Below are positions 1 through 64,000 of a DNA stretch of 64,000 nt, piece after piece. The notes under the pieces were generated by a model that saw only the letters and a list, made by a program, of their open reading frames with translations, had not been told where the DNA came from and made no database searches. Each line of letters begins with the position of its first letter. Positions within the stretch are counted from its first letter, which is position 1. A program made the translations under genes and the position numbers. The stretch comes from an uncultured virus (IMG/VR IMGVR_UViG_3300042013_000063). Taxonomy: Duplodnaviria; Heunggongvirae; Uroviricota; Caudoviricetes. The DNA lies in IMG/VR virus record IMGVR_UViG_3300042013_000063; one strand, given 5' to 3'.

Positions 1-408
1 GAGAAACGCCTGGTACAGACCGGTCCGGCGTACCCAAGTCGGTTCGAAGCGCTGGATGCATGTGCCGGTATCAATGCGCTCGATGAGTGTGAGTATGCGT
101 ACGTCACCGAGGACAGTCGTGTCGTTGGTATCTACCGTTACTACGATGTCACGCCCAATGAACCTGTGGGTAAAGGTCAGCGCCGGGTCATTATCCCCAA
201 GCGCGATCAGATGCTGGCTCGACAAGTGGCTGCCACCGCTGAACGTGCAGGCGTTAGCTGGTCAATTGGCGACGATCTGGCCAAAGCACTGGATCGCATC
301 AAAGCGGCCCATCCCAGTGCGATCTTCCACGCCCGTACGACTACCTCGGTGGAAGACGGCGAACCGATCAAGCACTTTAACCTCTCCATCACGCTGAAGG
401 GCAAGTAA
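1..408 (+). CDS. hypothetical protein (5'-truncated by window edge)
   Basis: Frame of ORF 166..408 stays open back to base 1; stop overlaps next start (TAATG). Confidence 0.7.
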   Translation, partial: EKRLVQTGPAYPSRFEALDACAGINALDECEYAYVTEDSRVVGIYRYYDVTPNEPVGKGQRRVIIPKRDQMLARQVAATAERAGVSWSIGDDLAKALDRIKAAHPSAIFHARTTTSVEDGEPIKHFNLSITLKGK

Positions 409-719
409 TGGACAAGGTACTTTCCACAACCGTTGTGGTAGCAGCGGTGGATAAGGGGAAAGACGATGACTTCTACCCAGTGCTTGCTTGGTTGCGGGAT
501 ACCTGCATCCCCGATATCCGGCCGTTGTATAACGTGATGAACGATCATTACGACGATGAGCTGAAGGCTGCTGCATTGGTCAAGCATCAAATGGAAGACG
601 GTTCGCATGTCTACGAATTGGTTCTCCATCACGGTCATCTTGAGAAACGTGTCCGCTCCGGCATCATGCGTCAAGCGCCGACGTTGGCCACCTTCATCAA
701 ACACCTCACTCAAGTGTAG
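408..719 (+). CDS. hypothetical protein
   Basis: 103-aa ORF translationally coupled to upstream gene; phage-like codon usage. Confidence 0.7.
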   Translation: MDKVLSTTVVVAAVDKGKDDDFYPVLAWLRDTCIPDIRPLYNVMNDHYDDELKAAALVKHQMEDGSHVYELVLHHGHLEKRVRSGIMRQAPTLATFIKHLTQV

Positions 720-725
720 AGCCCC

Positions 726-1172
726 ATGACTGAGATTAACACCCACTGCGTTGTCCACGTACCTTCCCTCACTGGCAAGTTGTTGATGCGTGTGCGGTTC
801 CAAGCGAACGCCAGTGACTACCGTCCTGTTGAATGGCCGGTGAAGCATCCGTACTGGTGCACCGGCTACGGTCGTACCTCTGGCGGTGAACACGCCATCG
901 TTGTGGCGTACGTCGAAGATGAGGCAGACATCAAGCGCAACTGGCCTGAAGCTGCCGACATCACGATCTCGGAAACCGACGCCGAGACCTACATCTTCAC
1001 CGATCGCTTCCAGCCACCTGACTGGATCAACGAGAAGTTTGGTTTCACGAACATCCGTGAACTCGATCACACCGACCCTGAAGACGTGACAGCTCGCTGG
1101 AAAGAAGTCGTAGCAACATACGGCAAATCCCGCGACATCAAACTCGTCTACCACCCAACACACCAAGTTTAA
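726..1172 (+). CDS. hypothetical phage protein
   Basis: 148-aa ORF packed in operon; contains YWCTGYG motif, function not recognised. Confidence 0.7.
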   Translation: MTEINTHCVVHVPSLTGKLLMRVRFQANASDYRPVEWPVKHPYWCTGYGRTSGGEHAIVVAYVEDEADIKRNWPEAADITISETDAETYIFTDRFQPPDWINEKFGFTNIRELDHTDPEDVTARWKEVVATYGKSRDIKLVYHPTHQV

Positions 1173-1183
1173 GGACTAAAGAG

Positions 1184-1390
1184 ATGACCGATACGTTCAA
1201 GTGCGAATGCTGCGGCAATGCTGACACGATTCACGCCACTCAGCAAACCTCCGCTGGTTACACCTGCCACCGTTGCAAAACTGGATCGTGGCACGGCCAA
1301 TTCCCCGAAGAGCAGTACAACTTCGACTTCCACGGCCCTGCCCTGAACGTCCCTGATCCGGATTCAGGACACACTACCAGCTTCAGCTAG
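1184..1390 (+). CDS. small putative zinc-binding protein
   Basis: AAGGA RBS; CECC...CHRC cysteine pairs. Confidence 0.7.
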   Translation: MTDTFKCECCGNADTIHATQQTSAGYTCHRCKTGSWHGQFPEEQYNFDFHGPALNVPDPDSGHTTSFS

Positions 1391-1395
1391 AGTAT

Positions 1396-1439
1396 CACCC
1401 GAGGACGGCGAAAGCCCTCCTCGGGATTCCTTTTTATTT
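1396..1439 (+). terminator. intrinsic terminator
   Basis: CCCGAGGA..GGC-GAAA-GCC..TCCTCGGG hairpin then TTTTTATTT after stop codon. Confidence 0.7.
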
Positions 1440-1473
1440 GGTAAGTTGTACATTTATAGTAAAAAGATACTTA

Positions 1474-1493
1474 ACCCTGATATCATGTAGGAC
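1474..1493 (+). promoter_or_regulatory. putative phage promoter motif ACCCTGAT-N6-TAGGAC (copy 1)
   Basis: Same bipartite motif at 5884-5903; both follow A-rich tracts and head operons. Confidence 0.55.
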
Positions 1494-1508
1494 CCCTAAG
1501 GGTATTCC

Positions 1509-1835
1509 ATGAAAATCAATTCTAAGGCCCCTACGGGCTTCATCCTCGACATTTCTCTCCTTCAGCATACCGTCGATAGCGAGGAGGTGATATCGCCTCT
1601 CGTTTGGCAGTATGTGATCGAACAGGACATGATCAACCAACTCGGTTTAAACGTGATTCCTACGGTTGAGCTATACCCATCCTTGATCAAACAAGTTGGG
1701 CTGGTTGTCTTTCTCCAGCATCATCTGAAGTTCAGTATTGTCAATTGCATTCCAGGACATCTCGTACTCTACCTGCGTTCATTTGAAGTAGAGGCTAAGA
1801 TAAACGGCACGACGCTGTTTATCGTGAAAAAATAA
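1509..1835 (+). CDS. hypothetical protein, small-gene array upstream of DNA polymerase
   Basis: 108-aa ORF with AAGGG RBS. Confidence 0.7.
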   Translation: MKINSKAPTGFILDISLLQHTVDSEEVISPLVWQYVIEQDMINQLGLNVIPTVELYPSLIKQVGLVVFLQHHLKFSIVNCIPGHLVLYLRSFEVEAKINGTTLFIVKK

Positions 1836-1862
1836 CCAGTATCCGATCAGGGGAAATTAGCA

Positions 1863-2489
1863 GTGAAATCTTACCGGATTCCATACACCCAGTTGGTCAG
1901 CATTTTGGCTGATCAGAAGGAACGATTGGCGGAAGACCGTATCGCCTCGCCTTTTGACAATGCCAGTGACCGTTTGATGTCGGAAGCCGCAGGCGAGTAC
2001 CTTAAACTGTACGTGCTGGGGCAACAGCGCTACCGACGTGGCCGGGTGACCGATGCTTTCACGAAGATGCTTTCGGTAATCGGATACCCCATCAAGAAGA
2101 TGAAGACCGCTGAGCTTGATAACCTTGAGGTGGACCTTGATGAGTTCTCCCTACGGTTGTCACACTTCGCTGACTACCTGCTGTCTGAGCTCGAAACTCG
2201 ACTGGCTTGGGCAGAATGCACGGTAAACGTGGATGAGTCACTCGAAGAAGTGATCATCACACTGGGCAAAGATCACCGCGTCAAACGTTACTACGAACTG
2301 GTGAAAGAGAATCGCAACCTGCGTGGTGGCGTCTCGGTCCCAGAAGAGATTCGCGAAATCGAAGACCTTGCGGAAGTGGAGCACATGTTCCAAGGTATCG
2401 TGAGCAGCATCTTCTCCCAAGTGGAGTCCGACGCTGTGCGTGAAGAACTGAAGAAGAAGTTCATCGACTTCATCTCTGAGAAGAACTAA
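1863..2489 (+). CDS. hypothetical protein
   Basis: 208-aa ORF, GTG start, AGGGG RBS. Confidence 0.75.
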   Translation: MKSYRIPYTQLVSILADQKERLAEDRIASPFDNASDRLMSEAAGEYLKLYVLGQQRYRRGRVTDAFTKMLSVIGYPIKKMKTAELDNLEVDLDEFSLRLSHFADYLLSELETRLAWAECTVNVDESLEEVIITLGKDHRVKRYYELVKENRNLRGGVSVPEEIREIEDLAEVEHMFQGIVSSIFSQVESDAVREELKKKFIDFISEKN

Positions 2490-2493
2490 CACC

Positions 2494-2949
2494 ATGAACG
2501 TACTCATTAGCGTCGACCCATTGACCGACCTAGTCAGTGATCTGTTAAAGGATGGACTGGGTTCGTACGCTTTCGACGGAATGCCTGTCACCATCGTTGG
2601 CGAAGCAATTGCCTACTTCAACGGTGCTGACATTGAGGAAGCGTTCAACTTTTTGATTGACACCTTCGTGCAGAAAGGTCTATGGACAGCTGAAAACGTC
2701 TCCAAGGTGGACGGTATCACCACGATGTTTGAAGCCATGTTTAATCTAAAGGACGAGGCTATACCCGGTGGAAAAACGTTAGTTGAGTATGACCGGGTAG
2801 GGAACCAAGCCATTGTGCGAACGATCCCTCCCGTCAAACCGCCTGACAAGTATCTCGCAGACCTAAAGGAAGAATTCGATCATGCGCTCGAGCGTAATGA
2901 TTTCTTTTCCGAAAGGATGCGCCGAGCTTTCGACGAAATATCCCGCTAG
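2494..2949 (+). CDS. hypothetical protein
   Basis: 151-aa ORF, tightly packed. Confidence 0.75.
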   Translation: MNVLISVDPLTDLVSDLLKDGLGSYAFDGMPVTIVGEAIAYFNGADIEEAFNFLIDTFVQKGLWTAENVSKVDGITTMFEAMFNLKDEAIPGGKTLVEYDRVGNQAIVRTIPPVKPPDKYLADLKEEFDHALERNDFFSERMRRAFDEISR

Positions 2950-3361
2950 CTACACAACTTACACGGTGACCCAGGTCACCGTCAATCTAGGAGCCAAACG
3001 CCCATGCTACGTTTTAACGGACTGCCCCGTTGATGACACCGTCCTTCGGCGCCACCAGCGAGACTTACACCGCATAGGCGTGAGACTTACTGTTGAGGAC
3101 CTCCTCAACTGGGCAATACTTGCAGGCAGCAGCCTTGACTTATACCCCATCGCCTCTACGCTCATTCGACTCACTTCAGTCGACTTGAGTGAGTTCCTCC
3201 CTGTCGTGACCACTACCCTGTCTGAACTCTGCCGCGATGTGCAGCCGATGTTTACTGGGATGAAGCTAAATGGCCACGTTATAGAGTACTCGGACGGCAC
3301 GATGGTAGTGGAAGTAAAGAATGTCATCGATCCGAAACAACTTACTCATTTTACCAATTGA
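2882..3361 (+). CDS. hypothetical protein (start uncertain, 2882 or 2897)
   Basis: Fills gap between neighbours; overlaps upstream gene in +1 frame. Confidence 0.65.
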   Translation: MRSSVMISFPKGCAELSTKYPASYTTYTVTQVTVNLGAKRPCYVLTDCPVDDTVLRRHQRDLHRIGVRLTVEDLLNWAILAGSSLDLYPIASTLIRLTSVDLSEFLPVVTTTLSELCRDVQPMFTGMKLNGHVIEYSDGTMVVEVKNVIDPKQLTHFTN

Positions 3362-3767
3362 GTTCTCTGAGGCATTCAGTATGATCGGCCAGAAGCTAGC
3401 CGCCCGTATTGGTGCCTCGGAACTTCTTTATGCCGCTGTAGCATTGTTTTCCTTCGAGGACTCTGGTCCCGGCGAAGCGATCATAGATGCTAATGGAAAA
3501 CTAGAGGAGGATATCATCTGGTGGTTAGATGACGTCCTGTCGTCCTACTACAACCTATTCGAACACGTGCGGACATTTCATAATGGGCAAGAACTTGACG
3601 AGGTTGTCTTCGATTCTGAAGAAGAAACGCTCTACATCTCCAGCAAAGCGCGTCCCGTTGTATGTCATCGTGGTCGATCTACCCGAATCAAACGATTGCT
3701 GCGAGACGATGCTGGATATCCAGATGGTCAATCACGGGAAGCAAGTGACAACGCTTTCTTTAGTTAA
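3321..3767 (+). CDS. hypothetical acidic protein
   Basis: 148-aa ORF; overlaps both neighbours. Confidence 0.7.
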   Translation: MSSIRNNLLILPIEFSEAFSMIGQKLAARIGASELLYAAVALFSFEDSGPGEAIIDANGKLEEDIIWWLDDVLSSYYNLFEHVRTFHNGQELDEVVFDSEEETLYISSKARPVVCHRGRSTRIKRLLRDDAGYPDGQSREASDNAFFS

Positions 3768-3996
3768 GAATGTGGTCACTGGCGAAGACCTCGGTGTTGA
3801 GTACGATGGTCGACTGGATGAGCGTGACAGACTCAACTTGAACAGCAGCCTCATTGATGCATGCAACTACATCCATAAAGCCCTTCATCCCCTGATTAAC
3901 CAACGCGACTTCAAACTCGTGATCATAGGAGCAGAAATCGATGACGAATCGGAATCGCTCTGGGTCTGGATCGACGACCCCGAAAATCCCCTGTAA
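3583..3996 (+). CDS. hypothetical protein (start uncertain: 3529, 3583 or TTG 3658)
   Basis: Reads as coding from LYVIVVDLPE onward; long +1 overlap with upstream gene. Confidence 0.6.
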   Translation: MGKNLTRLSSILKKKRSTSPAKRVPLYVIVVDLPESNDCCETMLDIQMVNHGKQVTTLSLVKNVVTGEDLGVEYDGRLDERDRLNLNSSLIDACNYIHKALHPLINQRDFKLVIIGAEIDDESESLWVWIDDPENPL

Positions 3997-4417
3997 CATC
4001 ATTATCGACTTCTTCTCGCGGTGGCTCGAGCATTTCCCGACAGAAGAGGTCGAACTCATTCTAGGTCAGATGATCTACGGCCTGATCAATAACAGCATGA
4101 TGCGCCAGTACGGGATACTGGTGAAGTACTTCATTGACACGGATGATAGTGCCGTTGTGCCACCAGCATTAAAATTAAAACATGTTGACGAGATATTTGA
4201 AGAGTGTCATCGAAATCTCATGATGCTCGACAAGGTCCTTTCAGTCTACCGTGGGCACAATATCCACGTGAGCAACGTAGTTTACGACAAGGTGGCTGGG
4301 AATGTGCGCTTCCTCATCACGAACGAAAGAGAGATCCGTCTTGATGGACGGTTACGCAGTCTATCACGACTTCATCGAGAACGTGGCAGTGATGGACGAT
4401 CACTGTTACGACGTTGA
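3941..4417 (+). CDS. hypothetical protein
   Basis: 158-aa ORF in overlapping chain. Confidence 0.7.
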   Translation: MTNRNRSGSGSTTPKIPCNIIIDFFSRWLEHFPTEEVELILGQMIYGLINNSMMRQYGILVKYFIDTDDSAVVPPALKLKHVDEIFEECHRNLMMLDKVLSVYRGHNIHVSNVVYDKVAGNVRFLITNEREIRLDGRLRSLSRLHRERGSDGRSLLRR

Positions 4418-4712
4418 CGAGATCTTCGCTCTGTTCGCCAAATGGAAAGGGATGTCAGACCGCCGCCGTGCGGACGTAATAGCGGACTACACTGACGTCC
4501 TGTTTAACAAGGGCACCGACGAAGGTGCAGACGACTGGGCCACGTTAGTATGTGCGATGGAGACTCTGTACAAGGATTTGGACAGACTCCTTCAAAACCA
4601 AGAAGTGCCCGTGTTTCACGTGGCTTACTATGAAGAACAAGAGTGTTTGGAATTCATCCTAGGGAAAACACGAGATGACCGTGATCATCCAAGAGTCTCG
4701 CATCCTAGCTGA
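4344..4712 (+). CDS. hypothetical acidic protein
   Basis: ATG at 4344 within ORF 4302..4712. Confidence 0.7.
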   Translation: MDGYAVYHDFIENVAVMDDHCYDVDEIFALFAKWKGMSDRRRADVIADYTDVLFNKGTDEGADDWATLVCAMETLYKDLDRLLQNQEVPVFHVAYYEEQECLEFILGKTRDDRDHPRVSHPS

Positions 4713-4995
4713 CCTTATTCCCGAGGTACACTACTACATGGACTCCGACTCACCCGTCACGGATGAGCTGCTGTCCTGCGTTAGTCTGTACCTCTCCAAG
4801 CTTGTCCGTAGAGCATTCCACCAACTCGTCGATGACGCCAGTTGCATGCACTGTGAACCTGATTGGCTACGGCGGCTACGAGGCGACCCCACGTTGATCG
4901 AGCTGTCGATCCTGACGTGGGTAGAGGTACAAGTGCTCGATAGCGAGGGCACATTTATAATCGTCACGAAGGAGACCCTTTCGCATGTTAAGTAA
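4675..4995 (+). CDS. hypothetical protein
   Basis: 106-aa ORF in overlapping chain. Confidence 0.65.
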   Translation: MTVIIQESRILADLIPEVHYYMDSDSPVTDELLSCVSLYLSKLVRRAFHQLVDDASCMHCEPDWLRRLRGDPTLIELSILTWVEVQVLDSEGTFIIVTKETLSHVK

Positions 4996-5383
4996 CTACA
5001 TCAATCAGAAGCTGTCGTTCGATACGGTGGCGCCGGGTATCCTTGGCACTAACCGCAAGGGCGGCACTCTCGTGGCGATGCTCGACTACAGCACCGCTGC
5101 CTTGTTTGGCGACGTGTCTGTCAAGCATGCCCAGATCCGCAACGTGTACCCGCAGCTGCCAGCTCAGGCTGGTTCGTACTTGTACGGTAAGTTCCTCTTC
5201 GCCGATGGCACCACTGAAGTAATCGGTGAACCGTGGATCGTGGCGAGCACCATCAAGGCTGTCATCACTCGCAAGTTGATCTTCACCATTGATCAGGACG
5301 TCACCAACGATACCGAGGGTAAAGCTCGGCAAGCGTGGCTGGCCAACGGCATCAGTGGATTTACAGTCGAAGTCGTCAACTAA
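4985..5383 (+). CDS. conserved phiKZ-like hypothetical protein (gp49-like by position and size)
   Basis: AAGGAG RBS; 132 aa, beta-rich; lies just upstream of the polymerase gene. Confidence 0.65.
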   Translation: MLSNYINQKLSFDTVAPGILGTNRKGGTLVAMLDYSTAALFGDVSVKHAQIRNVYPQLPAQAGSYLYGKFLFADGTTEVIGEPWIVASTIKAVITRKLIFTIDQDVTNDTEGKARQAWLANGISGFTVEVVN

Positions 5384-5414
5384 GGGCAGGGGCATACGCC
5401 CCTGTCTCTATGCC
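5383..5414 (+). terminator. hairpin followed by TCTATGCC
   Basis: GGCAGGGGC-ATAC-GCCCCTGTC stem-loop then TCTATGCC. Confidence 0.55.
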
Positions 5415-5428
5415 CTCAGGACACCGTA

Positions 5429-5872
5429 ATGGATACTGATATTCATCCCTACGTCGAAGACTGCGCCCTCTTGGTAATTTACGAGTATAGCCATGATTTC
5501 ATGAAGGCTTACCTTAATTTCCTTGAGGACGTGACCAAGGTCTTCAACAAACACAACTACAACGGGGACGACATCCCCGGTGATTACTTTGGTGTCACTT
5601 CCATGGTCGAACTGATGATCGACCGCGCCAAACCGTCTAATCAGGCACAAGGACTGGAGGAACACTCAGCCGATTGCATCTTCGATGACTTCGAAGACGC
5701 GATGGCACAGGACATCATAGAGGAGATGACCAATTTCCTCAACGATGCCCCTTACCCAGCTGGGATGCTAGAGATAGCTGCTACACTGGACGAGGAGCTG
5801 TATCTCATGGAAGTCTACTTTGATGTGGAGAACGATGCGACCTACTACTGTTTCGAGAACTGCAATGCGTGA
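5429..5872 (+). CDS. hypothetical acidic protein
   Basis: AGGA RBS; 147 aa. Confidence 0.75.
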   Translation: MDTDIHPYVEDCALLVIYEYSHDFMKAYLNFLEDVTKVFNKHNYNGDDIPGDYFGVTSMVELMIDRAKPSNQAQGLEEHSADCIFDDFEDAMAQDIIEEMTNFLNDAPYPAGMLEIAATLDEELYLMEVYFDVENDATYYCFENCNA

Positions 5873-5883
5873 ATAAATAAAAG

Positions 5884-5903
5884 ACCCTGATCTACTATAG
5901 GAC
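5884..5903 (+). promoter_or_regulatory. putative phage promoter motif ACCCTGAT-N6-TAGGAC (copy 2)
   Basis: Matches 1474-1493; followed by 5'UTR hairpin GAGTGGTTGGC-TCCG-GCTAGCCACTC. Confidence 0.55.
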
Positions 5904-5963
5904 GCAGAGTGGTTGGCTCCGGCTAGCCACTCGTCACCAAGTTATCTAAGGGTTTTGAACTAT

Positions 5964-8249
5964 ATGGCTAATCCATTTGTTCTTGATAAGTCAGAGTACA
6001 AACGAGATCTTGACTTGCTCAAGGGGTACTTCTCGCAGAACACTCTTTTTTTGCACAAAATGACACGCCAGCCACGCGAACGTTGCCTTAAGTCTATCCG
6101 CACGCAGGTTTCACGCGGGGGCAAGTTCCCGATCAAAGACCCTAACATGCTGATCCTGCGACAAGAGTCGCCGGGTAACCGGGTCAAGAGCGAAGTCACG
6201 TTCCTGAACTACGTGAAAGAAGTCACCAACACCAATCGAATCCTTTCCCCGTCGATGGTGTGCTATGAACGTCCAGAAGTCCTGAAATCTCCGACTGCTA
6301 CATTCGTTGAGGTGGGTATTGCTGGGCGTAAGAAAGCCAAGAACGAAATGTTCCGTGCACGTACTGACGGTAACAAGACACTGGACAAGATCAAGAACTC
6401 TGAGCAGAACGCCAAGAAGATCGCGATCAACTCCCTGTCCGGCATGCACGGTTTCGCCGGTAACATCCTGTACGTGAAGTCGGGCCACAGTTCCCTGACC
6501 TCGATGTGCCGTACTGCTACAGGTTACGGTAACGCCAACAACGAACGTCTGCTAGCGGGGTCACGGCATTATTGGTCGGTGGACATTGCGTTAGCCAATA
6601 TGCTCTCTCTCATCGACACCCAGCCATTGGATGAGTTTGAGCGGGCCATGCAGGAATGCGGTCTGGTGTACCCTACAGTCGAAGAGACTGCTGCGTGCAT
6701 CAAGCGGTCTACTGACTTGTACTGGCGTGTACCGGCTCAGTTTGCCAAGCTGGTGGACTTCATCGAGACCCTTGACCCTATCGAACGGGCTGTGGTCGTC
6801 TACACCGGTGACATGTACCACATTGCCAAGTTCAATGATGGGTTCATGCGCGGTTTCATGGACACCATCATTAAGTACGACCCGCTCACCGACGGTGCTT
6901 CGTATGACTTCCTTGAGAAGCCAGCGGACTACTTGAAGACGATTGACGGTGACACGGTTACTCTGGCCACGTATTTGAATGCTGACATGCTCAAAGACGT
7001 GGACATGGGCATGAAGATGGACGGGGACAAGCTGGTCAAGGAGAACAAGACCTTCGACCTTGAGAAGTTGATCAAGCTGGAGATGTGGGATCAAGTCCGC
7101 ACGATCGCCAAGACGGCTTACAACATCATCAACTCGTTGGACAAGTACTTCACCTTCATCCGGGTCTTCCTGACTCCGAAGAGCCTGCCGCCTACCGTGG
7201 CGAACATCAAGGGTATCCTCCGTCGTGTGGTACTGGCGTCTGACACAGACTCCACGATCTTCACCACGCAGGAATGGGTAGAATGGTACACCGGCGGTGG
7301 CAACCGCTCCAAAGAAGGCGACGGCATCTGGTACACCACCACGTACATCGCCTGCCAATGCATCATTCACGTGCTGGCTATGTTCTCGGCCAACATGGGT
7401 GTCAGTCCTTACGACCTACACCGCTTGTCCATGAAGAACGAGTATGCCTTCCCTGTATTTGCACTGACTAGCCGCGCTAAGCACTACTTCGCGTTCATGT
7501 CGTGCCAAGAAGGTAAAGTGTACGAGAAGTACGACATGGAGATCAAAGGGGTAGCATTGCGCAGTTCGGCAGTGCCGATCGATGTGATCAAGCGGGCCAA
7601 GGAGTTGATGACCGAAGTCCTCACCACAGCCGATGAAGGTAGGCAGTTCCATCTGAACTACCTGTACCACATCGTCTGGGAATGGGAACAGGACATCTAC
7701 GCCTCGATCAAGCGTGGGGAACACAAGTACCTCAAGTCTGGTCAGATCCAAGAAAGTTATGCCAACATGGAAACCTCGAACTATCGCCACTTCATCATGT
7801 GGAACGAAGTGTTCGGGCCCAAGTACGGCATGGTAGACAAGCCGCCGTACTCGATCATTAAGGTGCCGCTGCGGATCAACAACAAGACTGACATGAAGGA
7901 CTGGATGACCCACATCGACGGTGTGGACAAAGAGTTCGGCTCCCGCATGATCAAGTACGCTGTTGAGAAGAACCGGGACACCATTGCTACCTTGCTGCTG
8001 CCTCAGCAGATCTTGGCTGGCACGGGTATGCCGGAGGAAGTGATGGAGTTCATCGACATCCGTCGTCTGACCTACGAGATCCTTGAGTCGTTTTACATGA
8101 TCATGGAATCGTGCGGTATCCTGCAAGTGGACAGTAAGTACGTCCGGTTGATCAGCGATATCTACCAGCCGCCTGATGCAGTGAACAACATCCCTGCCCC
8201 AACGGACCAGAACAGCATCATCCACGAGGGTGAGGAGTCGTGGGCATGA
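5964..8249 (+). CDS. split family-B DNA polymerase, subunit with motifs B and C (phiKZ gp50-like)
   Basis: QNAKKIAINSLSG (motif B) and VLASDTDS (motif C); no exonuclease domain or motif A; AAGGG RBS before ATG 5964. Confidence 0.9.
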   Translation: MANPFVLDKSEYKRDLDLLKGYFSQNTLFLHKMTRQPRERCLKSIRTQVSRGGKFPIKDPNMLILRQESPGNRVKSEVTFLNYVKEVTNTNRILSPSMVCYERPEVLKSPTATFVEVGIAGRKKAKNEMFRARTDGNKTLDKIKNSEQNAKKIAINSLSGMHGFAGNILYVKSGHSSLTSMCRTATGYGNANNERLLAGSRHYWSVDIALANMLSLIDTQPLDEFERAMQECGLVYPTVEETAACIKRSTDLYWRVPAQFAKLVDFIETLDPIERAVVVYTGDMYHIAKFNDGFMRGFMDTIIKYDPLTDGASYDFLEKPADYLKTIDGDTVTLATYLNADMLKDVDMGMKMDGDKLVKENKTFDLEKLIKLEMWDQVRTIAKTAYNIINSLDKYFTFIRVFLTPKSLPPTVANIKGILRRVVLASDTDSTIFTTQEWVEWYTGGGNRSKEGDGIWYTTTYIACQCIIHVLAMFSANMGVSPYDLHRLSMKNEYAFPVFALTSRAKHYFAFMSCQEGKVYEKYDMEIKGVALRSSAVPIDVIKRAKELMTEVLTTADEGRQFHLNYLYHIVWEWEQDIYASIKRGEHKYLKSGQIQESYANMETSNYRHFIMWNEVFGPKYGMVDKPPYSIIKVPLRINNKTDMKDWMTHIDGVDKEFGSRMIKYAVEKNRDTIATLLLPQQILAGTGMPEEVMEFIDIRRLTYEILESFYMIMESCGILQVDSKYVRLISDIYQPPDAVNNIPAPTDQNSIIHEGEESWA

Positions 8250-8473
8250 TCATGCCAGACATCTTCAACCCAGACGGCACCCTCAACGAAGAAGTGCACA
8301 ATGAACAATTGCGCCGCAGGAGAGCACACATGGCAGGCAAGACCGGTATCCCAGGGGTAGATGCATTATACCGCAAGCACCGCAACCAGCGGATCAAGTT
8401 CTTTGCCAGATGGCTCTTCCGAGCAGCCGTCGTGGTAGCCCTGGTCTACATTGTGGTTGAACTTAAGAAATGA
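8240..8473 (+). CDS. small putative membrane protein
   Basis: GAGGAG RBS; basic stretch then C-terminal hydrophobic helix (WLFRAAVVVALVYIVV). Confidence 0.65.
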   Translation: MGMIMPDIFNPDGTLNEEVHNEQLRRRRAHMAGKTGIPGVDALYRKHRNQRIKFFARWLFRAAVVVALVYIVVELKK

Positions 8474-8474
8474 C

Positions 8475-8511
8475 GGCATAGACTGGAGAGCCGCTTAGGC
8501 TCTCCAGTCTA
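8475..8511. terminator. hairpin terminator between convergent genes
   Basis: 14-bp stem TAGACTGGAGAGCC/GGCTCTCCAGTCTA, preceded by GGCA. Confidence 0.8.
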
Positions 8512-8515
8512 GACC

Positions 8516-9634
8516 TTATATCTCTTTCAGGTACGGTTGGATGTTCTGCTTGATGTATTCCTTGAAGTATTCAGCGACAGGCCCTGGCAGTTGGTTGCTC
8601 AGGTACTTGCCACTCTCTGCTTCTATAAGGCTACGGCGGAACCTGTTGATGACCATGTCGTTCTTGGCGTTGTTGTTCACCGAGTTCAACTTCAACAGGA
8701 ATGACACCAGCGGCAGCCGTGCAGCGGTCAACGCCCAGATCACTTGGTTCGTGAATGCCACCTCAGGCATCCGGACGGCTCTTAACAAGGTCTCCGCGCC
8801 GAAGCAGGGGATATTGTCGAGCATGTCGTTAAACGTCGTGGTCTGCACGGTGTAGCGCTTGAGGATGTCTTCCAGTCCTTTCTCGAAGCGGCCACTGAGG
8901 TCGTTAAGATAGAAGGGCAGGTTGGTCTTCGGTTCAAACGTCCCGTCGAGCCCCAGCATGAACGCCATGGTGTTAAGCACGGCAATGTCCAAGTGACTGA
9001 TCATCAGGTTAGGCAACACGACCGAACTGATGAAGTAGGTGTCGGGGATAGCGTCTGCCCGTACCGACTGTAAGCGCTGGGCCATCTTCCACATCTGGTA
9101 CTGACAGGCCAGCAAGGGGATGTTCAGCTCCAGCACAGCGATGTTGGTGCGCAGCTTGAACTCACCCGGTACCTTGAGTGACCCATCGAGCTCCAGCACC
9201 GTGGTGCCGTTGATAGGATGGCTCAGGGCACGGACAGAGGTCATGTTCTCCCAGTTCATCCACAGGTCTCGTGGAGAGATGGTATCGGTGGCGGTAACGA
9301 GGATCTCACTGATGTCATCGCCGTAGAACGCGCCCTTATCGAAGACACGACCATGATGAGCACTGTTGGACAGTCCCATGGAACCTGCGATACGATTGAC
9401 CTGCGCTGCCACACGGGCATGGTAGGACATGAGGTCACCGTCGAACTCCACGCCGATCATGTTCAGGATCTTTAGGAGCAGGTGGTCACTCTTGATGTGG
9501 CCGGGGTTTTCGTAACGGTACTGTTTATAGCGTGGGATCTGGTTCTCGGTGATAACGGTCCGAACGTAGTCCAGATCGATGGTAGCGATATTCACCGCCC
9601 CAATACGAGGGACAGTATTGAAAACTGTGTACAT
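8516..9634 (-). CDS. conserved phiKZ-like protein (gp52-like by synteny)
   Basis: 372-aa minus-strand ORF between polymerase and chimallin; AGGTG RBS. Confidence 0.75.
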   Translation of the reverse strand: MYTVFNTVPRIGAVNIATIDLDYVRTVITENQIPRYKQYRYENPGHIKSDHLLLKILNMIGVEFDGDLMSYHARVAAQVNRIAGSMGLSNSAHHGRVFDKGAFYGDDISEILVTATDTISPRDLWMNWENMTSVRALSHPINGTTVLELDGSLKVPGEFKLRTNIAVLELNIPLLACQYQMWKMAQRLQSVRADAIPDTYFISSVVLPNLMISHLDIAVLNTMAFMLGLDGTFEPKTNLPFYLNDLSGRFEKGLEDILKRYTVQTTTFNDMLDNIPCFGAETLLRAVRMPEVAFTNQVIWALTAARLPLVSFLLKLNSVNNNAKNDMVINRFRRSLIEAESGKYLSNQLPGPVAEYFKEYIKQNIQPYLKEI

Positions 9635-9890
9635 GGCTGCACCTAGCGATGGGGTAAGGTCTCAAACAATTGGCAAGCAAACACGAGTGCCAACTGTAAA
9701 ATGGTAAAAAATAACTAGCACTAACCTATTGTATAGGAGATTGTGCTCCGAGATGATCGAAAGGTCGTCTTTCAATGGGAGGGCTTTTCCCTTTCGCGAA
9801 AAACTCTCGGTGTCACCGCGTTAAATTAAACCTTCCTAGCAGATGGTAATGAGGCCAGGATTAGAATTCGATTGAAAAACTAATCACCCC

Positions 9891-9908
9891 TACATTATCA
9901 ACGTGAAT
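9891..9908 (+). promoter_or_regulatory. putative early (virion RNAP) promoter TACATTAT
   Basis: TACATTATCAACGTGAAT after an A-rich tract; motif recurs at six other operon heads; resembles the phiKZ early consensus TATATTAC. Confidence 0.7.
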
Positions 9909-9970
9909 ATAGGAACTACAGTTCTGAGTTCACTAGGCCCTAGTAAACATGCAACCAGGAGTAAAGCCAA

Positions 9971-11863
9971 ATGGCTGTTAAAAACCAACTTGATGCCGGC
10001 ACCCCAGAAGAGCGCGCACCTCGCCAAGACCGTACCGAGCGTACGTCCGAGCGTGCAGCGACTCCTGAACAGTCGACTCGTCGCCAAGGCTCCCTGAAAG
10101 ACGTCAACCGTCTACTGGGTGGCCCTCTGGCTCGTAACACCGGTGGCGAAGCTCTGGTCCACGCAATCACTGCGTTGAAAGACTGGCTGCACGCCGACAA
10201 AAACGTTGGGGGCAGCGGTGTCCTTCAACTGGACAAGCTGACCATCCTCGGCCTGGAGTCGAGCGAGTACAACACCCAGGTTTCCTCGGTGATCTTCGCT
10301 TACCCTCATGAGCAAGATGGCAAGCTGAACGTCTACACCTACGTCGCTGCGCTGGAAGGCTCGATCGACGGCGAAATCCCTGCGCGTATCTACGACCAGA
10401 ACCGTCGTCAGTACCCAGTGCCTGGCGTCGTCGGCGACTTCGTGACCGAAGGCTACCTGAAGACCGCTGCTGACATCGTTAGCAAGCACTTCAGCAACGA
10501 GCGTCGTCAAGTCGAAGTTATCGACAGCGGCTGGCGTACCGTGGGCAAACTGGTGGACTTCTCCCTCAAGGATAACCCAGCAGTTCGCAATATCGCGTTC
10601 TACGCCATCGCTTCCCTGAACGCAATGGTTACCGCAGACGTCGACAACGACCTGTTCTTCGACCTGGACTGGCTCGCTAAAGGCGAGAACCTCGATATCT
10701 CTATCGACGTGTCCGGCCGCGAATTGCAAACCGCCGACCTGCTGCCGCGCCGTTCCGATCTGGTGATCAACATCTCCGGTTCGATTCAGGTTGACGACAC
10801 CCAAGTGCGCAACAAGCTGACCACCGTCGGCGGTTACATCAACCTGGTCTACTCGCCTGATGAAGTCGAGAAGTCCTTCAGCCGCAACCGTGACCAGAAG
10901 ACTCAGGTTTACACCCCAATCTTCATCATGGACAACCTGGACACCGGCGGCAACGCTATCACTCCAGAGCTGCTGTTGCTGGGTATCGCTGGCGCTTCGG
11001 TGATCAGCCGTAGCCAGAACTGGGCGCAAGTGTTCCTGCCGAACGACGTTCAGCGTGGCGCTACCGACTACCGCGACACTGGCTACCTGGGCCTGTTGGG
11101 CCAGAAGCGTGCGTACGTGGACGTTGGTAACCGCACCAGCCTGGACATCGACGAATGGTCCGACTACTTCTTCAGCCTGGTGCGTGAAGAGCTGGCGTGG
11201 GGCATCGAAGTCGAAGAAGGCGGCGACAACAGCTGGATCACTTCCCTGCTGTGGGCTGCTGCAACCGGCGACCGTGACTCGGAAGACCGGCTGTGGGAAT
11301 ACGCTGACCGCCTGACCCTGGGCAACTTCAGCCCGCGTGCGCGCGATCTGGGTGTTAGCAAGTTCGTCAGCCTGTCCGGTTCCCGCTACCTGTCGGGTAC
11401 TTACGTCGACGAGAAAGGCGACGTGCGCGACCTGCGTGACTTCGACATGCTGCGCTGGTTGGTACAAACCGGTAACGAAGATCCTACCATCGCCATCGAC
11501 TGGCAGGAAACCTTCGACAACCCGGACATCGACTGGGAAGTGCGCGTTGCTGAACAGCACCGCATGCTGACTTCGGTCCTGGGCACCAACCTGCAATACA
11601 GCCGTTACGTCAACCTGCTGTACGTGAACCCGGACGCCATCAAGGCGTTGGCTCAGGCCGTAGACGACTGCAAAGTCGGCATCGACCAGAACCAGACCAT
11701 GTACACCTTCGGCAACCGTCGTCTGCGTGGTAACACTCGCATTCACGAGTTCGCATCGGGTGACGTGTCTGGCGGTATCTTCAACCGTTCCCGCGATGTT
11801 GGCGGCAGCCGTGGTTCGCGTCGTTCGCCTCTGGGCAACGGCCTCGGTCGTCGTAACTTCTAA
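9971..11863 (+). CDS. chmA: chimallin, phage nuclear shell protein (phiKZ gp54-like)
   Basis: 630 aa, disordered N-terminus and G/R-rich C-terminus, strong codon bias, AGGAG RBS, immediately upstream of the nvRNAP beta' gene as in nucleus-forming phages. Confidence 0.9.
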   Translation: MAVKNQLDAGTPEERAPRQDRTERTSERAATPEQSTRRQGSLKDVNRLLGGPLARNTGGEALVHAITALKDWLHADKNVGGSGVLQLDKLTILGLESSEYNTQVSSVIFAYPHEQDGKLNVYTYVAALEGSIDGEIPARIYDQNRRQYPVPGVVGDFVTEGYLKTAADIVSKHFSNERRQVEVIDSGWRTVGKLVDFSLKDNPAVRNIAFYAIASLNAMVTADVDNDLFFDLDWLAKGENLDISIDVSGRELQTADLLPRRSDLVINISGSIQVDDTQVRNKLTTVGGYINLVYSPDEVEKSFSRNRDQKTQVYTPIFIMDNLDTGGNAITPELLLLGIAGASVISRSQNWAQVFLPNDVQRGATDYRDTGYLGLLGQKRAYVDVGNRTSLDIDEWSDYFFSLVREELAWGIEVEEGGDNSWITSLLWAAATGDRDSEDRLWEYADRLTLGNFSPRARDLGVSKFVSLSGSRYLSGTYVDEKGDVRDLRDFDMLRWLVQTGNEDPTIAIDWQETFDNPDIDWEVRVAEQHRMLTSVLGTNLQYSRYVNLLYVNPDAIKALAQAVDDCKVGIDQNQTMYTFGNRRLRGNTRIHEFASGDVSGGIFNRSRDVGGSRGSRRSPLGNGLGRRNF

Positions 11864-11886
11864 GGTCGGCCTGTAGTAAGTGCATT

Positions 11887-11932
11887 CAGGGGGAGCCTCG
11901 CTCCCCCTGTCTGTGCCCTTTCTTTTTATGCC
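11887..11932 (+). terminator. intrinsic terminator after chmA
   Basis: CAGGGGGAGC-CTC-GCTCCCCCTG stem then CTGTGCCC and T-rich tract. Confidence 0.75.
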
Positions 11933-11938
11933 TAAAGG

Positions 11939-13438
11939 GTGCTCAGATTGAAACAGCGTAACGGCATCTACTTTAAGATTTTCGATTATGAGAAGGCTTA
12001 TCGTGGGCTCAACCAAGAACCCATCCATGTAAACGAGTTCGACATCTCGCTTGAGTCTGAGCGTGAGCGGTTGAATTCCCTCATCTATACAAGCTACGAC
12101 GGCGACACACTGTCCAACGTACCCCGTTGCGACTGCGGTTGTGTAACCGGTGAAGACAACATGGGCATCCGCTGTCGCGAGTGTCGTTCTGTTGTGCTGC
12201 CTATTACTGAAAAACCACTGGAGTCTATCCTGTGGATCAAAGTACCGGACGGCGTACCAGCGTTCTTCAACCTCACCGTGTGGCGCATCCTGAACAAGAA
12301 CCTCACGTACTCAGGTTTCAGCTTGCTGGAATACATGACGAACGTGTTCTACCACCCAACGCAGAAAGAACCCGCAGACAAGATGCGGAAACTTGAGCGC
12401 CTCGGGATTCCACGTGGTTACAACAACTTCGTGAACAATTACGAAGCGATCATCCAGGCTCTGTTCAAAGCCAACCTGTTCCCCGGTAACGCACGCCGCC
12501 GCAAGAAGGTGTTGACGTTCCTGCAAGAAAACCTGCACCTGACCTTCACGACGGTCCTCCCATTCCCGTCGAAGATGGGCTTTATCACCGAGACCAACAA
12601 CGGCAAGGTGAGCGCAGACCACAAGATGGCCCCGGCCATCGACGCTATCTGGACGATTGTCGGTATCTACCAGAAGGCGAAGAAGAAAAAGAACACCCCG
12701 GAGTTTGAAGACAACTACGACGAACGTGGCGAGCCTACACAGCTGCGTAAAGAAAGTCGTTGCGTCCGCTCCATGTGCAAACTGGTTGAGTTCTACCGGG
12801 AATTCGAATCAGAGACGGCCTTTAAGAAGCCGGGCATCGCACGTAAGCTGATTTACGGTACGCGTCCACACTTCACGTACCGGGCTGTAATCACCTCGCG
12901 TCAGAAGCCGCACAACTACGATGGCCTGGATCTTCCGTGGTCATTGTCAGTACTGCTGTTCAGCGTTCACTTGGCCAACAAGCTCCTGAAGCAACGGTTC
13001 ACACCGAATGAGCTGAAGGCGCTGCTGTTCGAGAACACGCTGCGTTACCACCCGCACCTTGCGGACTTGTTCAAGGAACTCATCAGTGAGTCCAAGGACG
13101 ACCGCATCCCGACTGCCTTTGGTCGTAACCCTACGCTGAAACGGGGTTCGATTGGTTGCAACGGGATTGAGTCGGTGAAGGATGACCCGTCGGATAACAC
13201 CGTCAGCATCTCTCCACTTAACCTCATTGACAAGAACGCCGACTTTGACGGCGATGCCTTGTGGGGCGAATTGCCTCTGGATCACAAGAACGCCGAAGCC
13301 CTCGACCGTCTTGCTCCTTTCACTGGGGTAATGGACCTCAACCGCCCATTCACTGTATCCCGTAACGTGACCCTGCCGCCGCCTCTGGTAGCGACCATCA
13401 CGAACTGGATCATCGAAGGGGATGAAATTTCAACCTAA
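11939..13438 (+). CDS. non-virion RNA polymerase beta' N-terminal subunit (phiKZ gp55-like)
   Basis: Catalytic NADFDGD motif, RNPTL motif, N-terminal Zn site (CDCG...CREC); start GTG 11939 or TTG 11948. Confidence 0.92.
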   Translation: MLRLKQRNGIYFKIFDYEKAYRGLNQEPIHVNEFDISLESERERLNSLIYTSYDGDTLSNVPRCDCGCVTGEDNMGIRCRECRSVVLPITEKPLESILWIKVPDGVPAFFNLTVWRILNKNLTYSGFSLLEYMTNVFYHPTQKEPADKMRKLERLGIPRGYNNFVNNYEAIIQALFKANLFPGNARRRKKVLTFLQENLHLTFTTVLPFPSKMGFITETNNGKVSADHKMAPAIDAIWTIVGIYQKAKKKKNTPEFEDNYDERGEPTQLRKESRCVRSMCKLVEFYREFESETAFKKPGIARKLIYGTRPHFTYRAVITSRQKPHNYDGLDLPWSLSVLLFSVHLANKLLKQRFTPNELKALLFENTLRYHPHLADLFKELISESKDDRIPTAFGRNPTLKRGSIGCNGIESVKDDPSDNTVSISPLNLIDKNADFDGDALWGELPLDHKNAEALDRLAPFTGVMDLNRPFTVSRNVTLPPPLVATITNWIIEGDEIST

Positions 13439-13453
13439 TGTGGAGATCAGACA

Positions 13454-14077
13454 ATGGCAATCGCCGTATATGCCGATGACCAAGTCTTCAGGGCATTAGC
13501 CTATGGCGCGCCGCGGTCAGACGACCGGGATTACCTGCGTGACCACATCGAATCAGCTGCTGCTCGTTTGGGGCGTTCTGCCACTGCATTCGTCGATCGT
13601 GCTCGTGAACGGTTTGAATCGTTTGACTTGCGTGCCCTCGATCGTAAGCTGGATGCAATCAAGCGTAAGGTTCGCCATGCGTTTGACGATGACCGTATCC
13701 GTCCGATGACCCGGATCGGTGAGTTCCAGCAGGCTGGTATCAATCAGCAGCGCTGGCTCATGGCTAACCCGAAAGCAAGACGTCTGGTGCAACAAGACCG
13801 GATGTTCGGCTGGCGTGGGTCGTACAGGGATATGGAACCGGGTGCACTCGGCGACACCCACCGCGACTACCGTTGCGTGGTCAATGGTATTGCTCGTACT
13901 GACGAACACGGCAATCGTTACTTCGAGCAGCACTTTGACGTGTACGATGCTGATTACCGCGAAGAGCTCAAGTTCGGCGATCAGACAATGATCATGGACT
14001 GCATGTGGGCCAACCTCGAGGCGATCATCGCCGATGGCAAGGACGACCCGTCCGACCCAGACAACGGTTCTATCTAA
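13454..14077 (+). CDS. conserved phiKZ-like core protein (gp59-like by synteny, tentative)
   Basis: GGAG RBS; 207 aa; follows nvRNAP beta' gene. Confidence 0.65.
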   Translation: MAIAVYADDQVFRALAYGAPRSDDRDYLRDHIESAAARLGRSATAFVDRARERFESFDLRALDRKLDAIKRKVRHAFDDDRIRPMTRIGEFQQAGINQQRWLMANPKARRLVQQDRMFGWRGSYRDMEPGALGDTHRDYRCVVNGIARTDEHGNRYFEQHFDVYDADYREELKFGDQTMIMDCMWANLEAIIADGKDDPSDPDNGSI

Positions 14078-14118
14078 CCTTATAGGAGCCTTCGGGCTCC
14101 ACATCCTAGGAGCATGCA

Positions 14119-14493
14119 ATGAAACTGGATACCAAGGCGATCGAGAAGGTCGTTAAAGACCGAGCTGCGAACTTAGCCCCTCCGCTCCTCAACAGCCCAT
14201 CTGCGTTATTGGACTGGGCAGTCACCACTACGTTGCAACAGGTTACGGCTGCGCTTGAGAAAGAAGGCGATCCACGGCCACAGCAGTGGTACAACCTGAA
14301 GGAGCTCACCGACCGTATGTTAGCCACGATCGGTGGGATGACCCCTGCGCAGTACCTGGAGTTCTCGGTCACTACGGGCGGCACTCCAATGAAGCCCCAG
14401 TTGAAAGCCGATGAACAGGTTTGGCCCGTCGCTGAGGTTGAGCGACACATGGATGCACTGAAGCAGTTCAAGCTTCAGAACAACATTCAGTAA
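14119..14493 (+). CDS. hypothetical protein
   Basis: AGGAG RBS; 124 aa. Confidence 0.75.
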   Translation: MKLDTKAIEKVVKDRAANLAPPLLNSPSALLDWAVTTTLQQVTAALEKEGDPRPQQWYNLKELTDRMLATIGGMTPAQYLEFSVTTGGTPMKPQLKADEQVWPVAEVERHMDALKQFKLQNNIQ

Positions 14494-14575
14494 TAGTTCG
14501 GCACACATGCCTTAGATGGTATGTGTGCCGTATCCACCTTGGATACCTTTCTTTTTCTTTTAGAGGGCCTATCCA

Positions 14576-14998
14576 ATGGCGAAGATCATCCCCGTTCTCG
14601 ATTCAAATGGTTGGGTCACAGACTTGGCCATCAAGGCAGACGAAGCCCTGTGCAACGTCTACATCACTCTGCGTAGCCAGTCAGACTCCTATAGAGGCCA
14701 GCTGGTGAGCCTAGCGGACATGATCCGGCAGTTCGGGAACAACCCCCGCGCTCTGGTCGATCATGCGCAGGAAACGCTTCAGGGGTACTTTGACCGTCAG
14801 TTTGAGGAATGTAATCTCAAAGTCTCAGCCTCTGAGAACGGACCCAGTATTGATTTACAAATCGATGCTATCTTACGAGACGGTACCGAACAAATTACTT
14901 TGGTCCACGCTGTCACCTACACCAACTCGAAAATTCAATCAATTATCGACTTGCAGAACAACGGCAAAGAGATAATCCCAGCTGACCTGTTCAGCTAA
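14576..14998 (+). CDS. conserved phiKZ-like protein (gp62-like by synteny, tentative)
   Basis: GAGGG RBS; 140 aa. Confidence 0.65.
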   Translation: MAKIIPVLDSNGWVTDLAIKADEALCNVYITLRSQSDSYRGQLVSLADMIRQFGNNPRALVDHAQETLQGYFDRQFEECNLKVSASENGPSIDLQIDAILRDGTEQITLVHAVTYTNSKIQSIIDLQNNGKEIIPADLFS

Positions 14999-15015
14999 GC
15001 CATCAGGAGTTACAC

Positions 15016-16239
15016 ATGTCCCAAGCTCAGATCAAAGCCCTTCAATCGCGCGTCATCCAACTGGAAGACCAACTGAAGGCCCACCAGCAGCAGATCGTCA
15101 ACACCGTGGCCATGCAACTGCAAACCTTCTTCACCAACCCGGTGATGGTGGATTCGTTGGCTCACCGCCTGTTGATCGCTGGTGCGAACGCTATCGCCCA
15201 CAAAGCGTCCCACTCCACTGAACGTGCCCCTGAGCTGACCGTTCTGGAAGGTTACATCCCTGGCGCCCTGCGTGCGATCCTGAACACCGATGGCAGCCTG
15301 TCCATCGAGCAACAACTGAAAGGCGCCACCAACGCCGGCGGCGAGTGGGAATCGGCCACTGCGCTGTACGAAGAGAAAGGCGTCCTGGACTCCTTCGCTC
15401 AACTGCTGTCGGCCTTCGGCGCTGAAGCTGGTCGTGTGTACTACATCACCGACACCGTCACTGCACAGACTCACCGCGAGAAGATGGCCAAAGAACTGGT
15501 CGCTGCTGGCGTGACTGGCGCTGGCGACGACGCTCCTGAAACCCCGGCCGATGCCGACGCTGTCGAGTTCAAGCTGATCTTGGCTCACGATGTCGAAACC
15601 ACCAGCACTCAACTGTTCCCGAAAGGCACTTTGGTTGATGTGATCCGTGGCGACGAAACCCTGGTCATCAGCGTTGACGAAGTTCAGGACGAAGACGTTC
15701 TGAGCCTGCTGGACGGTGACGTGAAGGTGAACTGGATCGTGTTCTCCAGCGAAGAAGCGTACCTGCCTCCTACCTTGGAAGACGGTCCTGAGCCAGAAGC
15801 TGACCCGGTATTCGCCGGTGAAGGCGGTGAAGAAGATCTGGAATCCGGCGATCCAATCGCTGACGGTTCGGAGCTGCCGGAACTGCCGCCAGCTGGCGAC
15901 GAACCTGCTACTCTGGGCGCTGCTCCGTTCAGCGAGCACACCTCGGTACGCCTGATCACCAAGCCATGGAGCCTGGTGGAAAGCGGTCAAGTCGATCTGG
16001 TTAGCGATGAGCTGACTCAGTACGTTGGTCCGTACACCGACTTCACCGTAGAGGTTGAAGCTGGCGAAGTGGTCAAGGAAGCACACGAGCTTCAAGCCCG
16101 TGATCTCCTGATCATCTCCCGTAACGGCCAAGTCCTGCGTGAAGTGGTTGTCTCCGTCGAAGTGGGCGAGTTCACCACCACCGCTGAAGAAGCAAGTGCG
16201 GAAGGCGTTGACACCGCCGAAGCTGCTCCTCAGGAATAA
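15016..16239 (+). CDS. highly acidic hypothetical protein with N-terminal coiled coil
   Basis: AGGAG RBS; strong codon bias; E/D/P-rich linkers. Confidence 0.8.
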   Translation: MSQAQIKALQSRVIQLEDQLKAHQQQIVNTVAMQLQTFFTNPVMVDSLAHRLLIAGANAIAHKASHSTERAPELTVLEGYIPGALRAILNTDGSLSIEQQLKGATNAGGEWESATALYEEKGVLDSFAQLLSAFGAEAGRVYYITDTVTAQTHREKMAKELVAAGVTGAGDDAPETPADADAVEFKLILAHDVETTSTQLFPKGTLVDVIRGDETLVISVDEVQDEDVLSLLDGDVKVNWIVFSSEEAYLPPTLEDGPEPEADPVFAGEGGEEDLESGDPIADGSELPELPPAGDEPATLGAAPFSEHTSVRLITKPWSLVESGQVDLVSDELTQYVGPYTDFTVEVEAGEVVKEAHELQARDLLIISRNGQVLREVVVSVEVGEFTTTAEEASAEGVDTAEAAPQE

Positions 16240-16248
16240 GCAGCACAC

Positions 16249-16289
16249 GGCATAGAGCACTGGGGCTAAACGCCCCAGTGCTCTTTATT
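16249..16289. terminator. hairpin terminator
   Basis: 13-bp stem AGAGCACTGGGGC/GCCCCAGTGCTCT, preceded by GGCAT, followed by TTATT. Confidence 0.75.
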
Positions 16290-16309
16290 CCCTTAACTAG
16301 AGGTGGTAC

Positions 16310-16900
16310 ATGCAATTGCATAATGAAGACTTTGCGATGCTGGAAGCACTGAGTAAAGAAGAAAACGCTCGCATCAGTGAGCAGGACTTCGCTCGCCGGC
16401 TCTTGCCTCACCTGATCCCGCCTGAGGTGGCAGAGACCCGTCCCCGCAACCTTGACATCTGGTTGGCTGTAGCGGGCAATGCACAGCGCCTGATCGACGT
16501 TATCGACCCTAAGGGCAACGTCCTGTTCACCGTACCGCCTATCTTGTCACGCTCCCCGACCAGCGTGCCTTCAAAAGAAACCGATCCGGATAATGATCTG
16601 GGTGAGATCGGCGCGATTTACGACGCGCGGATTGGCACTGAGCCTGCTCACGTTGTGAACGAATGGTACTTCGCCAGCCTCGTTCAACGTAGCTTCTCCC
16701 CCGAGCAATCCCTCATTTATCTCTACGCGCGCATGTGGATCACCATCTACCGCCGCTACAACATCCCGCTTGAACGCATGTTCGGCGAGAACGCCGAGGC
16801 CATCAGTCGTGGCGTCCCAGGCGAAGACAAGTCGGTAGACAAGGCTAAGGAAGACCCCGCTCATGCAGTTCTTGAAGACGACGACTTCGAAGCTATGTGA
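16310..16900 (+). CDS. conserved hypothetical protein (gp64-like by synteny)
   Basis: GAGGTG RBS; 196 aa; precedes nuclease gene. Confidence 0.7.
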   Translation: MQLHNEDFAMLEALSKEENARISEQDFARRLLPHLIPPEVAETRPRNLDIWLAVAGNAQRLIDVIDPKGNVLFTVPPILSRSPTSVPSKETDPDNDLGEIGAIYDARIGTEPAHVVNEWYFASLVQRSFSPEQSLIYLYARMWITIYRRYNIPLERMFGENAEAISRGVPGEDKSVDKAKEDPAHAVLEDDDFEAM

Positions 16901-18050
16901 TGCCATCAGGACAGCGAACGGTGCAAGCATCAACATCGCAGTTCTGTCTGACATTCACTTAGGTCACCCCCGCACCAACACATTTCACATTGTGGCCAAC
17001 TTGCGCAAAGCCTTGCCTGACAACGAGGAGACAGCCAAGCTTGACCTGATCCTCTTAGCCGGGGATGTCTTTGATCGCCTGTTGACACTGCCGCAGGAAG
17101 AAGTAGACGAGATCCAAGCGTGGATCAACGAGCTGCTGGCACTCTGTGCCAAGTACAACATCCTGTTGCGTGTGTTGGAAGGTACGCCGTCGCATGATTG
17201 GAAACAGTCCCGTCAGTTCGTTAACCTGAACCTCGGTGCTGAAATCCCTGCACAGCTTAAGTATGTGGATACGCTGTCGATTGAGGTCATTGAAGAACTG
17301 GGCGGTCTGACAGTCCTTTATGTCCCCGATGAGTGGAACCATGATGCCAGCGTCACTTGGCTCCAAGTCCAAGAGCTGCTGAAGAAGCATGGGCTGGACA
17401 AGGTGGACATAGCCTGCATGCACGGGGCGTTTGACTACCAACTCCCGATCGAGTCGATCAAGAACCACAACAGCGAATGGTATCAGTCGATTGTCAATCA
17501 CTATATCGTTATAGGTCATGTGCACATCCGCACGCAACACGGGAAGATCCTTGCCCAAGGTTCGTTTGATCGCCTGAGCCACGGGGAAGAGTCGCCGAAG
17601 GGTCACTACCGGATGACGTTGAGTCCGGCAGGCAACAAACACTGGTTCGTCGAGAACGAAGGGGCCAAGCTGTACTTGACTGTGGATTGCCGTGAGTTAA
17701 CCCTCGCTGCCCTCATTCAGCACATGCAGTCCGTGGAGGACTACCCAACCGGTTCAGCCTTCCGCTTCCTGATCAAACGGGACAGTGAGCTGCACCGGGA
17801 TGTCCGGGAGATCCGTAAGCAGTTCCCGCAGTTTAAGATCACCACTCAACTGGATGAACTTAAGACGCCGGAAGCGCTGAAGGTCAAACAAGCCGCCGAG
17901 CATATCGAACAACCCATCAGTATAACCCCTACCAACATCTCTCACTTGGTAAGCGAGCGTCTGCCTACGGCCATGCCTAACGTCGATCGCTGTCGCCATG
18001 ATCATGTGTTAGCCACGTTGGAGAAATTCAAGTTCCAGGGAGCAGCATGA
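16863..18050 (+). CDS. sbcD: Mre11/SbcD-like metallophosphoesterase nuclease
   Basis: SDIHLG, AGDVFD, GTPSHD, HG and GHVH motifs. Confidence 0.9.
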   Translation: MQFLKTTTSKLCDAIRTANGASINIAVLSDIHLGHPRTNTFHIVANLRKALPDNEETAKLDLILLAGDVFDRLLTLPQEEVDEIQAWINELLALCAKYNILLRVLEGTPSHDWKQSRQFVNLNLGAEIPAQLKYVDTLSIEVIEELGGLTVLYVPDEWNHDASVTWLQVQELLKKHGLDKVDIACMHGAFDYQLPIESIKNHNSEWYQSIVNHYIVIGHVHIRTQHGKILAQGSFDRLSHGEESPKGHYRMTLSPAGNKHWFVENEGAKLYLTVDCRELTLAALIQHMQSVEDYPTGSAFRFLIKRDSELHRDVREIRKQFPQFKITTQLDELKTPEALKVKQAAEHIEQPISITPTNISHLVSERLPTAMPNVDRCRHDHVLATLEKFKFQGAA

Positions 18051-18913
18051 GTCCTTATGAACAAGATATACTGGCCGCGCTGAGCGGCCGGGAGATGGGG
18101 CAACTACCGATCTCGATCGGTACCAGCTTGGCGCTTGAGGGCGCCTTCGGTATCCTCGAGGATCATCCCAACCCAGCCCCTGTCATCCACAAGGTTGATG
18201 TCCTGTACCTCAACCTGCGTACCCTCATCCGTAACATCGCTGGCGCTGTCGATGCTGACGTCAATGCCCAACTCACCGCCGAGGATCTCTCGGCGGCGCT
18301 GGCCAACGAACTTCAGATCATCGAGACTGCCGTGAAGCAGTACACTGGCGGTCGGGTAGAGATCGTGCCCTACATGTGTGAATACAAGTCGCTCAAGCGG
18401 CGCTTCCCACACGCCATGATGAAAGAGACGAAGACCGAGAAGCAAGTCTTTGCGTTCACTCGCGAGATGAATGCGTTGGCCGACTTTGAAGAGAAGATGG
18501 GATGGATCTACTCCAAGAAGTTCGACATTGAGTTCGATAAAGATGACCGCGTAGCGCTCATCCTAACGAGCTACGCCATCGACCTACTGCAACGGTACAA
18601 GTTCACCTCGTTAACGCTCTTAGAATCGCACACAGGAGCTGCAAAGCCACCTGCTATGTGGTACACGAAGCTAAATAACGGAAAAGAGCTGACTTCCATC
18701 CCGTTTGACCGAATGACCATCCAGATGTTCGGTGATGGTAGCAACTTGTTCAGTCCTTTCCCCATCAAGATCAGGAAACACATGATCATGGTGGCGGAGA
18801 AGAACAAATGGACTCCGATGTCAACCAAAGCGCTCATCCTCGAATCCATCAAGAAGGAAAGAGACCCCGTTCTCGAGGCTCTCATTCTGAACCTGTACGG
18901 CGGGAACAAGTAG
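18047..18913 (+). CDS. conserved phiKZ-like protein (gp66-like), possibly PIN/5'-3' nuclease-like fold
   Basis: ATGA overlap with nuclease gene; fold call is only an impression from the pattern LYLNLRTLIRN...LILTSYAIDL. Confidence 0.6.
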   Translation: MSPYEQDILAALSGREMGQLPISIGTSLALEGAFGILEDHPNPAPVIHKVDVLYLNLRTLIRNIAGAVDADVNAQLTAEDLSAALANELQIIETAVKQYTGGRVEIVPYMCEYKSLKRRFPHAMMKETKTEKQVFAFTREMNALADFEEKMGWIYSKKFDIEFDKDDRVALILTSYAIDLLQRYKFTSLTLLESHTGAAKPPAMWYTKLNNGKELTSIPFDRMTIQMFGDGSNLFSPFPIKIRKHMIMVAEKNKWTPMSTKALILESIKKERDPVLEALILNLYGGNK

Positions 18914-18977
18914 CGTCGTAAAAAATAACACCGACCCCCTATCATTTGACTATTGCCCTCGCTGAAGGACTGTAAAA

Positions 18978-19724
18978 ATGGCTGAACAAAACGAACGCGT
19001 CGAAACGATCTTTGATGATCCGAGCTTGGCGCTCAAAGCTGCAAAAGTTGGTGACATGGAAGGCGAGCCTACCTTACGTCCTAGCGTTTACGAGAACAAC
19101 CCGCGCTTCACCGTGCGGACTCGGGTACCTAACGACCGTAACAACGGCAAGATCGACGCAGCCACGAGCAGCCGCGCGTTCTTCTCCGTGCTCCGTGCAG
19201 TGGAGAAAGTGGCTAACCATGTTGGCCCTACCAAGATCTTCATGGACAACAAAGGCCACCGCTTCGTTGATAAGAAGCGTGACCCGAACCCGTCGCTCAT
19301 GTCCTGCATCATGATCGAGAAGACCGACAACGGTACCATCACACTGACCATCAGTGCTGGTAAGAACCGTCCGTTGATTACCTTCCCGTTCCTGGACTGC
19401 ACCTACCACCAGTTCCGTGGCGCCGATGGCAATCAGATGCAGATCGCCGAAGCTTCACAGCTGTACGCGTTGGGCTGGGTTGACGAACTCCGCATGCTGA
19501 CCCCAATCGTAATCGCCAACGGCTATAAGAAGCCGGCTTGGATGACCCGCAACCAAGGTGGCGGTAACTTCAACGGTGGTGGCGGTGGTAATGGCGGTGG
19601 TGGTAACAACTGGCAGCAGCGTCCGCAGCAACAACAGCAAAGCGCTTATGGCGGTGGTGGTGGTCAGCAGGCAGCTCCGACTGGCGGCAACGACTTCAAC
19701 TTCGACGACGACGTCCCGCTATAG
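18978..19724 (+). CDS. chmC: ChmC-like nucleic-acid-binding protein (phiKZ gp67-like)
   Basis: Beta-rich N-terminal domain, G/N/Q-rich disordered tail, acidic tip FDDDVPL; lies upstream of the gp68-like and picA genes. Confidence 0.7.
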   Translation: MAEQNERVETIFDDPSLALKAAKVGDMEGEPTLRPSVYENNPRFTVRTRVPNDRNNGKIDAATSSRAFFSVLRAVEKVANHVGPTKIFMDNKGHRFVDKKRDPNPSLMSCIMIEKTDNGTITLTISAGKNRPLITFPFLDCTYHQFRGADGNQMQIAEASQLYALGWVDELRMLTPIVIANGYKKPAWMTRNQGGGNFNGGGGGNGGGGNNWQQRPQQQQQSAYGGGGGQQAAPTGGNDFNFDDDVPL

Positions 19725-19734
19725 GAGTTAAGGT

Positions 19735-20160
19735 GTGAAGGATAATGAAGTATGGCGGCGATCACCAAGTGAACCTGAGTTGATGGTTTCTTCTCATGGG
19801 AGAGTCATGGTATCCCCGTACGAACGCCCAATGCCCTATGGTGGCCATCGGTGTTACGGCGGTGTACCAACGACTGGTTCATGGGATGGAAAACGTTATG
19901 TGTACTCCCGTAAGGGACATGCAACCCTTAAAGTTGCACGCTTGATCTGCGAGGCTTTCAATGGTCCGCCAGATCCTGGTCACATGGCTTTACACGAAGA
20001 CGAGAATTCCAGGAACAACAGACCGGGAAATCTCCGATGGGGCACGTGTAAAGAGAATCTCAACTACCCAGGTTACCTCGAATACTGCCATTCCCGAACA
20101 GGGGATGATAGCCCAGCCCGTAAAGGTGCCGTTGCCAAACGCAAACTACTCACACCATGA
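19735..20160 (+). mobile_element. free-standing NUMOD4-HNH homing endonuclease
   Basis: N-terminal EVWR...MVSSHGRV (NUMOD4-like); VARLICEAF...ALHEDENSRNNRPGNLRWGTCKEN (HNH motif); AGGAG RBS overlaps the chmC stop. Confidence 0.85.
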
Positions 20161-20164
20161 ACCC

Positions 20165-20198
20165 AGAGTCACACTGTCCCATGGGACAGTGTGACTCT
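20165..20198. terminator. perfect 34-bp palindrome, probable terminator hairpin
   Basis: AGAGTCACACTGTCCCA|TGGGACAGTGTGACTCT directly after the HNH stop. Confidence 0.7.
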
Positions 20199-20240
20199 AC
20201 CTTTGATCCCTCGGGATCGTAGTGAAAAAAAGATCAGCCC

Positions 20241-20258
20241 TACATTATTGATTTGATA
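20241..20258 (+). promoter_or_regulatory. putative early promoter TACATTAT
   Basis: AAAAAAA-GATCAGCCC-TACATTAT upstream of the gp68-like gene. Confidence 0.7.
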
Positions 20259-20290
20259 TACACATCCATCTAACCGGAGAAGAACCTCAG

Positions 20291-21841
20291 ATGAAGTTCA
20301 TAGTCGATGCTGTCATCAACCGCGGCATCTCAATTATCCGAGTTGATCACGACGATGAAACACCAATGATCATCTCGGCCGGTAATTATTCCTCGGCTGC
20401 TATCATCCCACGTGACACGCTCTTTAAAGAGCTCAACGAATACATCGCCACTTGGTCGGAGGAGCGCCAAGACAAACTGTGGCAGATCTACTCGGCTATC
20501 CATGCCAACCTGTACAACAGCGAGATCAACACCGAAACCCTGACAGAGAACCTGAATGGGTTGGTGGCGGAGATCTACAAGTTGGCCACCTACGAGAACT
20601 TGAAGACATTCGTTTACCGGGCTGACCTTCAGTATCCGGAAGACCTGTCCGAGACCTATCAGGAGTTTGGGCCACGTGGTCGGAACTACCGTGAGCGGAC
20701 CTACATCAAGAACGAGTATCGGGAGCTGGTAGCGCTGGCGCTGGGCTTGCGGTTCATGATCCCAATCTGGGGCATGTACATCTCGCTCATCGTTCCACGC
20801 AACGGTAACTACTATAAAGAGACCGAAGCGGTCGCTTTGTTGGAAGATGCCGGTGTGAAACGCTGGCCTCCGTACGTTCGGATGGAAGAATACGTGGCAG
20901 CCTCGGTTGACGGCGAAGCTTCGCTGTCTACACTGATGGGCGGTCTGTCCAGCGAAGAGATCCCTGATCACTTGCTGGCGTTGGCGTTAGTGCGTAAGAT
21001 TGCCGTGGGGCCGTTGTCGGTGACCCAGGACAAAGACAGTCTGGCACGCATCCTGTTCAACTACGTGACCGGGACACACGGGCGTTTGGACACACGGTTT
21101 ACCGGTGCGTCTGGCCCAATCGTTCCAAAGCGGCTGCGTGGCAATGACGAGGAAGACAACTCCTCTGTCTGGGACATGATGAACCAAACGCAGGAGATCA
21201 CCGACGGTGACCGGATGACCATCGAGGTCTACACCGAGAACCTGGACGTGTTGATCGAACGCACCTGTCCGGACCTGACGCTCAGTCGGGTACAGCAGTG
21301 CATCAGCGCCTGCTCCCGTAATGAAGCGCGAATCGTTGCACCGTTCCAGAAAGCGTTGATCGTGTGGGTAGTGCGGACTATCTCACCGGAAGCGCGGGAA
21401 CTGTTGTCCAAGAAAGCGATCCTTCGCTTGATGGGCTTGGTGCAAGCAACCCTTGACCACTGGGGTTTCCATGAGTTGGCTCTCTTGGTGTCTGCGGAGC
21501 GCATGGCATCCGAGGACGAGGAATCCTTCATGCCGTCGGAGACTCGTAACAAGATCACTCGGGAACAAATGGTCATTCTTAATGAACAGTACCCTTACTA
21601 TCGACAGGAGACAAAGCGCCTCGACCCTACCAAGCGTCGAAACGAAGTCGTGAAAGCCATCGACGACGTAGTTGATCAGATGTCTGGCCACCAGTGGAAG
21701 CCGCTGGCACCCAAGAACATCATCGACAAGATTCCTCTGGTGCAAGCGATGGGCTTCATGTACATCTCGGGTGACATTAAGCAACAGCTCGCAGCCATGA
21801 TCATCCACGTTAACAACCTCATTATCAATAAAGGCAAATGA
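20291..21841 (+). CDS. non-virion RNAP specificity (sigma-like) subunit, phiKZ gp68-like
   Basis: 516 aa, helical; TY..xEY.EL and MIPIWGMYI motifs; position between chmC and picA. Confidence 0.75.
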   Translation: MKFIVDAVINRGISIIRVDHDDETPMIISAGNYSSAAIIPRDTLFKELNEYIATWSEERQDKLWQIYSAIHANLYNSEINTETLTENLNGLVAEIYKLATYENLKTFVYRADLQYPEDLSETYQEFGPRGRNYRERTYIKNEYRELVALALGLRFMIPIWGMYISLIVPRNGNYYKETEAVALLEDAGVKRWPPYVRMEEYVAASVDGEASLSTLMGGLSSEEIPDHLLALALVRKIAVGPLSVTQDKDSLARILFNYVTGTHGRLDTRFTGASGPIVPKRLRGNDEEDNSSVWDMMNQTQEITDGDRMTIEVYTENLDVLIERTCPDLTLSRVQQCISACSRNEARIVAPFQKALIVWVVRTISPEARELLSKKAILRLMGLVQATLDHWGFHELALLVSAERMASEDEESFMPSETRNKITREQMVILNEQYPYYRQETKRLDPTKRRNEVVKAIDDVVDQMSGHQWKPLAPKNIIDKIPLVQAMGFMYISGDIKQQLAAMIIHVNNLIINKGK

Positions 21842-21842
21842 A

Positions 21843-23351
21843 ATGCAAATCCTTGAACTCATTTTTCGGGAAATGAAAGAGTACGACGACCAGATGATTC
21901 GTCCGTACTCGGGGAACGCATCGCCGGGCAACCTGCATGATCTGGAAATCGCTACCGACCACGGCCGTGACTTCTCTCCATCGGCATTGTCCGGTCTTGC
22001 TGGGCGGATCATCCGTCCCATTGCGGAAACCAGCCACCGTGCAGCTATCGCCAGCGGATGGGGCGAAGTGCGCATGATGTTTGCCATGAAGGTGCTGGTA
22101 CGTGAGACTCGTACCTCGCAGCAGATCCACGAGATCAGCGGCTACACCGATCACATGGGCGCCACTAACACCCTGCGTGGTGTGAAGATGGATGAGCGCA
22201 TGTGCATGTACTTCAACTCCGTGACGCGGATTCACCGTTCGATGACGGACACCCCTCGTGGTAGCCGTTGGTTGACCAACATCAACAAGTCGAACCAGAT
22301 CATCAGCAAGCAGTCCAACCCGGACTTCACCTTGGCACGTGGTAGCCAGGGTACGATGACCATGCGTCCAGAAGACTTGATGAGTCGCAACACGACCAAC
22401 GAGATCTTCGCCAAGCGTGCGCGGGCAGAAGGCAGCATGGATCTTCGTGGCGGTTACGCCATGGGCACCATGAAACTGTCCAACCGTTTGAACACCAGTT
22501 CGACCCGCTTCATGTCGCGCTCGATGTCGGCCATTGCCACAGCTGACGCTGGCGATGGACACATCGACGCTTACCAGCACGACCGTGACATCACGAAGAT
22601 CTTTAAAGATGCTCGTGGCCAGGTGCGTGAGGACGGTATCACTACCGACCCAATCTTCGAAGAGCTGAGCGCCGACACCAACATCTTGCACGACGGTTTC
22701 ATCACGTACGGCGAGTTGGTCGAGATGAACAAGGACTTCGACTGGGAAAGCGTACCGGTCTACTTCACCGAGAAGGGCCAGCGCAAGTCTGTCCGTGGCG
22801 ACTATCGTCCATGGAACGGCATGGAGAACGAAGATATTGCTGCCACCATGTTGGTGAACGCTCTGCCGATGTATCTCATCAACCACCAGCTGGCCGCTGT
22901 ATCCTTCACCGCCCGGAACTTCGACAGTCTGGGTGAAATGGTCGCTGTAGCGGATAACGCTGTACCGATCATGGAAGGGCCGAACCTGCGTGAAGTCTTG
23001 CCGGTCTTCGTGCAGCGCCTGGAAAGCGAGATCCTGCTGGACATGCTCCCATGGGAAGGTTGCCAGTTGGACCTTCAGGTGGAAACGGCAATCGCCGGTG
23101 AAACCTACGTCAAGATCTCCCTTGACGGTGGTAACTACGAAGAGTACGTGTTCCCAACCTTCTGTGACTCGGTGGTATCGCCAGTAGTCACCGAAAGCCA
23201 AGAACACATGGACGACATGGCCAGTACTGTCCACCAGATTGCCGAGTCTCTCGGCAGTAGCCTGAACTACGACGACGATACTGATAAACGCAGCAGCAGC
23301 CGCATTATCACAGACTCGCGTGCCCCATCTTCACCTCGACGGTCGTACTAA
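21843..23351 (+). CDS. picA: phage nucleus protein-import factor PicA/Imp1 (phiKZ gp69-like)
   Basis: 502 aa; motifs RPY, IASGW...R..F, GYTDH, YFNS, RPED, PTFCDS..SP; conserved position after the gp68-like gene. Confidence 0.8.
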   Translation: MQILELIFREMKEYDDQMIRPYSGNASPGNLHDLEIATDHGRDFSPSALSGLAGRIIRPIAETSHRAAIASGWGEVRMMFAMKVLVRETRTSQQIHEISGYTDHMGATNTLRGVKMDERMCMYFNSVTRIHRSMTDTPRGSRWLTNINKSNQIISKQSNPDFTLARGSQGTMTMRPEDLMSRNTTNEIFAKRARAEGSMDLRGGYAMGTMKLSNRLNTSSTRFMSRSMSAIATADAGDGHIDAYQHDRDITKIFKDARGQVREDGITTDPIFEELSADTNILHDGFITYGELVEMNKDFDWESVPVYFTEKGQRKSVRGDYRPWNGMENEDIAATMLVNALPMYLINHQLAAVSFTARNFDSLGEMVAVADNAVPIMEGPNLREVLPVFVQRLESEILLDMLPWEGCQLDLQVETAIAGETYVKISLDGGNYEEYVFPTFCDSVVSPVVTESQEHMDDMASTVHQIAESLGSSLNYDDDTDKRSSSRIITDSRAPSSPRRSY

Positions 23352-23381
23352 GGCCGGTTTCTGTTCCACAAGGAGATATCG

Positions 23382-24647
23382 ATGGATATCAATGATGACT
23401 TTTACATCCCGATCCTGTCGGGGCTGGCGATTCAGGATCTGACCGGCACCGGTTACCTGTCTTCGGTAGCGAACCCGGAAAAGCCCCAGGCAGTCACTGT
23501 CAAAGGCAAACGTCTGGTGCTGGCGCTCAAGGAAGTCTTGCGCGCTGGCAAGAAGGATGACCAGATCATCTTCCACCCGATGTCCGAGAACGTCACCCGT
23601 GCTGAGTCCGACGTCATCAAGGCGCTGCGGGACTTCATCCAGTGGCGCAACCAGACTGTGGGCGTGCTGTTGATCACCGAGCTGGGCCGTGTAGCATCCA
23701 CTCCGTCCGAGCACAAGAACTACCCGGCGAAAGCCAAGAAGTACTTGCAGCAAGTGACGGACTTCGACGAGGGTAACTACGTTACTCTCCTGAAGCTGCT
23801 CAAGACCGTCAAGCCTGATCCAGATCGTCGCATCCTCAGCCTGACCTTGCGTCAAGGCTCGAAGACCAAGGACGACGGCGTGGTGCGTAGCTGCCTCGTG
23901 CACTTCCCGATCTTCGAGGACTTCGAGAAGGACGATCTGACGGTGTTCGACACCAAGATGCCTTCGAAGAAAGCCAAGGCGCGTATCGCCAAGCTGTTCG
24001 AGATCGTGTTCGGTGACGAAGAAACCCGCAAGAGCTTCAGCTACGGCTCCCGTAACATGGACGCCCCGTACCTGCATTCGTTGTTGACCGTGCATGCTCG
24101 TTTGGCTGAGCACTTCAACGCGCTGGTGGCGACCCACGCCAAGATCCTGGGCGAAGAACTGACTGCAATGCTGACCACTCCACTGGACTGGGTACCGTTG
24201 CTGGAAGAGTTCTCCACCATGCGTAACCTCATTCCGCCACAAAGCGGCAACGAAGGTGCCATCCGGGTTGATGCACATGCGAAGGACAAAGAGAAGGCGT
24301 CCACGCTCAAGAAAGAAGTGACCCGTGAACTGCTGGCCCCGCCAGTGGATCGCGAGCCAGAACCTGAGCGTAGCCTGCCGTGGGAAGGCGAGCGTGACGA
24401 TACACCAGCCGTTCGTCGCGACCGTGGTGGTCGTGAAGAACGTGAACCGGTACGGGCAGAGCGCTCGGTCGAGAAGAAAGGCATGACCATGGCTGAGTAT
24501 CTGGCAGCCGAACGTGGTGGCGACCGTGACGATGATCGTCGTGGCGGCAGCATCCTGCGTTCTAACCGTGACACTGGTCGCGACTCCGGTCGCAGCAGTG
24601 GTCGTGGTGGGTTGGGTGGCCGCTCAGGCGGTCGCCGGTCGTTCTAA
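23382..24647 (+). CDS. conserved core protein (phiKZ gp70-like) with R/G/D-rich disordered tail
   Basis: AGGAG RBS; FHPMSEN motif; synteny. Confidence 0.7.
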   Translation: MDINDDFYIPILSGLAIQDLTGTGYLSSVANPEKPQAVTVKGKRLVLALKEVLRAGKKDDQIIFHPMSENVTRAESDVIKALRDFIQWRNQTVGVLLITELGRVASTPSEHKNYPAKAKKYLQQVTDFDEGNYVTLLKLLKTVKPDPDRRILSLTLRQGSKTKDDGVVRSCLVHFPIFEDFEKDDLTVFDTKMPSKKAKARIAKLFEIVFGDEETRKSFSYGSRNMDAPYLHSLLTVHARLAEHFNALVATHAKILGEELTAMLTTPLDWVPLLEEFSTMRNLIPPQSGNEGAIRVDAHAKDKEKASTLKKEVTRELLAPPVDREPEPERSLPWEGERDDTPAVRRDRGGREEREPVRAERSVEKKGMTMAEYLAAERGGDRDDDRRGGSILRSNRDTGRDSGRSSGRGGLGGRSGGRRSF

Positions 24648-24648
24648 C

Positions 24649-24684
24649 GGCATAGAGGCAGGGGCCTTCACGGGCCCCTGCCTC
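24649..24684. terminator. hairpin terminator between convergent genes
   Basis: 12-bp stem GAGGCAGGGGCC/GGCCCCTGCCTC preceded by GGCATA. Confidence 0.8.
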
Positions 24685-24692
24685 ACAACCAG

Positions 24693-25034
24693 CTAGATAC
24701 GTTTATTTTGATGCCGGAACAGACTCTTGACCTTCGCGAGCACTTCGGGGTTCGGGAGGATCAACTGTCTGAAGTCTTTGCGCATCTCCGTGGGACACCG
24801 GAAGCCGTTGACCAGCAGCAGGACAACGAAATCTTCGAAGTCGTACTGCAACTCAACCAAGAGCGAGAAGAAGTTGTACTCAAACTTGTAAGCTAGGCCT
24901 GGGTTAACCTCTACCCGCCCGGCCCCATTTTCTTTTAGGTAAGGAACATGAGCACTGATGTAGCGCATGTATTCCTCACTGTGGAACAGGGGATTGCCTG
25001 CTTCAATAGCAAGGCTGTCCAAGAGCGTACTCAT
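24693..25034 (-). CDS. small conserved hypothetical protein
   Basis: 113 aa, GAGGTG RBS on minus strand, terminator downstream. Confidence 0.7.
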   Translation of the reverse strand: MSTLLDSLAIEAGNPLFHSEEYMRYISAHVPYLKENGAGRVEVNPGLAYKFEYNFFSLLVELQYDFEDFVVLLLVNGFRCPTEMRKDFRQLILPNPEVLAKVKSLFRHQNKRI

Positions 25035-25067
25035 TTTGCTACACCTCTGTTAACTAAATCTTAGACA

Positions 25068-25085
25068 TACATTATCAAGGTGTAT
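25068..25085 (+). promoter_or_regulatory. putative early promoter TACATTAT
   Basis: TACATTATCAAGGTGTAT upstream of the nvRNAP beta gene. Confidence 0.7.
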
Positions 25086-25127
25086 TGTCAATCAACCATA
25101 TCCGTTCAACCTAACCGGGAGTCATAG

Positions 25128-27302
25128 ATGTCCGACTATCACAATGTCGAACTCGATCCAGAACTGATGGCCACTTTCGGCCTGAACCCGCTGGCTCGGT
25201 GCATTTCCTCCTCGCGTGCTGCGATGTTTACTGGCAACCTCAGCCAGATGGTCGTGATCAAGAACCCTACGCGCAAACGCCTGATGTCGGGCATGGAGCG
25301 AGAGTTCGGCAAGACCACCTGCTCGATTGAGTTCGAAGACGACGTTGAGATCATCAAGGTGATCCCACGCTTCGCACATACGGCAGGTAAGAACCGCATC
25401 CGCAAGTCTCCCCAAACCGCGGTTATCTACGAGAACTATCACACCAAAGAAATCGGCGTGGTGATGATCACTGACTACAACGTGACTCACCAGCACTTCG
25501 GTACTGAGTTCAAGAAGCACCACGACGTCATTAATCGGATCACCCCCAAGGCCAAGTTCAGCAAGGGCACCAAGATCGCCAGTAGTCCGCTCATCGATGC
25601 TGATGGCAACTACATGTACGGTCGGGAAACCAACGTTCTGATGTCCTCCGACGTGGCAGGGACTGAAGACGGTGTGAAGGCTCGCCGTGGTTACATGGAA
25701 AGTCTGGCACCGACTGGCTTTGAGACGCGGGTCTTTGAGTTCGGTAAGACGCACTACCCGACTAACCAAGCCACCGAGCCCGGTGTGTACCAAGTCTTCC
25801 CTGAACTGGGTGATAAGGTGAACACCAACTGCTTGCTGGTGTCGATGCGCCGGTACGATCCGATCAACGCTGTGTCGAACATGACCGTCGAAGCGTTGCA
25901 GATGCCGGACTACATCTTCGACCGCAAACGTTTCATCCAACACCCTGATGCCGAAGTGGTGGACATCCGGGTAGAACGCAACACCAGCATTAACATCCCG
26001 CCTCTGCCGGTAGGCATGGATGAGCAGCTGTGGAAGTATTACAACGCGGACACCGAGTATTACAAGAAGATCGTGGACTGCTGGAACGACCTGCGCATTA
26101 GCTGTGCCCGTCGTGGCGTTCAGCTGAACTTGGAACCAGAGTTCGGTCGCTTGGTAGTAGAAGGTATTGCTCGTCTGGGCAACGACTACATCCGTCCTGA
26201 CAAGTCCCTTGGCAAGTTCATGGACCACGAGACCAACAAGGTCAACAAACAGTATCGTGGCGTGCCGTTGGATGCATGGCGGGTGGAGATCACCTTCAAG
26301 TACAACTCGATCCCGAACAAGGGCTACAAGATCACTGACATCGACGGCGACAAGTCCGTTGTGGTGGAAGTGGTAGATGACGAAGATATGCCGGTCGATG
26401 AGAACGGTGTGGTAGCGGACATCGTGGTAGACCCGAACTCCCGTTGGAACCGGATGACGCCGGCGTCGCCTGTGGAAATGGCCATTGCTGCATCGGGCCG
26501 GGACTTGGGCAAACGCCTGCAAGCACGCTTCGGCTGGGACAAGAACGCTCAGTTGGAATGGGACGAAGTCGAGTCACGTGTCTTTGACACCCGGAACGAT
26601 GAACTGGTACACGAGTGCTACGCGGAACTGCTCGAGTACTACAAGTGCGTCGCGCCGTTCCAGTACGAGGACTTGACCAACCCAGAGTACCTGGACATGT
26701 TCCCTGATGCGATCCGGACCCACGTAGCCAACGTGATCCATGACCACATGCCTGGGCTGTTCCTGTACTTCCCAACCAACAACCCCGTACACATCCCAAC
26801 GATGCTGCGGGAGATTCAGAACCGCTGGCCCCCATTCATTACCCCGGTACGGTTCCGTGGTCGTGATGGGAAGATGAAGGTCTCCCGTGAATCGATGATG
26901 ATTGCATCGTCGTACTACATCACGCTCGAGAAGACCGCTGAAGATGGCTGGATGGCTTCGGCGTCTGCCAAGCTGCAAGCCTACGGCACCACGGCTCGTC
27001 TGGGTAACCATGACAAGTACGATTCCCCTGGCCGTCCTAACCCGGTACGGAAAGGTGAGTCTGAGATCCGTCTGGAATCTGCCACCTGTGGCGGTGAGTC
27101 CACGGCTGATCGTGCTGATGCCAGTAACAACCCATTGGCGCACAAGTTCATCCTGCGTACGCTGCTAACGCATGAAACACCGACCAACGTTCCGGTGGTA
27201 CTGGACCGTGAAGTGGTTCCACGTGGCGGTCACCGTCCACTGAGCTACTTCCGCCACATCATGAACTGCTCGGGTAAAGAACTGAGCAACGCCCCAGCCT
27301 AA
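25128..27302 (+). CDS. non-virion RNA polymerase beta C-terminal subunit (phiKZ gp71-73-like), uninterrupted
   Basis: SSSRAAMF...SQ, EDG, GYKITDIDGDKSVV, DMPVDENG..ADI...P.S..NRM and GESE motifs of RpoB. Confidence 0.92.
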   Translation: MSDYHNVELDPELMATFGLNPLARCISSSRAAMFTGNLSQMVVIKNPTRKRLMSGMEREFGKTTCSIEFEDDVEIIKVIPRFAHTAGKNRIRKSPQTAVIYENYHTKEIGVVMITDYNVTHQHFGTEFKKHHDVINRITPKAKFSKGTKIASSPLIDADGNYMYGRETNVLMSSDVAGTEDGVKARRGYMESLAPTGFETRVFEFGKTHYPTNQATEPGVYQVFPELGDKVNTNCLLVSMRRYDPINAVSNMTVEALQMPDYIFDRKRFIQHPDAEVVDIRVERNTSINIPPLPVGMDEQLWKYYNADTEYYKKIVDCWNDLRISCARRGVQLNLEPEFGRLVVEGIARLGNDYIRPDKSLGKFMDHETNKVNKQYRGVPLDAWRVEITFKYNSIPNKGYKITDIDGDKSVVVEVVDDEDMPVDENGVVADIVVDPNSRWNRMTPASPVEMAIAASGRDLGKRLQARFGWDKNAQLEWDEVESRVFDTRNDELVHECYAELLEYYKCVAPFQYEDLTNPEYLDMFPDAIRTHVANVIHDHMPGLFLYFPTNNPVHIPTMLREIQNRWPPFITPVRFRGRDGKMKVSRESMMIASSYYITLEKTAEDGWMASASAKLQAYGTTARLGNHDKYDSPGRPNPVRKGESEIRLESATCGGESTADRADASNNPLAHKFILRTLLTHETPTNVPVVLDREVVPRGGHRPLSYFRHIMNCSGKELSNAPA

Positions 27303-27309
27303 CCCTGTA

Positions 27310-27331
27310 CACGTGGGGAGCAATCCCCACG
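27310..27331 (+). other. intergenic hairpin with GCAA tetraloop
   Basis: ACGTGGGGA-GCAA-TCCCCACGT, no U-tract. Confidence 0.6.
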
Positions 27332-27357
27332 TCACCCAACATCGTAGAGGAGCATCC

Positions 27358-29379
27358 ATGCGCCGCATCACTGCACGCGACTTCATGAATATGGACGTCT
27401 TGGGTAATTGGCCCTTGCCGGACGAGAAGCTCGAGATCGAATTCGACGATGGGATCATGGTGACCAACACTCGCCGTACCATCGTCAGCTGGTTCTGCTG
27501 GGAACTGCACCGTCAATTCCCGTTGACCCCGATCTACATGCGTCACCACATCGGCAATGCGTTCTTCACTGCGCAAGCCACGCTGGTTGCCATGAGCAAC
27601 ATCATCCGAGACCTGCACTACGCGTACTTCGATCCCACGATGTCCGACCACCAGGAAACCTCGTACGACCGTGAGTTTGCATGGAAAACCATCGCTCGCG
27701 TCGAGAACGAGATCTACAACCACCTGAGCATCAATCTGGAGGAGTGGCACACTTCCACGAACGCGTTCCACTTGCTGGAGCTGTACGATCACCCGGCCAT
27801 GAAAGAGGCACGTGAGGCTATCAAGCCGAACCAGCTTGCGATCACCCGTGCGTACGAGCGTTCGTCAGAGATCCTGATGAAAGATCCAACGCTGCTGCAC
27901 AACCCGATTGTACGGGGCCTGCGCAGCAAGCAGATCAAACTGACACAGATGCTTCAGATCCTTGTCTGCCGGGGTTACCTCACAGACATCGACCAGATCA
28001 TCTTCCGTAAGCCAATCACCGTGGGCTTCTTCGAAGGCCTGACGACGATGCACGACATCATGATCGAGTCGTGCTCGGCGAAGAAAGCGTTGATCTCCAC
28101 CAAGAAGCCTCTGCGTATCGTAGAGTACTTCAACCGGAAGATGCAGCTTAGTACCGTTGTGGTGCACACGCTGCTGTGGAAGGATTGCAAGTCCGAGCGT
28201 TACGCCTCCATCCACGTCGACCCTGGCATGTTCCGCAGTCTGGAAGGGAAGTTCTACCTGACCAACAAAGGACAGTTGTCTCCAATCACGGAGTTCGACC
28301 GTCACTTGATCGGCCAGACCATCCAGATCCGCAGCGCCATGTTCTGCAATCACCGGGGCGAAGGTGCTGTCTGCCGGGTCTGCTTCGGCGAGAACGCATG
28401 GTCTGTACCGAACCGTACCAACATCGGCCACGTCTGCTCCACCGAGATGTGCCACGAAGGTTCGCAGTTGGTTCTGTCGACTAAGCATTACGACGGCAGC
28501 TCCGTGGTAGATGAGATCATCATCAGCGACCATGATGCGGACTACATCTGTGTGGCCATGCCTGACCTGAACAATCAGGAATCGGACAACACGGACAGCT
28601 CGGCAATCAAATTCAACCCACGCCTGTCGAAGATGGAACCGGTACTGATCCTCGAATCACGTGCACGTCCACCCGTAGACAACGCTTCCGGTCTGCCGTC
28701 GATCACGCCACACACGGCGATCGAACACCTGTCCATCCACCGGGTGACCAGCTTCAGGGAAGTCCAGATCCGTGTACGCAACCTGCGGAACGAAGAGTAC
28801 ACTGCTCACGTCTCCGTCAGCCAAGGCGCACGTCTGGGGGCATTGTCCAAACCAATGCTGCGCTACATCCAGGAAAATGGCTACACCGTGATGGAAGACG
28901 GCAAGTTCATGGTTGACCTGAAGGACTGGAACTTCGACGAGGTTGTGTTTGGCCTCCCGATGCGTCACTCCAACATGCTGGACTACATGTCCGAGATCGA
29001 ACACTTCATTCGCTCCCCGAGCAAGAAGGACGATCAGCGTGTCAGCACCGTGAGAAAATTGAAAAGCTATACTGATCCTGTGGAAGCTCTTATCGATTTC
29101 CACGACTTGGTCAGTTCCAAGCTCAGCGTAAACATCTGCCACTTGGAAGTCATCTTGCTCAGCTTGATGCGTCCAGCCGATGATCCGGACGATTACTGCC
29201 TGCCGGACATTGAATGTGAAAGCATGTTCGAAGAGCATGGTACGCTCATGGCTATGCGTTCTGCTGGCGGCTTGCTTGCCTACGAACGTCAACCTGACAC
29301 GATCGACAACGTCGACTCGTATCTCATCAAGAAGCGTCCGCCGCACGTGCTCGATCCATTCGTACACGTCAGCGAGTAA
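27358..29379 (+). CDS. non-virion RNA polymerase beta' C-terminal subunit (phiKZ gp74-like)
   Basis: GAGGAG RBS; bridge-helix-like EYFNRKMQL, DC, IRSAMFC...VCRVCFG Zn site, SQLVLSTKH trigger-loop region. Confidence 0.92.
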   Translation: MRRITARDFMNMDVLGNWPLPDEKLEIEFDDGIMVTNTRRTIVSWFCWELHRQFPLTPIYMRHHIGNAFFTAQATLVAMSNIIRDLHYAYFDPTMSDHQETSYDREFAWKTIARVENEIYNHLSINLEEWHTSTNAFHLLELYDHPAMKEAREAIKPNQLAITRAYERSSEILMKDPTLLHNPIVRGLRSKQIKLTQMLQILVCRGYLTDIDQIIFRKPITVGFFEGLTTMHDIMIESCSAKKALISTKKPLRIVEYFNRKMQLSTVVVHTLLWKDCKSERYASIHVDPGMFRSLEGKFYLTNKGQLSPITEFDRHLIGQTIQIRSAMFCNHRGEGAVCRVCFGENAWSVPNRTNIGHVCSTEMCHEGSQLVLSTKHYDGSSVVDEIIISDHDADYICVAMPDLNNQESDNTDSSAIKFNPRLSKMEPVLILESRARPPVDNASGLPSITPHTAIEHLSIHRVTSFREVQIRVRNLRNEEYTAHVSVSQGARLGALSKPMLRYIQENGYTVMEDGKFMVDLKDWNFDEVVFGLPMRHSNMLDYMSEIEHFIRSPSKKDDQRVSTVRKLKSYTDPVEALIDFHDLVSSKLSVNICHLEVILLSLMRPADDPDDYCLPDIECESMFEEHGTLMAMRSAGGLLAYERQPDTIDNVDSYLIKKRPPHVLDPFVHVSE

Positions 29380-29386
29380 CCCACGC

Positions 29387-29412
29387 ATGCCAGGGTGGAA
29401 ACGCCCTGGCAT
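29387..29412 (+). terminator. putative terminator hairpin
   Basis: ATGCCAGGGTG-GAAA-CGCCCTGGCAT. Confidence 0.6.
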
Positions 29413-29475
29413 CTAACCCTCCTTTAATTTTGATAGAGACTTTCATGCAATCAGGCTAGATGCTTAGGATATTCC

Positions 29476-31023
29476 ATGGACATTGACGTTTACAGTCACT
29501 GCATTAAAGTGACCAAAGTCTGGACAGAGCGCGACTTGCAGGCGATGATTGCCTTCTGTCGTCCTTTGATCGAGATGGGCTTTGAGAAGAAAGGACGCAA
29601 GTTCGTTCCCAAAGCCATACGGACTTACGCCGCTGCAACACGTGACCGGAAGGAGTTCAGTTTCCATCGAAACCAGCTGGGCGAATTGAAGTTCCATCTG
29701 TTCAAGCGCCACTTCTTCAAGGAAGAGCAAGTCACTATTCGGGAACACACGCTTAACCGCGCTGACTACCCGAAGTTTGACTTCAAGGTTAAGTTTATGT
29801 ATCCCCCACGGGATAGCCAACCGAGCATCTTGGAGTACGTGCTGGACAACGCTGAACTGCACCCTAAGTGGGACGCCATCATCAAGATGGTTGCACTACA
29901 GACGGGTAAAGGGAAGACGTACATCGCGCAGTATGTGATGAACGAGATGGGCCTGCGCACCGTGATCCACTTTAAAGGCGGCTACGTCGCTCGGTGGAAA
30001 GACGACTTGGAGAAGACCTTCGAGTTCAAGCGGGGCGAGCTGTTGATTGTCCGGGGTTCTAAGGACTTGATTGCATTGATGAAGATGCAGTTGGAAGGCA
30101 CACTCAAGGCTCAGGTGATCATCATCACCACGGCCACGATGCGAGAGTACTTCAAGGACTACGAGGAGAGCAACGGTCGTTCTCCTTTGTATCCGATCAA
30201 ACCGCTCGACTTCTATCCTACCTTAAAGGTGGGCTTCCGTGTGGGTGATGAGATCCACCAAGAGTTCTTCAACAACTTCAAAATCGACCTGTACACTCAC
30301 GTGATCAAGTCGTTGAGCCTGTCGGCGACGATGGAGTCGTCTGATCAGTTCAAGAACAAGATGTACGCTGTGGCTTACCCAATCAACCAGCGACACGATG
30401 GGGGTGGCTACGACGCTTACATTGCTGTAACTGCACTGATGTACCACTTGGACGAAGACACACGCGTCCGCTTCATGGGAGCCCAGGGTTATTCGCACAC
30501 TACGTTCGAAGAGTCCGTCATGAAGAACCCTCGACTCCTCAAGGCTTACTTGAAGATCATCGAGCGGGTGGTGTATCAGAAGTTCATTGGTTCGTTTGAG
30601 CACGGACAGAAGATGTTGGTCTTCTGTGCTACGACTGACCTGTGTACGATCGTCTGTGAAAGGCTCAAGCACATCCACACCGACTTCAACATTGTCCGGT
30701 ACGTGGGTTCGCTGAACGATCCGTACGATGAACTGCTTGAATGTGATATCGGTGTCACGACCATCGGTTCCGGTGGTACTGCGATCGACTTGGCAAACCT
30801 GCGGGTGTCTCTGATGACCACCGCCATCGACTCTCGTCAGTCTAATGAACAGGTGCTGGGCCGTACACGTCGTCTGAAGGACTTCCCGGACATCGTCCCA
30901 GAGTTCGTCTACTTCGTGTGTCAGGACATCGAGCAACACATGAAGTACCACCTCAACAAGCGCGAGTTCTTCAAGGGCAAAGTGGTCGCCCATGGAGACA
31001 TGCGTTCAAGTACTGCCCTGTAG
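29476..31023 (+). CDS. superfamily 2 (DExH) helicase, phiKZ gp75-like
   Basis: LQTGKGKT (Walker A), DEIH, LSAT and QVLGRTRR motifs. Confidence 0.92.
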   Translation: MDIDVYSHCIKVTKVWTERDLQAMIAFCRPLIEMGFEKKGRKFVPKAIRTYAAATRDRKEFSFHRNQLGELKFHLFKRHFFKEEQVTIREHTLNRADYPKFDFKVKFMYPPRDSQPSILEYVLDNAELHPKWDAIIKMVALQTGKGKTYIAQYVMNEMGLRTVIHFKGGYVARWKDDLEKTFEFKRGELLIVRGSKDLIALMKMQLEGTLKAQVIIITTATMREYFKDYEESNGRSPLYPIKPLDFYPTLKVGFRVGDEIHQEFFNNFKIDLYTHVIKSLSLSATMESSDQFKNKMYAVAYPINQRHDGGGYDAYIAVTALMYHLDEDTRVRFMGAQGYSHTTFEESVMKNPRLLKAYLKIIERVVYQKFIGSFEHGQKMLVFCATTDLCTIVCERLKHIHTDFNIVRYVGSLNDPYDELLECDIGVTTIGSGGTAIDLANLRVSLMTTAIDSRQSNEQVLGRTRRLKDFPDIVPEFVYFVCQDIEQHMKYHLNKREFFKGKVVAHGDMRSSTAL

Positions 31024-31074
31024 CACAACGGAGGGTGGCGACACCCTCCGTCTTATTCCTTTGGAGCCCAACCA

Positions 31075-32139
31075 ATGACTCAGTCTTTCGAACACAAACT
31101 GATTGATGACGTAGCCGTAATGATCAAATCCATGGGGGATCAACTGCACAGTACGTTGCCCCAAGCCGGTATGGCGATGAATGCTCTCGCGAACACCGTA
31201 GGTCAGGCTGGCGAGAACTACGAGCGTCGCCGTGTTGACATGATCATCAAAGGTACACACCCTACCTTGATCCCGATCAAGCGCATGCTGCTCCTACAGG
31301 CCAAGACCAATGACGCACTGAGGCAGTACCTGATCGGCGACCTAGCTTTGCAAGAACTGTTGGTATCGTCTCCGGATGAAGCGCCTCTGGCCAAGCAACA
31401 CGAGGCATCTGCCAACAAGAAACTGTTCAAACGTTTCGTAGGTGCCTGGTTCCGTCGCAAGTACCTGACCCGTGGTATTGAAACCGACGTGGGCGCCACC
31501 AGCATGTTCAGCGGTGTTCAGCGTAAGGACGTTCCGTATGGCATCATCATCAAGGACGGTGACATCGTCGTCCAGTTTGAAGACAGTGCCAAAGCGTTCA
31601 AGCATACCCTGACCCTCGGTAAGCACTACATCCAACACGATAGCAACAAGTACGCTATCCATTCGATGTGGATGGATGAGGAGTTCGGCGGGATCTTTGA
31701 CAGCATCGGTTGGTTGTGGCTCCAGCAGTACTTGATGGCCCCAGTCTGCGTATCGCACGCCATGACCTTGGCTGACTTCGAATGTATCCCTGATGCCGAG
31801 ATGCTGACGTTGGTCACCGAGATCCCTGAGATCAACACCATCCAGTCCTGGAACAAGGTCACCATGTACTACCCAGGTGACGGTGCGGAGTTCCTGCCGA
31901 AATGTCGCGTGGACGTGTCGTACCACTACTACTCTGGTAGCGATAAGCATCAGTTGACCATCAAGGTGGTGCCAGACGATAACCTCTTGGCATTGGGTCT
32001 GGACGGTTCTCCACAGCGCCGTGAAGTCCAGTTCACCGATGCACCAACCCCAATCCAGAAATGGATCAGGATGCACATCGAAGCTGAAATGGCCGCTAAG
32101 ATCGCTGAGGTCAAGGCAGAGAACGAACATAACAAATAA
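31075..32139 (+). CDS. hypothetical protein
   Basis: GGAG RBS; 354 aa. Confidence 0.8.
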   Translation: MTQSFEHKLIDDVAVMIKSMGDQLHSTLPQAGMAMNALANTVGQAGENYERRRVDMIIKGTHPTLIPIKRMLLLQAKTNDALRQYLIGDLALQELLVSSPDEAPLAKQHEASANKKLFKRFVGAWFRRKYLTRGIETDVGATSMFSGVQRKDVPYGIIIKDGDIVVQFEDSAKAFKHTLTLGKHYIQHDSNKYAIHSMWMDEEFGGIFDSIGWLWLQQYLMAPVCVSHAMTLADFECIPDAEMLTLVTEIPEINTIQSWNKVTMYYPGDGAEFLPKCRVDVSYHYYSGSDKHQLTIKVVPDDNLLALGLDGSPQRREVQFTDAPTPIQKWIRMHIEAEMAAKIAEVKAENEHNK

Positions 32140-32146
32140 GCTGACA

Positions 32147-32196
32147 GCATAGAGCCCCGGAGCAGCAATGCTCCGGGGCTCTATGCCTTTTCTTTT
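32147..32196. terminator. bidirectional terminator
   Basis: 18-bp stem GCATAGAGCCCCGGAGCA-GCAA-TGCTCCGGGGCTCTATGC plus T-tract, between convergent genes. Confidence 0.85.
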
Positions 32197-32198
32197 GC

Positions 32199-35100
32199 TT
32201 AGATACCGTAGTAGCCGAGCAACATGTGGCGTGCATCTTCGGTAGGCAGACCAGCCAGAGCGATCGTCCAGTCGATGTTCGACTTCACGTTGGCATCACG
32301 GGTCGCAGGATCGCAGGTGCGATACAGGACGGTGGTCATTTGCTGGAAGTGCTTCTGTTGCTTGCTGGAGACTTGCATCATCGCCACGCCGTTGTACAGC
32401 TGGCTCGGCTTGAAGATGGTGGTGCGGTGGTTGAAGTAGAACTTCAGCAGTTCAGTCCAGCCATCAACGAAGTCCTGGCCACGCAGTGCGGTCACGCGAG
32501 TGATGCAGCGGAACAGCAGTTGTTGGTACAGGGCGGCTTTAGCTTCGTTGCCACCTTCTTTCTTCATGCCTTCAGCGTAAGCCAACAGGTCTTCACGTAC
32601 GAACGTAACGGTCATGGGAGTTGTGTCCTCAGTAATGCCAGCGACCCTGAGTTTGATAACCTCAGGAGACAGGTTGGCAGGGATGTCAAAACAATAAGCG
32701 GCGTGTGCGACCAGTTCTTTCTCGGAGGCTTTCAGACCCGGAAGGATCAAACCCCGTGCCCAGGCTTTCACCTCAGCACGACTCCACATCCATGCAGAGC
32801 GATTATCCCGTTCACGATCGCGAATCCAGATACCCGATGGAGTGGCCGGCACTTTAGCGCCAGTCAATACATAGGATCGTACATCTTCTGGATACCAAGG
32901 GGATGGGACTTGGAAACGACTGTACACCATCGTCCACAGGTCAGCCTCAGGAGCCTTCAGCGTCGCAGGGATGTCCTTGCGCAACCAAGCCTTCAGTTCG
33001 TCGTTAGACCAGCTGAGGGCCTCTTTGGCTTCGCGCTTGGGATCGTTCAGGAACACGTTGCCGATCAGAGCGGTAGGCTTTGTTCCAGTGCGCAGGTACA
33101 AGAGGATCTCGTCCGGCGACCACATGGTAGCAGGCAGACCTTTCTCGTTGGTGATCAACCCTCGTGCACGGGCAGCAAACGCCACACCTTTCATGGCGAT
33201 CGTTGGGGCAACGAACTCAGACTTCGAGAACGCTTCCATTTCCAAGAACGACCATTTTTCTACGGACGTGATGTCCCGCAGACGATCTTCCACGAACAGA
33301 CCGTTGGAGGTCTTCTTCGGTTGTTGACCCGTGGTGTAGAAGGTCTTGATCGCAGTGTCAGTCCAGTGAGCGTCTACCTTGAACCGAGAACGGATCTCAG
33401 CATAGATAGCCGCAGTGTCAGACGACAACGACTTGACTTCACCCCGCAACCAGCCCTTGAGCTGTTTGTCAGTCGCCGACGTGGCGAATGTGAATGGCAG
33501 TTCGTCAGAGTCCTGTGGCACTTCACCGGTCAGCACGAAGCGAATGGCGTCCGCGTTGGAGTACTTGCTCGGTACATTGAAGCGTGTACGGATGGCCAGC
33601 ATGACATCAGCGTTAGCCGCGGTCGTGAGGATTTCACGGTTAGCCCAGGACTTAAGGTCGTCATCCGACCAATCGCTCGGGTACTTCTTGTCCCTGACGA
33701 TATCCTTCACCAGTACGCCCAACGTAGTGCGTCTAGGCTGCTCACCAGTCGCTGCAAAGCGCTTGACCGCGTCATCATCCCAGCTCGGATCGATCGAGCT
33801 GATAAGCGCTCTCAGAGCCTGTACCAATCCAGCCGGTGTGCACATGGCACTTGGCGGAATCTCACCACGAGCCCAAGCCCGCAGTTCTTCCAACGACCAT
33901 TGGTAAGCACCCCTGAAGTCACGACGGGTATCAACAACCAACACACCGTTAGACGTCAAGGTACCTTCGCGGAAGATCTTGGACGCAGCGTACTTGATCT
34001 CCTCAACAGTCGCGTCTTCTGGCATGTTCCAGTGGTACGCCACTTTCTTACGGGAAGCTTCAGTACCATCTTCCAACTGTTCCATCAACGTCAGCTCATG
34101 GAACTTATAGCCATCGCCTTTGTAGTGAGTCAGGAAGTTGACCAGTTCCCAATCAGACGCCATGTTAGCGCCGATGATAGTACGCACGCGGTTGAGGATC
34201 TGCTGCTTGGAGTTCGGGACAGAGATCTTCTCATTGATGATGTCCGAGAAGAACTTCAGGTCGGTCTTACGGTTGATCGTCTGATCGTCGTAAGTGACTG
34301 TATCGTTACCGAAGTCAGTACGGTCTGGCTCAGTCCCGTTATCGAGGAAAGCCAACACTTCTTTCAACGACCAGTCCGCAGACTTGATGATCTTCTTGTC
34401 AGCCAGCGTCGCAATGAGGGATTCCTCAGTGACGTTGTCCAGACCTTCGATCCAACCGTGCGCCAAGGCCACCAGCTCTTCGTTAGACCATTTGCTAACC
34501 GTGTCCGTACTACGACGAGGGTCAGTGATGATCACGCCGTTAGGGGTCACAGGAGGCGTCTCATCATCCAAGAACCACAAGGTGCGTTGAGCCAATGTAG
34601 CCAGCCCCTCCCACTTCTTGGTACGCTCAGCCATCACAACGTTGAGGTCAACGGTCAGCGTGGTAATGATCTCTTTCTTCCAGAGGCCACGGACTTCGTC
34701 ATCTGTCCACTCGGACATTGGCAGGCTATCGCGCAAGTAGTTACGCACCAACAGGCCAGCAGGTGTGATCGCAGGTTCGACTTCATCGAAGTGCAGCGCC
34801 AAGGCTTCGTCATCGTACAGTTCGCTGTACGGCTTCTTACCATGGGCCCGCAGGGAGTCAACGGTGAACTTCAGGATCGCAGCCTTTTGTTCGTCCGAGT
34901 ATTCCAGACGATCACGGTACGCACCTTCAATCTCGGTGACTGTCAACGAGGAAGGCACACGATCAGCACGAGTGACGTCGATGCACCAGACGCCGTTCCA
35001 CGACACAGGTAACTTACCGGTCATGATGTGGTCACGGATCTGCTGGTCAGTCCACTGAGTAGGCTCGGCGTCTTGGATCTTGTCGGTGTCAAACTCTAAT

Positions 35101-35990
35101 CGAGACATCGGACGACGGGTGACCTTGCTCAGATACATCGCAAAGGCTTTGTCGCTGTTCGTCTCTTTGATGAGGTCAGGCAACGAACCTACCGGGATGC
35201 GATCCACGTCGATGTCGGACAGTTCAGGGATCGTACCGTGCTCAATGTAAGCAGCGCAGTCTTCCTTCGACCAGAACCATTCGCCAGAGATGGCCTGAGT
35301 AACGGCTGTCAGCAGTTCGCCATCATCGTGACCAGCACTATCGATAGCACCGATAGCCCAGTCGTACAGTTCGTCTTCTTTCCATTCGGTGACCAGACGA
35401 GTAGCACGGGTACGATCACGCAACAGTGAGCCATTCGGCGCGGTTGGCGGAGTGACGCGGTTCGCACAATACTCGGCATAGTCTTCGAACGTGGTACCCA
35501 AGTTCAGGTTGAACCGGTCCAATGCTTCAACCAGCACGTACTCACGGCTGCGTTCGAATGGACCGAACAGACCCAGACCAAAGTCAACCAACTCGCTGTC
35601 ATTCAGCAGGTGGACGTCCTTGGTAAAGCGCTCAGGGTCATTGACGTAGTTGCCGGCTTTGGTTTTAGCAGGTGGCTTGCCTGTCACCAACCAGTCGTAC
35701 AGCTCATCAACACCCCATTTGTTCGCATCAGGTTGCTCAGTCTTGGCTTTCATCAACAGAGCGACTTGGAACGGTTCACTGCCAGGGTCTTGCTTGCTGA
35801 CCAGCTCGCCGTTGTACAGCGCGAACATCTCAGCCATCGTCCACTGAATCAGATCTTTGCCTTCACGGACAATGTCATTGACCCAAACCCCGTTCTTCGC
35901 CTTGGCCGGCTCATGACCAGACTCGAGATACGTGTCGATCTCAGCATCTGACCATGCGGGAGGGTATTTCCCTTTGTAAGTATCGATCAT
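32199..35990 (-). CDS. large tandem-repeat protein (~11-12 Trp-rich units plus unique C-terminal domain)
   Basis: 1263 aa; recurring TxNGVxVxDxxR...WSxxELxAWxxGEI...WxxxxxxxF/YxxTGxxP; AAGGA RBS; downstream of vRNAP beta' fragment. Confidence 0.85.
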   Translation of the reverse strand: MIDTYKGKYPPAWSDAEIDTYLESGHEPAKAKNGVWVNDIVREGKDLIQWTMAEMFALYNGELVSKQDPGSEPFQVALLMKAKTEQPDANKWGVDELYDWLVTGKPPAKTKAGNYVNDPERFTKDVHLLNDSELVDFGLGLFGPFERSREYVLVEALDRFNLNLGTTFEDYAEYCANRVTPPTAPNGSLLRDRTRATRLVTEWKEDELYDWAIGAIDSAGHDDGELLTAVTQAISGEWFWSKEDCAAYIEHGTIPELSDIDVDRIPVGSLPDLIKETNSDKAFAMYLSKVTRRPMSRLEFDTDKIQDAEPTQWTDQQIRDHIMTGKLPVSWNGVWCIDVTRADRVPSSLTVTEIEGAYRDRLEYSDEQKAAILKFTVDSLRAHGKKPYSELYDDEALALHFDEVEPAITPAGLLVRNYLRDSLPMSEWTDDEVRGLWKKEIITTLTVDLNVVMAERTKKWEGLATLAQRTLWFLDDETPPVTPNGVIITDPRRSTDTVSKWSNEELVALAHGWIEGLDNVTEESLIATLADKKIIKSADWSLKEVLAFLDNGTEPDRTDFGNDTVTYDDQTINRKTDLKFFSDIINEKISVPNSKQQILNRVRTIIGANMASDWELVNFLTHYKGDGYKFHELTLMEQLEDGTEASRKKVAYHWNMPEDATVEEIKYAASKIFREGTLTSNGVLVVDTRRDFRGAYQWSLEELRAWARGEIPPSAMCTPAGLVQALRALISSIDPSWDDDAVKRFAATGEQPRRTTLGVLVKDIVRDKKYPSDWSDDDLKSWANREILTTAANADVMLAIRTRFNVPSKYSNADAIRFVLTGEVPQDSDELPFTFATSATDKQLKGWLRGEVKSLSSDTAAIYAEIRSRFKVDAHWTDTAIKTFYTTGQQPKKTSNGLFVEDRLRDITSVEKWSFLEMEAFSKSEFVAPTIAMKGVAFAARARGLITNEKGLPATMWSPDEILLYLRTGTKPTALIGNVFLNDPKREAKEALSWSNDELKAWLRKDIPATLKAPEADLWTMVYSRFQVPSPWYPEDVRSYVLTGAKVPATPSGIWIRDRERDNRSAWMWSRAEVKAWARGLILPGLKASEKELVAHAAYCFDIPANLSPEVIKLRVAGITEDTTPMTVTFVREDLLAYAEGMKKEGGNEAKAALYQQLLFRCITRVTALRGQDFVDGWTELLKFYFNHRTTIFKPSQLYNGVAMMQVSSKQQKHFQQMTTVLYRTCDPATRDANVKSNIDWTIALAGLPTEDARHMLLGYYGI

Positions 35991-36002
35991 TACAGCGTCC
36001 TT

Positions 36003-37373
36003 TTAGCGGAATGCCTTCCTGAAGTCCAAACGAGCTGTCTTCAGTTCTTTGGCGTGAGCGGATGCCATCATGATAGCCATGAACATCGAGGCTACCGAGG
36101 TGTTTTCTGCACCGAGTCCGTACGGGTTGGAGCTCAACCGAAGACCACAACACTTGGCACAGTAATCGGTGTGTCCAGTTTTGCAATAGTTAGGACTACG
36201 AGTGGTTACTTTCTTACCAGAGACCTCTTGCAGACGCTCTTTGGTCAAGTTGACCAGACCGCCTTTGGTCATTTCCCACAGACCTTCGAAGTAATCCAGA
36301 CGATCCGGGTCAATGAAACGATCCAGACCCAAGGTAGAACCGCAATCGTCCTCACCGATGTTGGTGTTCTGGAAGACTCGCATGAAGAACTTCACCGCTT
36401 CCCCGCCGAGAGCTGTCAAAGCACCCCGGTAGAAGGAACCCGCACGCGAGGAGTTGAACATCGCGGGCAGTTTAGTGGTGTCCCAACCTTCATTCAGGCT
36501 GTTGACCACGAGTTCAGCGTTCGAACCTTCGTTAAAGCCAGCCTCAGGGCCGTGAATAACGAACATACGTTTACGGGCGGTGTTGAAAGACTTGCCGGAG
36601 ATGAAGAAACCTTCCGACGGATCGCCTTTGATCCAGTCCCTGTCCATCTGGATCAGTTCGTCTTGGATCTTGGCCACGACTACCGGGTCATGGAGACGGT
36701 CCTTGTGCTCTTCCAGCAGCTCTGCACGACGCACCAAGACCTTAGGGTCAGTGGTGAGCGACTTCGGCGTCAGCGTCGGTACAAAGAGCTGTGTGTAACC
36801 TGCCAGTGCACCCATGCAACGACCGTACTTCATGTACATCCAGACCGGGATCTGATCAGGACGTGGTTCAACACCCCCGATCTCTTTGTTGTCGCACAGT
36901 TTGGTCGCAATGATCGCTTCAATCTTGCGGATCTTCACCGGACCGACTTGATACGGGATGCGATCTTCGAACGGATGCACCAGAGCGATGTAGTTGAACA
37001 GCAAATCGCCGTAAGTACTCTCGACTTCCTTCGTGCAGTTGATGATATCGTCCGGTGTAACGGTCAATGGATGACCCGCCACGAACAAAGCGGTCATCGG
37101 CGTATGATCGCTGATAGCCACCCACTCGTATTTGCCGTCACCGATGTGCATATTGACTTCGGTAGACTCACGGTTGTATCGAATGTCGAATGGAGTGTCG
37201 TAGTAAATGATCCCAGCTTCTGGATGGAGCGCCATGAACACTGCATCGTTCAATTGGTTCTTTTCAGCAGCGGGTTTAGGACGGCGAGTCACAGCGAATG
37301 CGGACAGCACCCACTCTTTTCGCATGTAGGCGCCCATCTTGAGCGCCTCCTTGTAAAACTTAGCCTTGTCCAT
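36003..37373 (-). CDS. virion RNA polymerase beta' middle fragment (phiKZ gp80-like)
   Basis: NSLNEGW...SRAG...RGALTALGG (bridge helix), EDDCGS, RSPNYC...YCAKCCG, MMASAH. Confidence 0.9.
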   Translation of the reverse strand: MDKAKFYKEALKMGAYMRKEWVLSAFAVTRRPKPAAEKNQLNDAVFMALHPEAGIIYYDTPFDIRYNRESTEVNMHIGDGKYEWVAISDHTPMTALFVAGHPLTVTPDDIINCTKEVESTYGDLLFNYIALVHPFEDRIPYQVGPVKIRKIEAIIATKLCDNKEIGGVEPRPDQIPVWMYMKYGRCMGALAGYTQLFVPTLTPKSLTTDPKVLVRRAELLEEHKDRLHDPVVVAKIQDELIQMDRDWIKGDPSEGFFISGKSFNTARKRMFVIHGPEAGFNEGSNAELVVNSLNEGWDTTKLPAMFNSSRAGSFYRGALTALGGEAVKFFMRVFQNTNIGEDDCGSTLGLDRFIDPDRLDYFEGLWEMTKGGLVNLTKERLQEVSGKKVTTRSPNYCKTGHTDYCAKCCGLRLSSNPYGLGAENTSVASMFMAIMMASAHAKELKTARLDFRKAFR

Positions 37374-38212
37374 CAGAATTCCCCATCAAGTCCGGCCAAA
37401 CGAGCTTTGAGAAGTTTGGTAACCTTCATCATGTCGAAGACTTCGGTGTAAATTTGCTCCAGGAAGAACAGAACCTCATCTTCAAGAGCGTCTTTCGGCG
37501 TATTGGCCAGCAACGCCAACGATACGAGGTGATCGACCACTTGTTCAGGCGTGGAATCGCCGATCTTCTCTTTGTAATGCTCAACCATGACCGGCATGGA
37601 GGTGCCAATCCCTACACCTTCACCCAATGCTTCCATTCCCAATGATGTGCCGACCGGAATGAGGGTCTGGTGCTTGTTCATCATACCCAAACACTTCTCA
37701 ACGTCTTGTTCGCTGTACTGTTGACGCTCCACTGACTTGTTGACCACTGCAATCATGGCTTCAACGGTGAACACAGAGACGTCTTCGATGTACTCCATCC
37801 ATTCTTCCGGCTCTTTGCTGGTACGAATGCCGATGGCGTTGCAGAAAGCTTCGGTGGTGTCTTCAGCCGCTTGAAGAGCAGCCAAGATCTCGCCGTCCAT
37901 GTCACTTGGTTCAAACATCATCGCATCAACCAAGTCTGCGAGCAGGTCGATACGCAGGTCTTCGAGGTTGACACGGATCTTCATCTGTTGGAACAGGGCT
38001 TCAGCCTGAGCGTAGAGAATACCGATGGCACGATCAGTCAACGTAGACGCATCTTCGTTATCACCGATCATTACCAAGTTGGTAATCTGTTCTTTCCAAC
38101 CGACGGCCTTGTGTTTCTCAAAAGCTGAGACCAATGCATTGATACCAATCCACATGTTCTCTTCAACACGACCTTGGATAATGCGGTTCAGATCTTCAAA
38201 CATCGGTGCCAC
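37373..38212 (-). CDS. conserved acidic helical hypothetical protein
   Basis: 279 aa; TGATG overlap with the vRNAP gene; start may be ATG 38203. Confidence 0.75.
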   Translation of the reverse strand: MAPMFEDLNRIIQGRVEENMWIGINALVSAFEKHKAVGWKEQITNLVMIGDNEDASTLTDRAIGILYAQAEALFQQMKIRVNLEDLRIDLLADLVDAMMFEPSDMDGEILAALQAAEDTTEAFCNAIGIRTSKEPEEWMEYIEDVSVFTVEAMIAVVNKSVERQQYSEQDVEKCLGMMNKHQTLIPVGTSLGMEALGEGVGIGTSMPVMVEHYKEKIGDSTPEQVVDHLVSLALLANTPKDALEDEVLFFLEQIYTEVFDMMKVTKLLKARLAGLDGEF

Positions 38213-38298
38213 CTTAATAAATAAAGTTTAGTCGCCCTATTATGGGTGAAATACAAATCATTTGTCGTCAAGGTTAATAATTCATTAAGGATGTAATC

Positions 38299-38706
38299 AT
38301 GTCCACTTCCAATAGCACCGCCTTTGACGATGTCAAGGCCCTGAATTTGTCTGCCAAGGATCTTCTGGCAAAATACGGCCGTCAAGCCGTCGAAGCACGT
38401 AAGACCGAATTCAAAGATCCAGAAGTAAAGGGTCGTGTTACCGAACTCACAGATCTGATTGATCGCGATGTACGCGAACTCGATCTACAGGTCAAGGCGG
38501 TTGAGAAAACTCATTCGGCTTGGCCAGCTGTTCCGAAACGTGGCTCTCACTATACCAAAGCACTTCTCGTTGGTGGTCAGTATGTAGAGATCATGGAGAA
38601 TGTAAACAGTACCGTTGGTATCGCTGCGTTTGAATTGGTTGAGATCATGAACAACCAAAACATCGCCGCGACCGAACAATCCGCAGACCTTCAACCTTCG
38701 ATTTAA
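38299..38706 (+). CDS. hypothetical helical protein
   Basis: AAGGA RBS; 135 aa; divergent from minus-strand operon. Confidence 0.75.
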   Translation: MSTSNSTAFDDVKALNLSAKDLLAKYGRQAVEARKTEFKDPEVKGRVTELTDLIDRDVRELDLQVKAVEKTHSAWPAVPKRGSHYTKALLVGGQYVEIMENVNSTVGIAAFELVEIMNNQNIAATEQSADLQPSI

Positions 38707-38764
38707 TCACACTTCACTTCATGTCATAAGAAAGTAAGCCAACTCAAGGTTAAAGGAAGACTTC

Positions 38765-40423
38765 ATGTCTGAGAATGAAACCGGCCAGCCAAACGATTCC
38801 GGGATGGAAGAGATCGAACTCGATCTGACCCCGATCGTAGCAGAGCCACAAGAACGAATTCTGTTGACGCCTGATGATAGCGTAGCCACTCCGGCTGCTG
38901 AAGTCTCTGGCACCAGCGCGGATGCCTTCGCCGATGCGACTGAGCAAGCCACTGCTGATGAAGAGCACGTCATCCGTGACGAGATCCGTGACGAACTGTG
39001 GGAAGACTTCACCAAGCCAAACCCGCACGTGACCATGGCTCAATCGCCAATGAAGCGTACCACCTTCAAGAAGGCGACTGCGGCATTGGCTGGCATGCGT
39101 GTTGGCTTTAAAGAAGCTCACGCCATTCTGGAAGCAGAAGGTCTGAACGACATCGATGACGAACAAGCGGCAAAGCTCTCGCCTGCTGAAACCCGTCTGG
39201 TGAACATCGTTCGTTCCCTGTCCCCTATCTGGCAGACTGCTTACTTCGCTGATTCGTTCGAAGCCGGTGACTGGCAACAGACCGTTAAGCATAACGACAC
39301 CGACCTCGGCACGCGCCGTGTGAAGTTGGATCGTGTGGCTGACCCGATCCTGATGATCCGCTCCAGCCTGGGCCAAGGCTCGCTGGTACAGATCCCGCTG
39401 TGGCATACCGGTATCTGGATCACCCTGCGTGCACCGAGCAACAACGCACTGTTGGAACTGGATCAGCGTATCCGCATGGAGAAGAACACCCTGGGTCGTT
39501 ACTCCAACGGCATGGTCTTCTCGAACGTCGAAGTGTACACCGTAGCGACCTACGCTCGTTTCGCCCTGGAACACATGTACAGCGCGACTTACGAGTTCGA
39601 CACCGCGGATCACGTCGAAGAGCTGCTCAGCACCATCAAGTCGACCGACTACCCGCAACTGTTGTACGGGCTGTTGACCGCGATGTACCCAGACGGCTAC
39701 CCATTCCGTCAACCGTGCGTGGCCGACCCGCACAAGTGCGACTACATGGATGAAACCATCCTGTCGATCGCTCGCCTGTCGTGGACTGACCGTGACCGCC
39801 TGACCGCCAAGCAAAAGCGCATGATGGCTTCGCGTAACAGCAAGACCACCCGCGCCATGCTCGACGAGTACCAGTCCGAGTTCCCGTTCGACAACCGCGC
39901 CATCAAGCTGAACCCCAGCGTCACTGCCTACTTGGCCGTGCCAACACTGGCCGATCAGATCGAAGCCGGTTACCGTTGGGTTGACGGCATTCAGGACGCC
40001 ACCAACAAGGCGTTCGGTCTGAAGCTGAGTGAAGTCGATCGTTATCGCCACATCGTGCGTTCGGGCATGATGACCAGTCTGCGTCAGTACGCGCACTGGA
40101 TTGATCGTTTCGAGATCCAAGACAAGGACGGCGTCGCGCCGACCATCGTCAACGACCCGATCAAGAAAGACGAAGCGATGGAAGTCATCTCTGGCGATGA
40201 CGTGGCACTGAAGATGCTCGATGAGAACATCATGAAGTGGATCGACAACTGCACCGTGTCCATCATCGGTCTGCCGAAGTCCACCTGCCCTCAGTGTCAA
40301 GGCGAACCGTCTGAAGAACTGACGACTCACCCAGACCTCATCCCTCTCGACATCGGTTACATTTTTTTTACCCTAGCCGCGTTGAAAATCAAACAGATCG
40401 AAGGCGAGGGCGTCGATCAATAG
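38765..40423 (+). CDS. conserved phiKZ-like protein (gp77-like); putative tail/baseplate assembly chaperone with Zn site
   Basis: AAGGA RBS; C.....KC and CPQC pairs; ends ...PLD..YIFFTL over a T8 run. Confidence 0.7.
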   Translation: MSENETGQPNDSGMEEIELDLTPIVAEPQERILLTPDDSVATPAAEVSGTSADAFADATEQATADEEHVIRDEIRDELWEDFTKPNPHVTMAQSPMKRTTFKKATAALAGMRVGFKEAHAILEAEGLNDIDDEQAAKLSPAETRLVNIVRSLSPIWQTAYFADSFEAGDWQQTVKHNDTDLGTRRVKLDRVADPILMIRSSLGQGSLVQIPLWHTGIWITLRAPSNNALLELDQRIRMEKNTLGRYSNGMVFSNVEVYTVATYARFALEHMYSATYEFDTADHVEELLSTIKSTDYPQLLYGLLTAMYPDGYPFRQPCVADPHKCDYMDETILSIARLSWTDRDRLTAKQKRMMASRNSKTTRAMLDEYQSEFPFDNRAIKLNPSVTAYLAVPTLADQIEAGYRWVDGIQDATNKAFGLKLSEVDRYRHIVRSGMMTSLRQYAHWIDRFEIQDKDGVAPTIVNDPIKKDEAMEVISGDDVALKMLDENIMKWIDNCTVSIIGLPKSTCPQCQGEPSEELTTHPDLIPLDIGYIFFTLAALKIKQIEGEGVDQ

Positions 40424-40881
40424 AACGCGGCTCACATGTCGGTGACCGCGGGTTTGGACTGCACATCTTCGAGAAGGGGTATCTGCCCCTGATCGACAAA
40501 GTACTCTCAGAGGCTACCAAGCCTCTGAGTAGTTTAGCTGCCGCTATCGTCATCCAAGAGATTTACGATGAGGAGACCGGCATCTACGAAACCAGTACGG
40601 TGTCAGAAGGACAGTTTGCATTGGTGTCGCTCCACGAGGCTGAAGACATGTCTCTGGCTGACCCCTATGACCGGGAGTTGGACAAGTACCTGAACGCTAA
40701 CGTGCTCAAGTACACAGGGACCACGTGGGACAAGTTCTTAGAACTCCCGCGTGACAAGTGTGAGAAGCTGTTGTTACGGTGCGATGCCTTGGCTAACAAG
40801 GAAGCAGAAGAAGCGGAGGCTGCTATGCAGCCAGTCCGTGACAAGATGCCGACTAAGTCCAAGCCTTACAAGCGTCGTTGA
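40363..40881 (+). CDS. -1 frame extension of upstream gene (putative frameshift product)
   Basis: Frame open 40315-40881 with no ATG/GTG/TTG until 40600; entered by a -1 slip at T TTT TTT 40363-40369. Confidence 0.6.
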   Translation, partial: FFYPSRVENQTDRRRGRRSIERGSHVGDRGFGLHIFEKGYLPLIDKVLSEATKPLSSLAAAIVIQEIYDEETGIYETSTVSEGQFALVSLHEAEDMSLADPYDRELDKYLNANVLKYTGTTWDKFLELPRDKCEKLLLRCDALANKEAEEAEAAMQPVRDKMPTKSKPYKRR

Positions 40882-40889
40882 TAACCCGA

Positions 40890-40919
40890 GAGCTGTGTCT
40901 TCGGGCACAGCTCTTTATT
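40890..40919 (+). terminator. intrinsic terminator
   Basis: AGAGCTGTGTC-TTCG-GGCACAGCTCT then TTATT. Confidence 0.75.
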
Positions 40920-40932
40920 CAGGACAACCACC

Positions 40933-41382
40933 ATGTCAATGATTGAAGTACAGGCCGGTATCCTGGACGTCAAGGCTAACACTCGCGTCTGTACCATTAA
41001 CTTGGTGGGGGCTGCTGGTGCTGGGGTAGCCAAAGAGTTCAGGAACAATGTGCCAGGTTGGTACACGCACTACAAGAAGATGTACTCCAAGATTACTCCT
41101 GACCAGTTCATCGTGTACAAGTTCGAGGGAGAGATCCACTTGATGGTACCCACGAAGATTGACTGGAAGGAAGATTCACCCAGAGACCTCGTGATGGCTA
41201 ACTTGGAGAAGCTGGCCAAGATAACGCGAGATAACCCTGCGTTCGGCGTCATTGCTCTTCCAGCATTCGGCTGTGGGAATGGCGGACTGAACTACTATTC
41301 TGATATTCGAAAACATTATGTTCGTTTATTTGAGAACCATCCACGAGAATTCATTGTCACCTTAGGGAGATATACACGATGA
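40933..41382 (+). CDS. macro-domain protein (ADP-ribose binding/hydrolase)
   Basis: CTINLVGAAGAGVAKEF, PTKIDW and IALPAFGCGNGGL macro-domain motifs. Confidence 0.88.
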   Translation: MSMIEVQAGILDVKANTRVCTINLVGAAGAGVAKEFRNNVPGWYTHYKKMYSKITPDQFIVYKFEGEIHLMVPTKIDWKEDSPRDLVMANLEKLAKITRDNPAFGVIALPAFGCGNGGLNYYSDIRKHYVRLFENHPREFIVTLGRYTR

Positions 41383-42572
41383 TGCGCACCCACGGTAATG
41401 ACCCGCTTGACCAGATCCTGAACGGCTTCCACAACCTGTCCACGGGGCTGCGTACCATTGCTCAGAACCCTGCCCTGCCAGAGATGGTCCGCAGTGAGTT
41501 CAACGCCTTAGCCGATTCGGCCATGGTCGTGATTGGTCCTGTGCACACCATGCGTTATAACGCCGTCATGGACGGTGTAGGTCCTCGGTCAACGGCCCTC
41601 CGTGATGCGGTACATTGGTTGAAAGTCCCTGTAGAGGGTATTGACTTCAATCGACTGGCGCCCAAGGCGACTTTCGATTGGCAGGCGCACGTAGAAAACG
41701 CTGACGACCACGAACTGTTCATGCGCTCATGGTCACAGTTCTTCTACACGCAATACCCGCTGGAGTTCTTCAGTGACGAAGACTGCACCATTAAGGTCCA
41801 GTACGTGGTCGATGGCTATAGCTTCGAAGTCATTGCGTACGCTCAGCTAACGACACTGGAACCAGGTGACCCTCTGCCCGAGCTGGTATGGATCAAAGAG
41901 ATCCAGGTCTCGTACCGGCCAAAAGAAGAGTTCTGGCGCGGGTTTGTCACGATCACCCGTGGTGGCGCGATGTTCCGCGAGAAGCCTTGTTCCGATGTCC
42001 ACATCACCCACAACGTCGAAGGTGTGATGTTCACAGCCGAAATGAAAGGCGTTGTTCCTTTCATGACCGACTATGTGATCAGTCCGTTGGTGAGCCGTCT
42101 TGGGTATTGCTTTAAGGACTACAGTCTCGCTGGTGAAGCTGGGTTCCGTGACAATCTGAAAGGGTTCATGGAAGACATTGCAGGCGGCTATCCGGAGCAT
42201 TGTGTGATCGCTGCGAAGAACCACATCGTGCGGGCTTGCAGCAACTCTGGTCATGCCAAAGGGCTGGTCATTGAGGTCCCTGACGTGGGCGAGGTCAACG
42301 TCATCCTCGGTAACACAGACTGGTGGGACTTCGAGAAATACGAGGCGAAGATCAAAGAGTACCACTGGCACCGCGACATGCCACTGTTCAAGATCAACTA
42401 CATCAAAGTAGCCGGCGTTGACGTTAGTGGTCGTCGCCTACCTACCGCATGGAACCATCGGATCAGTGAAGCGATCTACGAAGCCATGAAGAAGGTCTGC
42501 ACTGACGCTACCTGGTGGCCGAAGTCTCCTGAGCAGCTTGCTATTGAGAAGGCTGCAAAAGAAGAGAGCTGA
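41379..42572 (+). CDS. hypothetical protein
   Basis: 397 aa; coupled to macro-domain gene; GGGAG RBS. Confidence 0.8.
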   Translation: MMRTHGNDPLDQILNGFHNLSTGLRTIAQNPALPEMVRSEFNALADSAMVVIGPVHTMRYNAVMDGVGPRSTALRDAVHWLKVPVEGIDFNRLAPKATFDWQAHVENADDHELFMRSWSQFFYTQYPLEFFSDEDCTIKVQYVVDGYSFEVIAYAQLTTLEPGDPLPELVWIKEIQVSYRPKEEFWRGFVTITRGGAMFREKPCSDVHITHNVEGVMFTAEMKGVVPFMTDYVISPLVSRLGYCFKDYSLAGEAGFRDNLKGFMEDIAGGYPEHCVIAAKNHIVRACSNSGHAKGLVIEVPDVGEVNVILGNTDWWDFEKYEAKIKEYHWHRDMPLFKINYIKVAGVDVSGRRLPTAWNHRISEAIYEAMKKVCTDATWWPKSPEQLAIEKAAKEES

Positions 42573-42578
42573 GGATAA

Positions 42579-42624
42579 GAGACTAGGCAGGGGCTGATGC
42601 CCCTGCCTAGTCTCCTTTCTATTT
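42579..42624 (+). terminator. intrinsic terminator
   Basis: GAGACTAGGCAGGGGC-TGAT-GCCCCTGCCTAGTCTC then T-rich tract. Confidence 0.8.
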
Positions 42625-42645
42625 GGTTATAATTTATTTGAGGCC

Positions 42646-42663
42646 TACATTATCTGAGTAGAT
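42646..42663 (+). promoter_or_regulatory. putative early promoter TACATTAT
   Basis: TTTATTT-GAGGCC-TACATTAT. Confidence 0.7.
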
Positions 42664-42729
42664 GAGCGTCGTCGTTTGTCTCTTATGCCTAAAAGCCAAT
42701 ACCGGCTGGGGCTATTAAGGAATACCCTC

Positions 42730-43815
42730 ATGATTAACCACACGTACCCGATAGCAGTGTCTCCTGAAATCATCATGATCTCCGAGCGTAACTGGGATAT
42801 CCGTGCCATGGATAACCACATGGTGAAGCACGAGCGCATCCCCAGTACCAACCTGCCTAACCTCGAACTGGAATACGTCGCTGAGGATGGTACTACGGCC
42901 CATGTCCGGTTCAGGGTCGATCTCAAGAACTGTCAGTTTGGTGAGACCAAAAGCCTCTGGCCGTTTAACTTCGAAGAGAAGGTCCTGAAGTTTGCCGCAC
43001 GTGTGGGTAAAGAACTAGGGTTCACGTTACCTGACCACCCCACCGCCACCAGAACACGCTCCAATAAGGCAGCAATCAAGAACCTGATGTTCGCACTGTT
43101 TGATCCATGGTCGAACATGCACAACATCCTGAGCCCTGTTGCTTCGCCGAACATCATCAGGTCTCGCCTGCCGACCACGAAGTTCGCATCGTGGAACTAC
43201 CGGGAAAAGCCATACCCGTGGTTTAAAGACAAGGCGATCTACGGCGTCTGTGGTCACTTCCGTCTAGGTACCCAGATTGGCTTCTTCGTGATCGACTCCC
43301 TGGTGGGTGCGATCCGCGATGGCAATCGTCCTGACAGTGATTACGGGATCAACGACACTCACCGTCTGCTTGAGCAACACCGTATGCACATCCTGAGCTG
43401 CTGGCCGTTTGCACAGCAACTGGGACTGGAGATGGAGCTGGCTAAGCGCCCTTGTGCCAATCTCCTGGAACTGAACGACTACGCTGCCGAGGTGTTCTAC
43501 CACACCGCGTTGGCCAATGGTGATCTGGAGAAGGTCGTTAACCGCAACCCTACCGTGCGTCCAGCTTGGGGTGTGGCCCCGAAAGAACGGTGGGAGAACA
43601 TGACTGTTCATGCGATCATGCGCTACTTCATGCACGATGGTCTCGAAGTCCCTCGCTTCCTTGCCCTACTGGCTCGGGAGAACGTCCCTTACACCACGAC
43701 CTTGGAAGTGGATGTCATGGGTAACGACAGTGTAGGGATTTTCTTGAAGGGTAACGCTGATCCCCTGATGACCCTCACTCGTCCAAGCCGTGCAGTGGAG
43801 AACGACAATGATTGA
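42730..43815 (+). CDS. hypothetical protein
   Basis: AAGGA RBS before ATG 42730. Confidence 0.8.
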   Translation: MINHTYPIAVSPEIIMISERNWDIRAMDNHMVKHERIPSTNLPNLELEYVAEDGTTAHVRFRVDLKNCQFGETKSLWPFNFEEKVLKFAARVGKELGFTLPDHPTATRTRSNKAAIKNLMFALFDPWSNMHNILSPVASPNIIRSRLPTTKFASWNYREKPYPWFKDKAIYGVCGHFRLGTQIGFFVIDSLVGAIRDGNRPDSDYGINDTHRLLEQHRMHILSCWPFAQQLGLEMELAKRPCANLLELNDYAAEVFYHTALANGDLEKVVNRNPTVRPAWGVAPKERWENMTVHAIMRYFMHDGLEVPRFLALLARENVPYTTTLEVDVMGNDSVGIFLKGNADPLMTLTRPSRAVENDND

Positions 43816-44344
43816 TTGGAAGTATCTGTTCATGAAAGCCGCTGCGGTCTTGGGTTACACCCAGGGGTACAACAAAACGTTCCCGATGGGGTACAAGAAA
43901 GGTATCGAGGAAGGTAAAGCCGAAGCTCGCATCCTCGTGACCCTCTTGAAGACCTACGGTTCGTTTGACGCTATCCCTACGGCAGCGATCCACGACTGCA
44001 TGCCAACCATGGGTCATCACATAGCCAACCAGCAACGCGTCAAGAAGGCTGCTATCAAGCTTCAGGCGATGCTGGAAGAACTGGAGATGCCGTACATCAA
44101 CAACACGGTCGACATCGTTCTCCAGTACTTGGAAAACGACCCCAAGATCTCCGACGAGAACTGTGAGCGCATCACGGCAATCGTCGACAGTAACTCATGT
44201 TTCGGCGGGTTGATCTCTCTCGCCGAGAAGGTAGACCATTTAGACGTAGAGCTCTTCATGCTTAAACTTCGGGAGCCTCTTCCGAATCCGCATTTGAACG
44301 AGTACTACGCCTGCCTGAAAGACGAGTACTTCGTCGTCAAGTAA
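43808..44344 (+). CDS. hypothetical protein
   Basis: GGAG RBS before ATG 43808. Confidence 0.75.
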   Translation: MIDWKYLFMKAAAVLGYTQGYNKTFPMGYKKGIEEGKAEARILVTLLKTYGSFDAIPTAAIHDCMPTMGHHIANQQRVKKAAIKLQAMLEELEMPYINNTVDIVLQYLENDPKISDENCERITAIVDSNSCFGGLISLAEKVDHLDVELFMLKLREPLPNPHLNEYYACLKDEYFVVK

Positions 44345-44460
44345 GGTGAAAGAATTCATCGCTTCGGCGATGGATACAACCGGGAGCAATCCCAATACCA
44401 ACTCGACCTGTAACGTAAGTCTCATTACCGAGCAGCCAGGTCACCGATAGAGAATCTATC
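44345..44460 (+). promoter_or_regulatory. candidate structured cis-regulatory RNA
   Basis: UUCG- and GCAA-capped hairpins plus further stems; see findings. Confidence 0.45.
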
Positions 44461-45354
44461 ATGATGACTAGCAACCAACGCGCAAGCGCTCGCCGCAACC
44501 TGTTCACCTCCAATGAGCTGTCCCTCCTGCTTGGGTTGGATGGGCTGACTTACTTATTGGAAAGTGAGGGTTCCAATACTCTCCCGGCTCGGGAGATGTT
44601 TGAGGATCAGATCACCTGGAAAACCAAGGACATCATTCGTTGGGCGACCATGAAGGATAACTACGACTTCGTCAAAGATATCGTTGACGTTGACGACTAT
44701 GCCAAGGTAGAACTCTGCCCTGACACCTTCCGGACGGCTAACATTGCTGACCTCCCGAACTTCGGGTTCCAGGCGATTGCTCGTGGACATCTGACCCCAT
44801 GTACTTTGGTCTTCCATATCCGTGAGCAGGCGAAATCAATGCGCGTTATGCACAGCGCACACCGCAAGTTTGTTGTCGGCATGTTGGCTCACAAACTCGA
44901 AAGAGAGTTGCGGGCTGACTACGTCGTAGATGCGGAAAAGATCCGTATGGCTGTTTCCGAGGCCTTGAGCTGGTCGTATGGGAACAACAATGGGATCTGG
45001 ATGGAGCTGGGTGCCACCAGCAAGCGTATTACACTGCGGCTGCCTAACCGCGTCTGCTTCCGTAAAATGCAGGGTGACGTGATTGGTGGTGCTGACATCC
45101 GTGCGGCGATGAAAGGAATTGCAACGATGGGCAAGGTGCGGATTCCGTTCGCACTCGACCACGGTTGCAAAGAGGTGGACGTGAAGAAGTATTTGATTAG
45201 CGCTCCAAACGCAGCAGAGCACATCCGCAAGATCCTCGTCACGTGTGTTGAAGACTACGGAATCAGTACCGTAGAGGTAGACTTCGATGACGACTTCAGC
45301 GTGGGTGTAGACCCTGTTGTCTTTCGCCGTCGTGCATTTGGCCAAGATTCTTAA
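44461..45354 (+). CDS. hypothetical protein
   Basis: 297-aa ORF. Confidence 0.8.
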   Translation: MMTSNQRASARRNLFTSNELSLLLGLDGLTYLLESEGSNTLPAREMFEDQITWKTKDIIRWATMKDNYDFVKDIVDVDDYAKVELCPDTFRTANIADLPNFGFQAIARGHLTPCTLVFHIREQAKSMRVMHSAHRKFVVGMLAHKLERELRADYVVDAEKIRMAVSEALSWSYGNNNGIWMELGATSKRITLRLPNRVCFRKMQGDVIGGADIRAAMKGIATMGKVRIPFALDHGCKEVDVKKYLISAPNAAEHIRKILVTCVEDYGISTVEVDFDDDFSVGVDPVVFRRRAFGQDS

Positions 45355-45365
45355 GCCATAAAAAG

Positions 45366-45399
45366 AGATCAGCGGGAGGGCCAACCCCCGCTGATCTTT
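45366..45399. terminator. putative terminator hairpin
   Basis: AGATCAGCGGGAG...CCCCGCTGATCT. Confidence 0.6.
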
Positions 45400-45427
45400 C
45401 CAACCCATTTGAAGATAGGCACCCATT

Positions 45428-46036
45428 GTGGAATTGAAAGAACTGTCCCGCCAGATCAAAGAGTACCGCGCTTACACCAAGATGAATAAGCAGCTGTTCA
45501 GCAAACTCATCGGCGCCAGTGCCAAAACCCTGACCCGCCTCGAAGACGGTGGTCATATTCTCGTTGAGACGCGTCAAGTGTTCATTAACGCGCTCAACAA
45601 CAAAACGCTGCACCCCGGTATGATCCAGTTAGCCACCAATGGACGTGCTCTTAAGGGCGATGCTGTAGAGTCTGCGTTCGCTAAGCTGAACCTCCCGCTG
45701 CCCCTGAGCATCGAGCTGACTAATCTCATTGAGACAGCCAAGCGCTATCAGCGCCTCATCGTGGCCTGGGGTAAAACGAACGGTCGTCCAACGATGGCTA
45801 ACCGTATGTTCAAGGTAACATCGCAACTCGTGGTGGAACTGGAACGCCCTAACTCTAACGTGCCCAAACAGCGTCATTGCATGATGCTCGGTATGGTGCA
45901 AGGCTTCATGATCAAGGAAGGGGTGATCACGCTCGACGAAGCATTCGACGACCAGAATACGTTGTACTATGTTGACCAATCACCTAAAAAGGGAGCTTCA
46001 CATGAACCGGTTAGCCCATCGCGACAAGCCAGCTAA
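45428..46036 (+). CDS. XRE-like helix-turn-helix protein with additional C-terminal domain
   Basis: IKEYR...MNKQLFSKLIGASAKTLTRLEDG fits the XRE HTH pattern. Confidence 0.7.
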   Translation: MELKELSRQIKEYRAYTKMNKQLFSKLIGASAKTLTRLEDGGHILVETRQVFINALNNKTLHPGMIQLATNGRALKGDAVESAFAKLNLPLPLSIELTNLIETAKRYQRLIVAWGKTNGRPTMANRMFKVTSQLVVELERPNSNVPKQRHCMMLGMVQGFMIKEGVITLDEAFDDQNTLYYVDQSPKKGASHEPVSPSRQAS

Positions 46037-46511
46037 ACAATTCATCGCTTACATCCCGGCTGCTAACGTAGCCAAGATCAAAGAACCTTCGATCGTGATC
46101 TCGATCAAGGGTGCCCATAACGAACGCCCTGAGATCAACACTCAGAAGCACCACGTCTTCAAGCTGGACTTCGACGTCGGTGACTGGGCGGTTGAATGTG
46201 GCAAGAACCTGCAAGAGCAGCAGGTCATTGATCTACTGACGTTCCTTGAGACTCACAAGGACTCTGGTCGTGATGTGTACGTCCACTGCACTGAAGGGCG
46301 TATCCGCTCTTACAGCGTGGCGACTGTGCTGCGTCAGGAAGGTATGTTCATGAGCGCGCGTGGCAACCCGTTGCTGGGTCCAGGCGGTTGCTTGGATCGT
46401 CCTACCTGCAACACCATGAACGAGTACTTCGAGAAACTTGAGAAGCTTGCCGAAGACAAGTCCGAAGAAGTCGCCAGTACCGGTGCAGTCGAACACGTCT
46501 ACACTCAGTAA
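46002..46511 (+). CDS. PTP/dual-specificity-like cysteine phosphatase
   Basis: VYVHCTEGRIRS (HCxxGxxRS) P-loop; upstream FD; GGGAG RBS before ATG 46002. Confidence 0.85.
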   Translation: MNRLAHRDKPAKQFIAYIPAANVAKIKEPSIVISIKGAHNERPEINTQKHHVFKLDFDVGDWAVECGKNLQEQQVIDLLTFLETHKDSGRDVYVHCTEGRIRSYSVATVLRQEGMFMSARGNPLLGPGGCLDRPTCNTMNEYFEKLEKLAEDKSEEVASTGAVEHVYTQ

Positions 46512-46517
46512 GCGTCA

Positions 46518-46556
46518 GCAGGAGAGGGGCAACCCTCTCCTGCATTCCTTTTCTTT
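46518..46556 (+). terminator. intrinsic terminator
   Basis: GCAGGAGAGGG-GCAA-CCCTCTCCTGC then T-rich tract. Confidence 0.8.
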
Positions 46557-46585
46557 GGCCTAAAATCGTAATAAAATCCATACCC

Positions 46586-46598
46586 TACATCAATATGT
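46586..46598 (+). promoter_or_regulatory. putative promoter (variant TACATCAA) for RNA cluster
   Basis: AATAAAAT-CCATACCC-TACATCAA, same spacing as other early-type motifs; also contains TATG. Confidence 0.5.
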
Positions 46599-46666
46599 GG
46601 GAGCAGTTCGTGTTACTCCATTCCTTGTGGTTGTAAGCATAAAACGTGACGAGCATGCGTCCCACA
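46596..46666 (+). ncRNA. candidate structured RNA 1 (long bulged hairpin)
   Basis: TGTGGGA/TCCCACA, GCA/TGC and GTTCGT/ACGAGC nested stems. Confidence 0.5.
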
Positions 46667-46680
46667 CATCTTCCTGAACC

Positions 46681-46790
46681 GGGAGCGGTACCGAGAGAAG
46701 GCTTCATCTACCTGTGACAATCGAGCCCTACCCGTCGGCCTCATTGATTGTCCTCTTGGCTATCGCTCCCACCTATTCCGTGGTGAGCTT
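46681..46790 (+). ncRNA. candidate structured RNA 2 (rod with large bulge)
   Basis: GGGAGCGGTA/TATCGCTCCC, CCGAGAG/CTCTTGG, GACAATCGA/TTGATTGTC and GCC/GGC nested stems with several G-U pairs. Confidence 0.55.
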
Positions 46791-46815
46791 TATGGTACCT
46801 GTAGGCTTGAGTAAA

Positions 46816-46950
46816 ATGGACCTCAGCAAAGTCAAGCCGAAGTCCCGTGAAGAACACCGCAAGACTCTGGACCAATGGTTCGCGAGTCAGCGCGAGCTTG
46901 AAAGGATCTGTAAGGAGCAGGGCATCCCCGTTCCGATCATGGTCTGTTGA
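46816..46950 (+). CDS. small hypothetical protein (44 aa)
   Basis: ATG 46816 in ORF 46714..46950; phage-like codon usage only from this ATG. Confidence 0.5.
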   Translation: MDLSKVKPKSREEHRKTLDQWFASQRELERICKEQGIPVPIMVC

Positions 46951-46956
46951 TTTATG

Positions 46957-47057
46957 GCGGGGTTAACTCAATTGGATAGAGTACTGCCAGTAACCGTCCT
47001 GTCCCCATCAGACGGTGACCGCGGGAGATGCCGGTTCGAATCCGGTGCCCTTCCCCA
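46957..47057 (+). ncRNA. tRNA-like RNA with extended anticodon arm
   Basis: Canonical D arm (TA-ACTC-AATTGGATA-GAGT), T arm (GCCGG-TTCGAAT-CCGGT), imperfect acceptor stem and encoded CCA; anticodon arm ~24 nt too long. Confidence 0.7.
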
Positions 47058-47059
47058 CT

Positions 47060-47206
47060 ACACGTCCCTCGGTGTGCACGCCCTGGGAAGCGACTTTGTC
47101 GAGGTTCATCCGATAAAGCTACGCAGTGTTACCTGATGGACTACCATACGACCTCCTCATGGAGACGTGGTACGTGACTTTGTTGGTAGAACAGTAACCC
47201 GCACAA
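47060..47206 (+). ncRNA. candidate structured RNA 4 (multibranch)
   Basis: CTTTGTCG/CGATAAAG, GTTAC/GTAAC, CTACCA/TGGTAG and CTCC/GGAG stems. Confidence 0.45.
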
Positions 47207-47215
47207 AGCCTCTGT

Positions 47216-47257
47216 ATCCTCCTCCCGAAAGGGAGGAGGATGTATGCCCTCTTCTTT
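47216..47257 (+). terminator. terminator closing the RNA cluster
   Basis: ATCCTCCTCCC-GAAA-GGGAGGAGGAT then GTATGCCC and pyrimidine tract. Confidence 0.75.
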
Positions 47258-47275
47258 AACCATTAGGAGCAACAC

Positions 47276-47554
47276 ATGGTCATCCCGGACAACGCACTAA
47301 TCCTCAATGGCAAGGTTATTGCCATCTTAGAAGAGAGTTCTGCTGCTAGCCTTATTGAGTTGGCGGACGGAGGTAACCAACCGGGTATGCAATACTGCGG
47401 TCTGGAGATCCCTCTGCGCCGTAATGATGACACCATTGACAGACAACCTATCAATCACCGCGCAGATGCTGAGACCCCTGTCAGCAAACGTGAGGTAAAG
47501 TTGACGATTGAGTTCACTCGCCGGGGTGAAACCAAGTTCGTAGTCGACCGCTAA
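47276..47554 (+). CDS. hypothetical protein
   Basis: AGGAG RBS; 92 aa. Confidence 0.7.
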   Translation: MVIPDNALILNGKVIAILEESSAASLIELADGGNQPGMQYCGLEIPLRRNDDTIDRQPINHRADAETPVSKREVKLTIEFTRRGETKFVVDR

Positions 47555-47575
47555 GATCCCACTTTATTTCGATCC

Positions 47576-47593
47576 TACATTACTCGGGTGATG
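47576..47593 (+). promoter_or_regulatory. putative early promoter TACATTAC
   Basis: ACTTTATTTC-GATCC-TACATTAC...GTGAT. Confidence 0.7.
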
Positions 47594-47636
47594 TAACCTA
47601 CAAGGATACACTTTACCTAAGTCAAGGGGACTTGAG

Positions 47637-48059
47637 ATGAATGCTTTAGAGTTTGCACGTGCGTACTTCAACTTCTGTGGAGACATCGGGGAAAGACCCG
47701 AGCATGTAATTGTTTCTGCGGGAGGTGCGCTACTGATGCTTGGGCTGCGTGATGAGACTGATGACTTGGACTTGGACGTACGTCAGATTGTGTACGCCGC
47801 TTTGTCCACGCGTCTGGGTCATAGCAAGCAACGTCGTTCTAGCCATGGTACTTACCTGGACTATACCGACAAGATCAGCCTGCACGTGACACCAGCTCGC
47901 ATCACGACTCAGGTGGTTAATGGGGTCACCCTGTATTCCATCAATGACTTGATCAAGCAGAAAGAGAAGTTGGCCAAAGCTCCTGATCGTAAACCTGAAA
48001 AGGCAGAACAGGATCGTAAAGACATCGAAGCCCTTATGAAGCTTCAGCTCCAGCACTAA
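47637..48059 (+). CDS. minimal Pol-beta-superfamily nucleotidyltransferase-like protein
   Basis: SAGGALLMLGLRDETDDLDL (GG..R.T.DxD) and C-terminal K...R..K...D..DI motif. Confidence 0.75.
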   Translation: MNALEFARAYFNFCGDIGERPEHVIVSAGGALLMLGLRDETDDLDLDVRQIVYAALSTRLGHSKQRRSSHGTYLDYTDKISLHVTPARITTQVVNGVTLYSINDLIKQKEKLAKAPDRKPEKAEQDRKDIEALMKLQLQH

Positions 48060-48111
48060 CCAATAGAAAGGGTGAGACATGAGTCTCACCCGACCATCCA
48101 AGGGGATAACA

Positions 48112-48555
48112 ATGCAATTGCTCAAGACACGTACTCAGCGTCACGAAGCACGCAAACAAGTGCTCAACGCTGTCAACAAGGCAGTGAACGAGTGCATGAT
48201 CATTCAACCTGGCTTGTTCAAGATGTGCGACCGCTGTGTCTACATGGTGGACATGAGCAAGGCAGAACTGGGCTACGTCACGGTCTCCGTGATTGCCACC
48301 AAGATTCAGTTCGATGATGAATCGCCGACCGTGCTGATGAACAAGGAGCTCTACGGTAAGTACAAGTACTGGGGTCGTATCGAGCACCTCATCGGCAACA
48401 AGTGGTCGTTCGTCCGCGAGACCCGCATCAAAGAAGGCCGGACTATCTGGTCGAGCAACCTGCTGTTCCAATTCGATGTAGCAATGCCTGAACAGTTCGT
48501 GGGTCGTCAGATCTACCGTACATTCAACGACTACGTCACCAACAAGATTTCCTAG
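48112..48555 (+). CDS. hypothetical protein
   Basis: AGGGGA RBS before ATG 48112; hairpin 48070-48091 upstream. Confidence 0.75.
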   Translation: MQLLKTRTQRHEARKQVLNAVNKAVNECMIIQPGLFKMCDRCVYMVDMSKAELGYVTVSVIATKIQFDDESPTVLMNKELYGKYKYWGRIEHLIGNKWSFVRETRIKEGRTIWSSNLLFQFDVAMPEQFVGRQIYRTFNDYVTNKIS

Positions 48556-48563
48556 GAGGTCCA

Positions 48564-49079
48564 ATGTACAACACCACTTGTATCCATTGTGGCCTTCGGG
48601 CCTGTGTATGCGGTTACATGTATCGCGGCTGGTCGAAGGAAGAACTGGAAGGTGCTATCAACACCATGCAGAACATCCTAGCTCACCCAATGAAAGAGAA
48701 TCCACAGTTGTTGTCACTGGAGGACCCGCTGGAGCGTACTCCATGCAACGGCGATATCATTTTCGACTTTGGTCGGGAGCTGTCCATCTGGGAACGTTGG
48801 AAGCTTCGCAAGAAGCGCAAGAGTCTCGAGACGCTCTGGAAAGGTGCGGAGTTCCGGTTCCGTCCTGACTGTCCGCTGGTAAGAACTGGCGACTGCACAG
48901 AGCTTCAAGGGGTTGTAGAGGTACACAGCTGGGATATCGACGGCTATGGTAACTACTGCTACACCATCACGTCACGCGGGTTGGATGGGAAAGTGATCAC
49001 CTTCGGTACGTCGACGTACGACAGAACCGGCGGCCCTCACCCAGATGTTCACCCTAAATACATCTTGATAAGAGGTTAA
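48564..49079 (+). CDS. hypothetical protein with N-terminal CxxC-x4-CxC motif
   Basis: AGGAGG RBS; CIHCGLRACVCG. Confidence 0.8.
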   Translation: MYNTTCIHCGLRACVCGYMYRGWSKEELEGAINTMQNILAHPMKENPQLLSLEDPLERTPCNGDIIFDFGRELSIWERWKLRKKRKSLETLWKGAEFRFRPDCPLVRTGDCTELQGVVEVHSWDIDGYGNYCYTITSRGLDGKVITFGTSTYDRTGGPHPDVHPKYILIRG

Positions 49080-49081
49080 CC

Positions 49082-49489
49082 ATGGCACGTTTACATTTCA
49101 ATGTTGCACTGGACGCTGTAAAGTACTTCCAACTGCGTGATCGCATTGACACGCAGTTCGGCAAGGTCGTACACGACGTCGTCATCGAAGGCGTGTCTAC
49201 CAAGGCGTGCATCTTCGGTGGGCAAGACTTCTACGCTGCTTACCGTAATCTGCACGGTGAGCCGAAGATGATGACTGCGGACTTGGACAAGATGAAGTTC
49301 CGGGAAGATGATCTTCCACCGGGCATTCACTGGCCACTGATGCAGTCGCTGTTGCTGGGCTTCATCCCTGACGTACTGTTGACAGAATGGCATCGCGGTC
49401 AGTTGGGTATCCATCTGGACATGCTGGCGATCTGTACGGACAGAGTAAACGAGTACGTGGTGTTCTGCGAAAAGCACGACATCTCGTAA
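49082..49489 (+). CDS. hypothetical protein
   Basis: GAGGT RBS; 135 aa. Confidence 0.75.
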   Translation: MARLHFNVALDAVKYFQLRDRIDTQFGKVVHDVVIEGVSTKACIFGGQDFYAAYRNLHGEPKMMTADLDKMKFREDDLPPGIHWPLMQSLLLGFIPDVLLTEWHRGQLGIHLDMLAICTDRVNEYVVFCEKHDIS

Positions 49490-49526
49490 TACCACCCGAA
49501 CTATCATCCCTAGAAAGGAATCAACC

Positions 49527-50984
49527 ATGTCTAAAGAAATCTGCCCAATGTGCGCTGAAGAGATCTGCATCTGCGGTGAAGCGTACAAAGGTCTCGGTGC
49601 TTCTCAGCTCGAGATCCTTATTCCGATCCTGGTGCGTCAGTACGAGAATACCCCGGAATATCACGAGTCGATGGCTCGTCACGTGAACTTCTACGGCACC
49701 GTTTCCCAGTTCATCATGGCGCCTCCGGCACCACGGTTCCGTGAGCACCCTGGCATCAACAGCGACCTGTACTTCGGACGCCCTCAGCAGTCTGGCTACG
49801 CGTCCCGTCAGAACGATCAAACCTTCCGTTACGACATGTTGATCCCTGGTCTGATCGTACGCTGGGGCGAGCACCATGGGAAATTGGTGACTGTCACTGA
49901 ACGTAACTCTGAAGCCAACTTGCGTTACAAGATGCTGTCGGTAGAAGACCCTGAGAAGGGTGTTGCGCTGTTCGCAACTGGTCCGGTTGATAACTACAAC
50001 TGGCCTGACCTTGATGGTCAGCACCACACCAACGTCAGGGTTCTCGATATGTTCATCGAGGTTCCAGACGAGATGCGTGATGAAGTGGCAAAACACCTGG
50101 TCAGTCTTGGTCACGAGTATGTGCACCGTAAACTAGCGTTGATGTTTGGCACTCGCCATAGCAGTCTGAGCGAAGGTCTGGAACTGGGTCGGCCTCCTTA
50201 CGGCTTCGGTCATGAGAAACGGGCATTTGACTACCGTCAAGTCTCACCTCGACAGTGGACTGAAATAGGTGAACGTAAGCCGCACGATCGTGACGAGCAG
50301 ATCGATCTTCGCCAAGCTTTTGCGTCCGCCCAGATGCACACCAACGCTTTGCTGGACAGTATGGACCGTCCGTGGACGGAGAATACTTCTGAATATGTGA
50401 AGTATCGTCCTCTGCGTTCGGGTACGAAGTTCAAGTTCCTGGAAGCTGCTGGTCCTGACTTTGTAGGCGAGTGGGTGGTCACTGGTTTCCAATTGTTTGA
50501 TGAAGACAAAGGACCTAAGCTGCAAGTGGCGAGTATCGTGGCCATGTGCGGCGAAGATTCGATTGCATTCTACACGTCGTACAGTGTGGATCAGGTCGAT
50601 GAGGCGCTGGTGCCGTTCGTCTCGATGGAACATATCGAGATCCTGCCAATCAGTTGGGATGACATTCAAGAACCTACTGAACACCCCTTCAAGCAATTGC
50701 AGGTGGGCAAGAAGATCGGGTTCCGGCAGTGTAGCCATACCGTCGAAAAGTTCACGATCACGAAGTTAGTCTTCCGTGCGCAAAACTACGGTCTGCACAA
50801 GCCAGACGAACTGGTTGTGCTGGTTACGATTGATGTGCCGGAGGGTTCTGAATCCGGTGGCGTGTTCGTGGGACAGTACACGTTCTACACCAGTAACAGC
50901 AATAACCGTGCAGTAGGGAAGGTGGAAGGTGCGGACGACTTCGTCTACCCGTCCGATCTCCTGTTTGAAGATCAGCCACAATAA
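49527..50984 (+). CDS. hypothetical protein with N-terminal CxxC-x4-CxC motif and repeated beta domains
   Basis: AAGGA RBS; CPMCAEEICICG. Confidence 0.8.
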   Translation: MSKEICPMCAEEICICGEAYKGLGASQLEILIPILVRQYENTPEYHESMARHVNFYGTVSQFIMAPPAPRFREHPGINSDLYFGRPQQSGYASRQNDQTFRYDMLIPGLIVRWGEHHGKLVTVTERNSEANLRYKMLSVEDPEKGVALFATGPVDNYNWPDLDGQHHTNVRVLDMFIEVPDEMRDEVAKHLVSLGHEYVHRKLALMFGTRHSSLSEGLELGRPPYGFGHEKRAFDYRQVSPRQWTEIGERKPHDRDEQIDLRQAFASAQMHTNALLDSMDRPWTENTSEYVKYRPLRSGTKFKFLEAAGPDFVGEWVVTGFQLFDEDKGPKLQVASIVAMCGEDSIAFYTSYSVDQVDEALVPFVSMEHIEILPISWDDIQEPTEHPFKQLQVGKKIGFRQCSHTVEKFTITKLVFRAQNYGLHKPDELVVLVTIDVPEGSESGGVFVGQYTFYTSNSNNRAVGKVEGADDFVYPSDLLFEDQPQ

Positions 50985-51034
50985 CCCCCGATAAAGACTG
51001 GGTCATCGCGACCCAGTCTCACCAAGGAGCATGT

Positions 51035-52414
51035 ATGATTAACCGTGCCACTGAGTTAACTGAAGCCCGTATCACCTTCATCCGCGTTGGTGGTTACGCT
51101 GACCAACACTCGTATCCATTGAGCCCGCTACATGCCTCACAGCGACTTCTGAACGAGGTTAACAACCTGAAGGAGCGCCCTGACTTCGAGAAGAGCCTCA
51201 TCGCGCATCTGGTCAAGGAGCATGTCCACTTCGACAACGAAGCACCGGAACGCAAGGTCGCCATCCCAGGCGGTTGGGATGCACCCCGTTACGCCTTCGT
51301 ATTGGAAGTGCCGCTCAATGCTCACATCGGTTACCACCTCAGCTCGACCATTCAATTGGTAGCTGGTTACACTGATCCGGTTCCTCGTGGTGAAGAGCCG
51401 AACGACAAGACCAAGCTGTACTTCAACCGCAGTGTGATCCAGCAGCGTATGAAGGTCATGGGTCCCACTGGGATCGAGGAGATGGCCAAGATCTCCCACG
51501 ACACATTGATCCTCAATGGCGAGCAACGCGATCGACTGCTGCGCCCTAGTGACGTGTTCGGCGTGTTGCGTACCATGGCACTGGTTGACCGCCTGCATCA
51601 AGGTGGCATGGCTCCCGACATCATGGATACCACCACCATGATTGCTGGCAGTCGTCTGAAATCCACAGCCGCAGCGAATGAGAACCTGAAGCATTGGTTC
51701 ACGTCAGTGGTGCAGAGTGTGATCAATGCCAAGCAGGAAGACCATCCGATTTTCGAGGGAACGCCGGAAGACCTGTACTCGAACGCCTTGAGTCATTGCC
51801 ACGACGCACCGATCTCACAAGATCCAATGTTCTCTGCCCTCTACGCCAGCACGGGTTTTGACTACGACAACAGTGTCTTGTTGCAGGACATCAAGGATCT
51901 CTTCCCGAAAGACTTCGTCAAGGTCATCCAGGCAGAGCGTGAAAGTGCAGACTGTTTGCGTGGTGCAGAAGGGTGCTCTGAAGTCAGTGCAGCGAACCGT
52001 GCCATCTCCTGCTTCTCTGGCATCATGTCCCTGCACGGCGTTCGCACCTGCATGGTTCAAGTCATTGACCGTGTGGTTCAGATCAATCAGATCGGCGGTT
52101 TTGGTCTATCCATCCCTGACCGTGACCTGCAAGCGTTCCATGAACACCTGTCGGAAGAACTACCAGTGCTCTTGGGCTACGACACAGCCCCGATGCACTT
52201 CTCGATTGACATCGACCTGTTCACTGAAGCGAATGTGCAGATCTACTACCCGCCTGCTGGGCTGCGTGACGGCCCTAACCTACCAGTGATCACTCCGATC
52301 ACGACGACGCGTCCAATGTTCGCCAGCGGCCTCTGGAGCTCGTTGATCACACGGGACAACACCCATCAGGAACAGATGGCTGACGACTTCAAGTATCTGA
52401 TCGGCCAGCTGTAA
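51035..52414 (+). CDS. second, divergent PicA/Imp1 paralog
   Basis: Collinear motif matches to 21843..23351: IPGGW..PRYAF, GYTD, LYFN, RPSD, DPMF, PMFASGLWS; AAGGAG RBS. Confidence 0.8.
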   Translation: MINRATELTEARITFIRVGGYADQHSYPLSPLHASQRLLNEVNNLKERPDFEKSLIAHLVKEHVHFDNEAPERKVAIPGGWDAPRYAFVLEVPLNAHIGYHLSSTIQLVAGYTDPVPRGEEPNDKTKLYFNRSVIQQRMKVMGPTGIEEMAKISHDTLILNGEQRDRLLRPSDVFGVLRTMALVDRLHQGGMAPDIMDTTTMIAGSRLKSTAAANENLKHWFTSVVQSVINAKQEDHPIFEGTPEDLYSNALSHCHDAPISQDPMFSALYASTGFDYDNSVLLQDIKDLFPKDFVKVIQAERESADCLRGAEGCSEVSAANRAISCFSGIMSLHGVRTCMVQVIDRVVQINQIGGFGLSIPDRDLQAFHEHLSEELPVLLGYDTAPMHFSIDIDLFTEANVQIYYPPAGLRDGPNLPVITPITTTRPMFASGLWSSLITRDNTHQEQMADDFKYLIGQL

Positions 52415-52420
52415 CCACTC

Positions 52421-52462
52421 GATGATCCGGGGTAACTCCCGGATCATCTTTTCTTTTTGTTT
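52421..52462 (+). terminator. intrinsic terminator
   Basis: GATGATCCGGG...CCCGGATCATC then TTTTCTTTTT. Confidence 0.85.
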
Positions 52463-52483
52463 GAATGCACTTTATTTCAGCAA

Positions 52484-52501
52484 TACATTGTACTGGTGAA
52501 T
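52484..52501 (+). promoter_or_regulatory. putative early promoter (TACATTGT variant)
   Basis: ACTTTATTTC-AGCAA-TACATTGT...GTGAAT. Confidence 0.65.
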
Positions 52502-52545
52502 ACAGAAACTACCCTGTAACTACCCAAGTCTTTAGGAGACTCGCT

Positions 52546-52989
52546 ATGAACGTATCCACTTTCAAAACCCTGACCACTCTTCGCTCCCACTTCGAACGCG
52601 TGTTCATGAACTACAGCATCCACGATGCTAACAAGCCTTATGACTTCACCCTCCAGAAAGTGGAGCTGGTGCACGAGAAGGTAATCAAACCAGAAGTCAC
52701 CCTGATGTTCGGCCAGTACGGTGATTACTTCATCATCGGTGAACTGCTGGAAAACGATACTCCTTTCTTCATCGACGTGGCTGCTGATGAAGGACACACC
52801 GATGAACTCCCAGACTACGTCCAGCACATGCTGGTCGCAGCTGCTAAAGCGGGCGTGGTTCCAACCGCACTGCTGGAGATCATCATCAAATGGCGTGGGA
52901 TCGTTGATACCAGTAACATGGACATCAACACCTTCTTCGGTGATGAGTGTGCAAAGGGTTTGAAAGACCTTGAAGCCTCTGCACTGTAA
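52546..52989 (+). CDS. hypothetical protein
   Basis: AGGAG RBS before ATG 52546. Confidence 0.8.
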   Translation: MNVSTFKTLTTLRSHFERVFMNYSIHDANKPYDFTLQKVELVHEKVIKPEVTLMFGQYGDYFIIGELLENDTPFFIDVAADEGHTDELPDYVQHMLVAAAKAGVVPTALLEIIIKWRGIVDTSNMDINTFFGDECAKGLKDLEASAL

Positions 52990-53024
52990 ACATCGCCGCA
53001 CTGCGTGACGAGTAACAGCATAGA

Positions 53025-53080
53025 CAGCATAGAGACCCGGCGATAAGCCGGGTCTCTATGCTGCTTTCTTTTTTCTTTGT
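53025..53080. terminator. bidirectional terminator
   Basis: 17-bp stem CAGCATAGAGACCCGGC/GCCGGGTCTCTATGCTG plus long T-tract, between convergent genes. Confidence 0.85.
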
Positions 53081-54820
53081 TTACGCTGCTTCCAACTCCA
53101 GCTCTTCTTCGAAGGCATCCAGCAGTTCCCATGAGTTCGGCGCCTTCAGTGCGTCCGTCATGATCTCAATGGCATTCACAGCACCACCCGTGAGGTTGAT
53201 ACCGAGTAGCCTTTGCTTGCTTGGGAGTACGCCCGCTACTCGACACACCTCCATCATCGTAGTCATCTTCGACAGGTTCATCAGGATCTCGCCGTTCGGG
53301 TACGTTGACCCAATGTCGGCGTCGGATACACCCTTACGAACAAAGCTGCGGACTGTCGGCAGTTCTTTGATGAGGAACACGCCGTTGGCTACGACGTTGT
53401 GCGTTGGCAGGGTTACGATCCAGTCGTCCTTACCCAGCAACAGACGGTCGTTCTCATCTTCCATCTGGTCAGAGCACGTACCGGCGATCAGACCTTCCTT
53501 ACGCATCGCGAAGTAGAACTCGTTCACGTTACGCTTAGGGTTGGAGTTGAAGACGGTGTACTCGGAGCTTTCCGACAGGATACTGACCTGAGTCGACAAG
53601 TCCGTGGTGACCTCGTCCAGCAGCTCAATACCCAAGTTGTCGAAGATGTTGTAGACGATGTAGTTGACTTTGTAGTACTTCTGCATCTGCATGTGCCATT
53701 CGACACTGCCCGGTACAGCGGTACTGTCACCCATTGGGAAGTAGAGCTTGCCTATGTCATCGCCCAAGTTCTTCTTCATGGTGTAGTCGAGGCCGTAACT
53801 TGGCTCTTTACCAGCAGCAGTACGGATCTTACGGTACACGCACATCGGGTCAATCCAGACAAACGAGGCTGGAGCTTCTACGACGTTCCAACGGTCAGAA
53901 GGGGGTAGGTTCTCAATAGAACCGTCAGCCTTCTTCTTCGTGGTCGGACCTGGCTTGTACTTGAAGTGACGATACTCAGGCGGTACACGAGGGTCACTGA
54001 ACACGTCAGGGAGATCGTAGCCGTCCTTCTCCAACGCACGGGTCATGACGTTGATATCGAAGTCCATGTTCCATGCACAGAGGAAGTCAGGTTGCCATTC
54101 GTGGACCCGATCCATGCACACCTTCGCCATCTTACCGGCAGAGTCGATGATCTGGATCTCGAACTTCATCCCGCGTTCTTCGATGTACTTAGCCAAGTGC
54201 TGGTGCAAGGCTTTCATGATCGTGTTGATCGGATCAGGGATGTCCTTGATCCAACTCTCCAAGATCGTCAGGATCACCTTGTCCTTACAGGTGACCGAGG
54301 AGATGATGATGTCTTTACCGTTACCGTTCCACATGTCAGTTTCGGTGTCGAGTGCGGCTACCACGTTCTGTGTGAACAGGTCAGGCCACTTCTCCTTATA
54401 CGTGCGCTTCATCAACGTAGGCGTGGTGATGTCAGCCCCGTAGATGTACTGGTTACGGCAGATGGTGCGTAACTGCTGCTTAGGGTTACCGTAACCTAAC
54501 TGCCGAATGATCGCCTTGTTCAAGCCCCGTTGGTTAGTCTCGCACTCTTTGAGCAGGTGTTCGTATTCGACTTCCTTCTTGTCCGTATGGTTACGGAACT
54601 TCTCTTTAGTGATCCAGAAGGGCCGCATGTAGTTCTTCTTGAAGACCAACCGTGGCACAGTAGAGACCGTACCGTCTGGTTGCTTGACGTAGACCAGCTC
54701 TTTGATGGTCAGTAGGTCGTCGTCTTCGTTCTCACGTGACTCGGTGTAGATGGCATGCTTACATTCGCGCCCAATGATCCACTCAGCCGGGATCTTCTTT
54801 AGGTCAATTTCGGTTGACAT
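53081..54820 (-). CDS. split family-B DNA polymerase, 3'-5' exonuclease plus motif A subunit (phiKZ gp82-like)
   Basis: ExoI DTETD, ExoII WNMDFD, ExoIII YNIFD, motif A DADIGSTYPN near the C-terminus. Confidence 0.88.
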   Translation of the reverse strand: MSTEIDLKKIPAEWIIGRECKHAIYTESRENEDDDLLTIKELVYVKQPDGTVSTVPRLVFKKNYMRPFWITKEKFRNHTDKKEVEYEHLLKECETNQRGLNKAIIRQLGYGNPKQQLRTICRNQYIYGADITTPTLMKRTYKEKWPDLFTQNVVAALDTETDMWNGNGKDIIISSVTCKDKVILTILESWIKDIPDPINTIMKALHQHLAKYIEERGMKFEIQIIDSAGKMAKVCMDRVHEWQPDFLCAWNMDFDINVMTRALEKDGYDLPDVFSDPRVPPEYRHFKYKPGPTTKKKADGSIENLPPSDRWNVVEAPASFVWIDPMCVYRKIRTAAGKEPSYGLDYTMKKNLGDDIGKLYFPMGDSTAVPGSVEWHMQMQKYYKVNYIVYNIFDNLGIELLDEVTTDLSTQVSILSESSEYTVFNSNPKRNVNEFYFAMRKEGLIAGTCSDQMEDENDRLLLGKDDWIVTLPTHNVVANGVFLIKELPTVRSFVRKGVSDADIGSTYPNGEILMNLSKMTTMMEVCRVAGVLPSKQRLLGINLTGGAVNAIEIMTDALKAPNSWELLDAFEEELELEAA

Positions 54821-54870
54821 GACCGATCCTTTTAATCAATTGAATTCTTTTAGGGTCAGGCCCTACAAAA

Positions 54871-54918
54871 CATAGTGGGTGAATGTAAGAAATGACGGAA
54901 CCAACACTAATCACTATG
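54871..54918. promoter_or_regulatory. divergent putative late promoters (CACTATG on each strand)
   Basis: CATAGTG at 54871-54877 and CACTATG at 54912-54918; TATG is the phiKZ late consensus. Confidence 0.5.
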
Positions 54919-54950
54919 ATTGCTTCATTGTTTATCCTCAGGTTGAGACC

Positions 54951-56276
54951 ATGTCCATGAATCCACACTATCAAGCAACGATGGAAGCGATCGACTTCCA
55001 ACGTGATGAAATGCTCCTCAAAGAACTCTCGATGCACATCTCCGCCCTGACCGGTACACAAGACGTTGCGGAGCGTAAAGCGATCCTCAAACAGATGGAC
55101 GCCACCGCATTCCACCACACTGGCGCCCTATTCCACTTCCACCTGCTGGCTGACAACAGCCCTAACGCCTTCATCCTCGTACCGGACTCGAACTCCGCTG
55201 CCCCGATGCGCCCAGACGTCGTTAAAGAGACGCTGCGCAAGTCCGGTGGCATCTGCTCGGAGAAAGAGTTCTTCAAAGGCACCGTGGACCTGAAGAAAGG
55301 TCGGGTCAGTGGCGTCTACTCCGAAATCCCAATGGACATCTTCTTCTCCGTGGCGTTCTTGAAGGCTACCCCAAAGGGTACTTACTTCGCCCCAGAAGAA
55401 ACCTCCGCTGTTCTGATCCACGAAATGGGTCACGGCGTGATGTACCTGCGTTACTTGGGTGGCAACGTACTGTCCAACATCGTGGTCGCGGAAGTCTGCA
55501 AGCAGATCCAAGGTGGGGCTGACCCAATCATCGTCCGTGACATCCTCAAGGTCGCTGAGCAGAAGACTGGCTACCGCATCAAAGACCTCGGCACCATCGA
55601 CAAGAACCCTGATCCTCTGTTGGTTCAGCAAGTCGTGATGGCTGAGATGATTGAGCGTATCCGTTCTGACCTCGGCACCAAGTACTACGACGCCCGTGCG
55701 TTCGAGTTTGTGGCTGACCAGTTCGCTGCTCGCCATGGCGGTGCTGCACACATCGTGAAAGCTCTGGACCGTATGTACCGCGACTGCGGCTACCGTCCAC
55801 TGGAATACAACGGTCGCTTTGCTCACTTCATGCTGGCTCTCGTGACTAACGCCAAGATGATCATCGGTGTGGTCTACATGGGTTATGCCCTTGGTGCAGT
55901 GGCGGCTCTGGTTACCGGCGGTGTCACCGTCGTAGTAGGCGTTGCGTTCGCTACCCTTGTGACCATCCTCGGTGGCGGTGACATCTACGATGACGTCCCG
56001 AACCGCTTCATGGCAATGCGTCGTGAGCTGATCGCTTCTACTAAGGATCAGAACCTCACCCAGCAGCAACGTGCCAAGCTGATCATCGACATCGGCGAGA
56101 TCGACAAGGTGATGAAGAACATCACCGAAGTCAAATTCGGTCCTGGTTTCTTCAGGGACTTCATGGCGGGCGTCTTCACTGGTAAGACCGCACAGATGAA
56201 GTTCATGCGTACTCTGGAAGAGCTGGCGAACAACCGTCTCTTCGAACTCTCCAACCAACTTCAAGCTCAAGCATAA
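54951..56276 (+). CDS. virion protein with HExxH zinc-metallopeptidase motif (gp84-like)
   Basis: LIHEMGH, EFVADQFA, long hydrophobic hairpin; first gene of structural block. Confidence 0.75.
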   Translation: MSMNPHYQATMEAIDFQRDEMLLKELSMHISALTGTQDVAERKAILKQMDATAFHHTGALFHFHLLADNSPNAFILVPDSNSAAPMRPDVVKETLRKSGGICSEKEFFKGTVDLKKGRVSGVYSEIPMDIFFSVAFLKATPKGTYFAPEETSAVLIHEMGHGVMYLRYLGGNVLSNIVVAEVCKQIQGGADPIIVRDILKVAEQKTGYRIKDLGTIDKNPDPLLVQQVVMAEMIERIRSDLGTKYYDARAFEFVADQFAARHGGAAHIVKALDRMYRDCGYRPLEYNGRFAHFMLALVTNAKMIIGVVYMGYALGAVAALVTGGVTVVVGVAFATLVTILGGGDIYDDVPNRFMAMRRELIASTKDQNLTQQQRAKLIIDIGEIDKVMKNITEVKFGPGFFRDFMAGVFTGKTAQMKFMRTLEELANNRLFELSNQLQAQA

Positions 56277-56287
56277 GCGAGACCGAT

Positions 56288-56737
56288 ATGAACATTGTGG
56301 AACTTCTGAAACACCTCGACAGCGTCTGTGGCGACGGCGTCGATCGCAAGGCTTACCTTGAAGTCTGCTTGGGCGCTGAACTGGCGTTTGCAATCCCGCT
56401 GCCAACCATGCCTGTGGGCAACGTAGTGCAGCAGTTCGAAGACGTCGGTGGTGCACAAGCCAAACGCGTCATCGGCGAGATCAACGAGATGTTCCCGATC
56501 TCCACCCAGATCTGCTACAACCTGGCCGTGGACTTCTACAAAGCACGCTACACCATGGTGCACGAACCACGCCTGCTCAATGGTGGCGATATCTCCCGTC
56601 TGCTGAACCGTCCGGCTGTTGAATGCGCGATGACTGAAACTCATCAGAACGCCCTGTTCAACAACTACGCTGGCATGACCCGCTCCAGTCTGTCTGAGTT
56701 CATTACCCGGTATGTAGCCCCTACTACCGTGGCGTAA
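56288..56737 (+). CDS. putative virion protein (gp85-like by synteny)
   Basis: 149-aa ORF in structural operon. Confidence 0.65.
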   Translation: MNIVELLKHLDSVCGDGVDRKAYLEVCLGAELAFAIPLPTMPVGNVVQQFEDVGGAQAKRVIGEINEMFPISTQICYNLAVDFYKARYTMVHEPRLLNGGDISRLLNRPAVECAMTETHQNALFNNYAGMTRSSLSEFITRYVAPTTVA

Positions 56738-56789
56738 ACCCCTCCATGGCGCTCGTGAGAGCGCCATGGTCTATTTCCGAGGTAGTGAC

Positions 56790-58142
56790 ATGAGTGAGAT
56801 GATCAGTGAGTCAGGAGCCGTCCGTGAACCCAACGAGATTGCAGCTTCCGACTTCAGCGATGCTCCAGCGCCAGCATTGTCGACCACAGACGACCCTGCA
56901 ATGATGGCTATCCCAGAGGTCTCGATGGAAGAAGCCGAAGAGATTCTGGAAGACACTGGCCCGATCTTGGGTGATCCAGAATCCGATGCTGAATTGGATC
57001 AGTTGCACGTCAGTCTGTCGAGTTCGCTCGAACAGTTGAACAGCGTGCGTCAAGAACTGCTCGATGCAGGGCACATCAACCGTTCCGAAGCAGCGATGTT
57101 GAAGAACCTGACGGCTTCCGCTGAATCGATCAGTGGCTTCTTCCAACGCATGCCGGTCTCCAGCTTTACTGAGATGGATTCTAAGGTTAACTACAGTGCC
57201 ACCTGCGAAAGCTTGGGCAAGTCGATCGTTGACACGGTGATCAACATCATCAAAACGATCTTCAAGTACATCGTGGCCATCGGTAAGTGGTTCATCTCCT
57301 TCCTCACTGGTCGCCGTCGTAAAGACCAGCTCAACGATCAAGCTGATAAGGCGGTCGAGAAGAAGAATCAGGAGCTGGACAAGAAGTCAGCGGAAGATCA
57401 CCTTGATGACCTGCGTGCTCAGCGCGTGGCAGATCGTAAGGTGCGTGTGGAGGCGGCCTCGAAGAAGCTGCAACCACTCTACACACGTCTGGTTGAACTG
57501 CTCATTGATCAACCTGCTGCGGGTCCTGGCGATCCATTGTGTCGCGATGAGTTAGTGGGCTTCGCTAATCTGTCGCAGTCGAAAGAGATCACCCAGCAGA
57601 TCAAAGAAGCGTCAGGCTGGAGTCACCAAGCGGTGATCAACGTCACTCACGAACAGTCGTACTTCATTAACTCGTACAGCACCATGGCTAAGGCGTATCC
57701 GAAGCTGAACTCACTCCCATTGAAAGACCTGTGCAACTATCCTGGTCTGCTCACTGTGCTCAGGACGTTCAAGTCGTACATTCAAGGCCTGTCTACTCAA
57801 AAGTCGAACGCCGAGATTGATGACCCTTGTCTTGAAGTCGTGCGCAAGTTCAACCAGAACACACCGCATGTCCGCTTCAACAGTTTGCTGGGTGTCATTG
57901 AGACCAACCTCAAGGTTAACGAAGACACCTTGAAGGCGATCGAAGCGAACACCGAGAAGATGAAGTCGGCTACCTGGGTACCAGATGACTTCTTCCCATC
58001 GCGTCAACGTGCTGCACAGCAAGTGAAAGACAAGCAACTGGTTCTGCAAGAGCTGGCACAGATTCAGGCCCTCTTGGCCGCTGCGCGTGATCGCAGTAGC
58101 CAGATCGCTCTCGAATACGCCCGCGCTCGCGGCGACTACTGA
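56790..58142 (+). CDS. putative internal head protein with acidic propeptide (gp86-like)
   Basis: GAGGT RBS; acidic N-terminus with SME/SLE/SAE/TCE candidate protease sites, then amphipathic helix. Confidence 0.7.
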   Translation: MSEMISESGAVREPNEIAASDFSDAPAPALSTTDDPAMMAIPEVSMEEAEEILEDTGPILGDPESDAELDQLHVSLSSSLEQLNSVRQELLDAGHINRSEAAMLKNLTASAESISGFFQRMPVSSFTEMDSKVNYSATCESLGKSIVDTVINIIKTIFKYIVAIGKWFISFLTGRRRKDQLNDQADKAVEKKNQELDKKSAEDHLDDLRAQRVADRKVRVEAASKKLQPLYTRLVELLIDQPAAGPGDPLCRDELVGFANLSQSKEITQQIKEASGWSHQAVINVTHEQSYFINSYSTMAKAYPKLNSLPLKDLCNYPGLLTVLRTFKSYIQGLSTQKSNAEIDDPCLEVVRKFNQNTPHVRFNSLLGVIETNLKVNEDTLKAIEANTEKMKSATWVPDDFFPSRQRAAQQVKDKQLVLQELAQIQALLAAARDRSSQIALEYARARGDY

Positions 58143-58148
58143 CGACAA

Positions 58149-58187
58149 CATAGAGCCCCGGAGCAGTGCGCTCCGGGGCTCTATGCC
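58149..58187. terminator. bidirectional terminator, near-copy of 32147-32186
   Basis: CATAGAGCCCCGGAGC-AGTGC-GCTCCGGGGCTCTATG between convergent genes. Confidence 0.85.
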
Positions 58188-58188
58188 G

Positions 58189-61134
58189 TTACTCAGGTAA
58201 TGCGTGGAGCTTGAACTGGATGTCGATACGGTCTTCGACACTGTACGTCTTGTTCGGCAACGAGACGAGCTTCTTACCGATCGTGATCCGGGAGGTATCA
58301 TCCGCCATGGACACAACACGATAATCCGCTACGCCACCGAGACCGGCAACGTCCACGCCAATCACGTCATCACCGCCAATCGCTTTAAGCTGGCGTTCAA
58401 TGGCGTCACGGGTGACCAGAGGTTCTCTCAACAACTCAGTGATGGTGCGACGAGTCGTGCGACGGATCTCTGCCTGTAGAGCCAAGTTCTCCGCAACCTT
58501 CTTGGTCACGTAGTACACGATCTCAAACGACTGAGCCGCTTCCATGGACATGATCTCAGAACTGTCCACAATCGCCTGCACACGCCCGATGGTTGCTTTC
58601 GGGTGGAACTTCAACTGCGTCTGCTCAAGTACCTTCTTGCGGATCGGAGCCAACGTGGTGTTGACCCACTCAACGATCTGCAATGGAACAGTGGTCTTGT
58701 AGTCGATGTCAGTCTGTGCAGTGGCGAAGTAGTACACCCCATCGAACAGACACAGTTCCACTTGACGGGTGATCGTGCGAGGAGACACCACAATCGGTAC
58801 ACCGTCTTGAAGCACGGTTTGACCAATGCGATGCAGCCAGTCCACGGTGATCCCATCTTCGAGGTACTTGATGTCACCAGCCTTGTGAGCGTAGATGACC
58901 ACCCAACGACCATCTGCATCCTTTTCCATCTGCAATGACTGGTCAGGGTTGCGAGCTGGTTCGTTCGCTGTGTAGCGCTTCGGAATATCTTCGTCGTACT
59001 TGAGGTAGGACTCTTCCCCGATCGTCGAACGAGCACGTGCCCAGAGGCCACTGAGTTCATAACCCAATGTCATGGTTACTTGTTCGTGGTACAGACCGGT
59101 GATTGGGTCATCGAAGAGGAACATCCCCATGTCCTGATCGACAGTCGTCAGGTCGCCGGTCTCCACAACGCCTGTCAACACACCGTAGAAGATGTCGAAC
59201 ACGTCGTTCAGTTTCACCGGATAAGGGTGAGGACTGATCCCATCAATTTCAAAGCCGTCCAAGTACAGCGAGTGTTCCTTGGTCCCGCCGTTGTAAGCCA
59301 CGTCCCATGTCGAATCGAACTGGAACTCGAAGATCCATTCCTTAGAGGAAGGGTCACGACCAATCAATGTACCGTTCTTGTAGCAACGCCCGGCTTCGCC
59401 CAGCGGCACGTAAGCCAATTGCGCTACGACTGCATCATCGTCCAACGCTTTCAGACTGTCCGTACTGTTGGTCATCACGCGCAACGCCCAACCATTGTCA
59501 GTACGACGCAGGTCATGCGAACTGCTGCTCACACCTACACCCAGTGTGCCGTTACTTGCTTTGTAGAACCGTCGAGTGATCTTAGGTTCGCCGAAGTAGT
59601 AAGGACGCACAGTGAAGACGTTGCCAGCAAAGTCATACACGTAATGGAACGGGGTGTAGAGGTACTGGCCGTTGGTCACCTTCTCAACCCGCAAGTCACC
59701 TTCCAAGGACAGGATGGCATCGCGTTCTTCAGAAGTGATGATGCTCAGGAAGCCACCTTCGTTCTTGTACAGGGTCGTTGGCAGGATGGTAATACGCTCA
59801 CCATTGTCCACCACGTCGGCTGAAGTCAGGATCTCGTTGGTGGTCTTCATCAACGTCACCACGTTACTGCCTACGCCGGTCGACACTTCAGCAATGTCTG
59901 GAGCAGGGAGTTCACGGGTGGCCAGATACAGACGAGTCGTCACGTTGTCCTGAACGGTAACGCAGCTGAAGCCGGCATCGGTCATGCGATCCAATTGCGA
60001 CTGGATCTGCACGTTGGTGATCGGCAGATCGATTGGCCCCAAGGCGTTGTTGATCACACGCTCTTTCAGCTTCTCGAAGGAGATCTCGTTCGAACCCCCA
60101 CTGGCAATCGTACTGGCCACAATGAAACCGTCGGTGATCGTAGCCACCGGCGCAGTGAACTTGCGCTTGTCGTCGTTGTTCAGGTCACGCCAGAATGGAA
60201 TGAACGAACCGGCTTCGTACGTCGACAGGTCGATCTCGAGCACACCCTTCGTCGAGTAGATGTCAATCCGCAGTTCACGGGTGACCATGCCAGTCGAGTA
60301 GTAGATCTGCGGGATGGAGACGTTGAGCTTATTGTCATCCAAGACGCGCAGCAAGGCGGTCGGTTCTTGTGGGTTGAAGACCTGATCACTGTGCGTGGTC
60401 TTGATCTCAGTCCACGTGCCATCCTCATTGGAGGTGTACACTCGGCAGTGATAATAACGATCATCGTAGCCGTAGGTCTTGTCGAACACCTTAGCGGCGG
60501 ATAGTGCGGTCGTGTAGCTCTTGAGGAGCATCTGGTACACAGGTACCGAGATCTGCACGTATTCCGAATTGCCGATGTTGTAGTTGTCGATAGCCCACTC
60601 AACGTTGTTCGTCTCCAATGTCTGGAGCGGACTGATGAGCGAGTTGTCGTACACGATCTGAAACCCACCGTGCGGCAGGATACGGATCTCAATCGGGTAT
60701 TGCAGAGTGAACGGGATTGCCCCGGCCATGACCTGAGTGTCACGTCCAATGACCAACTTGCGCACGCCACTGATACCCGTCGGTACGGACTTGGCAATCA
60801 ACTCATCTTTACTGAAGTTGAACACCAAGGTCGTGGTCGAAGGGTTTGCAAACGTACCGATGTAATCGGTCGTCGACATGTGGTGGTACAAGTCAGCACG
60901 GGTCTGGGCCAACTCAGGATACTGTTTCGAGACACTGATCTCGTTCTTACGAACGGCGTTCACGAACATGGTTGCTGCCATCTCGCCCAGATACACAAAT
61001 GCGTTACTGGCGTCGACGATCTCAACCTCACCCCCTCGCACTTTCTCGAGGAATTGGATGCTGCCTTTCTGAACAGCCATCGGGTTCAGTTTGGCCCTGT
61101 CGATCAACAGATCCAAATCAGATCTTGCTGCCAT
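58189..61134 (-). CDS. virion structural protein, putative baseplate wedge (gp87-like)
   Basis: 981 aa; SGGSNEISFEKLKERV...IT resembles the T4 gp6/baseplate-J GG.D.E motif; synteny. Confidence 0.7.
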   Translation of the reverse strand: MAARSDLDLLIDRAKLNPMAVQKGSIQFLEKVRGGEVEIVDASNAFVYLGEMAATMFVNAVRKNEISVSKQYPELAQTRADLYHHMSTTDYIGTFANPSTTTLVFNFSKDELIAKSVPTGISGVRKLVIGRDTQVMAGAIPFTLQYPIEIRILPHGGFQIVYDNSLISPLQTLETNNVEWAIDNYNIGNSEYVQISVPVYQMLLKSYTTALSAAKVFDKTYGYDDRYYHCRVYTSNEDGTWTEIKTTHSDQVFNPQEPTALLRVLDDNKLNVSIPQIYYSTGMVTRELRIDIYSTKGVLEIDLSTYEAGSFIPFWRDLNNDDKRKFTAPVATITDGFIVASTIASGGSNEISFEKLKERVINNALGPIDLPITNVQIQSQLDRMTDAGFSCVTVQDNVTTRLYLATRELPAPDIAEVSTGVGSNVVTLMKTTNEILTSADVVDNGERITILPTTLYKNEGGFLSIITSEERDAILSLEGDLRVEKVTNGQYLYTPFHYVYDFAGNVFTVRPYYFGEPKITRRFYKASNGTLGVGVSSSSHDLRRTDNGWALRVMTNSTDSLKALDDDAVVAQLAYVPLGEAGRCYKNGTLIGRDPSSKEWIFEFQFDSTWDVAYNGGTKEHSLYLDGFEIDGISPHPYPVKLNDVFDIFYGVLTGVVETGDLTTVDQDMGMFLFDDPITGLYHEQVTMTLGYELSGLWARARSTIGEESYLKYDEDIPKRYTANEPARNPDQSLQMEKDADGRWVVIYAHKAGDIKYLEDGITVDWLHRIGQTVLQDGVPIVVSPRTITRQVELCLFDGVYYFATAQTDIDYKTTVPLQIVEWVNTTLAPIRKKVLEQTQLKFHPKATIGRVQAIVDSSEIMSMEAAQSFEIVYYVTKKVAENLALQAEIRRTTRRTITELLREPLVTRDAIERQLKAIGGDDVIGVDVAGLGGVADYRVVSMADDTSRITIGKKLVSLPNKTYSVEDRIDIQFKLHALPE

Positions 61135-61136
61135 GT

Positions 61137-62270
61137 TTAGTTCCCCACGGTTGTTTGAATGCCCTGTGCACGGCTGACGGTATCGCCTTCCAGTTTGCCT
61201 TGGGTGTAATCAATGTAAACGTCGTTGTCTACCCACCATTCAAGCTCGTTGTCTTTCTCGAGATTGATCCATGGGAAACCACGGTAGTTGAAGAGTTTGC
61301 GTTCTTCTGGAGTGATCTTCTGCATCCGATCTTCACGGACGTCATCACCCATGTCGCCGTTGAACATGACCGTCGTCTTGTTGAATTCCCACAAGGTGAT
61401 TGGGTCATTGTATTCGGCCACGGTGCACGCAAACGGAATTTGAATGCTCTTGTTGGCTTCGCTGTACGGTAGGTCACGGTTGTAGTTGAACCCGGAACCA
61501 ATCGACAGACCGGTTGGGAAACCAGCGCCACATGCTGCCCACTTCTGGATGTAACGCCCAGACCAGTCCGTCAAGAACCGGTAAATTCGAGTGTTGTAAT
61601 CCATTTCAGTTTGCAGAATGCTGTAACCGGCAGCATGGATTTTCGTGCCCATATACACGCCACCGATGTAAAGAAGCCAAGCAAAGAAAGTCAATGATAT
61701 AGGATCGCCCAGCGTATTCTCGAAAGTACAGTCAAGGTCAAACCGACCGTTGATCTCGGCGATGGAGTCGTTCATCATCCAGACTTCTTTGGCCATACCT
61801 TCGTTACTGCTGTAAGCGTGAAGGGTCATATCCGGCCAGCCAGACATCGCGGTGAGTGAGTTACTCAACAGCGGCATAAAGGCATTACGGTTGTCGAACA
61901 GGGTTTTATCTCCTGCAATATCCGAGTTCTTTCCGTCGGGCCAAAGCATCCGGCGGATCACCCGGCTGTATGACGCAGGGATCTTACTGGCTAAAACCGA
62001 CAACTGACGGATCGCCATCACGTTATCGTATGACAGATTCAAGTTTGGACGTGTAAAAAACGTCAACCCTTGCATGTCAGTGTTGGCTGGCAGGGGGTTA
62101 CCTTGTTGACTCCGGTTGAATCCACCGAGGAGGTCATGGAACTGTGCTCCAGTAGACCCGTAACCCTGTTCGCGAGAGAGTCTCCGCATCAAAGCGTCGT
62201 CGCTATCGAACCCCCCGTTCTGGGCAATTACGTCCAGAACCTGTTTCATCAACTTATAATGGTCGTCCAT
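61137..62270 (-). CDS. virion structural protein (gp88-like), possibly tail-tube fold
   Basis: 377 aa; FFTRPNLNL motif; synteny. Confidence 0.65.
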   Translation of the reverse strand: MDDHYKLMKQVLDVIAQNGGFDSDDALMRRLSREQGYGSTGAQFHDLLGGFNRSQQGNPLPANTDMQGLTFFTRPNLNLSYDNVMAIRQLSVLASKIPASYSRVIRRMLWPDGKNSDIAGDKTLFDNRNAFMPLLSNSLTAMSGWPDMTLHAYSSNEGMAKEVWMMNDSIAEINGRFDLDCTFENTLGDPISLTFFAWLLYIGGVYMGTKIHAAGYSILQTEMDYNTRIYRFLTDWSGRYIQKWAACGAGFPTGLSIGSGFNYNRDLPYSEANKSIQIPFACTVAEYNDPITLWEFNKTTVMFNGDMGDDVREDRMQKITPEERKLFNYRGFPWINLEKDNELEWWVDNDVYIDYTQGKLEGDTVSRAQGIQTTVGN

Positions 62271-62302
62271 ACTTTCCCACCGCCTTAATAAAGGAATCTC
62301 TC

Positions 62303-63670
62303 ATGAACAAAACAGCCTCTCAGGAATCGCTGATTGTGCTCGGGGCTGCGGCTATCGGTGTCGTTGGTACCGCTGTTGCCAAAGCACTAATCGAAAAACT
62401 CGGTAACGATGCAGCTGGCAAGGTCATCGAAGGCACTAAGCAAGTGCTCAAGGCGAATCAAGGCTCCACCGATCTGGTTCGTGTCACACAATCTGCCCGT
62501 GTTGAACCGATTCTCTTGATGGACCAACGCGCTTCGACCGTTCCGTTCATTCAAGATGTTGTACATAGTCTGTACAACCTTTTCTGTGGCTATTGGTTGC
62601 TGTCCGTTTCCCTGGACACCACCATCAACGGCGTGAGCGTGGGTCGCCGTCTGGACAAGTTCGCCACTGACCGTGATCTGGCCGATGCGACTTCGTCGTA
62701 TCTGGACAGCAGCATGAACAGCGGTACCAAAGCGTCGATGGATTCGTTCGACATTGGTCTGCCATTTGCCAAGACCATTCTGCAAGCCAACTTCGAACAG
62801 TACCAGTCCGACATGCAGGCTGAGTTCGATGCGTACTCCGCTTCGATGGAAGCCGGTTACGATTGGGGCAAGAAGAAGCCTGACGGCACTCCATGGAACG
62901 AAGCGAACGATCCGAACGCCACTGTCGAATACGACCATGAGCGTAAAGCTCGTGAACAGGCTGAGAAAGATCGCGCCAATAACAAAGGCTCGAGCTCTCG
63001 TGTAGTTGATCCGGCCAAGGCCGTTCAGACTATCACCAACCTGGCCGTGGGTAACATCGTTGAAGTCGTGATCTCCGAAGACGGCAAAGAAGCCCGTGTT
63101 CCGGTCATGATCCGTCTGCGTGTTGCTGGCATGAATCCTAAAGCCATCGTCCAGACTCTGGCCGTTGGTGGTGTTGACATGTCCTTCCGCGGTCGCTGGA
63201 GAGCATGGCGTGCAGGCGAGCTGCGTTTCTGGTCTGACTTCGTAATGGCAATGGATCGCGTTGACGCGCACCGTGCTGCTTCGATGAACGATGAAACCGG
63301 TTACTACAAAACCGTCTACAACCGCGCTAAGCGTAATGGCCTGGCTGAGATCCTGACCCAAGGCCCATCGCTGGGCACTGCGTCTTCGATCATCGTGATC
63401 ACTCAACAGTCCGCTGATGAGTTGGAACGTGAGATCGGCGGTCAGCTGTCGAGCTTTAAAGTACGTCAAGGGATCTTCGGTCACACCTACAGCATGTTGC
63501 TGGCGGTAGTCGATCCAGATTGGGAATCCGTCACGATCTACACCCGTGGTATCGAGATGCCGACCAAACTGTCGAAGAACGACATGAAAGCGGCAGGCAA
63601 GTCCGACAGCAAAGAGCTGATGGACATCCTCAAATCGTACCAGCTGGGTAAAGCTCCTGGTCGTATCTAA
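62303..63670 (+). CDS. putative internal head protein (gp89-like)
   Basis: AAGGA RBS; ARVEP motif; ASQE and ASME candidate processing sites. Confidence 0.7.
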   Translation: MNKTASQESLIVLGAAAIGVVGTAVAKALIEKLGNDAAGKVIEGTKQVLKANQGSTDLVRVTQSARVEPILLMDQRASTVPFIQDVVHSLYNLFCGYWLLSVSLDTTINGVSVGRRLDKFATDRDLADATSSYLDSSMNSGTKASMDSFDIGLPFAKTILQANFEQYQSDMQAEFDAYSASMEAGYDWGKKKPDGTPWNEANDPNATVEYDHERKAREQAEKDRANNKGSSSRVVDPAKAVQTITNLAVGNIVEVVISEDGKEARVPVMIRLRVAGMNPKAIVQTLAVGGVDMSFRGRWRAWRAGELRFWSDFVMAMDRVDAHRAASMNDETGYYKTVYNRAKRNGLAEILTQGPSLGTASSIIVITQQSADELEREIGGQLSSFKVRQGIFGHTYSMLLAVVDPDWESVTIYTRGIEMPTKLSKNDMKAAGKSDSKELMDILKSYQLGKAPGRI

Positions 63671-63697
63671 CCCTTCGCACTTTAAAGGAAGACACTC

Positions 63698-64000
63698 ATG
63701 TCTCGTGTTCTTGATTTCCTGCGTAGCATCACTCCAACCTTCACCAAGGATGAAGTGAAAGAGAAACTGCGCCTCATCGCCCAGGCTCTCCAAAAGACCA
63801 TCCAGGTGTACCTGTCCGCTGTCGATGTATTCAACGGCGGTTACAAGTCCAAGGCCGGTCAGGACTTTGAAAGTTCGTTCAAGCGTCAAGTGCGCACCAA
63901 CTATCGGGGCAACCCGATTCAGGTGATCCAGCAAGTGCTTCAGAACATCAGTTCGTTGGGCGATCTGCTCTCCGGTCTGGTCGAGAAGAACTACAACAAG
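63698..64000 (+). CDS. putative head protein (gp90-like), 3'-truncated
   Basis: AAGGA RBS, ATG 63698, frame open to window end (MSRVLDFLRSITPTFTKDEVKE...). Confidence 0.65.
   Translation, partial: MSRVLDFLRSITPTFTKDEVKEKLRLIAQALQKTIQVYLSAVDVFNGGYKSKAGQDFESSFKRQVRTNYRGNPIQVIQQVLQNISSLGDLLSGLVEKNYNK

Follow-up and report, generated by a model that had tools for sequence, protein, structure and literature searches.

A compact unit of conserved structured RNAs, of the kind found in phage tRNA regions, in an uncultured jumbo phage

Within a 64,000-nt stretch of DNA from an uncultured virus (hereafter the window), we found a compact unit that is a real operon of uncatalogued structured RNAs, of a known kind, the stable RNAs of phage tRNA regions. 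Judged by sequence comparison, three of its four RNA elements (RNA-1, RNA-2 and RNA-4) represent conserved RNA families that show compensatory changes and match nothing in Rfam; the remaining element is shaped like a tRNA, and a small conserved gene lies in their midst (Table 1). The preliminary description of this DNA had proposed a self-contained transcription unit consisting mostly of structured RNAs selected at the RNA level, and the covariation detected in three of the four elements supports that proposal. That the RNAs of the unit are conserved functional RNAs is, in our judgement, very likely. Our main reading, to which we assign a probability of roughly 0.55, is that the unit descends, much shrunken, from a jumbo-phage tRNA/stable-RNA operon, and that its precursor would be cut into stable, trans-acting, protein-binding RNAs.

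What phages do with the RNAs other than tRNAs that their tRNA regions encode, such as RNA C and RNA D of T4, has long been asked. Three such families are now defined, with covariation-supported folds and invariant loops to mutate, and cultured phages carry them (RNA-2 and RNA-4 in pPa_SNUABM_DT01, hereafter DT01, and a probable, already transcribed RNA-2 in phiKZ), such that the question becomes testable in a model phage.

Table 1. Features of the unit and its upstream border (window coordinates).
Feature	Coordinates	Strand	Evidence
Upstream gene with a weak dual-specificity phosphatase match	46011..46511	+	Pfam DSPc E 6e-4, below the curated cut-off; tblastn matches annotated as phosphatases
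Terminator-like hairpin of 11 bp and a U-rich tail, at the end of the upstream gene	46518..46556	+	Terminator scan (hairpin 46518-46543); z -6.0
Region resembling a phage promoter, with an A-rich stretch, CCTACAT (46584-46590) and, at the inferred start, TATG (46594-46597)	46570..46597	+	
RNA-1: hairpin, variable closing stem around a conserved core ending AAAACGU	46596..46666	+	Four-locus model E 0.008; 6/12 pairs with two-sided change
RNA-2: predicted three-way junction of a 17-bp closing stem (one bulge), a short hairpin (AUCUA loop) and a long hairpin (CCCGUC loop), with an unpaired RCCUA tail	46681..46775	+	
Conserved 52-aa protein gene, typical of tRNA regions in these phages	46792..46950	+	Homologues; Shine-Dalgarno-like GGTGAG upstream
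tRNA-shaped RNA with both D and T arms preserved and an encoded 3' CCA; acceptor stem holding a mismatch and two G-U pairs; ~24 nt added to the anticodon arm	46957..47057	+	
RNA-4: predicted multibranch RNA; palindromic GUGCAC (47074-47079) as the loop of one hairpin; loop of a second hairpin (47102-47110) pairing with 47135-47142 in an 8-bp pseudoknot; 3' hairpin with GAACAGU loop	47060..47213	+	
Closing hairpin with GAAA loop, probable terminator	47216..47257	+	z -5.1; absent from the terminator scan list; hairpin 3' of RNA-4 in each homologue inspected

Setting, boundaries and folding of the unit

Among the genes of the window are those for chimallin, RNA polymerase subunits and a divergent family-B DNA polymerase, and one of its proteins is ~21% identical to phiKZ-type proteins; the window belongs to a chimallin-encoding, nucleus-forming jumbo phage distant from the cultured ones. 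Near-identical DNA was present in sequencing runs from rhizosphere, plant, peat and wastewater (four runs aligned; the low-share runs X15-X20 were left out). One of the runs, X9, is an RNA library; at this locus it yields a 15-kb contig of flat depth that carries the same differences as a DNA run, and it is no evidence of expression.

At its 5' border the unit follows a phosphatase-like gene, which also precedes the RNA cluster in locus L001 and in DT01, and the terminator described after this gene was recovered as terminator-like by our scan. The motif CCTACAT occurs 10 times in the window, several times ahead of genes, and together with the adjoining A/T-rich stretch it is likely a phage promoter motif; at 9889, 20239, 42644, 46584 and 47574 it follows such a stretch ahead of genes, that of chimallin included. 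All eight RNA-1 candidates begin at TATG, a sequence that also marks the published phiKZ start P130 and that we take to be a promoter motif of the phage RNA polymerase. At the 3' border, the hairpin of the proposed GAAA-capped terminator stands (47216-47241), but it has no immediate U run. After closing hairpins, here (47242-47249) and at the ends of homologous clusters, TATGC(C) often appears in place of a long U run.

As a whole, the 662-nt unit folds at z -5.3, with none of 20 shuffles equally good. The earlier claim that four consecutive segments fold holds for the first two on this measure (RNA-1, z -3.0; RNA-2, z -3.9), but the tRNA-shaped RNA (z -0.1) and RNA-4 (z -0.8) fold no better than shuffles. 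Among 128 control windows of 95 nt sampled, 6 reached z <= -3, and the 95-nt window beginning at RNA-1 scored only -1.7, so the folding score alone is not decisive and we relied on comparison with relatives. Other strongly folding 95-nt windows (z -3.4 to -9.4) lie at 14501, 20501, 40501, 50501 and 53001.

Database searches agreed with the earlier remark that no Rfam family is recognisable in the unit. An Rfam scan of the window returned nothing at gathering score, and the five matches at E <= 10 offered only a weak one to the tRNA clan (21.7 bits, E 0.15). Searching 50,697 phage records with the unit by blastn gave just two short matches, neither of them to T4. Two tight motif scans returned only L001 and one chance hit in coding sequence (L118).

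Three RNA families and their relatives

RNA-2 had been drawn as a ~110-nt rod (46681-46790); the comparison instead argues for a three-way junction (46681-46770) followed by an unpaired ACCUA tail, with 46776-46790 serving as the ribosome-binding site of the following ORF. A model built from the window sequence alone recovered three homologues among 26 sources (L001, DT01 and L145), and viral contigs scanned with a pattern yielded 19 hits; a four-sequence model accepts 12 of these (two being training loci). In the alignment of 11 distinct sequences, pairing holds in 93.9% of cells and two-sided change affects 26 of the 31 pairs, a level reached by none of 500 shuffles and compared with at most 11 pairs in slid controls; the covariation score is 0.667 (0.205 when shuffled, at most 0.10 when slid), and these pair counts lean high because the alignment was made to fit the model and the terminal G-C pairs were preset in the scan pattern. 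The UCUA core of the short loop recurs in 10 of the 11 sequences, though it lies outside the scan pattern. Run against whole records, the model matched 4 of 23, three of which were training records, and there was no match in PhiPA3, PA1C or PaBG, where the first look had given no candidates. In cellular genomes the pattern gave at least 120 hits; among the 80 scored, the best were plain hairpins of no more than 20.5 bits, and none of these 80 was a host copy. In the tRNA arrays of L122 (4215-4345) and L126 (4340-4470) we also noted four-way-junction RNAs that carry both RNA-2 loops; these lie outside the model scoring.

The best match in whole records outside the training set lies in phiKZ, at 263184-263258 (E 0.009-0.019, 23.5 bits). 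The supplement of PMC10914365 places there a gene-less 120-nt unit between a start, P130 (a predicted middle promoter), and a terminator, T119, and files the transcript (TU198, 263172-263292, upstream of PHIKZ289) as a 5'UTR-derived, unvalidated ncRNA candidate. In the extent given by that supplement, the candidate resembles RNA-2 in its CCCGUC loop, its CCCACCUAU tail and its TATG start, and differs in being shorter, in lacking the AUCUA hairpin and in having its own terminator. It is covered to at least 80% in 45 phage records. We consider homology between this transcript and RNA-2 likely; since the score lies just 3 bits above the 20.5 bits reached by chance hairpins among the bacterial controls, the link rests also on the common loop, tail and independent transcript.

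Since RNA-2 stands just ahead of a start codon in 14 of 15 matches (an ATG 13-28 nt downstream), the main rival to a trans-acting RNA is control in cis, in which RNA-2, and perhaps RNA-1, would be a riboswitch-like or protein-binding leader controlling how the gene behind it is translated. In 12 matches the proteins encoded next resemble one another at the N-terminus (related to crAss001_48 in the two tested), the RCCUA tail is predicted to pair with the ribosome-binding region in 5 of the 11 distinct sequences, and the 5'UTR filing of the phiKZ RNA points the same way. However, genes of three unrelated families follow RNA-2, pairing of the tail is weak, at -0.6 to -5.6 kcal/mol, and missing in 6 of the 11, terminator-like hairpins rather than genes come after RNA-1 and RNA-4, the four-way variants with both loops sit inside tRNA arrays, and the phiKZ RNA ends, according to the same supplement, at an intrinsic terminator. 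We regard a cis-acting leader as unlikely.

The fixed loops of RNA-2 invite a second alternative. The C4 and CI RNAs are Y-shaped with two loops, and RNA-2 could be an antisense RNA of this type, pairing through its own two conserved loops with a target RNA, possibly 16S rRNA; its fold is likewise Y-shaped and its end is of RNase P type. The complements of both loops do occur in E. coli 16S rRNA (GACGGG at 108 and 922, TAGAT at 789), as does CCCGTC itself at 1402, but such matches are within chance because 30% of 6-mers and 73% of 5-mers occur in 16S rRNA. Under a strict pattern, moreover, no paired target for the loops was present within 1.5 kb on either side at any of 15 loci, and no C4-family Rfam model matched at E <= 10. 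An antisense role of this kind thus appears improbable.

RNA-4 had been described as a multibranch element (47060-47206); its ordinary folding score offers no backing, but covariation and a predicted pseudoknot do. The DT01 cluster ends with a homologue, and a two-sequence profile recovered five more records at E <= 2e-15 among 198 loci, records that had been collected for carrying RNA-2, which biases the co-occurrence of the two RNAs. In a plain MAFFT alignment of six sequences, 16 of 42 pairs show two-sided change (6.1 in shuffles), while one of five covariation measures, that of further pair types, does not exceed the shuffles (82/500). The 9-nt hairpin loop can pair at 8 of 8 positions with the downstream strand in all six sequences and its enclosing stem covaries too; on this comparative evidence RNA-4 is pseudoknotted, which explains its ordinary folding scores. 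The GUGCAC palindrome is invariant in all six, and the stem around it varies. A pattern search for RNA-4 gave hits in 7 of 26 records; controls gave similar counts, and several hits arose by chance in coding sequence.

No more than 3 nt separate the start of RNA-4 from the CCA of the tRNA-shaped RNA, and in L186 RNA-4 lies just 3' of a degenerate tRNA-like RNA. This position, with the pseudoknot, recalls the theta (HDV-like) ribozymes, structured RNAs that PMC10879173 places directly behind phage tRNA 3' ends and whose cleavage site is expected within 5 nt of such an end, and it raises the alternative that RNA-4 cleaves itself there. The adjacency is confined to these two, however, being absent from the five other carriers (DT01, L191, L192, L194 and L178), and in related strains (runs X9 and X10) an insert of 255 letters, placed precisely at the CCA end, separates it from RNA-4. 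RNA-4 also differs from the theta ribozymes in topology and size: its consensus holds one pseudoknot and a closing stem that joins the ends, whereas PMC10879173 gives HDV-like ribozymes a nested double pseudoknot with a catalytic C in J4/2, features that we did not find in the consensus when judging from the fold rather than from that paper's descriptor. No ribozyme family in Rfam matched at E <= 10. We consider self-cleavage very unlikely.

RNA-1 is the weakest of the three families. The likeness, which involves an A-rich core, first emerged from weak profile matches and led to four loci (L120, L131, L146 and L148) in which RNA-1 stands alone between TATG and its own terminator. A model made from those four loci only found the RNA-1 of the window and two further candidates (E 0.04 and 0.46); it misses L001, whose likeness is seen by alignment only, and of 26 whole records it matched four, three of them used in training. 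The two-sided changes compare with 3.1 pairs in shuffles, and 12 of 500 shuffles are as high; these counts too lean high, because the alignment was fitted to its own model and the scan pattern fixed terminal G-C pairs. MAFFT with RNAalifold on six candidates produced no consensus pairs, and only the four closer ones folded together. The outer stem is supported and the inner fold is predicted only.

Taken over the three families, the search for homologous loci that had been proposed for this unit thus yielded two-sided changes beyond those in shuffles, and the argument from G-U pairs for selection on RNA rather than on DNA palindromes is upheld by G-U substitutions across distant phages. These changes, the strand-specific loops and the pseudoknot also speak against chance folding, or palindromes acting at the DNA level, in a non-coding gap. 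Such an explanation could appeal to the two elements with unremarkable scores, to the control windows that reach z <= -3, and to the tRNA-shaped RNA, a possible decaying pseudogene for which no distant homologue was found; for RNA-2 and RNA-4 it is largely refuted, and for the unit we consider it scarcely credible.

The comparisons show the three predicted folds to be kept by compensatory changes and to move as modules between phages. L001 has RNA-1, RNA-2 and the ORF and is missing the last two elements, and the order in L178 is RNA-2, ORF, a long-armed tRNA-like RNA (recognised by eye), RNA-4 and a hairpin, with other genes in between.

The marker gene and the tRNA-shaped RNA

The only ORF noted earlier in the unit, of 44 aa, was corrected to the 52-aa gene of Table 1, and on comparative grounds this gene is real. 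Its product is 46% identical to that of an ORF in the same place in L001, and it has 8 protein homologues and occurs at 13 metagenome and 16 viral loci (one weak, some duplicates) and in cultured Pseudomonas jumbo phages, among them Noxifer, PhiPA3, PA1C, PaBG and DT01 (E 5e-6 to 0.4). The protein has no Pfam match and no Atlas match of 0.9 or more. ARAGORN found tRNAs in 17 of 28 scanned loci with the ORF, and all four annotated regions examined have tRNAs nearby. The gene marks the tRNA region of these phages, and homologues of the RNAs also lie in tRNA clusters, but the window keeps no true tRNA: ARAGORN at default settings reports none. The unit is a tRNA-cluster-type operon, shrunken, with no canonical tRNA left.

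In run X12, 169 letters are inserted at the end of the ORF (46946/46947), and two of the protein homologues (P0003 and P0004) have an 8-residue C-terminal extension at the same point. In L120 (2672-3085) and L148 (about 2620-2990) another structured RNA of ~380-410 nt lies directly 3' of the small ORF; the two are alike by eye, with z -3.2 in L120 and no Rfam family at gathering score.

The element described earlier as tRNA-shaped retains the canonical D arm, T arm and 3' CCA, so that part of the description stands, but it folds no better than shuffles. Its score is below the RF00005 gathering threshold and it has no 7-nt anticodon loop on a 5-bp stem; the anticodon arm is sealed and extended, with 47 nt between D and T arms compared with 22-23 in short-arm tRNAs. 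It probably cannot decode. The D arm resembles that of tRNA-Arg, and by blastn 27 nt match a phage tRNA-Arg. The sequence homologues found were confined to near-identical strains: those at 90-95% identity retain the element (run X6 has 7 nt fewer in the arm), and a D/T-arm pattern hit 115 viral loci, of which 105 have the canonical gap of 27 and none the 51-nt gap of the window. Long arms as such recur in related clusters, where 10 of 58 tRNA-shaped RNAs outside the window have 44-105 nt (19-37 in the rest), with differing arm sequences.

An alternative, which we reject as highly improbable, is a true tRNA-His(GUG) with a 24-nt intron. A G opposite C73 is the identity rule for His, and a G does precede the stem here opposite C73; ARAGORN, moreover, makes the call at 90% of its threshold. 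It makes no call at the default threshold with introns allowed, however, and the spliced loop would carry C33 instead of U33 and a C-C mismatch. The acceptor stem is decayed and the D arm Arg-like, and the GUG sits within a helix of the extension, in an arm whose length varies by 7 nt.

Two other identities were tried and rejected: tmRNA, for which the tmRNA mode of ARAGORN finds nothing at the default or 80% threshold, and YrlA/Y RNA, as RF02553 does not match at E <= 10 and the ends of the tRNA-shaped RNA lie in its acceptor stem, unlike those of a permuted tRNA-like domain. Among the long-armed RNAs elsewhere, those at L122 1280, L125 4597, L126 1276, L136 4875 and L137 4768 are similar to one another, with 75-78 nt between D and T arms, and those at L135 626 and L137 1501 have nearly identical branched inserts of 104-105 nt. 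An annotated tRNA-Ala of phage PaBG (L158 2318-2411), with 44 nt between the arms and no CCA, is probably a long-armed look-alike and not a decoding tRNA.

Processing, possible roles and known systems

In the main reading, the RNA polymerase of the phage would make, in middle or late infection, a single transcript beginning at the TATG site. Cuts by host RNase P would fall 5' of RNA-2 and 5' of the tRNA-shaped RNA, and 3' trimming would free the pieces; by these steps the tRNA frame would also act as punctuation for RNA-4. Processing by RNase P is plausible from the predicted ends of the RNAs, those of RNA-2 being compatible with it (a long terminal stem and an RCC tail), and according to PMC5499578 E. 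coli RNase P acts on hairpin-like phage RNAs, the short C4 (P1/P7) and CI (P4) RNAs among them as likely substrates. Cutting of the RNase Z type, also raised in the preliminary description, has no specific support because the CCA is encoded. Release of the RNAs as separate stable molecules is, on balance, a probable prediction.

Once free, the RNAs would work in trans, offering folded surfaces to proteins or to RNA-protein complexes, a role suggested by stems that vary freely around short fixed loops, and RNA-4 may pair with itself through its palindromic loop. Their most likely job would be to bind or decoy factors of host translation or of RNA-directed defence, although we hold such a protein-binding or decoy function only tentatively. 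A bolder and frankly speculative extension, which we think doubtful, is that the tRNA regions of nucleus-forming jumbo phages of the Pseudomonas type hold a common but shuffled set of small RNA effectors, in which RNA-2 (reduced in phiKZ) would be matured by RNase P and engage the host small ribosomal subunit or a factor reading it, and RNA-4 would be a small, self-dimerising pseudoknotted RNA. The idea of 30S engagement stems from the complementarity of the fixed RNA-2 loops to 16S rRNA at 789 and 922 and from the echo of the 1402 strand and the 3' end in loop and tail. If true, it would amount to an RNA-based takeover of translation by a phage, which is not described in the literature searched.

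Among known systems, the T4 tRNA region encodes RNA C and RNA D (rnaC/rnaD, species 1 and 2), small stable RNAs whose role is given as unknown in PMC3014915 and PMC9697503. Like the homologues of the present RNAs, they are encoded in a phage tRNA region, and RNA C keeps a T-arm hairpin in its predicted fold; compared by fold only, it differs from our tRNA-shaped RNA in having no canonical D arm, and the T4 cluster keeps eight true tRNAs, whereas the window has none. ROOL and GOLLD are likewise phage RNAs of unknown function near tRNA islands, and bioRxiv 2024.12.08.627333 describes multimerisation of ROOL, GOLLD and OLE through kissing loops, some of them palindromic. GOLLD often exceeds 800 nt in the same source, compared with ~155 nt for RNA-4, for which multimerisation is only predicted, and the ROOL and GOLLD models of Rfam gave no match. 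The C4 and CI RNAs belong to immunity regions, whereas RNA-2 belongs to the tRNA regions of lytic jumbo phages, with no Rfam match and no local antisense target.

In the literature searched, which left out most subscription papers, we found these folds nowhere described. In the 6 supplements of PMC10690425 searched, six motifs did not occur; its files 1, 2 and 4, outside that search, may list these RNAs. Lists of candidate small RNAs exist for phiKZ and 201phi2-1 (PMC8545117, bioRxiv 2023.10.13.562163 and PMC11512511). Around RNA-2 and RNA-4 in other phages, further gene-free and apparently structured sequence extends for several hundred bases (L145 1200-1870; L178 1000-1500, reverse strand; L169 upstream of RNA-2; L155 2670-3070 and 3490-3750), partly common to these phages.

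Follow-up and report, generated by a model that had tools for sequence, protein, structure and literature searches.

At the distal end of a tRNA cluster locus, an uncultured chimallin-encoding (nucleus-forming) jumbo phage carries a tRNA-derived sequence on the + strand with an intact body and an encoded CCA, which, judged from its letters, cannot read codons as encoded. It is joined to a conserved non-coding stretch that is structured and covarying. Positions refer to the window, i.e. the whole stretch of 64,000 nucleotides analysed, and the features are collected in Table 1. We tentatively favour the explanation that the phage retains the non-decoding tRNA body as a processing handle or carrier, transcribed together with the downstream RNA. 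tRNA genes in phages are commonly interpreted as means of codon supply or anti-defence; a tRNA body preserved with a sealed anticodon would indicate that phages put the tRNA fold to a second use, as a carrier or as a handle in RNA processing.

Table 1. Features in and around the tRNA-shaped element of the window.
Feature	Position	Strand	Remarks
Promoter-like box	46567..46597	+	AATCGTAATAAAATCC ... TATG, upstream of ORF 46714-46950
ORF, 78 aa, conserved hypothetical	46714..46950	+	stop codon 6 nt before element
TATG box, candidate late-type start site	46953..46956	+	last G is G-1 of the element
tRNA-shaped element	46956..47057	+	G-1, acceptor, D arm, extended anticodon arm, variable loop, T arm, C73, CCA
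Acceptor (7-bp)	46957-46963 with 47047-47053	+	GCGGGGT with GCCCTTC; by sequence
D arm	46966-46982	+	ACTC / AATTGGATA / GAGT
Anticodon stem (4-bp)	46984-46987 with 47021-47024	+	CTGC with GCGG; by sequence
24-nt insert, ARAGORN placement	46989..47012	+	with 47013-47019 forms closed extension burying GTG
Extension helix	46990-46998 with 47011-47019	+	GTAACCGTC with GACGGTGAC, then TG/CA; by sequence
Cap loop of extension	47002-47008	+	TCCCCAT
T arm	47030-47046	+	GCCGG / TTCGAAT / CCGGT
C73; CCA	47054; 47055-47057	+	by sequence
Conserved structured non-coding stretch	47059..47213	+	starts one base past element CCA
Terminator-type hairpin	47216..47241	+	11-bp stem, GAAA loop; closes the unit
TATG box for next gene (47276-47554)	47243..47246	+	homologous to TTTATGC in the 68-nt spacer of L005

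The element has the cloverleaf of a bacterial-type tRNA, with a 7-bp acceptor, D arm, T-loop consensus and core, and one mismatch. The acceptor pairs are G1-C72, the mismatch C2.U71, G3.U70, three G-C and U7.G66, with U8 and A9 directly 3' of its 5' strand; the variable loop is the 5-nt GAGAT. Present are U8, A14, A15 with U48, G18, G19, A21, G53, U54, U55, C56, A58 and C61, which we take to be the nucleotides that form the tRNA core. As in tRNA-His, a G at -1 stands opposite C73 and is able to pair with it, making an acceptor helix of 8 bp. Every feature listed in an earlier sequence-only reading was found in the sequence; this G-1, an A.G mismatch in the 9-bp helix, a 2x1 internal loop and a bulged C had been absent from it. 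The element thus mixes His-type ends (G-1:C73) with Arg-type D and T arms and no usable anticodon loop. Its D-arm 19-mer belongs to bacterial tRNA-Arg in 37 of 40 typed matches, and a 26-nt stretch (stem, variable loop, T arm) is identical to phage tRNA-Arg(TCT) in the loci L083/L084, whose genes are the only informative ones among the five unrelated phage tRNA loci returned by a T-arm 22-mer search of IMG/VR.

Between the halves of the anticodon stem lie 31 nt, and the arm folds shut. ViennaRNA folds the arm alone exactly as the sequence-only reading had drawn it, at -13.4 kcal/mol (z -2.08; 7 of 200 shuffles equally good), with the 2x1 internal loop, one mismatch and one bulged C as irregularities; the fold of the whole element shows no extra stability over shuffles (z -0.44), which was taken as uninformative. 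GTG (47015-47017) is paired in the 3' strand of the extension helix and not in a loop. No 7-nt loop with U33 could be obtained at any splice register tried by hand, and the combination of a 5-bp anticodon stem, a 7-nt loop with U33 and a purine at 37 is absent. The complement of the hairpin loop (ATGGGGA) has no site on the + strand of the window and three sites on the - strand besides the element's own antisense, giving no target lead.

A tRNA covariance model was built from 29 tRNAs of related phages, and the whole window was scanned with filters off. The element was the sole significant match (26.6 bits, E 5.9e-5), with a 16-bit gap to the second of the 12 matches listed (10.8 bits, E 1.4); GGTTCGAATCC was found once in the window. 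Together with the shut arm, this score upholds the earlier proposal of a tRNA-derived RNA that keeps its whole body and is non-decoding as encoded. Neither ARAGORN nor the clade covariance model found a canonical tRNA in the 64-kb window. In the suggested check with ARAGORN, default settings gave 0 genes in the window, and a tRNA-His(GTG) containing a 24-nt intron was called at the element only when the threshold was lowered. By itself this call carries no weight, since at the 90% threshold five further calls in the window all fell within long ORFs. Rfam tRNA models at gathering scores gave 0 hits; the top Rfam score for the element was that of tRNA-Sec (21.7 bits against a cut-off of 47), an identity that was rejected, the likeness resting on the 8-bp acceptor. 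Permissive Rfam searches of 46800-47300 returned tRNA-Sec, CRISPR-DR53 (on the terminator hairpin) and mir-789, all sub-threshold and none accepted. A tmRNA was likewise discarded (ARAGORN tmRNA mode, 0 in the window), the D arm of the element being complete and its extra length no more than 24 nt. No match was found in a phage GenBank collection by DNA search with 2 kb around the element, in IMG/VR by exact scans with two element stretches (0 and 0), or in GTDB genomes with the 3' 24-mer of the element (0). For annotation this means that such genes are missed by ARAGORN and Rfam at default settings.

Relatives were found through DNA polymerase, and in these the tRNA cluster lies downstream of the homologue of ORF 45969-46511. 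The relatives carry 4-6 tRNAs at the locus, including Tyr, Asp, Asn and His, the GUN-anticodon set, against no canonical tRNA in the window. By synteny and junction, the last place of the clade cluster is the site of the element. It is occupied by tRNA-His(GTG) in L010 (16710-16782), L011 and L030 (7356-7428), and in L020 by a His-frame (G-1, C73, CCA) bearing a 50-nt insert (1282-1403). The sequence-only reading had named a normal, randomly degenerating tRNA at this place in relatives as the finding that would speak against it; a normal tRNA was indeed found there, in L010, L011 and L030, but random degeneration was not seen. When the element frame was compared with every tRNA in the loci, no clear orthologue emerged, and it was unlike the clade tRNA-His; descent from a tRNA-His gene is therefore shown for position and 3' junction only, because the body is unlike tRNA-His and the arms are Arg-like. 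The nearest relative, L005 (79% polymerase identity), has neither the element nor the downstream RNA, its flanking genes being separated by only a 68-nt spacer, so that both are dispensable in that lineage. In the distant cultured relatives EL and RP12, no tRNA was found beside the homologue of 47637-48059.

Immediately upstream of the element, ORF 46714-46950 has homologues in L005, L007, L015, L016, L018, L019, L021 and L031 and no Pfam or PHROG family match. In L016, a different insert-bearing tRNA-like begins 7 nt past the stop of this homologue. Other insert-bearing tRNA-likes, of Glu/Sec-like type, were present at the clade locus in L010, L012, L013, L028 and L030, and their insert hairpins show compensatory changes. 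They share with the element, as does the L020 His-frame, the locus, an intact frame and a structured insert in the anticodon region, but differ in inserts, insert positions and frames, and on the clade model those of the relatives score 50-54 bits against 26.6 for the element.

The stretch that follows the element matches, with 75% identity over 108 nt (E 2e-9), that found 3' of the tRNA-His in L030, of a double tRNA-like in L012/L026 and of ORFs in L028; the junction C73-CCA-C-TACACGTC with an RNA of ~160 nt after it is common to the window and L030. The consensus structure, drawn from only four sequences, contains 61 pairs, and 93.8% of the cells are paired. In these four, both partners have changed at 12 pairs, a number attained by none of 500 shuffles (5.6 +/- 1.6); slid controls gave 1-4 double-changed pairs. 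One-base indels disfavour coding. The terminator-type hairpin that closes the unit has counterparts with compensatory changes in L030, L026 and L028. A scan of IMG/VR with the core of the downstream RNA gave three hits, of which one is the L012 contig and the other two, in AT-rich contigs, arose by chance.

Two candidate starts precede the element. The promoter-like box upstream of ORF 46714-46950 recurs (CGTAAAAAATTAC, TATG ~20 nt later) ahead of the first tRNA in L020, L007, L019 and L010, at a distance of 48-84 nt, and from its sequence is likely to start the unit reading into the element; it resembles the phiKZ middle-promoter motif AAanTTACc near -24 given in passages of PMC4666361. The second candidate is the TATG whose last G is G-1. 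The same passages describe the phiKZ late promoter as TATG with its G as the start site. On the + strand of the window TATG occurs only 88 times, and at 10 of 30 intergenic TATG sites inspected it directly follows a hairpin. The TATG at 47243-47246 is a member of this hairpin-TATG series, from which that at 46953-46956 departs in having no hairpin before the box and GC, not C-pyrimidine, after it.

Strain variants were read from contigs of the public runs X2, X4, X6 and X8. X2 equals the window letter for letter across the element. In X4 and X6, C2.U71 and G3.U70 have each become an A-U pair through 46958 C>A and 46959 G>A; 46993 A>G (A-U to G.U) and 47012 A>C are also found, and 7 nt are lacking at the hairpin tip, which shortens the insert from 24 to 17 nt, so that within 46989-47012 seven letters are missing and two changed. 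The hairpin nevertheless remains closed. At minimum energy this allele folds into a cloverleaf whose acceptor has 8 bp, and ARAGORN passes it at 95% of the program's threshold. X8, the most distant strain (~93% alike), shares the insert and has the window letters at the four sites, so the X4/X6 changes look derived; it has 34 differences in 46548-47057, 26 of these without displayed position, and 255 extra letters between CCA and the downstream RNA. G-1 and C73 are unchanged in all four runs, and the D arm, variable loop, T arm and 3' acceptor strand are free of listed variants. Although the variant statistics are weak (four substitutions, in a mosaic of recombination tracts), the body thus appears to be kept or improved while the arm drifts, which fits enzymes reading the acceptor/T-arm half alone. 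Enzymes acting on tRNA ends generally read only this half. The contigs of X6 and X8, both deposited as RNA libraries, span the element; a contig reveals neither transcription nor RNA ends, and such libraries may contain DNA. The X6 contig stops at 47193 in adapter sequence, which proves nothing on RNA ends.

These variants bear directly on the strongest rival, a decaying pseudogene, in which a lineage losing its cluster has had its last tRNA disabled by an anticodon-loop insertion and left to drift without function. The relatives' 4-6 tRNAs and normal tRNA at the same place, the loss of everything at the locus in L005, the acceptor mismatch with 26.6 bits against 50-92 on the clade model, and the variation of insert length among strains all agree with decay. 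Decay, however, has to account for core and T-loop positions that are all intact, for a hairpin that stays closed despite a 7-nt deletion, and for an insert common to strains ~7% apart, while the sole changes in the X4/X6 body are two adjacent ones, both creating Watson-Crick pairs, with no listed change in the remaining body parts. Moreover, several relatives conserve tRNA-likes that bear an insert within an intact frame, so in this clade an insert need not mean a dead gene. We regard the pseudogene as a serious but rather unlikely alternative; the earlier remark that a paired insert is unlike plain decay is supported, the intact core likewise being unlike decay, and natural variants repair the acceptor stem.

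The explanation by a retained handle would run as follows. The element would derive from the last gene of the cluster, where some relatives keep tRNA-His(GTG), and would have lost decoding when a closed hairpin replaced the anticodon loop, leaving GTG paired and the arm too long for the ribosome. Transcription would start at box 46567-46597 and pass through ORF 46714-46950, or begin at the element's own TATG with G-1 as first base; either way the transcript would continue into the downstream RNA and end at the terminator-type hairpin. The tRNA body would be the part that is used and on which selection acts, as a standard substrate for RNase P (5') and 3'-end trimming (CCA), and cuts by these host enzymes would separate an upstream mRNA, a stable CCA-ended tRNA-like RNA and a downstream RNA with a fixed 5' end, for which the handle would be needed. 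The sequence-only reading had mentioned a processing signal as an alternative, and it is this suggestion that gains most, as the element abuts a conserved RNA via the junction of the L030 tRNA-His. Several observations speak against a handle: the downstream RNA follows ORFs in L028, so it does not strictly need a tRNA handle; the extra letters in X8 part the two; both are missing in L005; and the element, with an acceptor mismatch in the window allele, scores far below the tRNA-likes of relatives.

A protein-acting tRNA mimic appears improbable, whether as a decoy or sponge that draws off a host defence enzyme or toxin directed at tRNA, or as a HisRS-charged RNA carrying or sequestering histidine off the ribosome. 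The complete elbow with CCA and the invariant G-1 and C73 would suit it, and the Tyr, Asp, Asn and His clusters of relatives hint at pressure on GUN-anticodon tRNAs. According to passages of PMC9976931, G-1:C73 is the bacterial tRNA-His identity set, and bacterial HisRS charges mini- and microhelices bearing it. The same passages state that HisRS also uses the anticodon in vivo and that a 5'-monophosphate matters for charging, whereas G-1 as start base would bear a 5' triphosphate and may exist merely as the start base of TATG. No defence or anti-defence gene was recognised beside the element with Pfam and PHROGs, and conservation is lowest in the anticodon arm (24 against 17 nt), the part that anticodon nucleases recognise. 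The decoy for such nucleases that had been proposed from the sequence thus finds no support, and that interpretation is upheld in part.

Very unlikely, in our view, is an intron-bearing tRNA-His, from which an unknown endonuclease and ligase would cut the 24-nt (17-nt) insert to give a product decoding CAY. ARAGORN in intron mode yields tRNA-His(GTG), an insert that varies between conserved flanks would be expected of an intron, and in relatives the Glu-like tRNA genes have 35-41-nt inserts at 37/38 whose excision would leave a canonical loop. Lak megaphages have tRNA genes with 'enigmatic introns' (Devoto et al. 2019, PMC6784885), and the passages of that paper describe, as here, short anticodon-region inserts, not group I and unexplained, for which intron-aware prediction is needed. 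The Lak tRNAs, however, are typed to isotype after excision and belong to another phage family and another habitat, while excision from the element leaves no canonical loop: ARAGORN's excision produces C-G-GUG-A-C, with G33 in place of U33, on a stem with the mismatch C31.C39. A group I intron, needing ~200 nt or more and a catalytic core, was rejected for an insert of 24 nt (17 in X4/X6) with no Rfam intron hit. An archaeal/eukaryal protein-spliced intron was rejected as well, as the fold contains no bulge-helix-bulge motif (no pair of 3-nt bulges 4 bp apart) and the insert stands on the 5' side of the anticodon instead of at 37/38; the earlier exclusion of a self-splicing intron is borne out. 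Neither RNA ligase nor splicing endonuclease was recognised among the window proteins scanned (36 against PHROGs, 20 against Pfam).

That there is no RNA gene at all, the element being a chance resemblance or part of a small ORF (46954-47136, 60 aa), is hardly credible: the 60-codon frame open from ATG 46954 and the silence of standard tRNA finders are set against the E value and 16-bit gap on the clade model, a 7-nt deletion that disrupts the frame in X4/X6, and no Shine-Dalgarno seen ahead of that ATG.

Several known systems resemble a handle or carrier of the kind that we favour. T4 stable RNAs species 1 and 2 (rnaC, rnaD) are small non-decoding RNAs at the distal end of the T4 tRNA cluster, where they are transcribed and processed along with the tRNAs. 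The element, by synteny and junction, is likewise a non-decoding RNA gene at the distal cluster end; the T4 RNAs are longer, whereas here a tRNA-shaped piece and a structured RNA form two adjoining modules, as read from sequence alone. In the MHV68 tRNA-miRNA transcripts and in MALAT1-mascRNA, a non-translational tRNA-shaped module is fused to a functional RNA and cut off by tRNA-end enzymes. Similarly, the CCA of the element joins the conserved RNA after one base. Those systems are, however, eukaryotic, with the tRNA-like 5' (MHV68) or 3' (MALAT1) of its partner, and cleavage has been shown there experimentally, while here it is adjacency and its conservation that are observed; mascRNA is named in passages of PMC9976931. 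With the canonical tRNA-His(GTG) of L010/L030 the element shares the last cluster place, G-1, C73 and encoded CCA, and with that of L030 the identical junction to the downstream structured RNA; it differs in its body, its Arg-type arms and a GTG that is paired and not in the loop. In literature on tRNA-like decoys and insert-bearing tRNAs in jumbo phages, mostly at the level of abstracts, nothing like the element was found beyond the Lak introns.

A broader version of the carrier reading, which we consider improbable yet worth stating, is that the last tRNA (tRNA-His) of nucleus-forming jumbo phages may have been converted more than once (in the window lineage and L020) to a carrier for linked or inserted RNA modules, starting at G-1 from a late promoter and ending in CCA, and serving processing, stability, histidylation or phage-nucleus export. 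If true, these phages would have a bacterial-virus equivalent of the tRNA-miRNA units of herpesviruses. The locus offers a testable pair, the tRNA-shaped element and a fused conserved structured RNA, with natural alleles for comparison (canonical tRNA-His and 17-nt, 24-nt and 50-nt inserts), in the setting of nucleus-forming phages.

The gene at 45969-46511 is Cys-phosphatase-like, conserved and always found just upstream; in the carrier reading, its product might trim the 5' triphosphate.

All features that the sequence-only reading had listed for the tRNA-like element were found at 46957-47057, and the preceding G (G-1) is able to pair with C73 (47054), giving an acceptor helix of 8 bp. The anticodon arm by itself folds as had been described (-13.4 kcal/mol, z -2.08, with 7 of 200 shuffles as good), while the stability of the whole element is not unusual (z -0.44). 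The suggested check with ARAGORN gave a divided answer: nothing was called in the window by default, and at the 90% threshold with introns allowed the element was reported as tRNA-His(GTG) with a 24-nt intron (46989-47012). This setting produced six calls in the window, five of them within long ORFs, and therefore a covariance model (clade model) was built from 29 canonical tRNAs of related phages and the whole window was scanned with filters off. The element was the sole significant match (26.6 bits, E 5.9e-5 on a rough calibration), with a 33-nt local end in place of the anticodon loop; the runner-up among the 12 listed matches reached 10.8 bits (E 1.4). The element is therefore a tRNA-derived sequence and not a product of chance. 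Rfam gave no match in the window at gathering scores, and its top permissive match, tRNA-Sec (21.7 bits vs a cut-off of 47), leans on the 8-bp acceptor.

Judged from its predicted fold, the element is unable to decode as encoded. The halves of the anticodon stem are separated by 31 nt, which pair among themselves, and the GTG taken by ARAGORN as anticodon lies within the 3' strand of the extension helix. An ORF of 60 codons starting at 46954 was rejected as conserved coding, being not conserved and broken in frame by a natural 7-nt deletion.

The predicted genes of the window (G+C 53.5%) mark it as a section of a nucleus-forming jumbo phage. PHROG matches were obtained for a nuclear shell protein (E 7e-62), two pieces of DNA polymerase, five split subunits resembling RNA polymerase beta/beta' and virion proteins of the phiKZ type. 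At the DNA level the 2 kb around the element matched none of 50,697 GenBank phage records, and the adjoining 140-aa protein shows at most ~37% identity to Pseudomonas phage EL and Ralstonia phages such as FLC4-3B and RP12. One of the DNA polymerase pieces, used as query, returned 15 IMG/VR loci (L005 with 79% identity, the others 65-67%), and an alignment of the phosphatase-type protein with its homologues (A1) returned 18 metagenome loci. Many of these loci carry a tRNA cluster downstream of the gene of the phosphatase-type protein, typically with Tyr, Asp, Gln and Asn followed by an insert-bearing Glu/Sec-like gene, and in L010, L011 and L030 tRNA-His(GTG) closes the cluster as final gene. 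The final gene of L020 combines G-1, C73 and CCA with a 3' end identical to that of the L010 tRNA-His, and a 50-nt structured insert stands where the anticodon loop should be; in a custom scan, only this gene and the element were His-type frames with long bodies. L016 carries a tRNA-like at the same position as the element, 7 nt past the stop codon of the gene homologous to ORF 46714-46950. Its 7-bp acceptor is perfect, it lacks CCA, its anticodon region holds a structured insert of 47 nt, and its frame is unrelated to that of the element. In L005, the closest relative, only ~68 nt (a hairpin and a TTTATGC box) lie between the homologues of 46714-46950 and 47276-47554, and neither ARAGORN nor the clade model found a tRNA in this locus.

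The 155 nt past the element are homologous to a stretch directly after tRNA-His in L030, and homologues also directly follow a double tRNA-like in L012/L026 (one contig, present in two collections) and come after ORFs in L028 (75% identity over 108 nt, E 2e-9). The junction C73-CCA-C-TACACGTC is common to the window and L030. On this homology and junction, the element is placed where the last tRNA of the cluster stands, fused to a conserved, putatively structured RNA and a terminator-type hairpin. The consensus fold of four distinct sequences, a long-range closing helix around several hairpins, comprises 61 pairs, 93.8% of the cells being paired. Twelve of these pairs change on both sides, vs 5.6 +/- 1.6 in shuffles (0 of 500 reaching 12) and 1-4 in slid-partner controls, the structure being taken from the same four-sequence alignment. 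One-base indels argue against coding, and the stretch, with no Rfam match, is a candidate conserved structured non-coding RNA. It was not found by blastn in L005, L010, L011, L013 or L014; L010 and L013 have in common another conserved trailer in its place.

Coordinates of features in the window and in related or matching loci
Feature	Locus	Coordinates	Remark
Hairpin-then-TATG cassettes	window	5409, 8477, 24651, 32148/32182, 47243, 53028/53057, 58149/58182	intergenic, C-pyrimidine after TATG
Nuclear shell protein	window	9971-11863	
Macro-domain protein	window	40933-41382	
Phosphatase-type protein	window	45969-46511	
Upstream box	window	46567-46597	
ORF	window	46714-46950	
TATG at G-1	window	46953-46956	
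Element	window	46956-47057	+ strand
Downstream RNA	window	47059-47213	+ strand
Terminator-type hairpin	window	47216-47241	after downstream RNA
ORF with L005 homologue	window	47276-47554	
DNA polymerase piece	window	53081-54820	
Downstream RNA homologues	L030; L026; L028	7431-7625; 7607-7801; 7729-7924	
Final cluster gene	L020	1282-1403	
tRNA-like	L016	15686-15799	
Glu/Sec-like family	L010; L012; L013; L028; L030	16856-16974; 16990-17102; 17740-17853; 6890-7002; 7168-7281	L026 7267-7379 is the same contig as L012
Double tRNA-likes	L012; L014; L021	16766-16914; 7867-8018; 8011-8175	L012 = L026 7455-7603, same contig
Three tRNA-like genes	L081	525-947	contig unrelated to window

Contigs of four public sequencing runs with near-identical DNA (X2, X4, X6, X8) were compared over 46400-47700. 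X2 equals the window across the element, and X4 and X6, from two different studies, have one common allele. Through 46958 C>A and 46959 G>A, this allele has two A-U pairs in place of C2.U71 and G3.U70. Within the extension helix 46993 A>G replaces an A-U pair by G.U; 47012 is changed A>C, and seven letters around 47000-47009 are absent, leaving a 17-nt insert. With the listed changes applied in a script, minimum-energy folding gives a cloverleaf whose acceptor has 8 bp, and at 95% of its threshold ARAGORN reports this sequence as tRNA-His(GTG) containing a 17-nt intron. X8 is the most distant (~93% alike, with 34 differing letters and 3 gaps in 46548-47057, 26 of these differences having no listed position and possibly falling in the element). 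The X4/X6 state looks derived, because X8 has the window's letters at 46958, 46959, 46993 and 47012; X8 also has no insert indel. It should be added that 255 additional letters separate 47057 from 47059 in X8, exactly between CCA and the downstream RNA. Over its 237 nt, the neighbouring ORF of X4 has 12 listed differences; the element body has the two pair-making changes only, and 47013-47259 has no listed change (at most 3 hidden); since recombination tracts are evident, these contrasts are only suggestive.

According to PMC4666361, phiKZ uses TATG as its late promoter, with the G as start site, and AAanTTACc is found near -24 in its middle promoters. The 64-kb window contains 88 TATG sites on the + strand and 60 on the - strand, and 10 of 30 inspected intergenic sites stand directly after a G+C-rich hairpin, several as two-way pairs. 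The TATG at 47243 is one of these and matches the L005 box; the TATG at 46953-46956, ending exactly at G-1, has neither a preceding hairpin nor the usual C-pyrimidine after it. The upstream box has matching boxes in L020, L007, L019 and L010, placed 48-84 nt before the first tRNA. In order, the unit therefore consists of the upstream box, ORF 46714-46950, a TATG, the element, the structured RNA, the hairpin, a second TATG and the next gene. Some of the hairpin-TATG cassettes are palindromic, serving both strands; the cassettes probably combine a terminator with a late promoter of the phage, and outside them TATG is rare.

We tentatively favour the reading that the element is a non-decoding tRNA body, which would be retained for what tRNA-end enzymes do with it and co-transcribed with the downstream RNA, because the intact body, the free arm, the common junction and the derived acceptor repair fit it. 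Against it stand L005, with neither element nor downstream RNA, L028, where this RNA comes after ORFs, and the extra DNA at the junction in X8. A pseudogene in a shrinking tRNA cluster would account for the loss of all other tRNAs and for the low score (26.6 vs 50-54 bits for the insert-bearing genes of relatives); we consider it rather unlikely. A decoy or His-charged mimic is a distinctly weaker proposition.

The ends of the element are His-type (G-1 and C73) and its position is that of tRNA-His; G-1:C73 is the bacterial tRNA-His identity pair and is enough for charging minihelices, according to PMC9976931. The body is unlike the tRNA-His of the clade. Its D-arm 19-mer occurs in 42 GTDB loci (37 of the 40 typed by ARAGORN being tRNA-Arg), a 26-nt identity to phage tRNA-Arg(TCT) in the unrelated L083/L084 extends from the 3' strand of the anticodon stem through the T arm, and only the window's allele has G3.U70, an alanine mark. 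As read from these motifs, the isotype signals are mixed and none is assignable to the element, which might be a chimera via recombination between tRNA genes.

A spliced tRNA-His is highly improbable, as excision according to ARAGORN leaves the loop C-G-GUG-A-C, in which G33 replaces U33, closed by a stem that contains a C.C mismatch, and none of the other splice registers tried by hand gave U33. A group I intron was ruled out by the far too short insert, and a bulge-helix-bulge intron by the absence of such a motif in the fold of the arm.

In phage T4, the tRNA cluster ends with genes for stable RNAs that do not decode. Literature searches aimed at elements like this one turned up no tRNA body joined to a conserved RNA in phages of this type. 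Phage tRNA genes with unexplained inserts were called 'enigmatic introns' in Lak megaphages (PMC6784885).

The Glu/Sec-like genes form a conserved family and carry a 35-41-nt hairpin with compensatory changes, following TTTTCA or TTTCA in the anticodon loop, with kept flanks CTGCC...TAACA.ACG...GGCAG and the anticodon TTC (Glu) or TCA (Sec/opal) per ARAGORN. They look more like true intron-bearing tRNAs than the element does, because excision would leave a canonical loop. In the double tRNA-likes (148-165 nt), a D arm and a T arm occur twice in succession within a single acceptor stem. Canonical tRNAs in the clusters of L010-L014, L020, L026, L028 and L030 are Tyr, Asp, Asn and His, all with GUN anticodons (the queuosine family), and Gln; this set looks non-random.

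The gene of the phosphatase-type protein lies just upstream of the tRNA cluster in relatives having the cluster there. The protein and its homologues share an invariant C-x5-R motif (CGEGRIRS) of Cys-phosphatase type, with Pfam DSPc under cut-off (20.1 bits) and DUSP10 as top PDB match (E 0.004); a connection to RNA 5'-end chemistry is only a guess. The macro-domain protein has a weak Pfam Macro match (17.6 bits), its nearest solved relative being 5m3i (E 3.4e-12), the chain of which is named 'RNase III inhibitor'. Finally, L081 carries three tRNA-like genes in a row with 42-46-nt anticodon-region inserts, which ARAGORN reports in intron mode at its default threshold, and one of them has the T-arm 22-mer of the element.

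Follow-up and report, generated by a model that had tools for sequence, protein, structure and literature searches.

A second PicA/Imp1-family gene outside the core import block of an uncultivated chimallivirus

The DNA analysed here, referred to as the window, is a stretch of 64,000 nucleotides from an uncultured virus of the Caudoviricetes (IMG/VR record IMGVR_UViG_3300042013_000063) that encodes the nuclear shell protein chimallin and several homologues of phiKZ import factors (Table 1). Chimallin (ChmA) is recognized by PF25677 with an E-value of 1.6e-32 (112.9 bits, cut-off 27) and by phrog_4795, annotated as 'nuclear shell protein', at 6.9e-62, so that both PicA/Imp1-family genes of the window have the shell gene in their company. 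A minus-strand ORF of 637 aa at 10112..12028 is the antisense frame of chmA and was rejected as a gene. Homologues of Imp3 and Imp6/ChmC are also present, the latter being 64-72% identical to the copies of relatives. The core PicA/Imp1 gene of the window, ORF A, is 45% identical to that of phage pPa_SNUABM_DT01, the nearest cultured relative, and stands at its expected place within the conserved gp66-gp67(Imp6)-gp68-gp69-gp70-nvRNAP block. Direct binding to Imp6 (gp67) is a property of PicA/Imp1. PicA/Imp1 is described as forming puncta at the nuclear shell's periphery and as being essential and required for cargo import (PMC11087766; bioRxiv 10.1101/2024.03.27.586873).

A second gene of this family, ORF B, is found outside the gp66-gp70/nvRNAP block, with genes of unassigned family on one side and the DNA polymerase gene (53081..54820) on the other. 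Location within the gp66-gp70 block is a trait of the orthologue and not of the protein family. BLASTP among 63 ORFs revealed no paralogy of the genes surrounding B with the gp67-, gp68- and gp70-like neighbours of A, and segmental duplication of the import block was rejected as its source; PHROGs searches at E 0.01 assigned no family to the neighbours of B. The sequence-only reading had described B as an ORF of 459 aa with its own AAGGAG ribosome-binding site, some 28 kb from the core copy and at the end of an operon with an early-type promoter. The plus-strand ORF, its ATG start codon and the ribosome-binding site 5 nt upstream are as described, and 27.7 kb separate the end of A from the start of B. 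Furthermore, B ends its transcription unit as had been proposed, because the stop codon is directly followed by a strong hairpin and T-run resembling a terminator. An inverted repeat without a T-run lies between the upstream stop codon and the ribosome-binding site of B. As to the promoter, a CTACATTAY motif with an AT-rich stretch is present at 47575, a candidate for the proposed early-type promoter. The motif recurs at 9890 (before chmA), 20240 (the operon of the gp68-like gene and A), 25067 (the nvRNAP beta gene) and 42645; the promoter-like 9-mer has 9 matches with at most one mismatch against 5.4 expected, which is no statistical enrichment and makes the motif a lead only.

Table 1. Features of the window that bear on the two PicA/Imp1-family genes
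Feature	Position	Strand	Basis
Chimallin (ChmA) nuclear shell protein, 630 aa	9971..11863	+	PF25677; phrog_4795
Imp3 (phiKZ gp59) homologue, 207 aa	13454..14077	+	tblastn 23% identity, E 5e-14; phrog_3254
Imp6/ChmC (phiKZ gp67) homologue, 248 aa	18978..19724	+	30% identity, E 5e-20; phrog_3284
ORF A, canonical PicA/Imp1 orthologue, 502 aa	21843..23351	+	phrog_3141 5e-74; genes ordered as in phiKZ gp66-gp70
CTACATTAC, promoter-like, AT-rich stretch upstream	47575..47583	+	precedes operon 47637..52414, which ends with B
Gene of the same operon as B, 171 aa, with the same N-terminal CxxC-x4-CxCG module as the upstream neighbour of B	48564..49079	+	motif read
Upstream neighbour of B, 485 aa, N-terminal CxxC-x4-CxCG module	49527..50984	+	N-termini compared
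10-bp inverted repeat AGACTGGGTC / GACCCAGTCT, loop 5, without T-run	50995..51019	+	read in sequence
Shine-Dalgarno AAGGAG	51024..51029	+	read in sequence
ORF B, 459 aa, second gene of the PicA/Imp1 family, in the B-like short subfamily	51035..52414	+	PHROG 3141, PHIKZ069, AF2, BFVD, tree
Terminator-like hairpin, 12 pairs (7 G-C), with T-run	52421..52458	+	consensus scan

B is a true, full-length and intact PicA/Imp1 paralog outside the core block. The motif pairs on which the sequence-only reading had based this proposal are all present and collinear in an alignment of 17 rows, in which A and B have GGW..R..F, GYTD, LYFN, RPxD, DPxF and a C-terminal P.F....S..T block in common. Pairwise BLASTP between the two proteins gives a weak direct signal (22% identity over 290 aa, E 5e-9), and the pair goes unreported at E <= 0.1 in an all-against-all BLASTP of the 63 window ORFs; the claim of paralogy therefore rests on profiles and fold. 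PHROG 3141 matches B end to end (E 2e-36, residues 11-457, profile positions 7-484 of 510) and A over residues 1-490, and Pfam holds no model for either protein. The proposed comparison with phiKZ gp69 (PHIKZ069, tblastn) aligns residues 6-456 of B, or 98% of the query, at 21.3% identity (E 1e-5), and gives 25.9% identity for A (E about 1e-24). In addition, the AF2 model of B (pLDDT 83.2, pTM 0.85) retrieves 15 chimallivirus proteins of about 500 aa from BFVD (E 3e-31 to 3e-21, TMq 0.73-0.84), after which the score falls sharply (next E 5e-3). The AlphaFold model of A retrieves the same 15 out of 15 proteins, and the order of secondary-structure elements is identical in both models, a fold comparison of A, B and the BFVD family members that is made between predicted structures only. 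The structure prediction suggested as a check is thus in agreement with the profile and with the PHIKZ069 coverage, and the claim of a full-length paralog is borne out by all three. PDB sequence searches returned no solved structure of the family, with nothing from the A3 alignment and only weak Plastin-2 fragments from the A2 alignment, and a wide VIA search of the PDB for a known fold of B got no further than Z 5.3 (8guo_A, 92 residues), a value in the chance range. When all 514 stop-to-stop frames in the window are searched with a family HMM, A and B are the only two genes recovered and the next frame stands at E 0.18; a third copy was rejected on this basis.

The proposed gene tree and survey for multiple picA copies show that a second copy is rare and that the B-like rows stand separate. 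All 26 of these rows fall on one side of a branch with an SH-aLRT support of 99 in an 82-row IQ-TREE phylogeny, and of 98 in FastTree, although this branch is long and long-branch attraction is a possible source of the split. The median protein size is 456 aa for B-like proteins compared to 499 aa for canonical ones. B is accordingly placed by its sequence in a distinct short subfamily that appears confined to one uncultivated clade. Both copies are found in the window and in G001, a record of IMG/VR; in the latter, the second copy receives 1.2e-110 from the B-like profile and the canonical copy 5e-54. Contigs of 131710, 72755, 126298, 276392 and 238711 nt probably carry both copies too, as judged from equal nucleotide sizes and not from read sequence. 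Genomic context was looked up for 10 of the 16 B-like representatives other than the window, and a canonical copy accompanies the B-like gene in all three lineages with a context read or inferred. No second copy was detected in 150 cultured-phage records (150/150 show one place), nor in 15 out of the 16 related contigs from IMG/VR, which agrees with the description of PicA as a single-copy core gene (PMC11087766) and with the earlier statement to that effect. Scans of viral contigs with B, P0008 and P0013, and of metagenome contigs with B and P0008, returned nothing on the context of B-like relatives, and no published description of a second PicA/Imp1 copy was found in the literature. The probable source run of the window is labelled rhizosphere, and the further sequencing runs compared with the window are labelled plant, wastewater, rhizosphere and peat, the habitat being read from run labels only. 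Related contigs are also present in two RNA-labelled runs, although contigs as such cannot show transcription.

Relative to the canonical form, B is about 40 aa shorter and is devoid of the C-terminal tail and two internal loops. With these parts lost, a gene outside the import block, a long B-like branch and no functional hint from known folds (best PDB Z 5.3, no meaningful PDB sequence match), the PicA fold could have been re-used for a task other than import, such as remodelling of the shell, the handling of RNA together with ChmC or a function elsewhere in the cell; its membership of the family would then reflect descent alone. This is doubtful, however, since the hallmark motifs of the family (GW, R, GYT, YFN, RPxD, PxF...S) are retained across the B-like subfamily and the full-length fold is predicted to be retained as well (TMq up to 0.84).

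The region of the window from 40.6 to 58 kb is collinear with G001, in which B has the corresponding place next to the DNA polymerase gene, and B has positional orthologues in phages with a core PicA no more than 72% and 64% identical to A. In codon use B does not stand out from the window: its RSCU correlation is 0.889, the 36th of 42 values in ascending order. Collinearity and codon use both speak for vertical inheritance of B. A recent origin of B within the lineage is rejected by an AU test on 40 rows (LG+G4) in which the B-like rows were constrained to group with the canonical copies from the phages that bear B (difference in lnL 61.4, p 0.008), subject to a long-branch caveat. The positional orthologues in diverged phages and this test both argue for an old duplicate, as the sequence-only reading had supposed. 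The rejection of this grouping would also fit horizontal acquisition of B from a divergent, unsampled chimallivirus lineage with the B-like form as its only PicA, and so would two genome-sized contigs (266805 and 264774 nt) with B-like clusters for which the canonical partner was not found; a third genome-sized contig with a B-like cluster measures 146283 nt. Such an origin is nevertheless quite improbable: a canonical copy is present in each of the three B-like lineages mentioned above, B keeps its syntenic place in the window and G001 and has fully ameliorated codon use, and long-branch attraction can give the same tree, a bias shared by the AU test.

The two copies differ in their rate of change. 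Identities of A and B between the same pairs of contigs are 99.2 and 88.9%, 94.6 and 73.0%, 89.2 and 75.9%, 99.8 and 74.1%, and 64.3 and 24.0%, respectively, and 72 and 28% between the window and G001. In the 82-row IQ-TREE phylogeny the path length is 4.37 for B compared to about 0.43 for A, from which B is estimated to diverge about ten times faster than A. At the same time, 203 columns are invariant among seven B orthologues of 457-459 aa, which points to purifying selection on the core of the protein, and an open frame of 454-460 aa is kept by orthologues with identities as low as 24-28%. A redundant, functionless duplicate drifting to loss might be expected from the fast divergence of B and its absence from most chimalliviruses, but is scarcely credible given this open frame, the invariant columns, the strong ribosome-binding site and terminator, the core-like codon use and the confident fold.

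Divergence is concentrated in patches at aa 46-60, 91-105, 181-195 and 226-255, which in the model sit in predicted loops and helix ends. Of the eight residues implicated in cargo import in phiKZ Imp1/PicA, two map in or beside these patches and one falls in a loop missing from B, positions that are uncertain in an alignment at about 20% identity. Comparison with close relatives resolves the pattern further. An 83-kb relative has flanks that are 88-92% identical to those of the window, with 51085-51357 and 51574-51808 below 80%, and in another run 51188-51344 has been replaced between flanks of about 98% identity. The 485-aa neighbour upstream has a conserved N-terminal CxxC-x4-CxCG module, present in two window ORFs only (this gene and the 171-aa gene), and is variable in the remainder; searches of Pfam, PHROGs and the ESM Atlas left it without a family or lead. 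Segments 49696-49809 and 49696-50398 of this neighbour are replaced in relatives, and 7 of its 10 matches lie on contigs of equal nucleotide size to those with a B-like orthologue. Its identity is uncoupled from that of B, as on the 131710-nt contig, where B is 89% and the neighbour 47% identical. The alleles of B and its neighbour are thus mosaic and appear to reassort between near-identical phages. Because the whole accessory block of 41-52 kb evolves fast (24-52% identity between the window and G001, compared to 65-79% in the flanks), the rate of B may in part be due to relaxation or recombination across the region and not to selection acting on B.

Strong divergence of B between phages with a 99.8% identical A, its mosaic alleles and the missing loops and tail of A are also what a factor in conflict might show. 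B could be a decoy or dominant-negative PicA acting on shell or Imp6 sites, or a target sensed by host defence, and either would explain its rapid and patchy change; as a decoy it could block the import of rival chimalliviruses in co-infection or exclude harmful imports. Import specificity is described as species-specific, with imported nucleases selecting imp1 mutations (PMC11087766; bioRxiv 10.1101/2024.03.27.586873), and an imported intron endonuclease is described in phage competition (PMC11620839). The conserved core and constant length, however, suit a working folded protein equally well as a decoy, and we consider a pure conflict factor unlikely.

An arms-race or specificity role for B is more plausible than simple redundancy because B belongs to a distinct subfamily confined to one uncultivated clade, changes about tenfold faster than A, shows patchy hot spots, has mosaic alleles, and lies next to an equally mosaic upstream gene. 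As we infer it, B most likely serves at the shell as an auxiliary factor for import specificity that is subject to diversifying pressure. The explanation as a whole, that B is a vertically inherited, functional PicA/Imp1 paralog serving as an auxiliary or alternative cargo-licensing factor at the shell, is given a probability of about one half. B would be made early, alongside chimallin, nvRNAP and PicA, since the operons of chmA, A, an nvRNAP gene and B all have this promoter-like motif in front of them. It would then dock at the nuclear shell as PicA does, via the conserved core, and act there in licensing cargo. The variable surface patches may recognize a changing set of accessory cargo, to which the linked Cys-module protein encoded upstream might belong, or may alternatively have been shaped by conflict over what enters the nucleus. 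The link between B and the Cys-module is not general, because the B operon of G001 is without Cys-module genes. More speculatively, the B-like genes could form a polymorphic locus for nuclear-import specificity, with a hypervariable second gate protein whose alleles reassort with those of the Cys-module neighbour and decide on the nuclear entry of accessory effectors or of the proteins of a co-infecting rival, in the manner of an incompatibility or competition system; this extension seems improbable at present.

PicA/Imp1 has been described as a single, essential and conserved factor licensing import through the chimallin shell, in which different surface patches serve different cargo. The occurrence of B suggests that the import gate has been diversified by gene duplication. 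Its natural variation would point to what is an invariant docking core in PicA and what are specificity surfaces, and suggests ongoing conflict over import selectivity in phage populations of soil, the rhizosphere and plants. Pairs of A and B, together with the allelic series of B, offer test objects for swaps of cargo specificity and for asking whether a phage nucleus has more than one import channel.

Among known systems, B is most akin to PicA/Imp1 itself (phiKZ gp69, PhiPA3 gp63, 201phi2-1 gp125; PHROG 3141), with which it shares the profile, the predicted fold and the motifs, and its phage likewise encodes chimallin, Imp3 and Imp6. It differs in being a second copy beside the syntenic A, outside the core block, in a separate clade and changing about ten times faster. 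Imp2, Imp4, Imp5 and Imp7 of phiKZ, described as lineage-specific adaptors that tune nuclear cargo and of which some are imported cargo themselves, resemble B in being accessory and poorly conserved, and B would take a similar place if it functions in import; these factors are, however, unrelated in sequence to Imp1, whereas B is an Imp1 paralog. Eukaryotic importins or karyopherins are paralogous transport receptors in which duplicated specificity factors divide the cargo among them. The likeness of B to these receptors is a functional analogy only, in that specificity factors have been duplicated; there is no relation in sequence or fold, and the barrier to be crossed is a protein lattice instead of a pore complex.

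The 459-aa product of ORF B, the second PicA/Imp1-family gene in the accessory region, is a full-length paralog of the core PicA/Imp1 protein encoded by ORF A, as the sequence-only reading had proposed. Both reading frames are present as described, and all motif pairs claimed for them were found in collinear order in pairwise and 17-row alignments. Pairwise similarity alone is weak: two-sequence BLASTP gives 22% identity over 290 aa (E 5e-9), and the pair was not recovered at E <= 0.1 in an all-against-all BLASTP of 63 window ORFs. The homology is settled by profiles and fold. The family profile PHROG 3141 matches both proteins end to end (B, E 2e-36; A, E 5e-74), Pfam has no family for either, and tblastn aligns 98% of the length of B with the experimentally studied PicA/Imp1 of phiKZ (gp69, PHIKZ069) at 21.3% identity (E 1e-5). 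Furthermore, AlphaFold2 models built from alignments (B: pLDDT 83.2, pTM 0.85; A: pLDDT 71.2, pTM 0.71) have their secondary-structure elements in identical order and match one and the same set of 15 BFVD proteins, all chimalliviral and about 500 aa long, which the B model matches at TMq 0.73-0.84 (E 3e-31 to 3e-21) and beyond which scores fall sharply. When all 514 open stretches in the six frames of the window were scanned with the family HMM, A and B were the sole matches (next E 0.18).

Features bearing on the two PicA/Imp1 genes and their setting
Feature	Position	Strand	Details
Chimallin gene (chmA)	9971..11863	+	PF25677 E 1.6e-32; phrog_4795 E 6.9e-62
Imp3 homologue	13454..14077		
Imp6/ChmC homologue	18978..19724		30% identity to phiKZ gp67, E 5e-20
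ORF A	21843..23351	+	502 aa
ORF B	51035..52414	+	ATG start, 459 aa
Shine-Dalgarno AAGGAG of B	51024-51029		5 nt 5' of ATG
Terminator-like hairpin and T-run	52421-52448		immediately 3' of B stop codon
CTACATTAY motif	9890		before chmA
CTACATTAY motif	20240		before gp68-like/A operon
CTACATTAY motif	25067		before nvRNAP gene
CTACATTAY motif	42645		before gene at 42676
CTACATTAY motif	47575		before operon 47637..52414, whose final gene is B

Judged by its gene content, the source of the window is a genuine nucleus-forming phage, encoding chimallin, homologues of Imp3 and Imp6/ChmC, and split nvRNAP subunits. The gene order around A (gp66-like, gp67-like, HNH endonuclease, gp68-like, A, gp70-like, nvRNAP) matches that of phiKZ, Erwinia phage AH06 and Proteus phage 10, and because of this canonical order A is the PicA/Imp1 orthologue. 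B lies among genes without a family, adjoined by a DNA polymerase gene (53081..54820). Among cultured phages, Pseudomonas phage pPa_SNUABM_DT01 is closest (45% identity in A), and megablast of the window against the phage collection gave no match. The HNH gene (19735..20160; phrog_1492, phrog_59, phrog_959) lies between the Imp6-like and gp68-like genes, at a site where AH06 has a CDS annotated as 'restriction endonuclease' and phiKZ has none. The Imp6/ChmC homologue shares 64-72% identity with its counterparts at loci L006-L021 from phages in which PicA reaches only 37-45%, which makes the binding partner much more conserved than PicA. A minus-strand 638-aa ORF (10112..12028) is an antisense frame of the chimallin gene; since it matches DT01 by tblastn (39% identity, E 3e-51), its mis-annotation as a gene is possible.

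The ribosome-binding site claimed for B was located, and B lies 27.7 kb downstream of A, close to the 28 kb first given. Because a hairpin with a T-run follows B and the next ORF, most likely starting at 52546, has its own AGGAG, B is the last gene of its transcription unit, as had been supposed. The early-type promoter assigned to this operon stands only in part. CTACATTAY preceded by an AT-rich stretch occurs at five sites in the window, all in front of genes or operons, and PMC10914365 places nvRNAP of phiKZ among the early genes and describes early promoters as AT-rich. The motif before the B operon marks a candidate early-type promoter, consistent with the early class without proving it; as a 9-mer it is not enriched in the window (9 matches against 5.4 expected).

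Several intergenic terminator-like hairpins in the window (e.g. 53025..53063) have the common core CAGCATAGAG...CTCTATGCTG, which suggests a phage-specific terminator family like that described for phiKZ; six of the eight occurrences of the 8-mer GCATAGAG are intergenic. In relatives, the stretch at 52984..53062, which separates a 147/174-aa ORF from the DNA polymerase gene, is longer by 0.8-1.05 kb (847 nt replacing 78 in sequencing run X7, 1055 nt in run X11), and contigs join this region to 48095-48114, a common 20-nt terminator-like sequence. A tRNA-like element at 46956..47054 has a canonical GGTTCGAATCC T-arm and a long variable region; its best Rfam match is tRNA-Sec at 21.7 bits against a gathering score of 47 (E 0.26), and ARAGORN detected no tRNA in the window.

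PicA had been held to be a single core gene, and among cultured phages (INPHARED, August 2025) A matched one place in each of 150 records, B 90 places in 90 records, and P0170, a metagenome representative of the short B-like subfamily, four places in four; B-like P0013 gave no match there, and no cultured phage with two copies was found with these four queries. A whole-contig PHROG 3141 search of 16 IMG/VR contigs with an A relative found a second copy in the related record G001 only; by this profile, each of the nine with a completeness of 90% or more has a single copy. A B-like profile run on 20 records, including DT01, AH06, Proteus phage 10 and phiKZ, likewise found a full second copy in G001 alone (E 1.2e-110 vs 5e-54 for its canonical copy). 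The second copy of G001, whose sequence was read directly, encodes 454 aa (L040 7261..8625, minus strand). Some 27 kb separate it from the canonical gene, and it occupies the slot of B in a block that is collinear with 40.6-58 kb of the window. Record G002, a complete genome with otherwise one PicA, has a weak partial B-like match in a 252-aa ORF (42740..43027, minus strand; E 5.6e-4, profile positions 314-411), which may be chance or a remnant.

In metagenomes, B orthologues form six 90%-identity clusters (71-89% identical). An exhaustive search of representatives with B gave 120 proteins at E <= 1e-3, the nearest beyond its own cluster being P0008 (5e-36), P0009 (1.5e-33) and P0010 (1e-17), each ranking well ahead of generic PicA. 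Members of the A cluster (at least 90% identity) lie on contigs of 131710, 72755, 126298 and 276392 nt, the sizes of those carrying B orthologues P0002, P0004, P0006 and P0165; A-type P0137 (64% identical to A) and B-like P0170 are both on a 238711-nt contig. These five pairings are deduced from equal sizes, not from sequence; with the window and G001, they bring to seven the contigs that carry both genes or seem to.

In an 82-row IQ-TREE (PMSF), a branch with SH-aLRT 99 separates all 26 B-like rows from all canonical proteins, including those of phiKZ, AH06, Proteus phage 10, DT01 and the A clade; FastTree on 125 rows gives the same split (support 98). The B-like subfamily is also the shorter one, with a median of 456 aa (417-493) vs 499 aa (445-557). 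In the 17-row alignment its members are gapped at two short internal segments present in A and lack the long C-terminal tail of the A, DT01 and phiKZ type, a tail also absent from canonical PicA of AH06 and Proteus phage 10; four of nine B-like rows have short C-terminal extensions. B diverges faster than A: identities to the window are 99.2% (A) vs 88.9% (B) on the 131710-nt contig, 94.6% vs 73.0% (72755 nt), 89.2% vs 75.9% (126298 nt), 99.8% vs 74.1% (276392 nt), 64.3% vs 24.0% (238711 nt) and 72% vs 28% in G001, and the tree path between the window and G001 copies of B is 4.37 changes per column vs about 0.43 for the A pair. Such divergence might be expected of a decaying duplicate, a reading that is hardly credible here: orthologues stay 454-460 aa and 203 columns are invariant among seven close ones, so that B, by this pattern, is evidently intact and maintained as a gene.

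Variable patches of B (aa 46-60, 91-105, 181-195, 226-255) alternate with conserved stretches (aa 61-75, 121-135, 166-180, 211-225, 376-405, 421-435) and fall, in the AlphaFold2 model, at loops, helix ends and lower-pLDDT blocks. Of eight phiKZ residues tied to cargo import, two map inside or beside these patches and one to a loop missing from B, in an alignment that is uncertain at about 20% identity. Logan contigs from four runs were aligned to window 47000-57000. An 83046-nt contig (run X7) is 88-92% identical in the flanks and below the 80% threshold at 51085-51357 and 51574-51808 inside B; in run X2, where the flanks differ at 25 of 1266 and 25 of 1517 bases (about 98% identity), 149 unrelated letters replace 51188-51344, and 51344-51712 is 78% identical. 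The gene directly upstream (49527..50984, 485 aa) also has replaced segments, at 49696-49809 and 49696-50398. Orthologues of this neighbour and B-like proteins share seven contig sizes (20255, 83046, 26898, 72755, 131710, 126298 and 10429 nt), across which their identities are uncoupled: neighbour 47% vs B 89% on the 131710-nt contig, 87% vs 74% on the 83046-nt contig. B and its neighbour look like a linked gene pair with allele reassortment. Between the window and G001, the 41-52 kb block is 24-52% identical and its flanks 65-79%; the block is fast-evolving throughout, and part of the rate of B is therefore regional.

Two products of the B operon (48564..49079 and 49527..50984) have a common N-terminal CxxC-x4-CxCG-[EY]-x-Y-[KR] module, found in no other window ORF nor in the 18-kb region of G001. 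In orthologues of the 485-aa protein the first ~55 residues are almost invariant and the remainder falls to 47% identity, a conserved head and variable body reminiscent of polymorphic effector architectures.

As to origin, an AU test (40 rows, LG+G4) rejects a single clade of B-like rows and canonical copies of B-bearing phages (lnL difference 61.4, p 0.008). Either an old duplication followed by losses or a gene acquired from a divergent lineage fits this result, although the test shares the long-branch attraction bias, which can mimic such an outcome. That B is a horizontally acquired xenolog, a reading confined to its origin, is improbable; composition is typical of the window (GC 0.549 vs 0.535 +/- 0.026; RSCU correlation 0.889, rank 36 of 42 from lowest), and this, with the synteny between window and G001, favours prolonged residence rather than a recent transfer.

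Homology, fold, intactness, linkage to the canonical copy, restricted distribution and accelerated, patchy divergence are established for B, and as a gene-family observation it is real and well supported. With a probability of roughly one half, B serves as an auxiliary cargo-licensing factor: it would dock at the nuclear shell through its conserved core, as PicA does, and license cargo, with the variable patches acting as specificity surfaces shaped by shifts in accessory cargo or by conflict about nucleus entry. Two rival readings, a decoy or competition factor and a PicA fold re-used for another task, are equally unlikely.

The terms 'paralog' and 'duplicat' have 0 occurrences in PMC11087766, bioRxiv 10.1101/2024.03.27.586873 and bioRxiv 10.64898/2026.09.21.753271, and a search of the openly accessible literature found no account of a second PicA/Imp1 gene in print; in the Chimalliviridae papers found to name PicA, Imp1 and paralogs together, the paralogs are other genes. 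In the three sources just cited, PicA is described as a conserved core gene shared by every phage that encodes ChmA, and Imp1 as an essential factor that has cargo-specific interfaces, binds Imp6 and needs Imp3.
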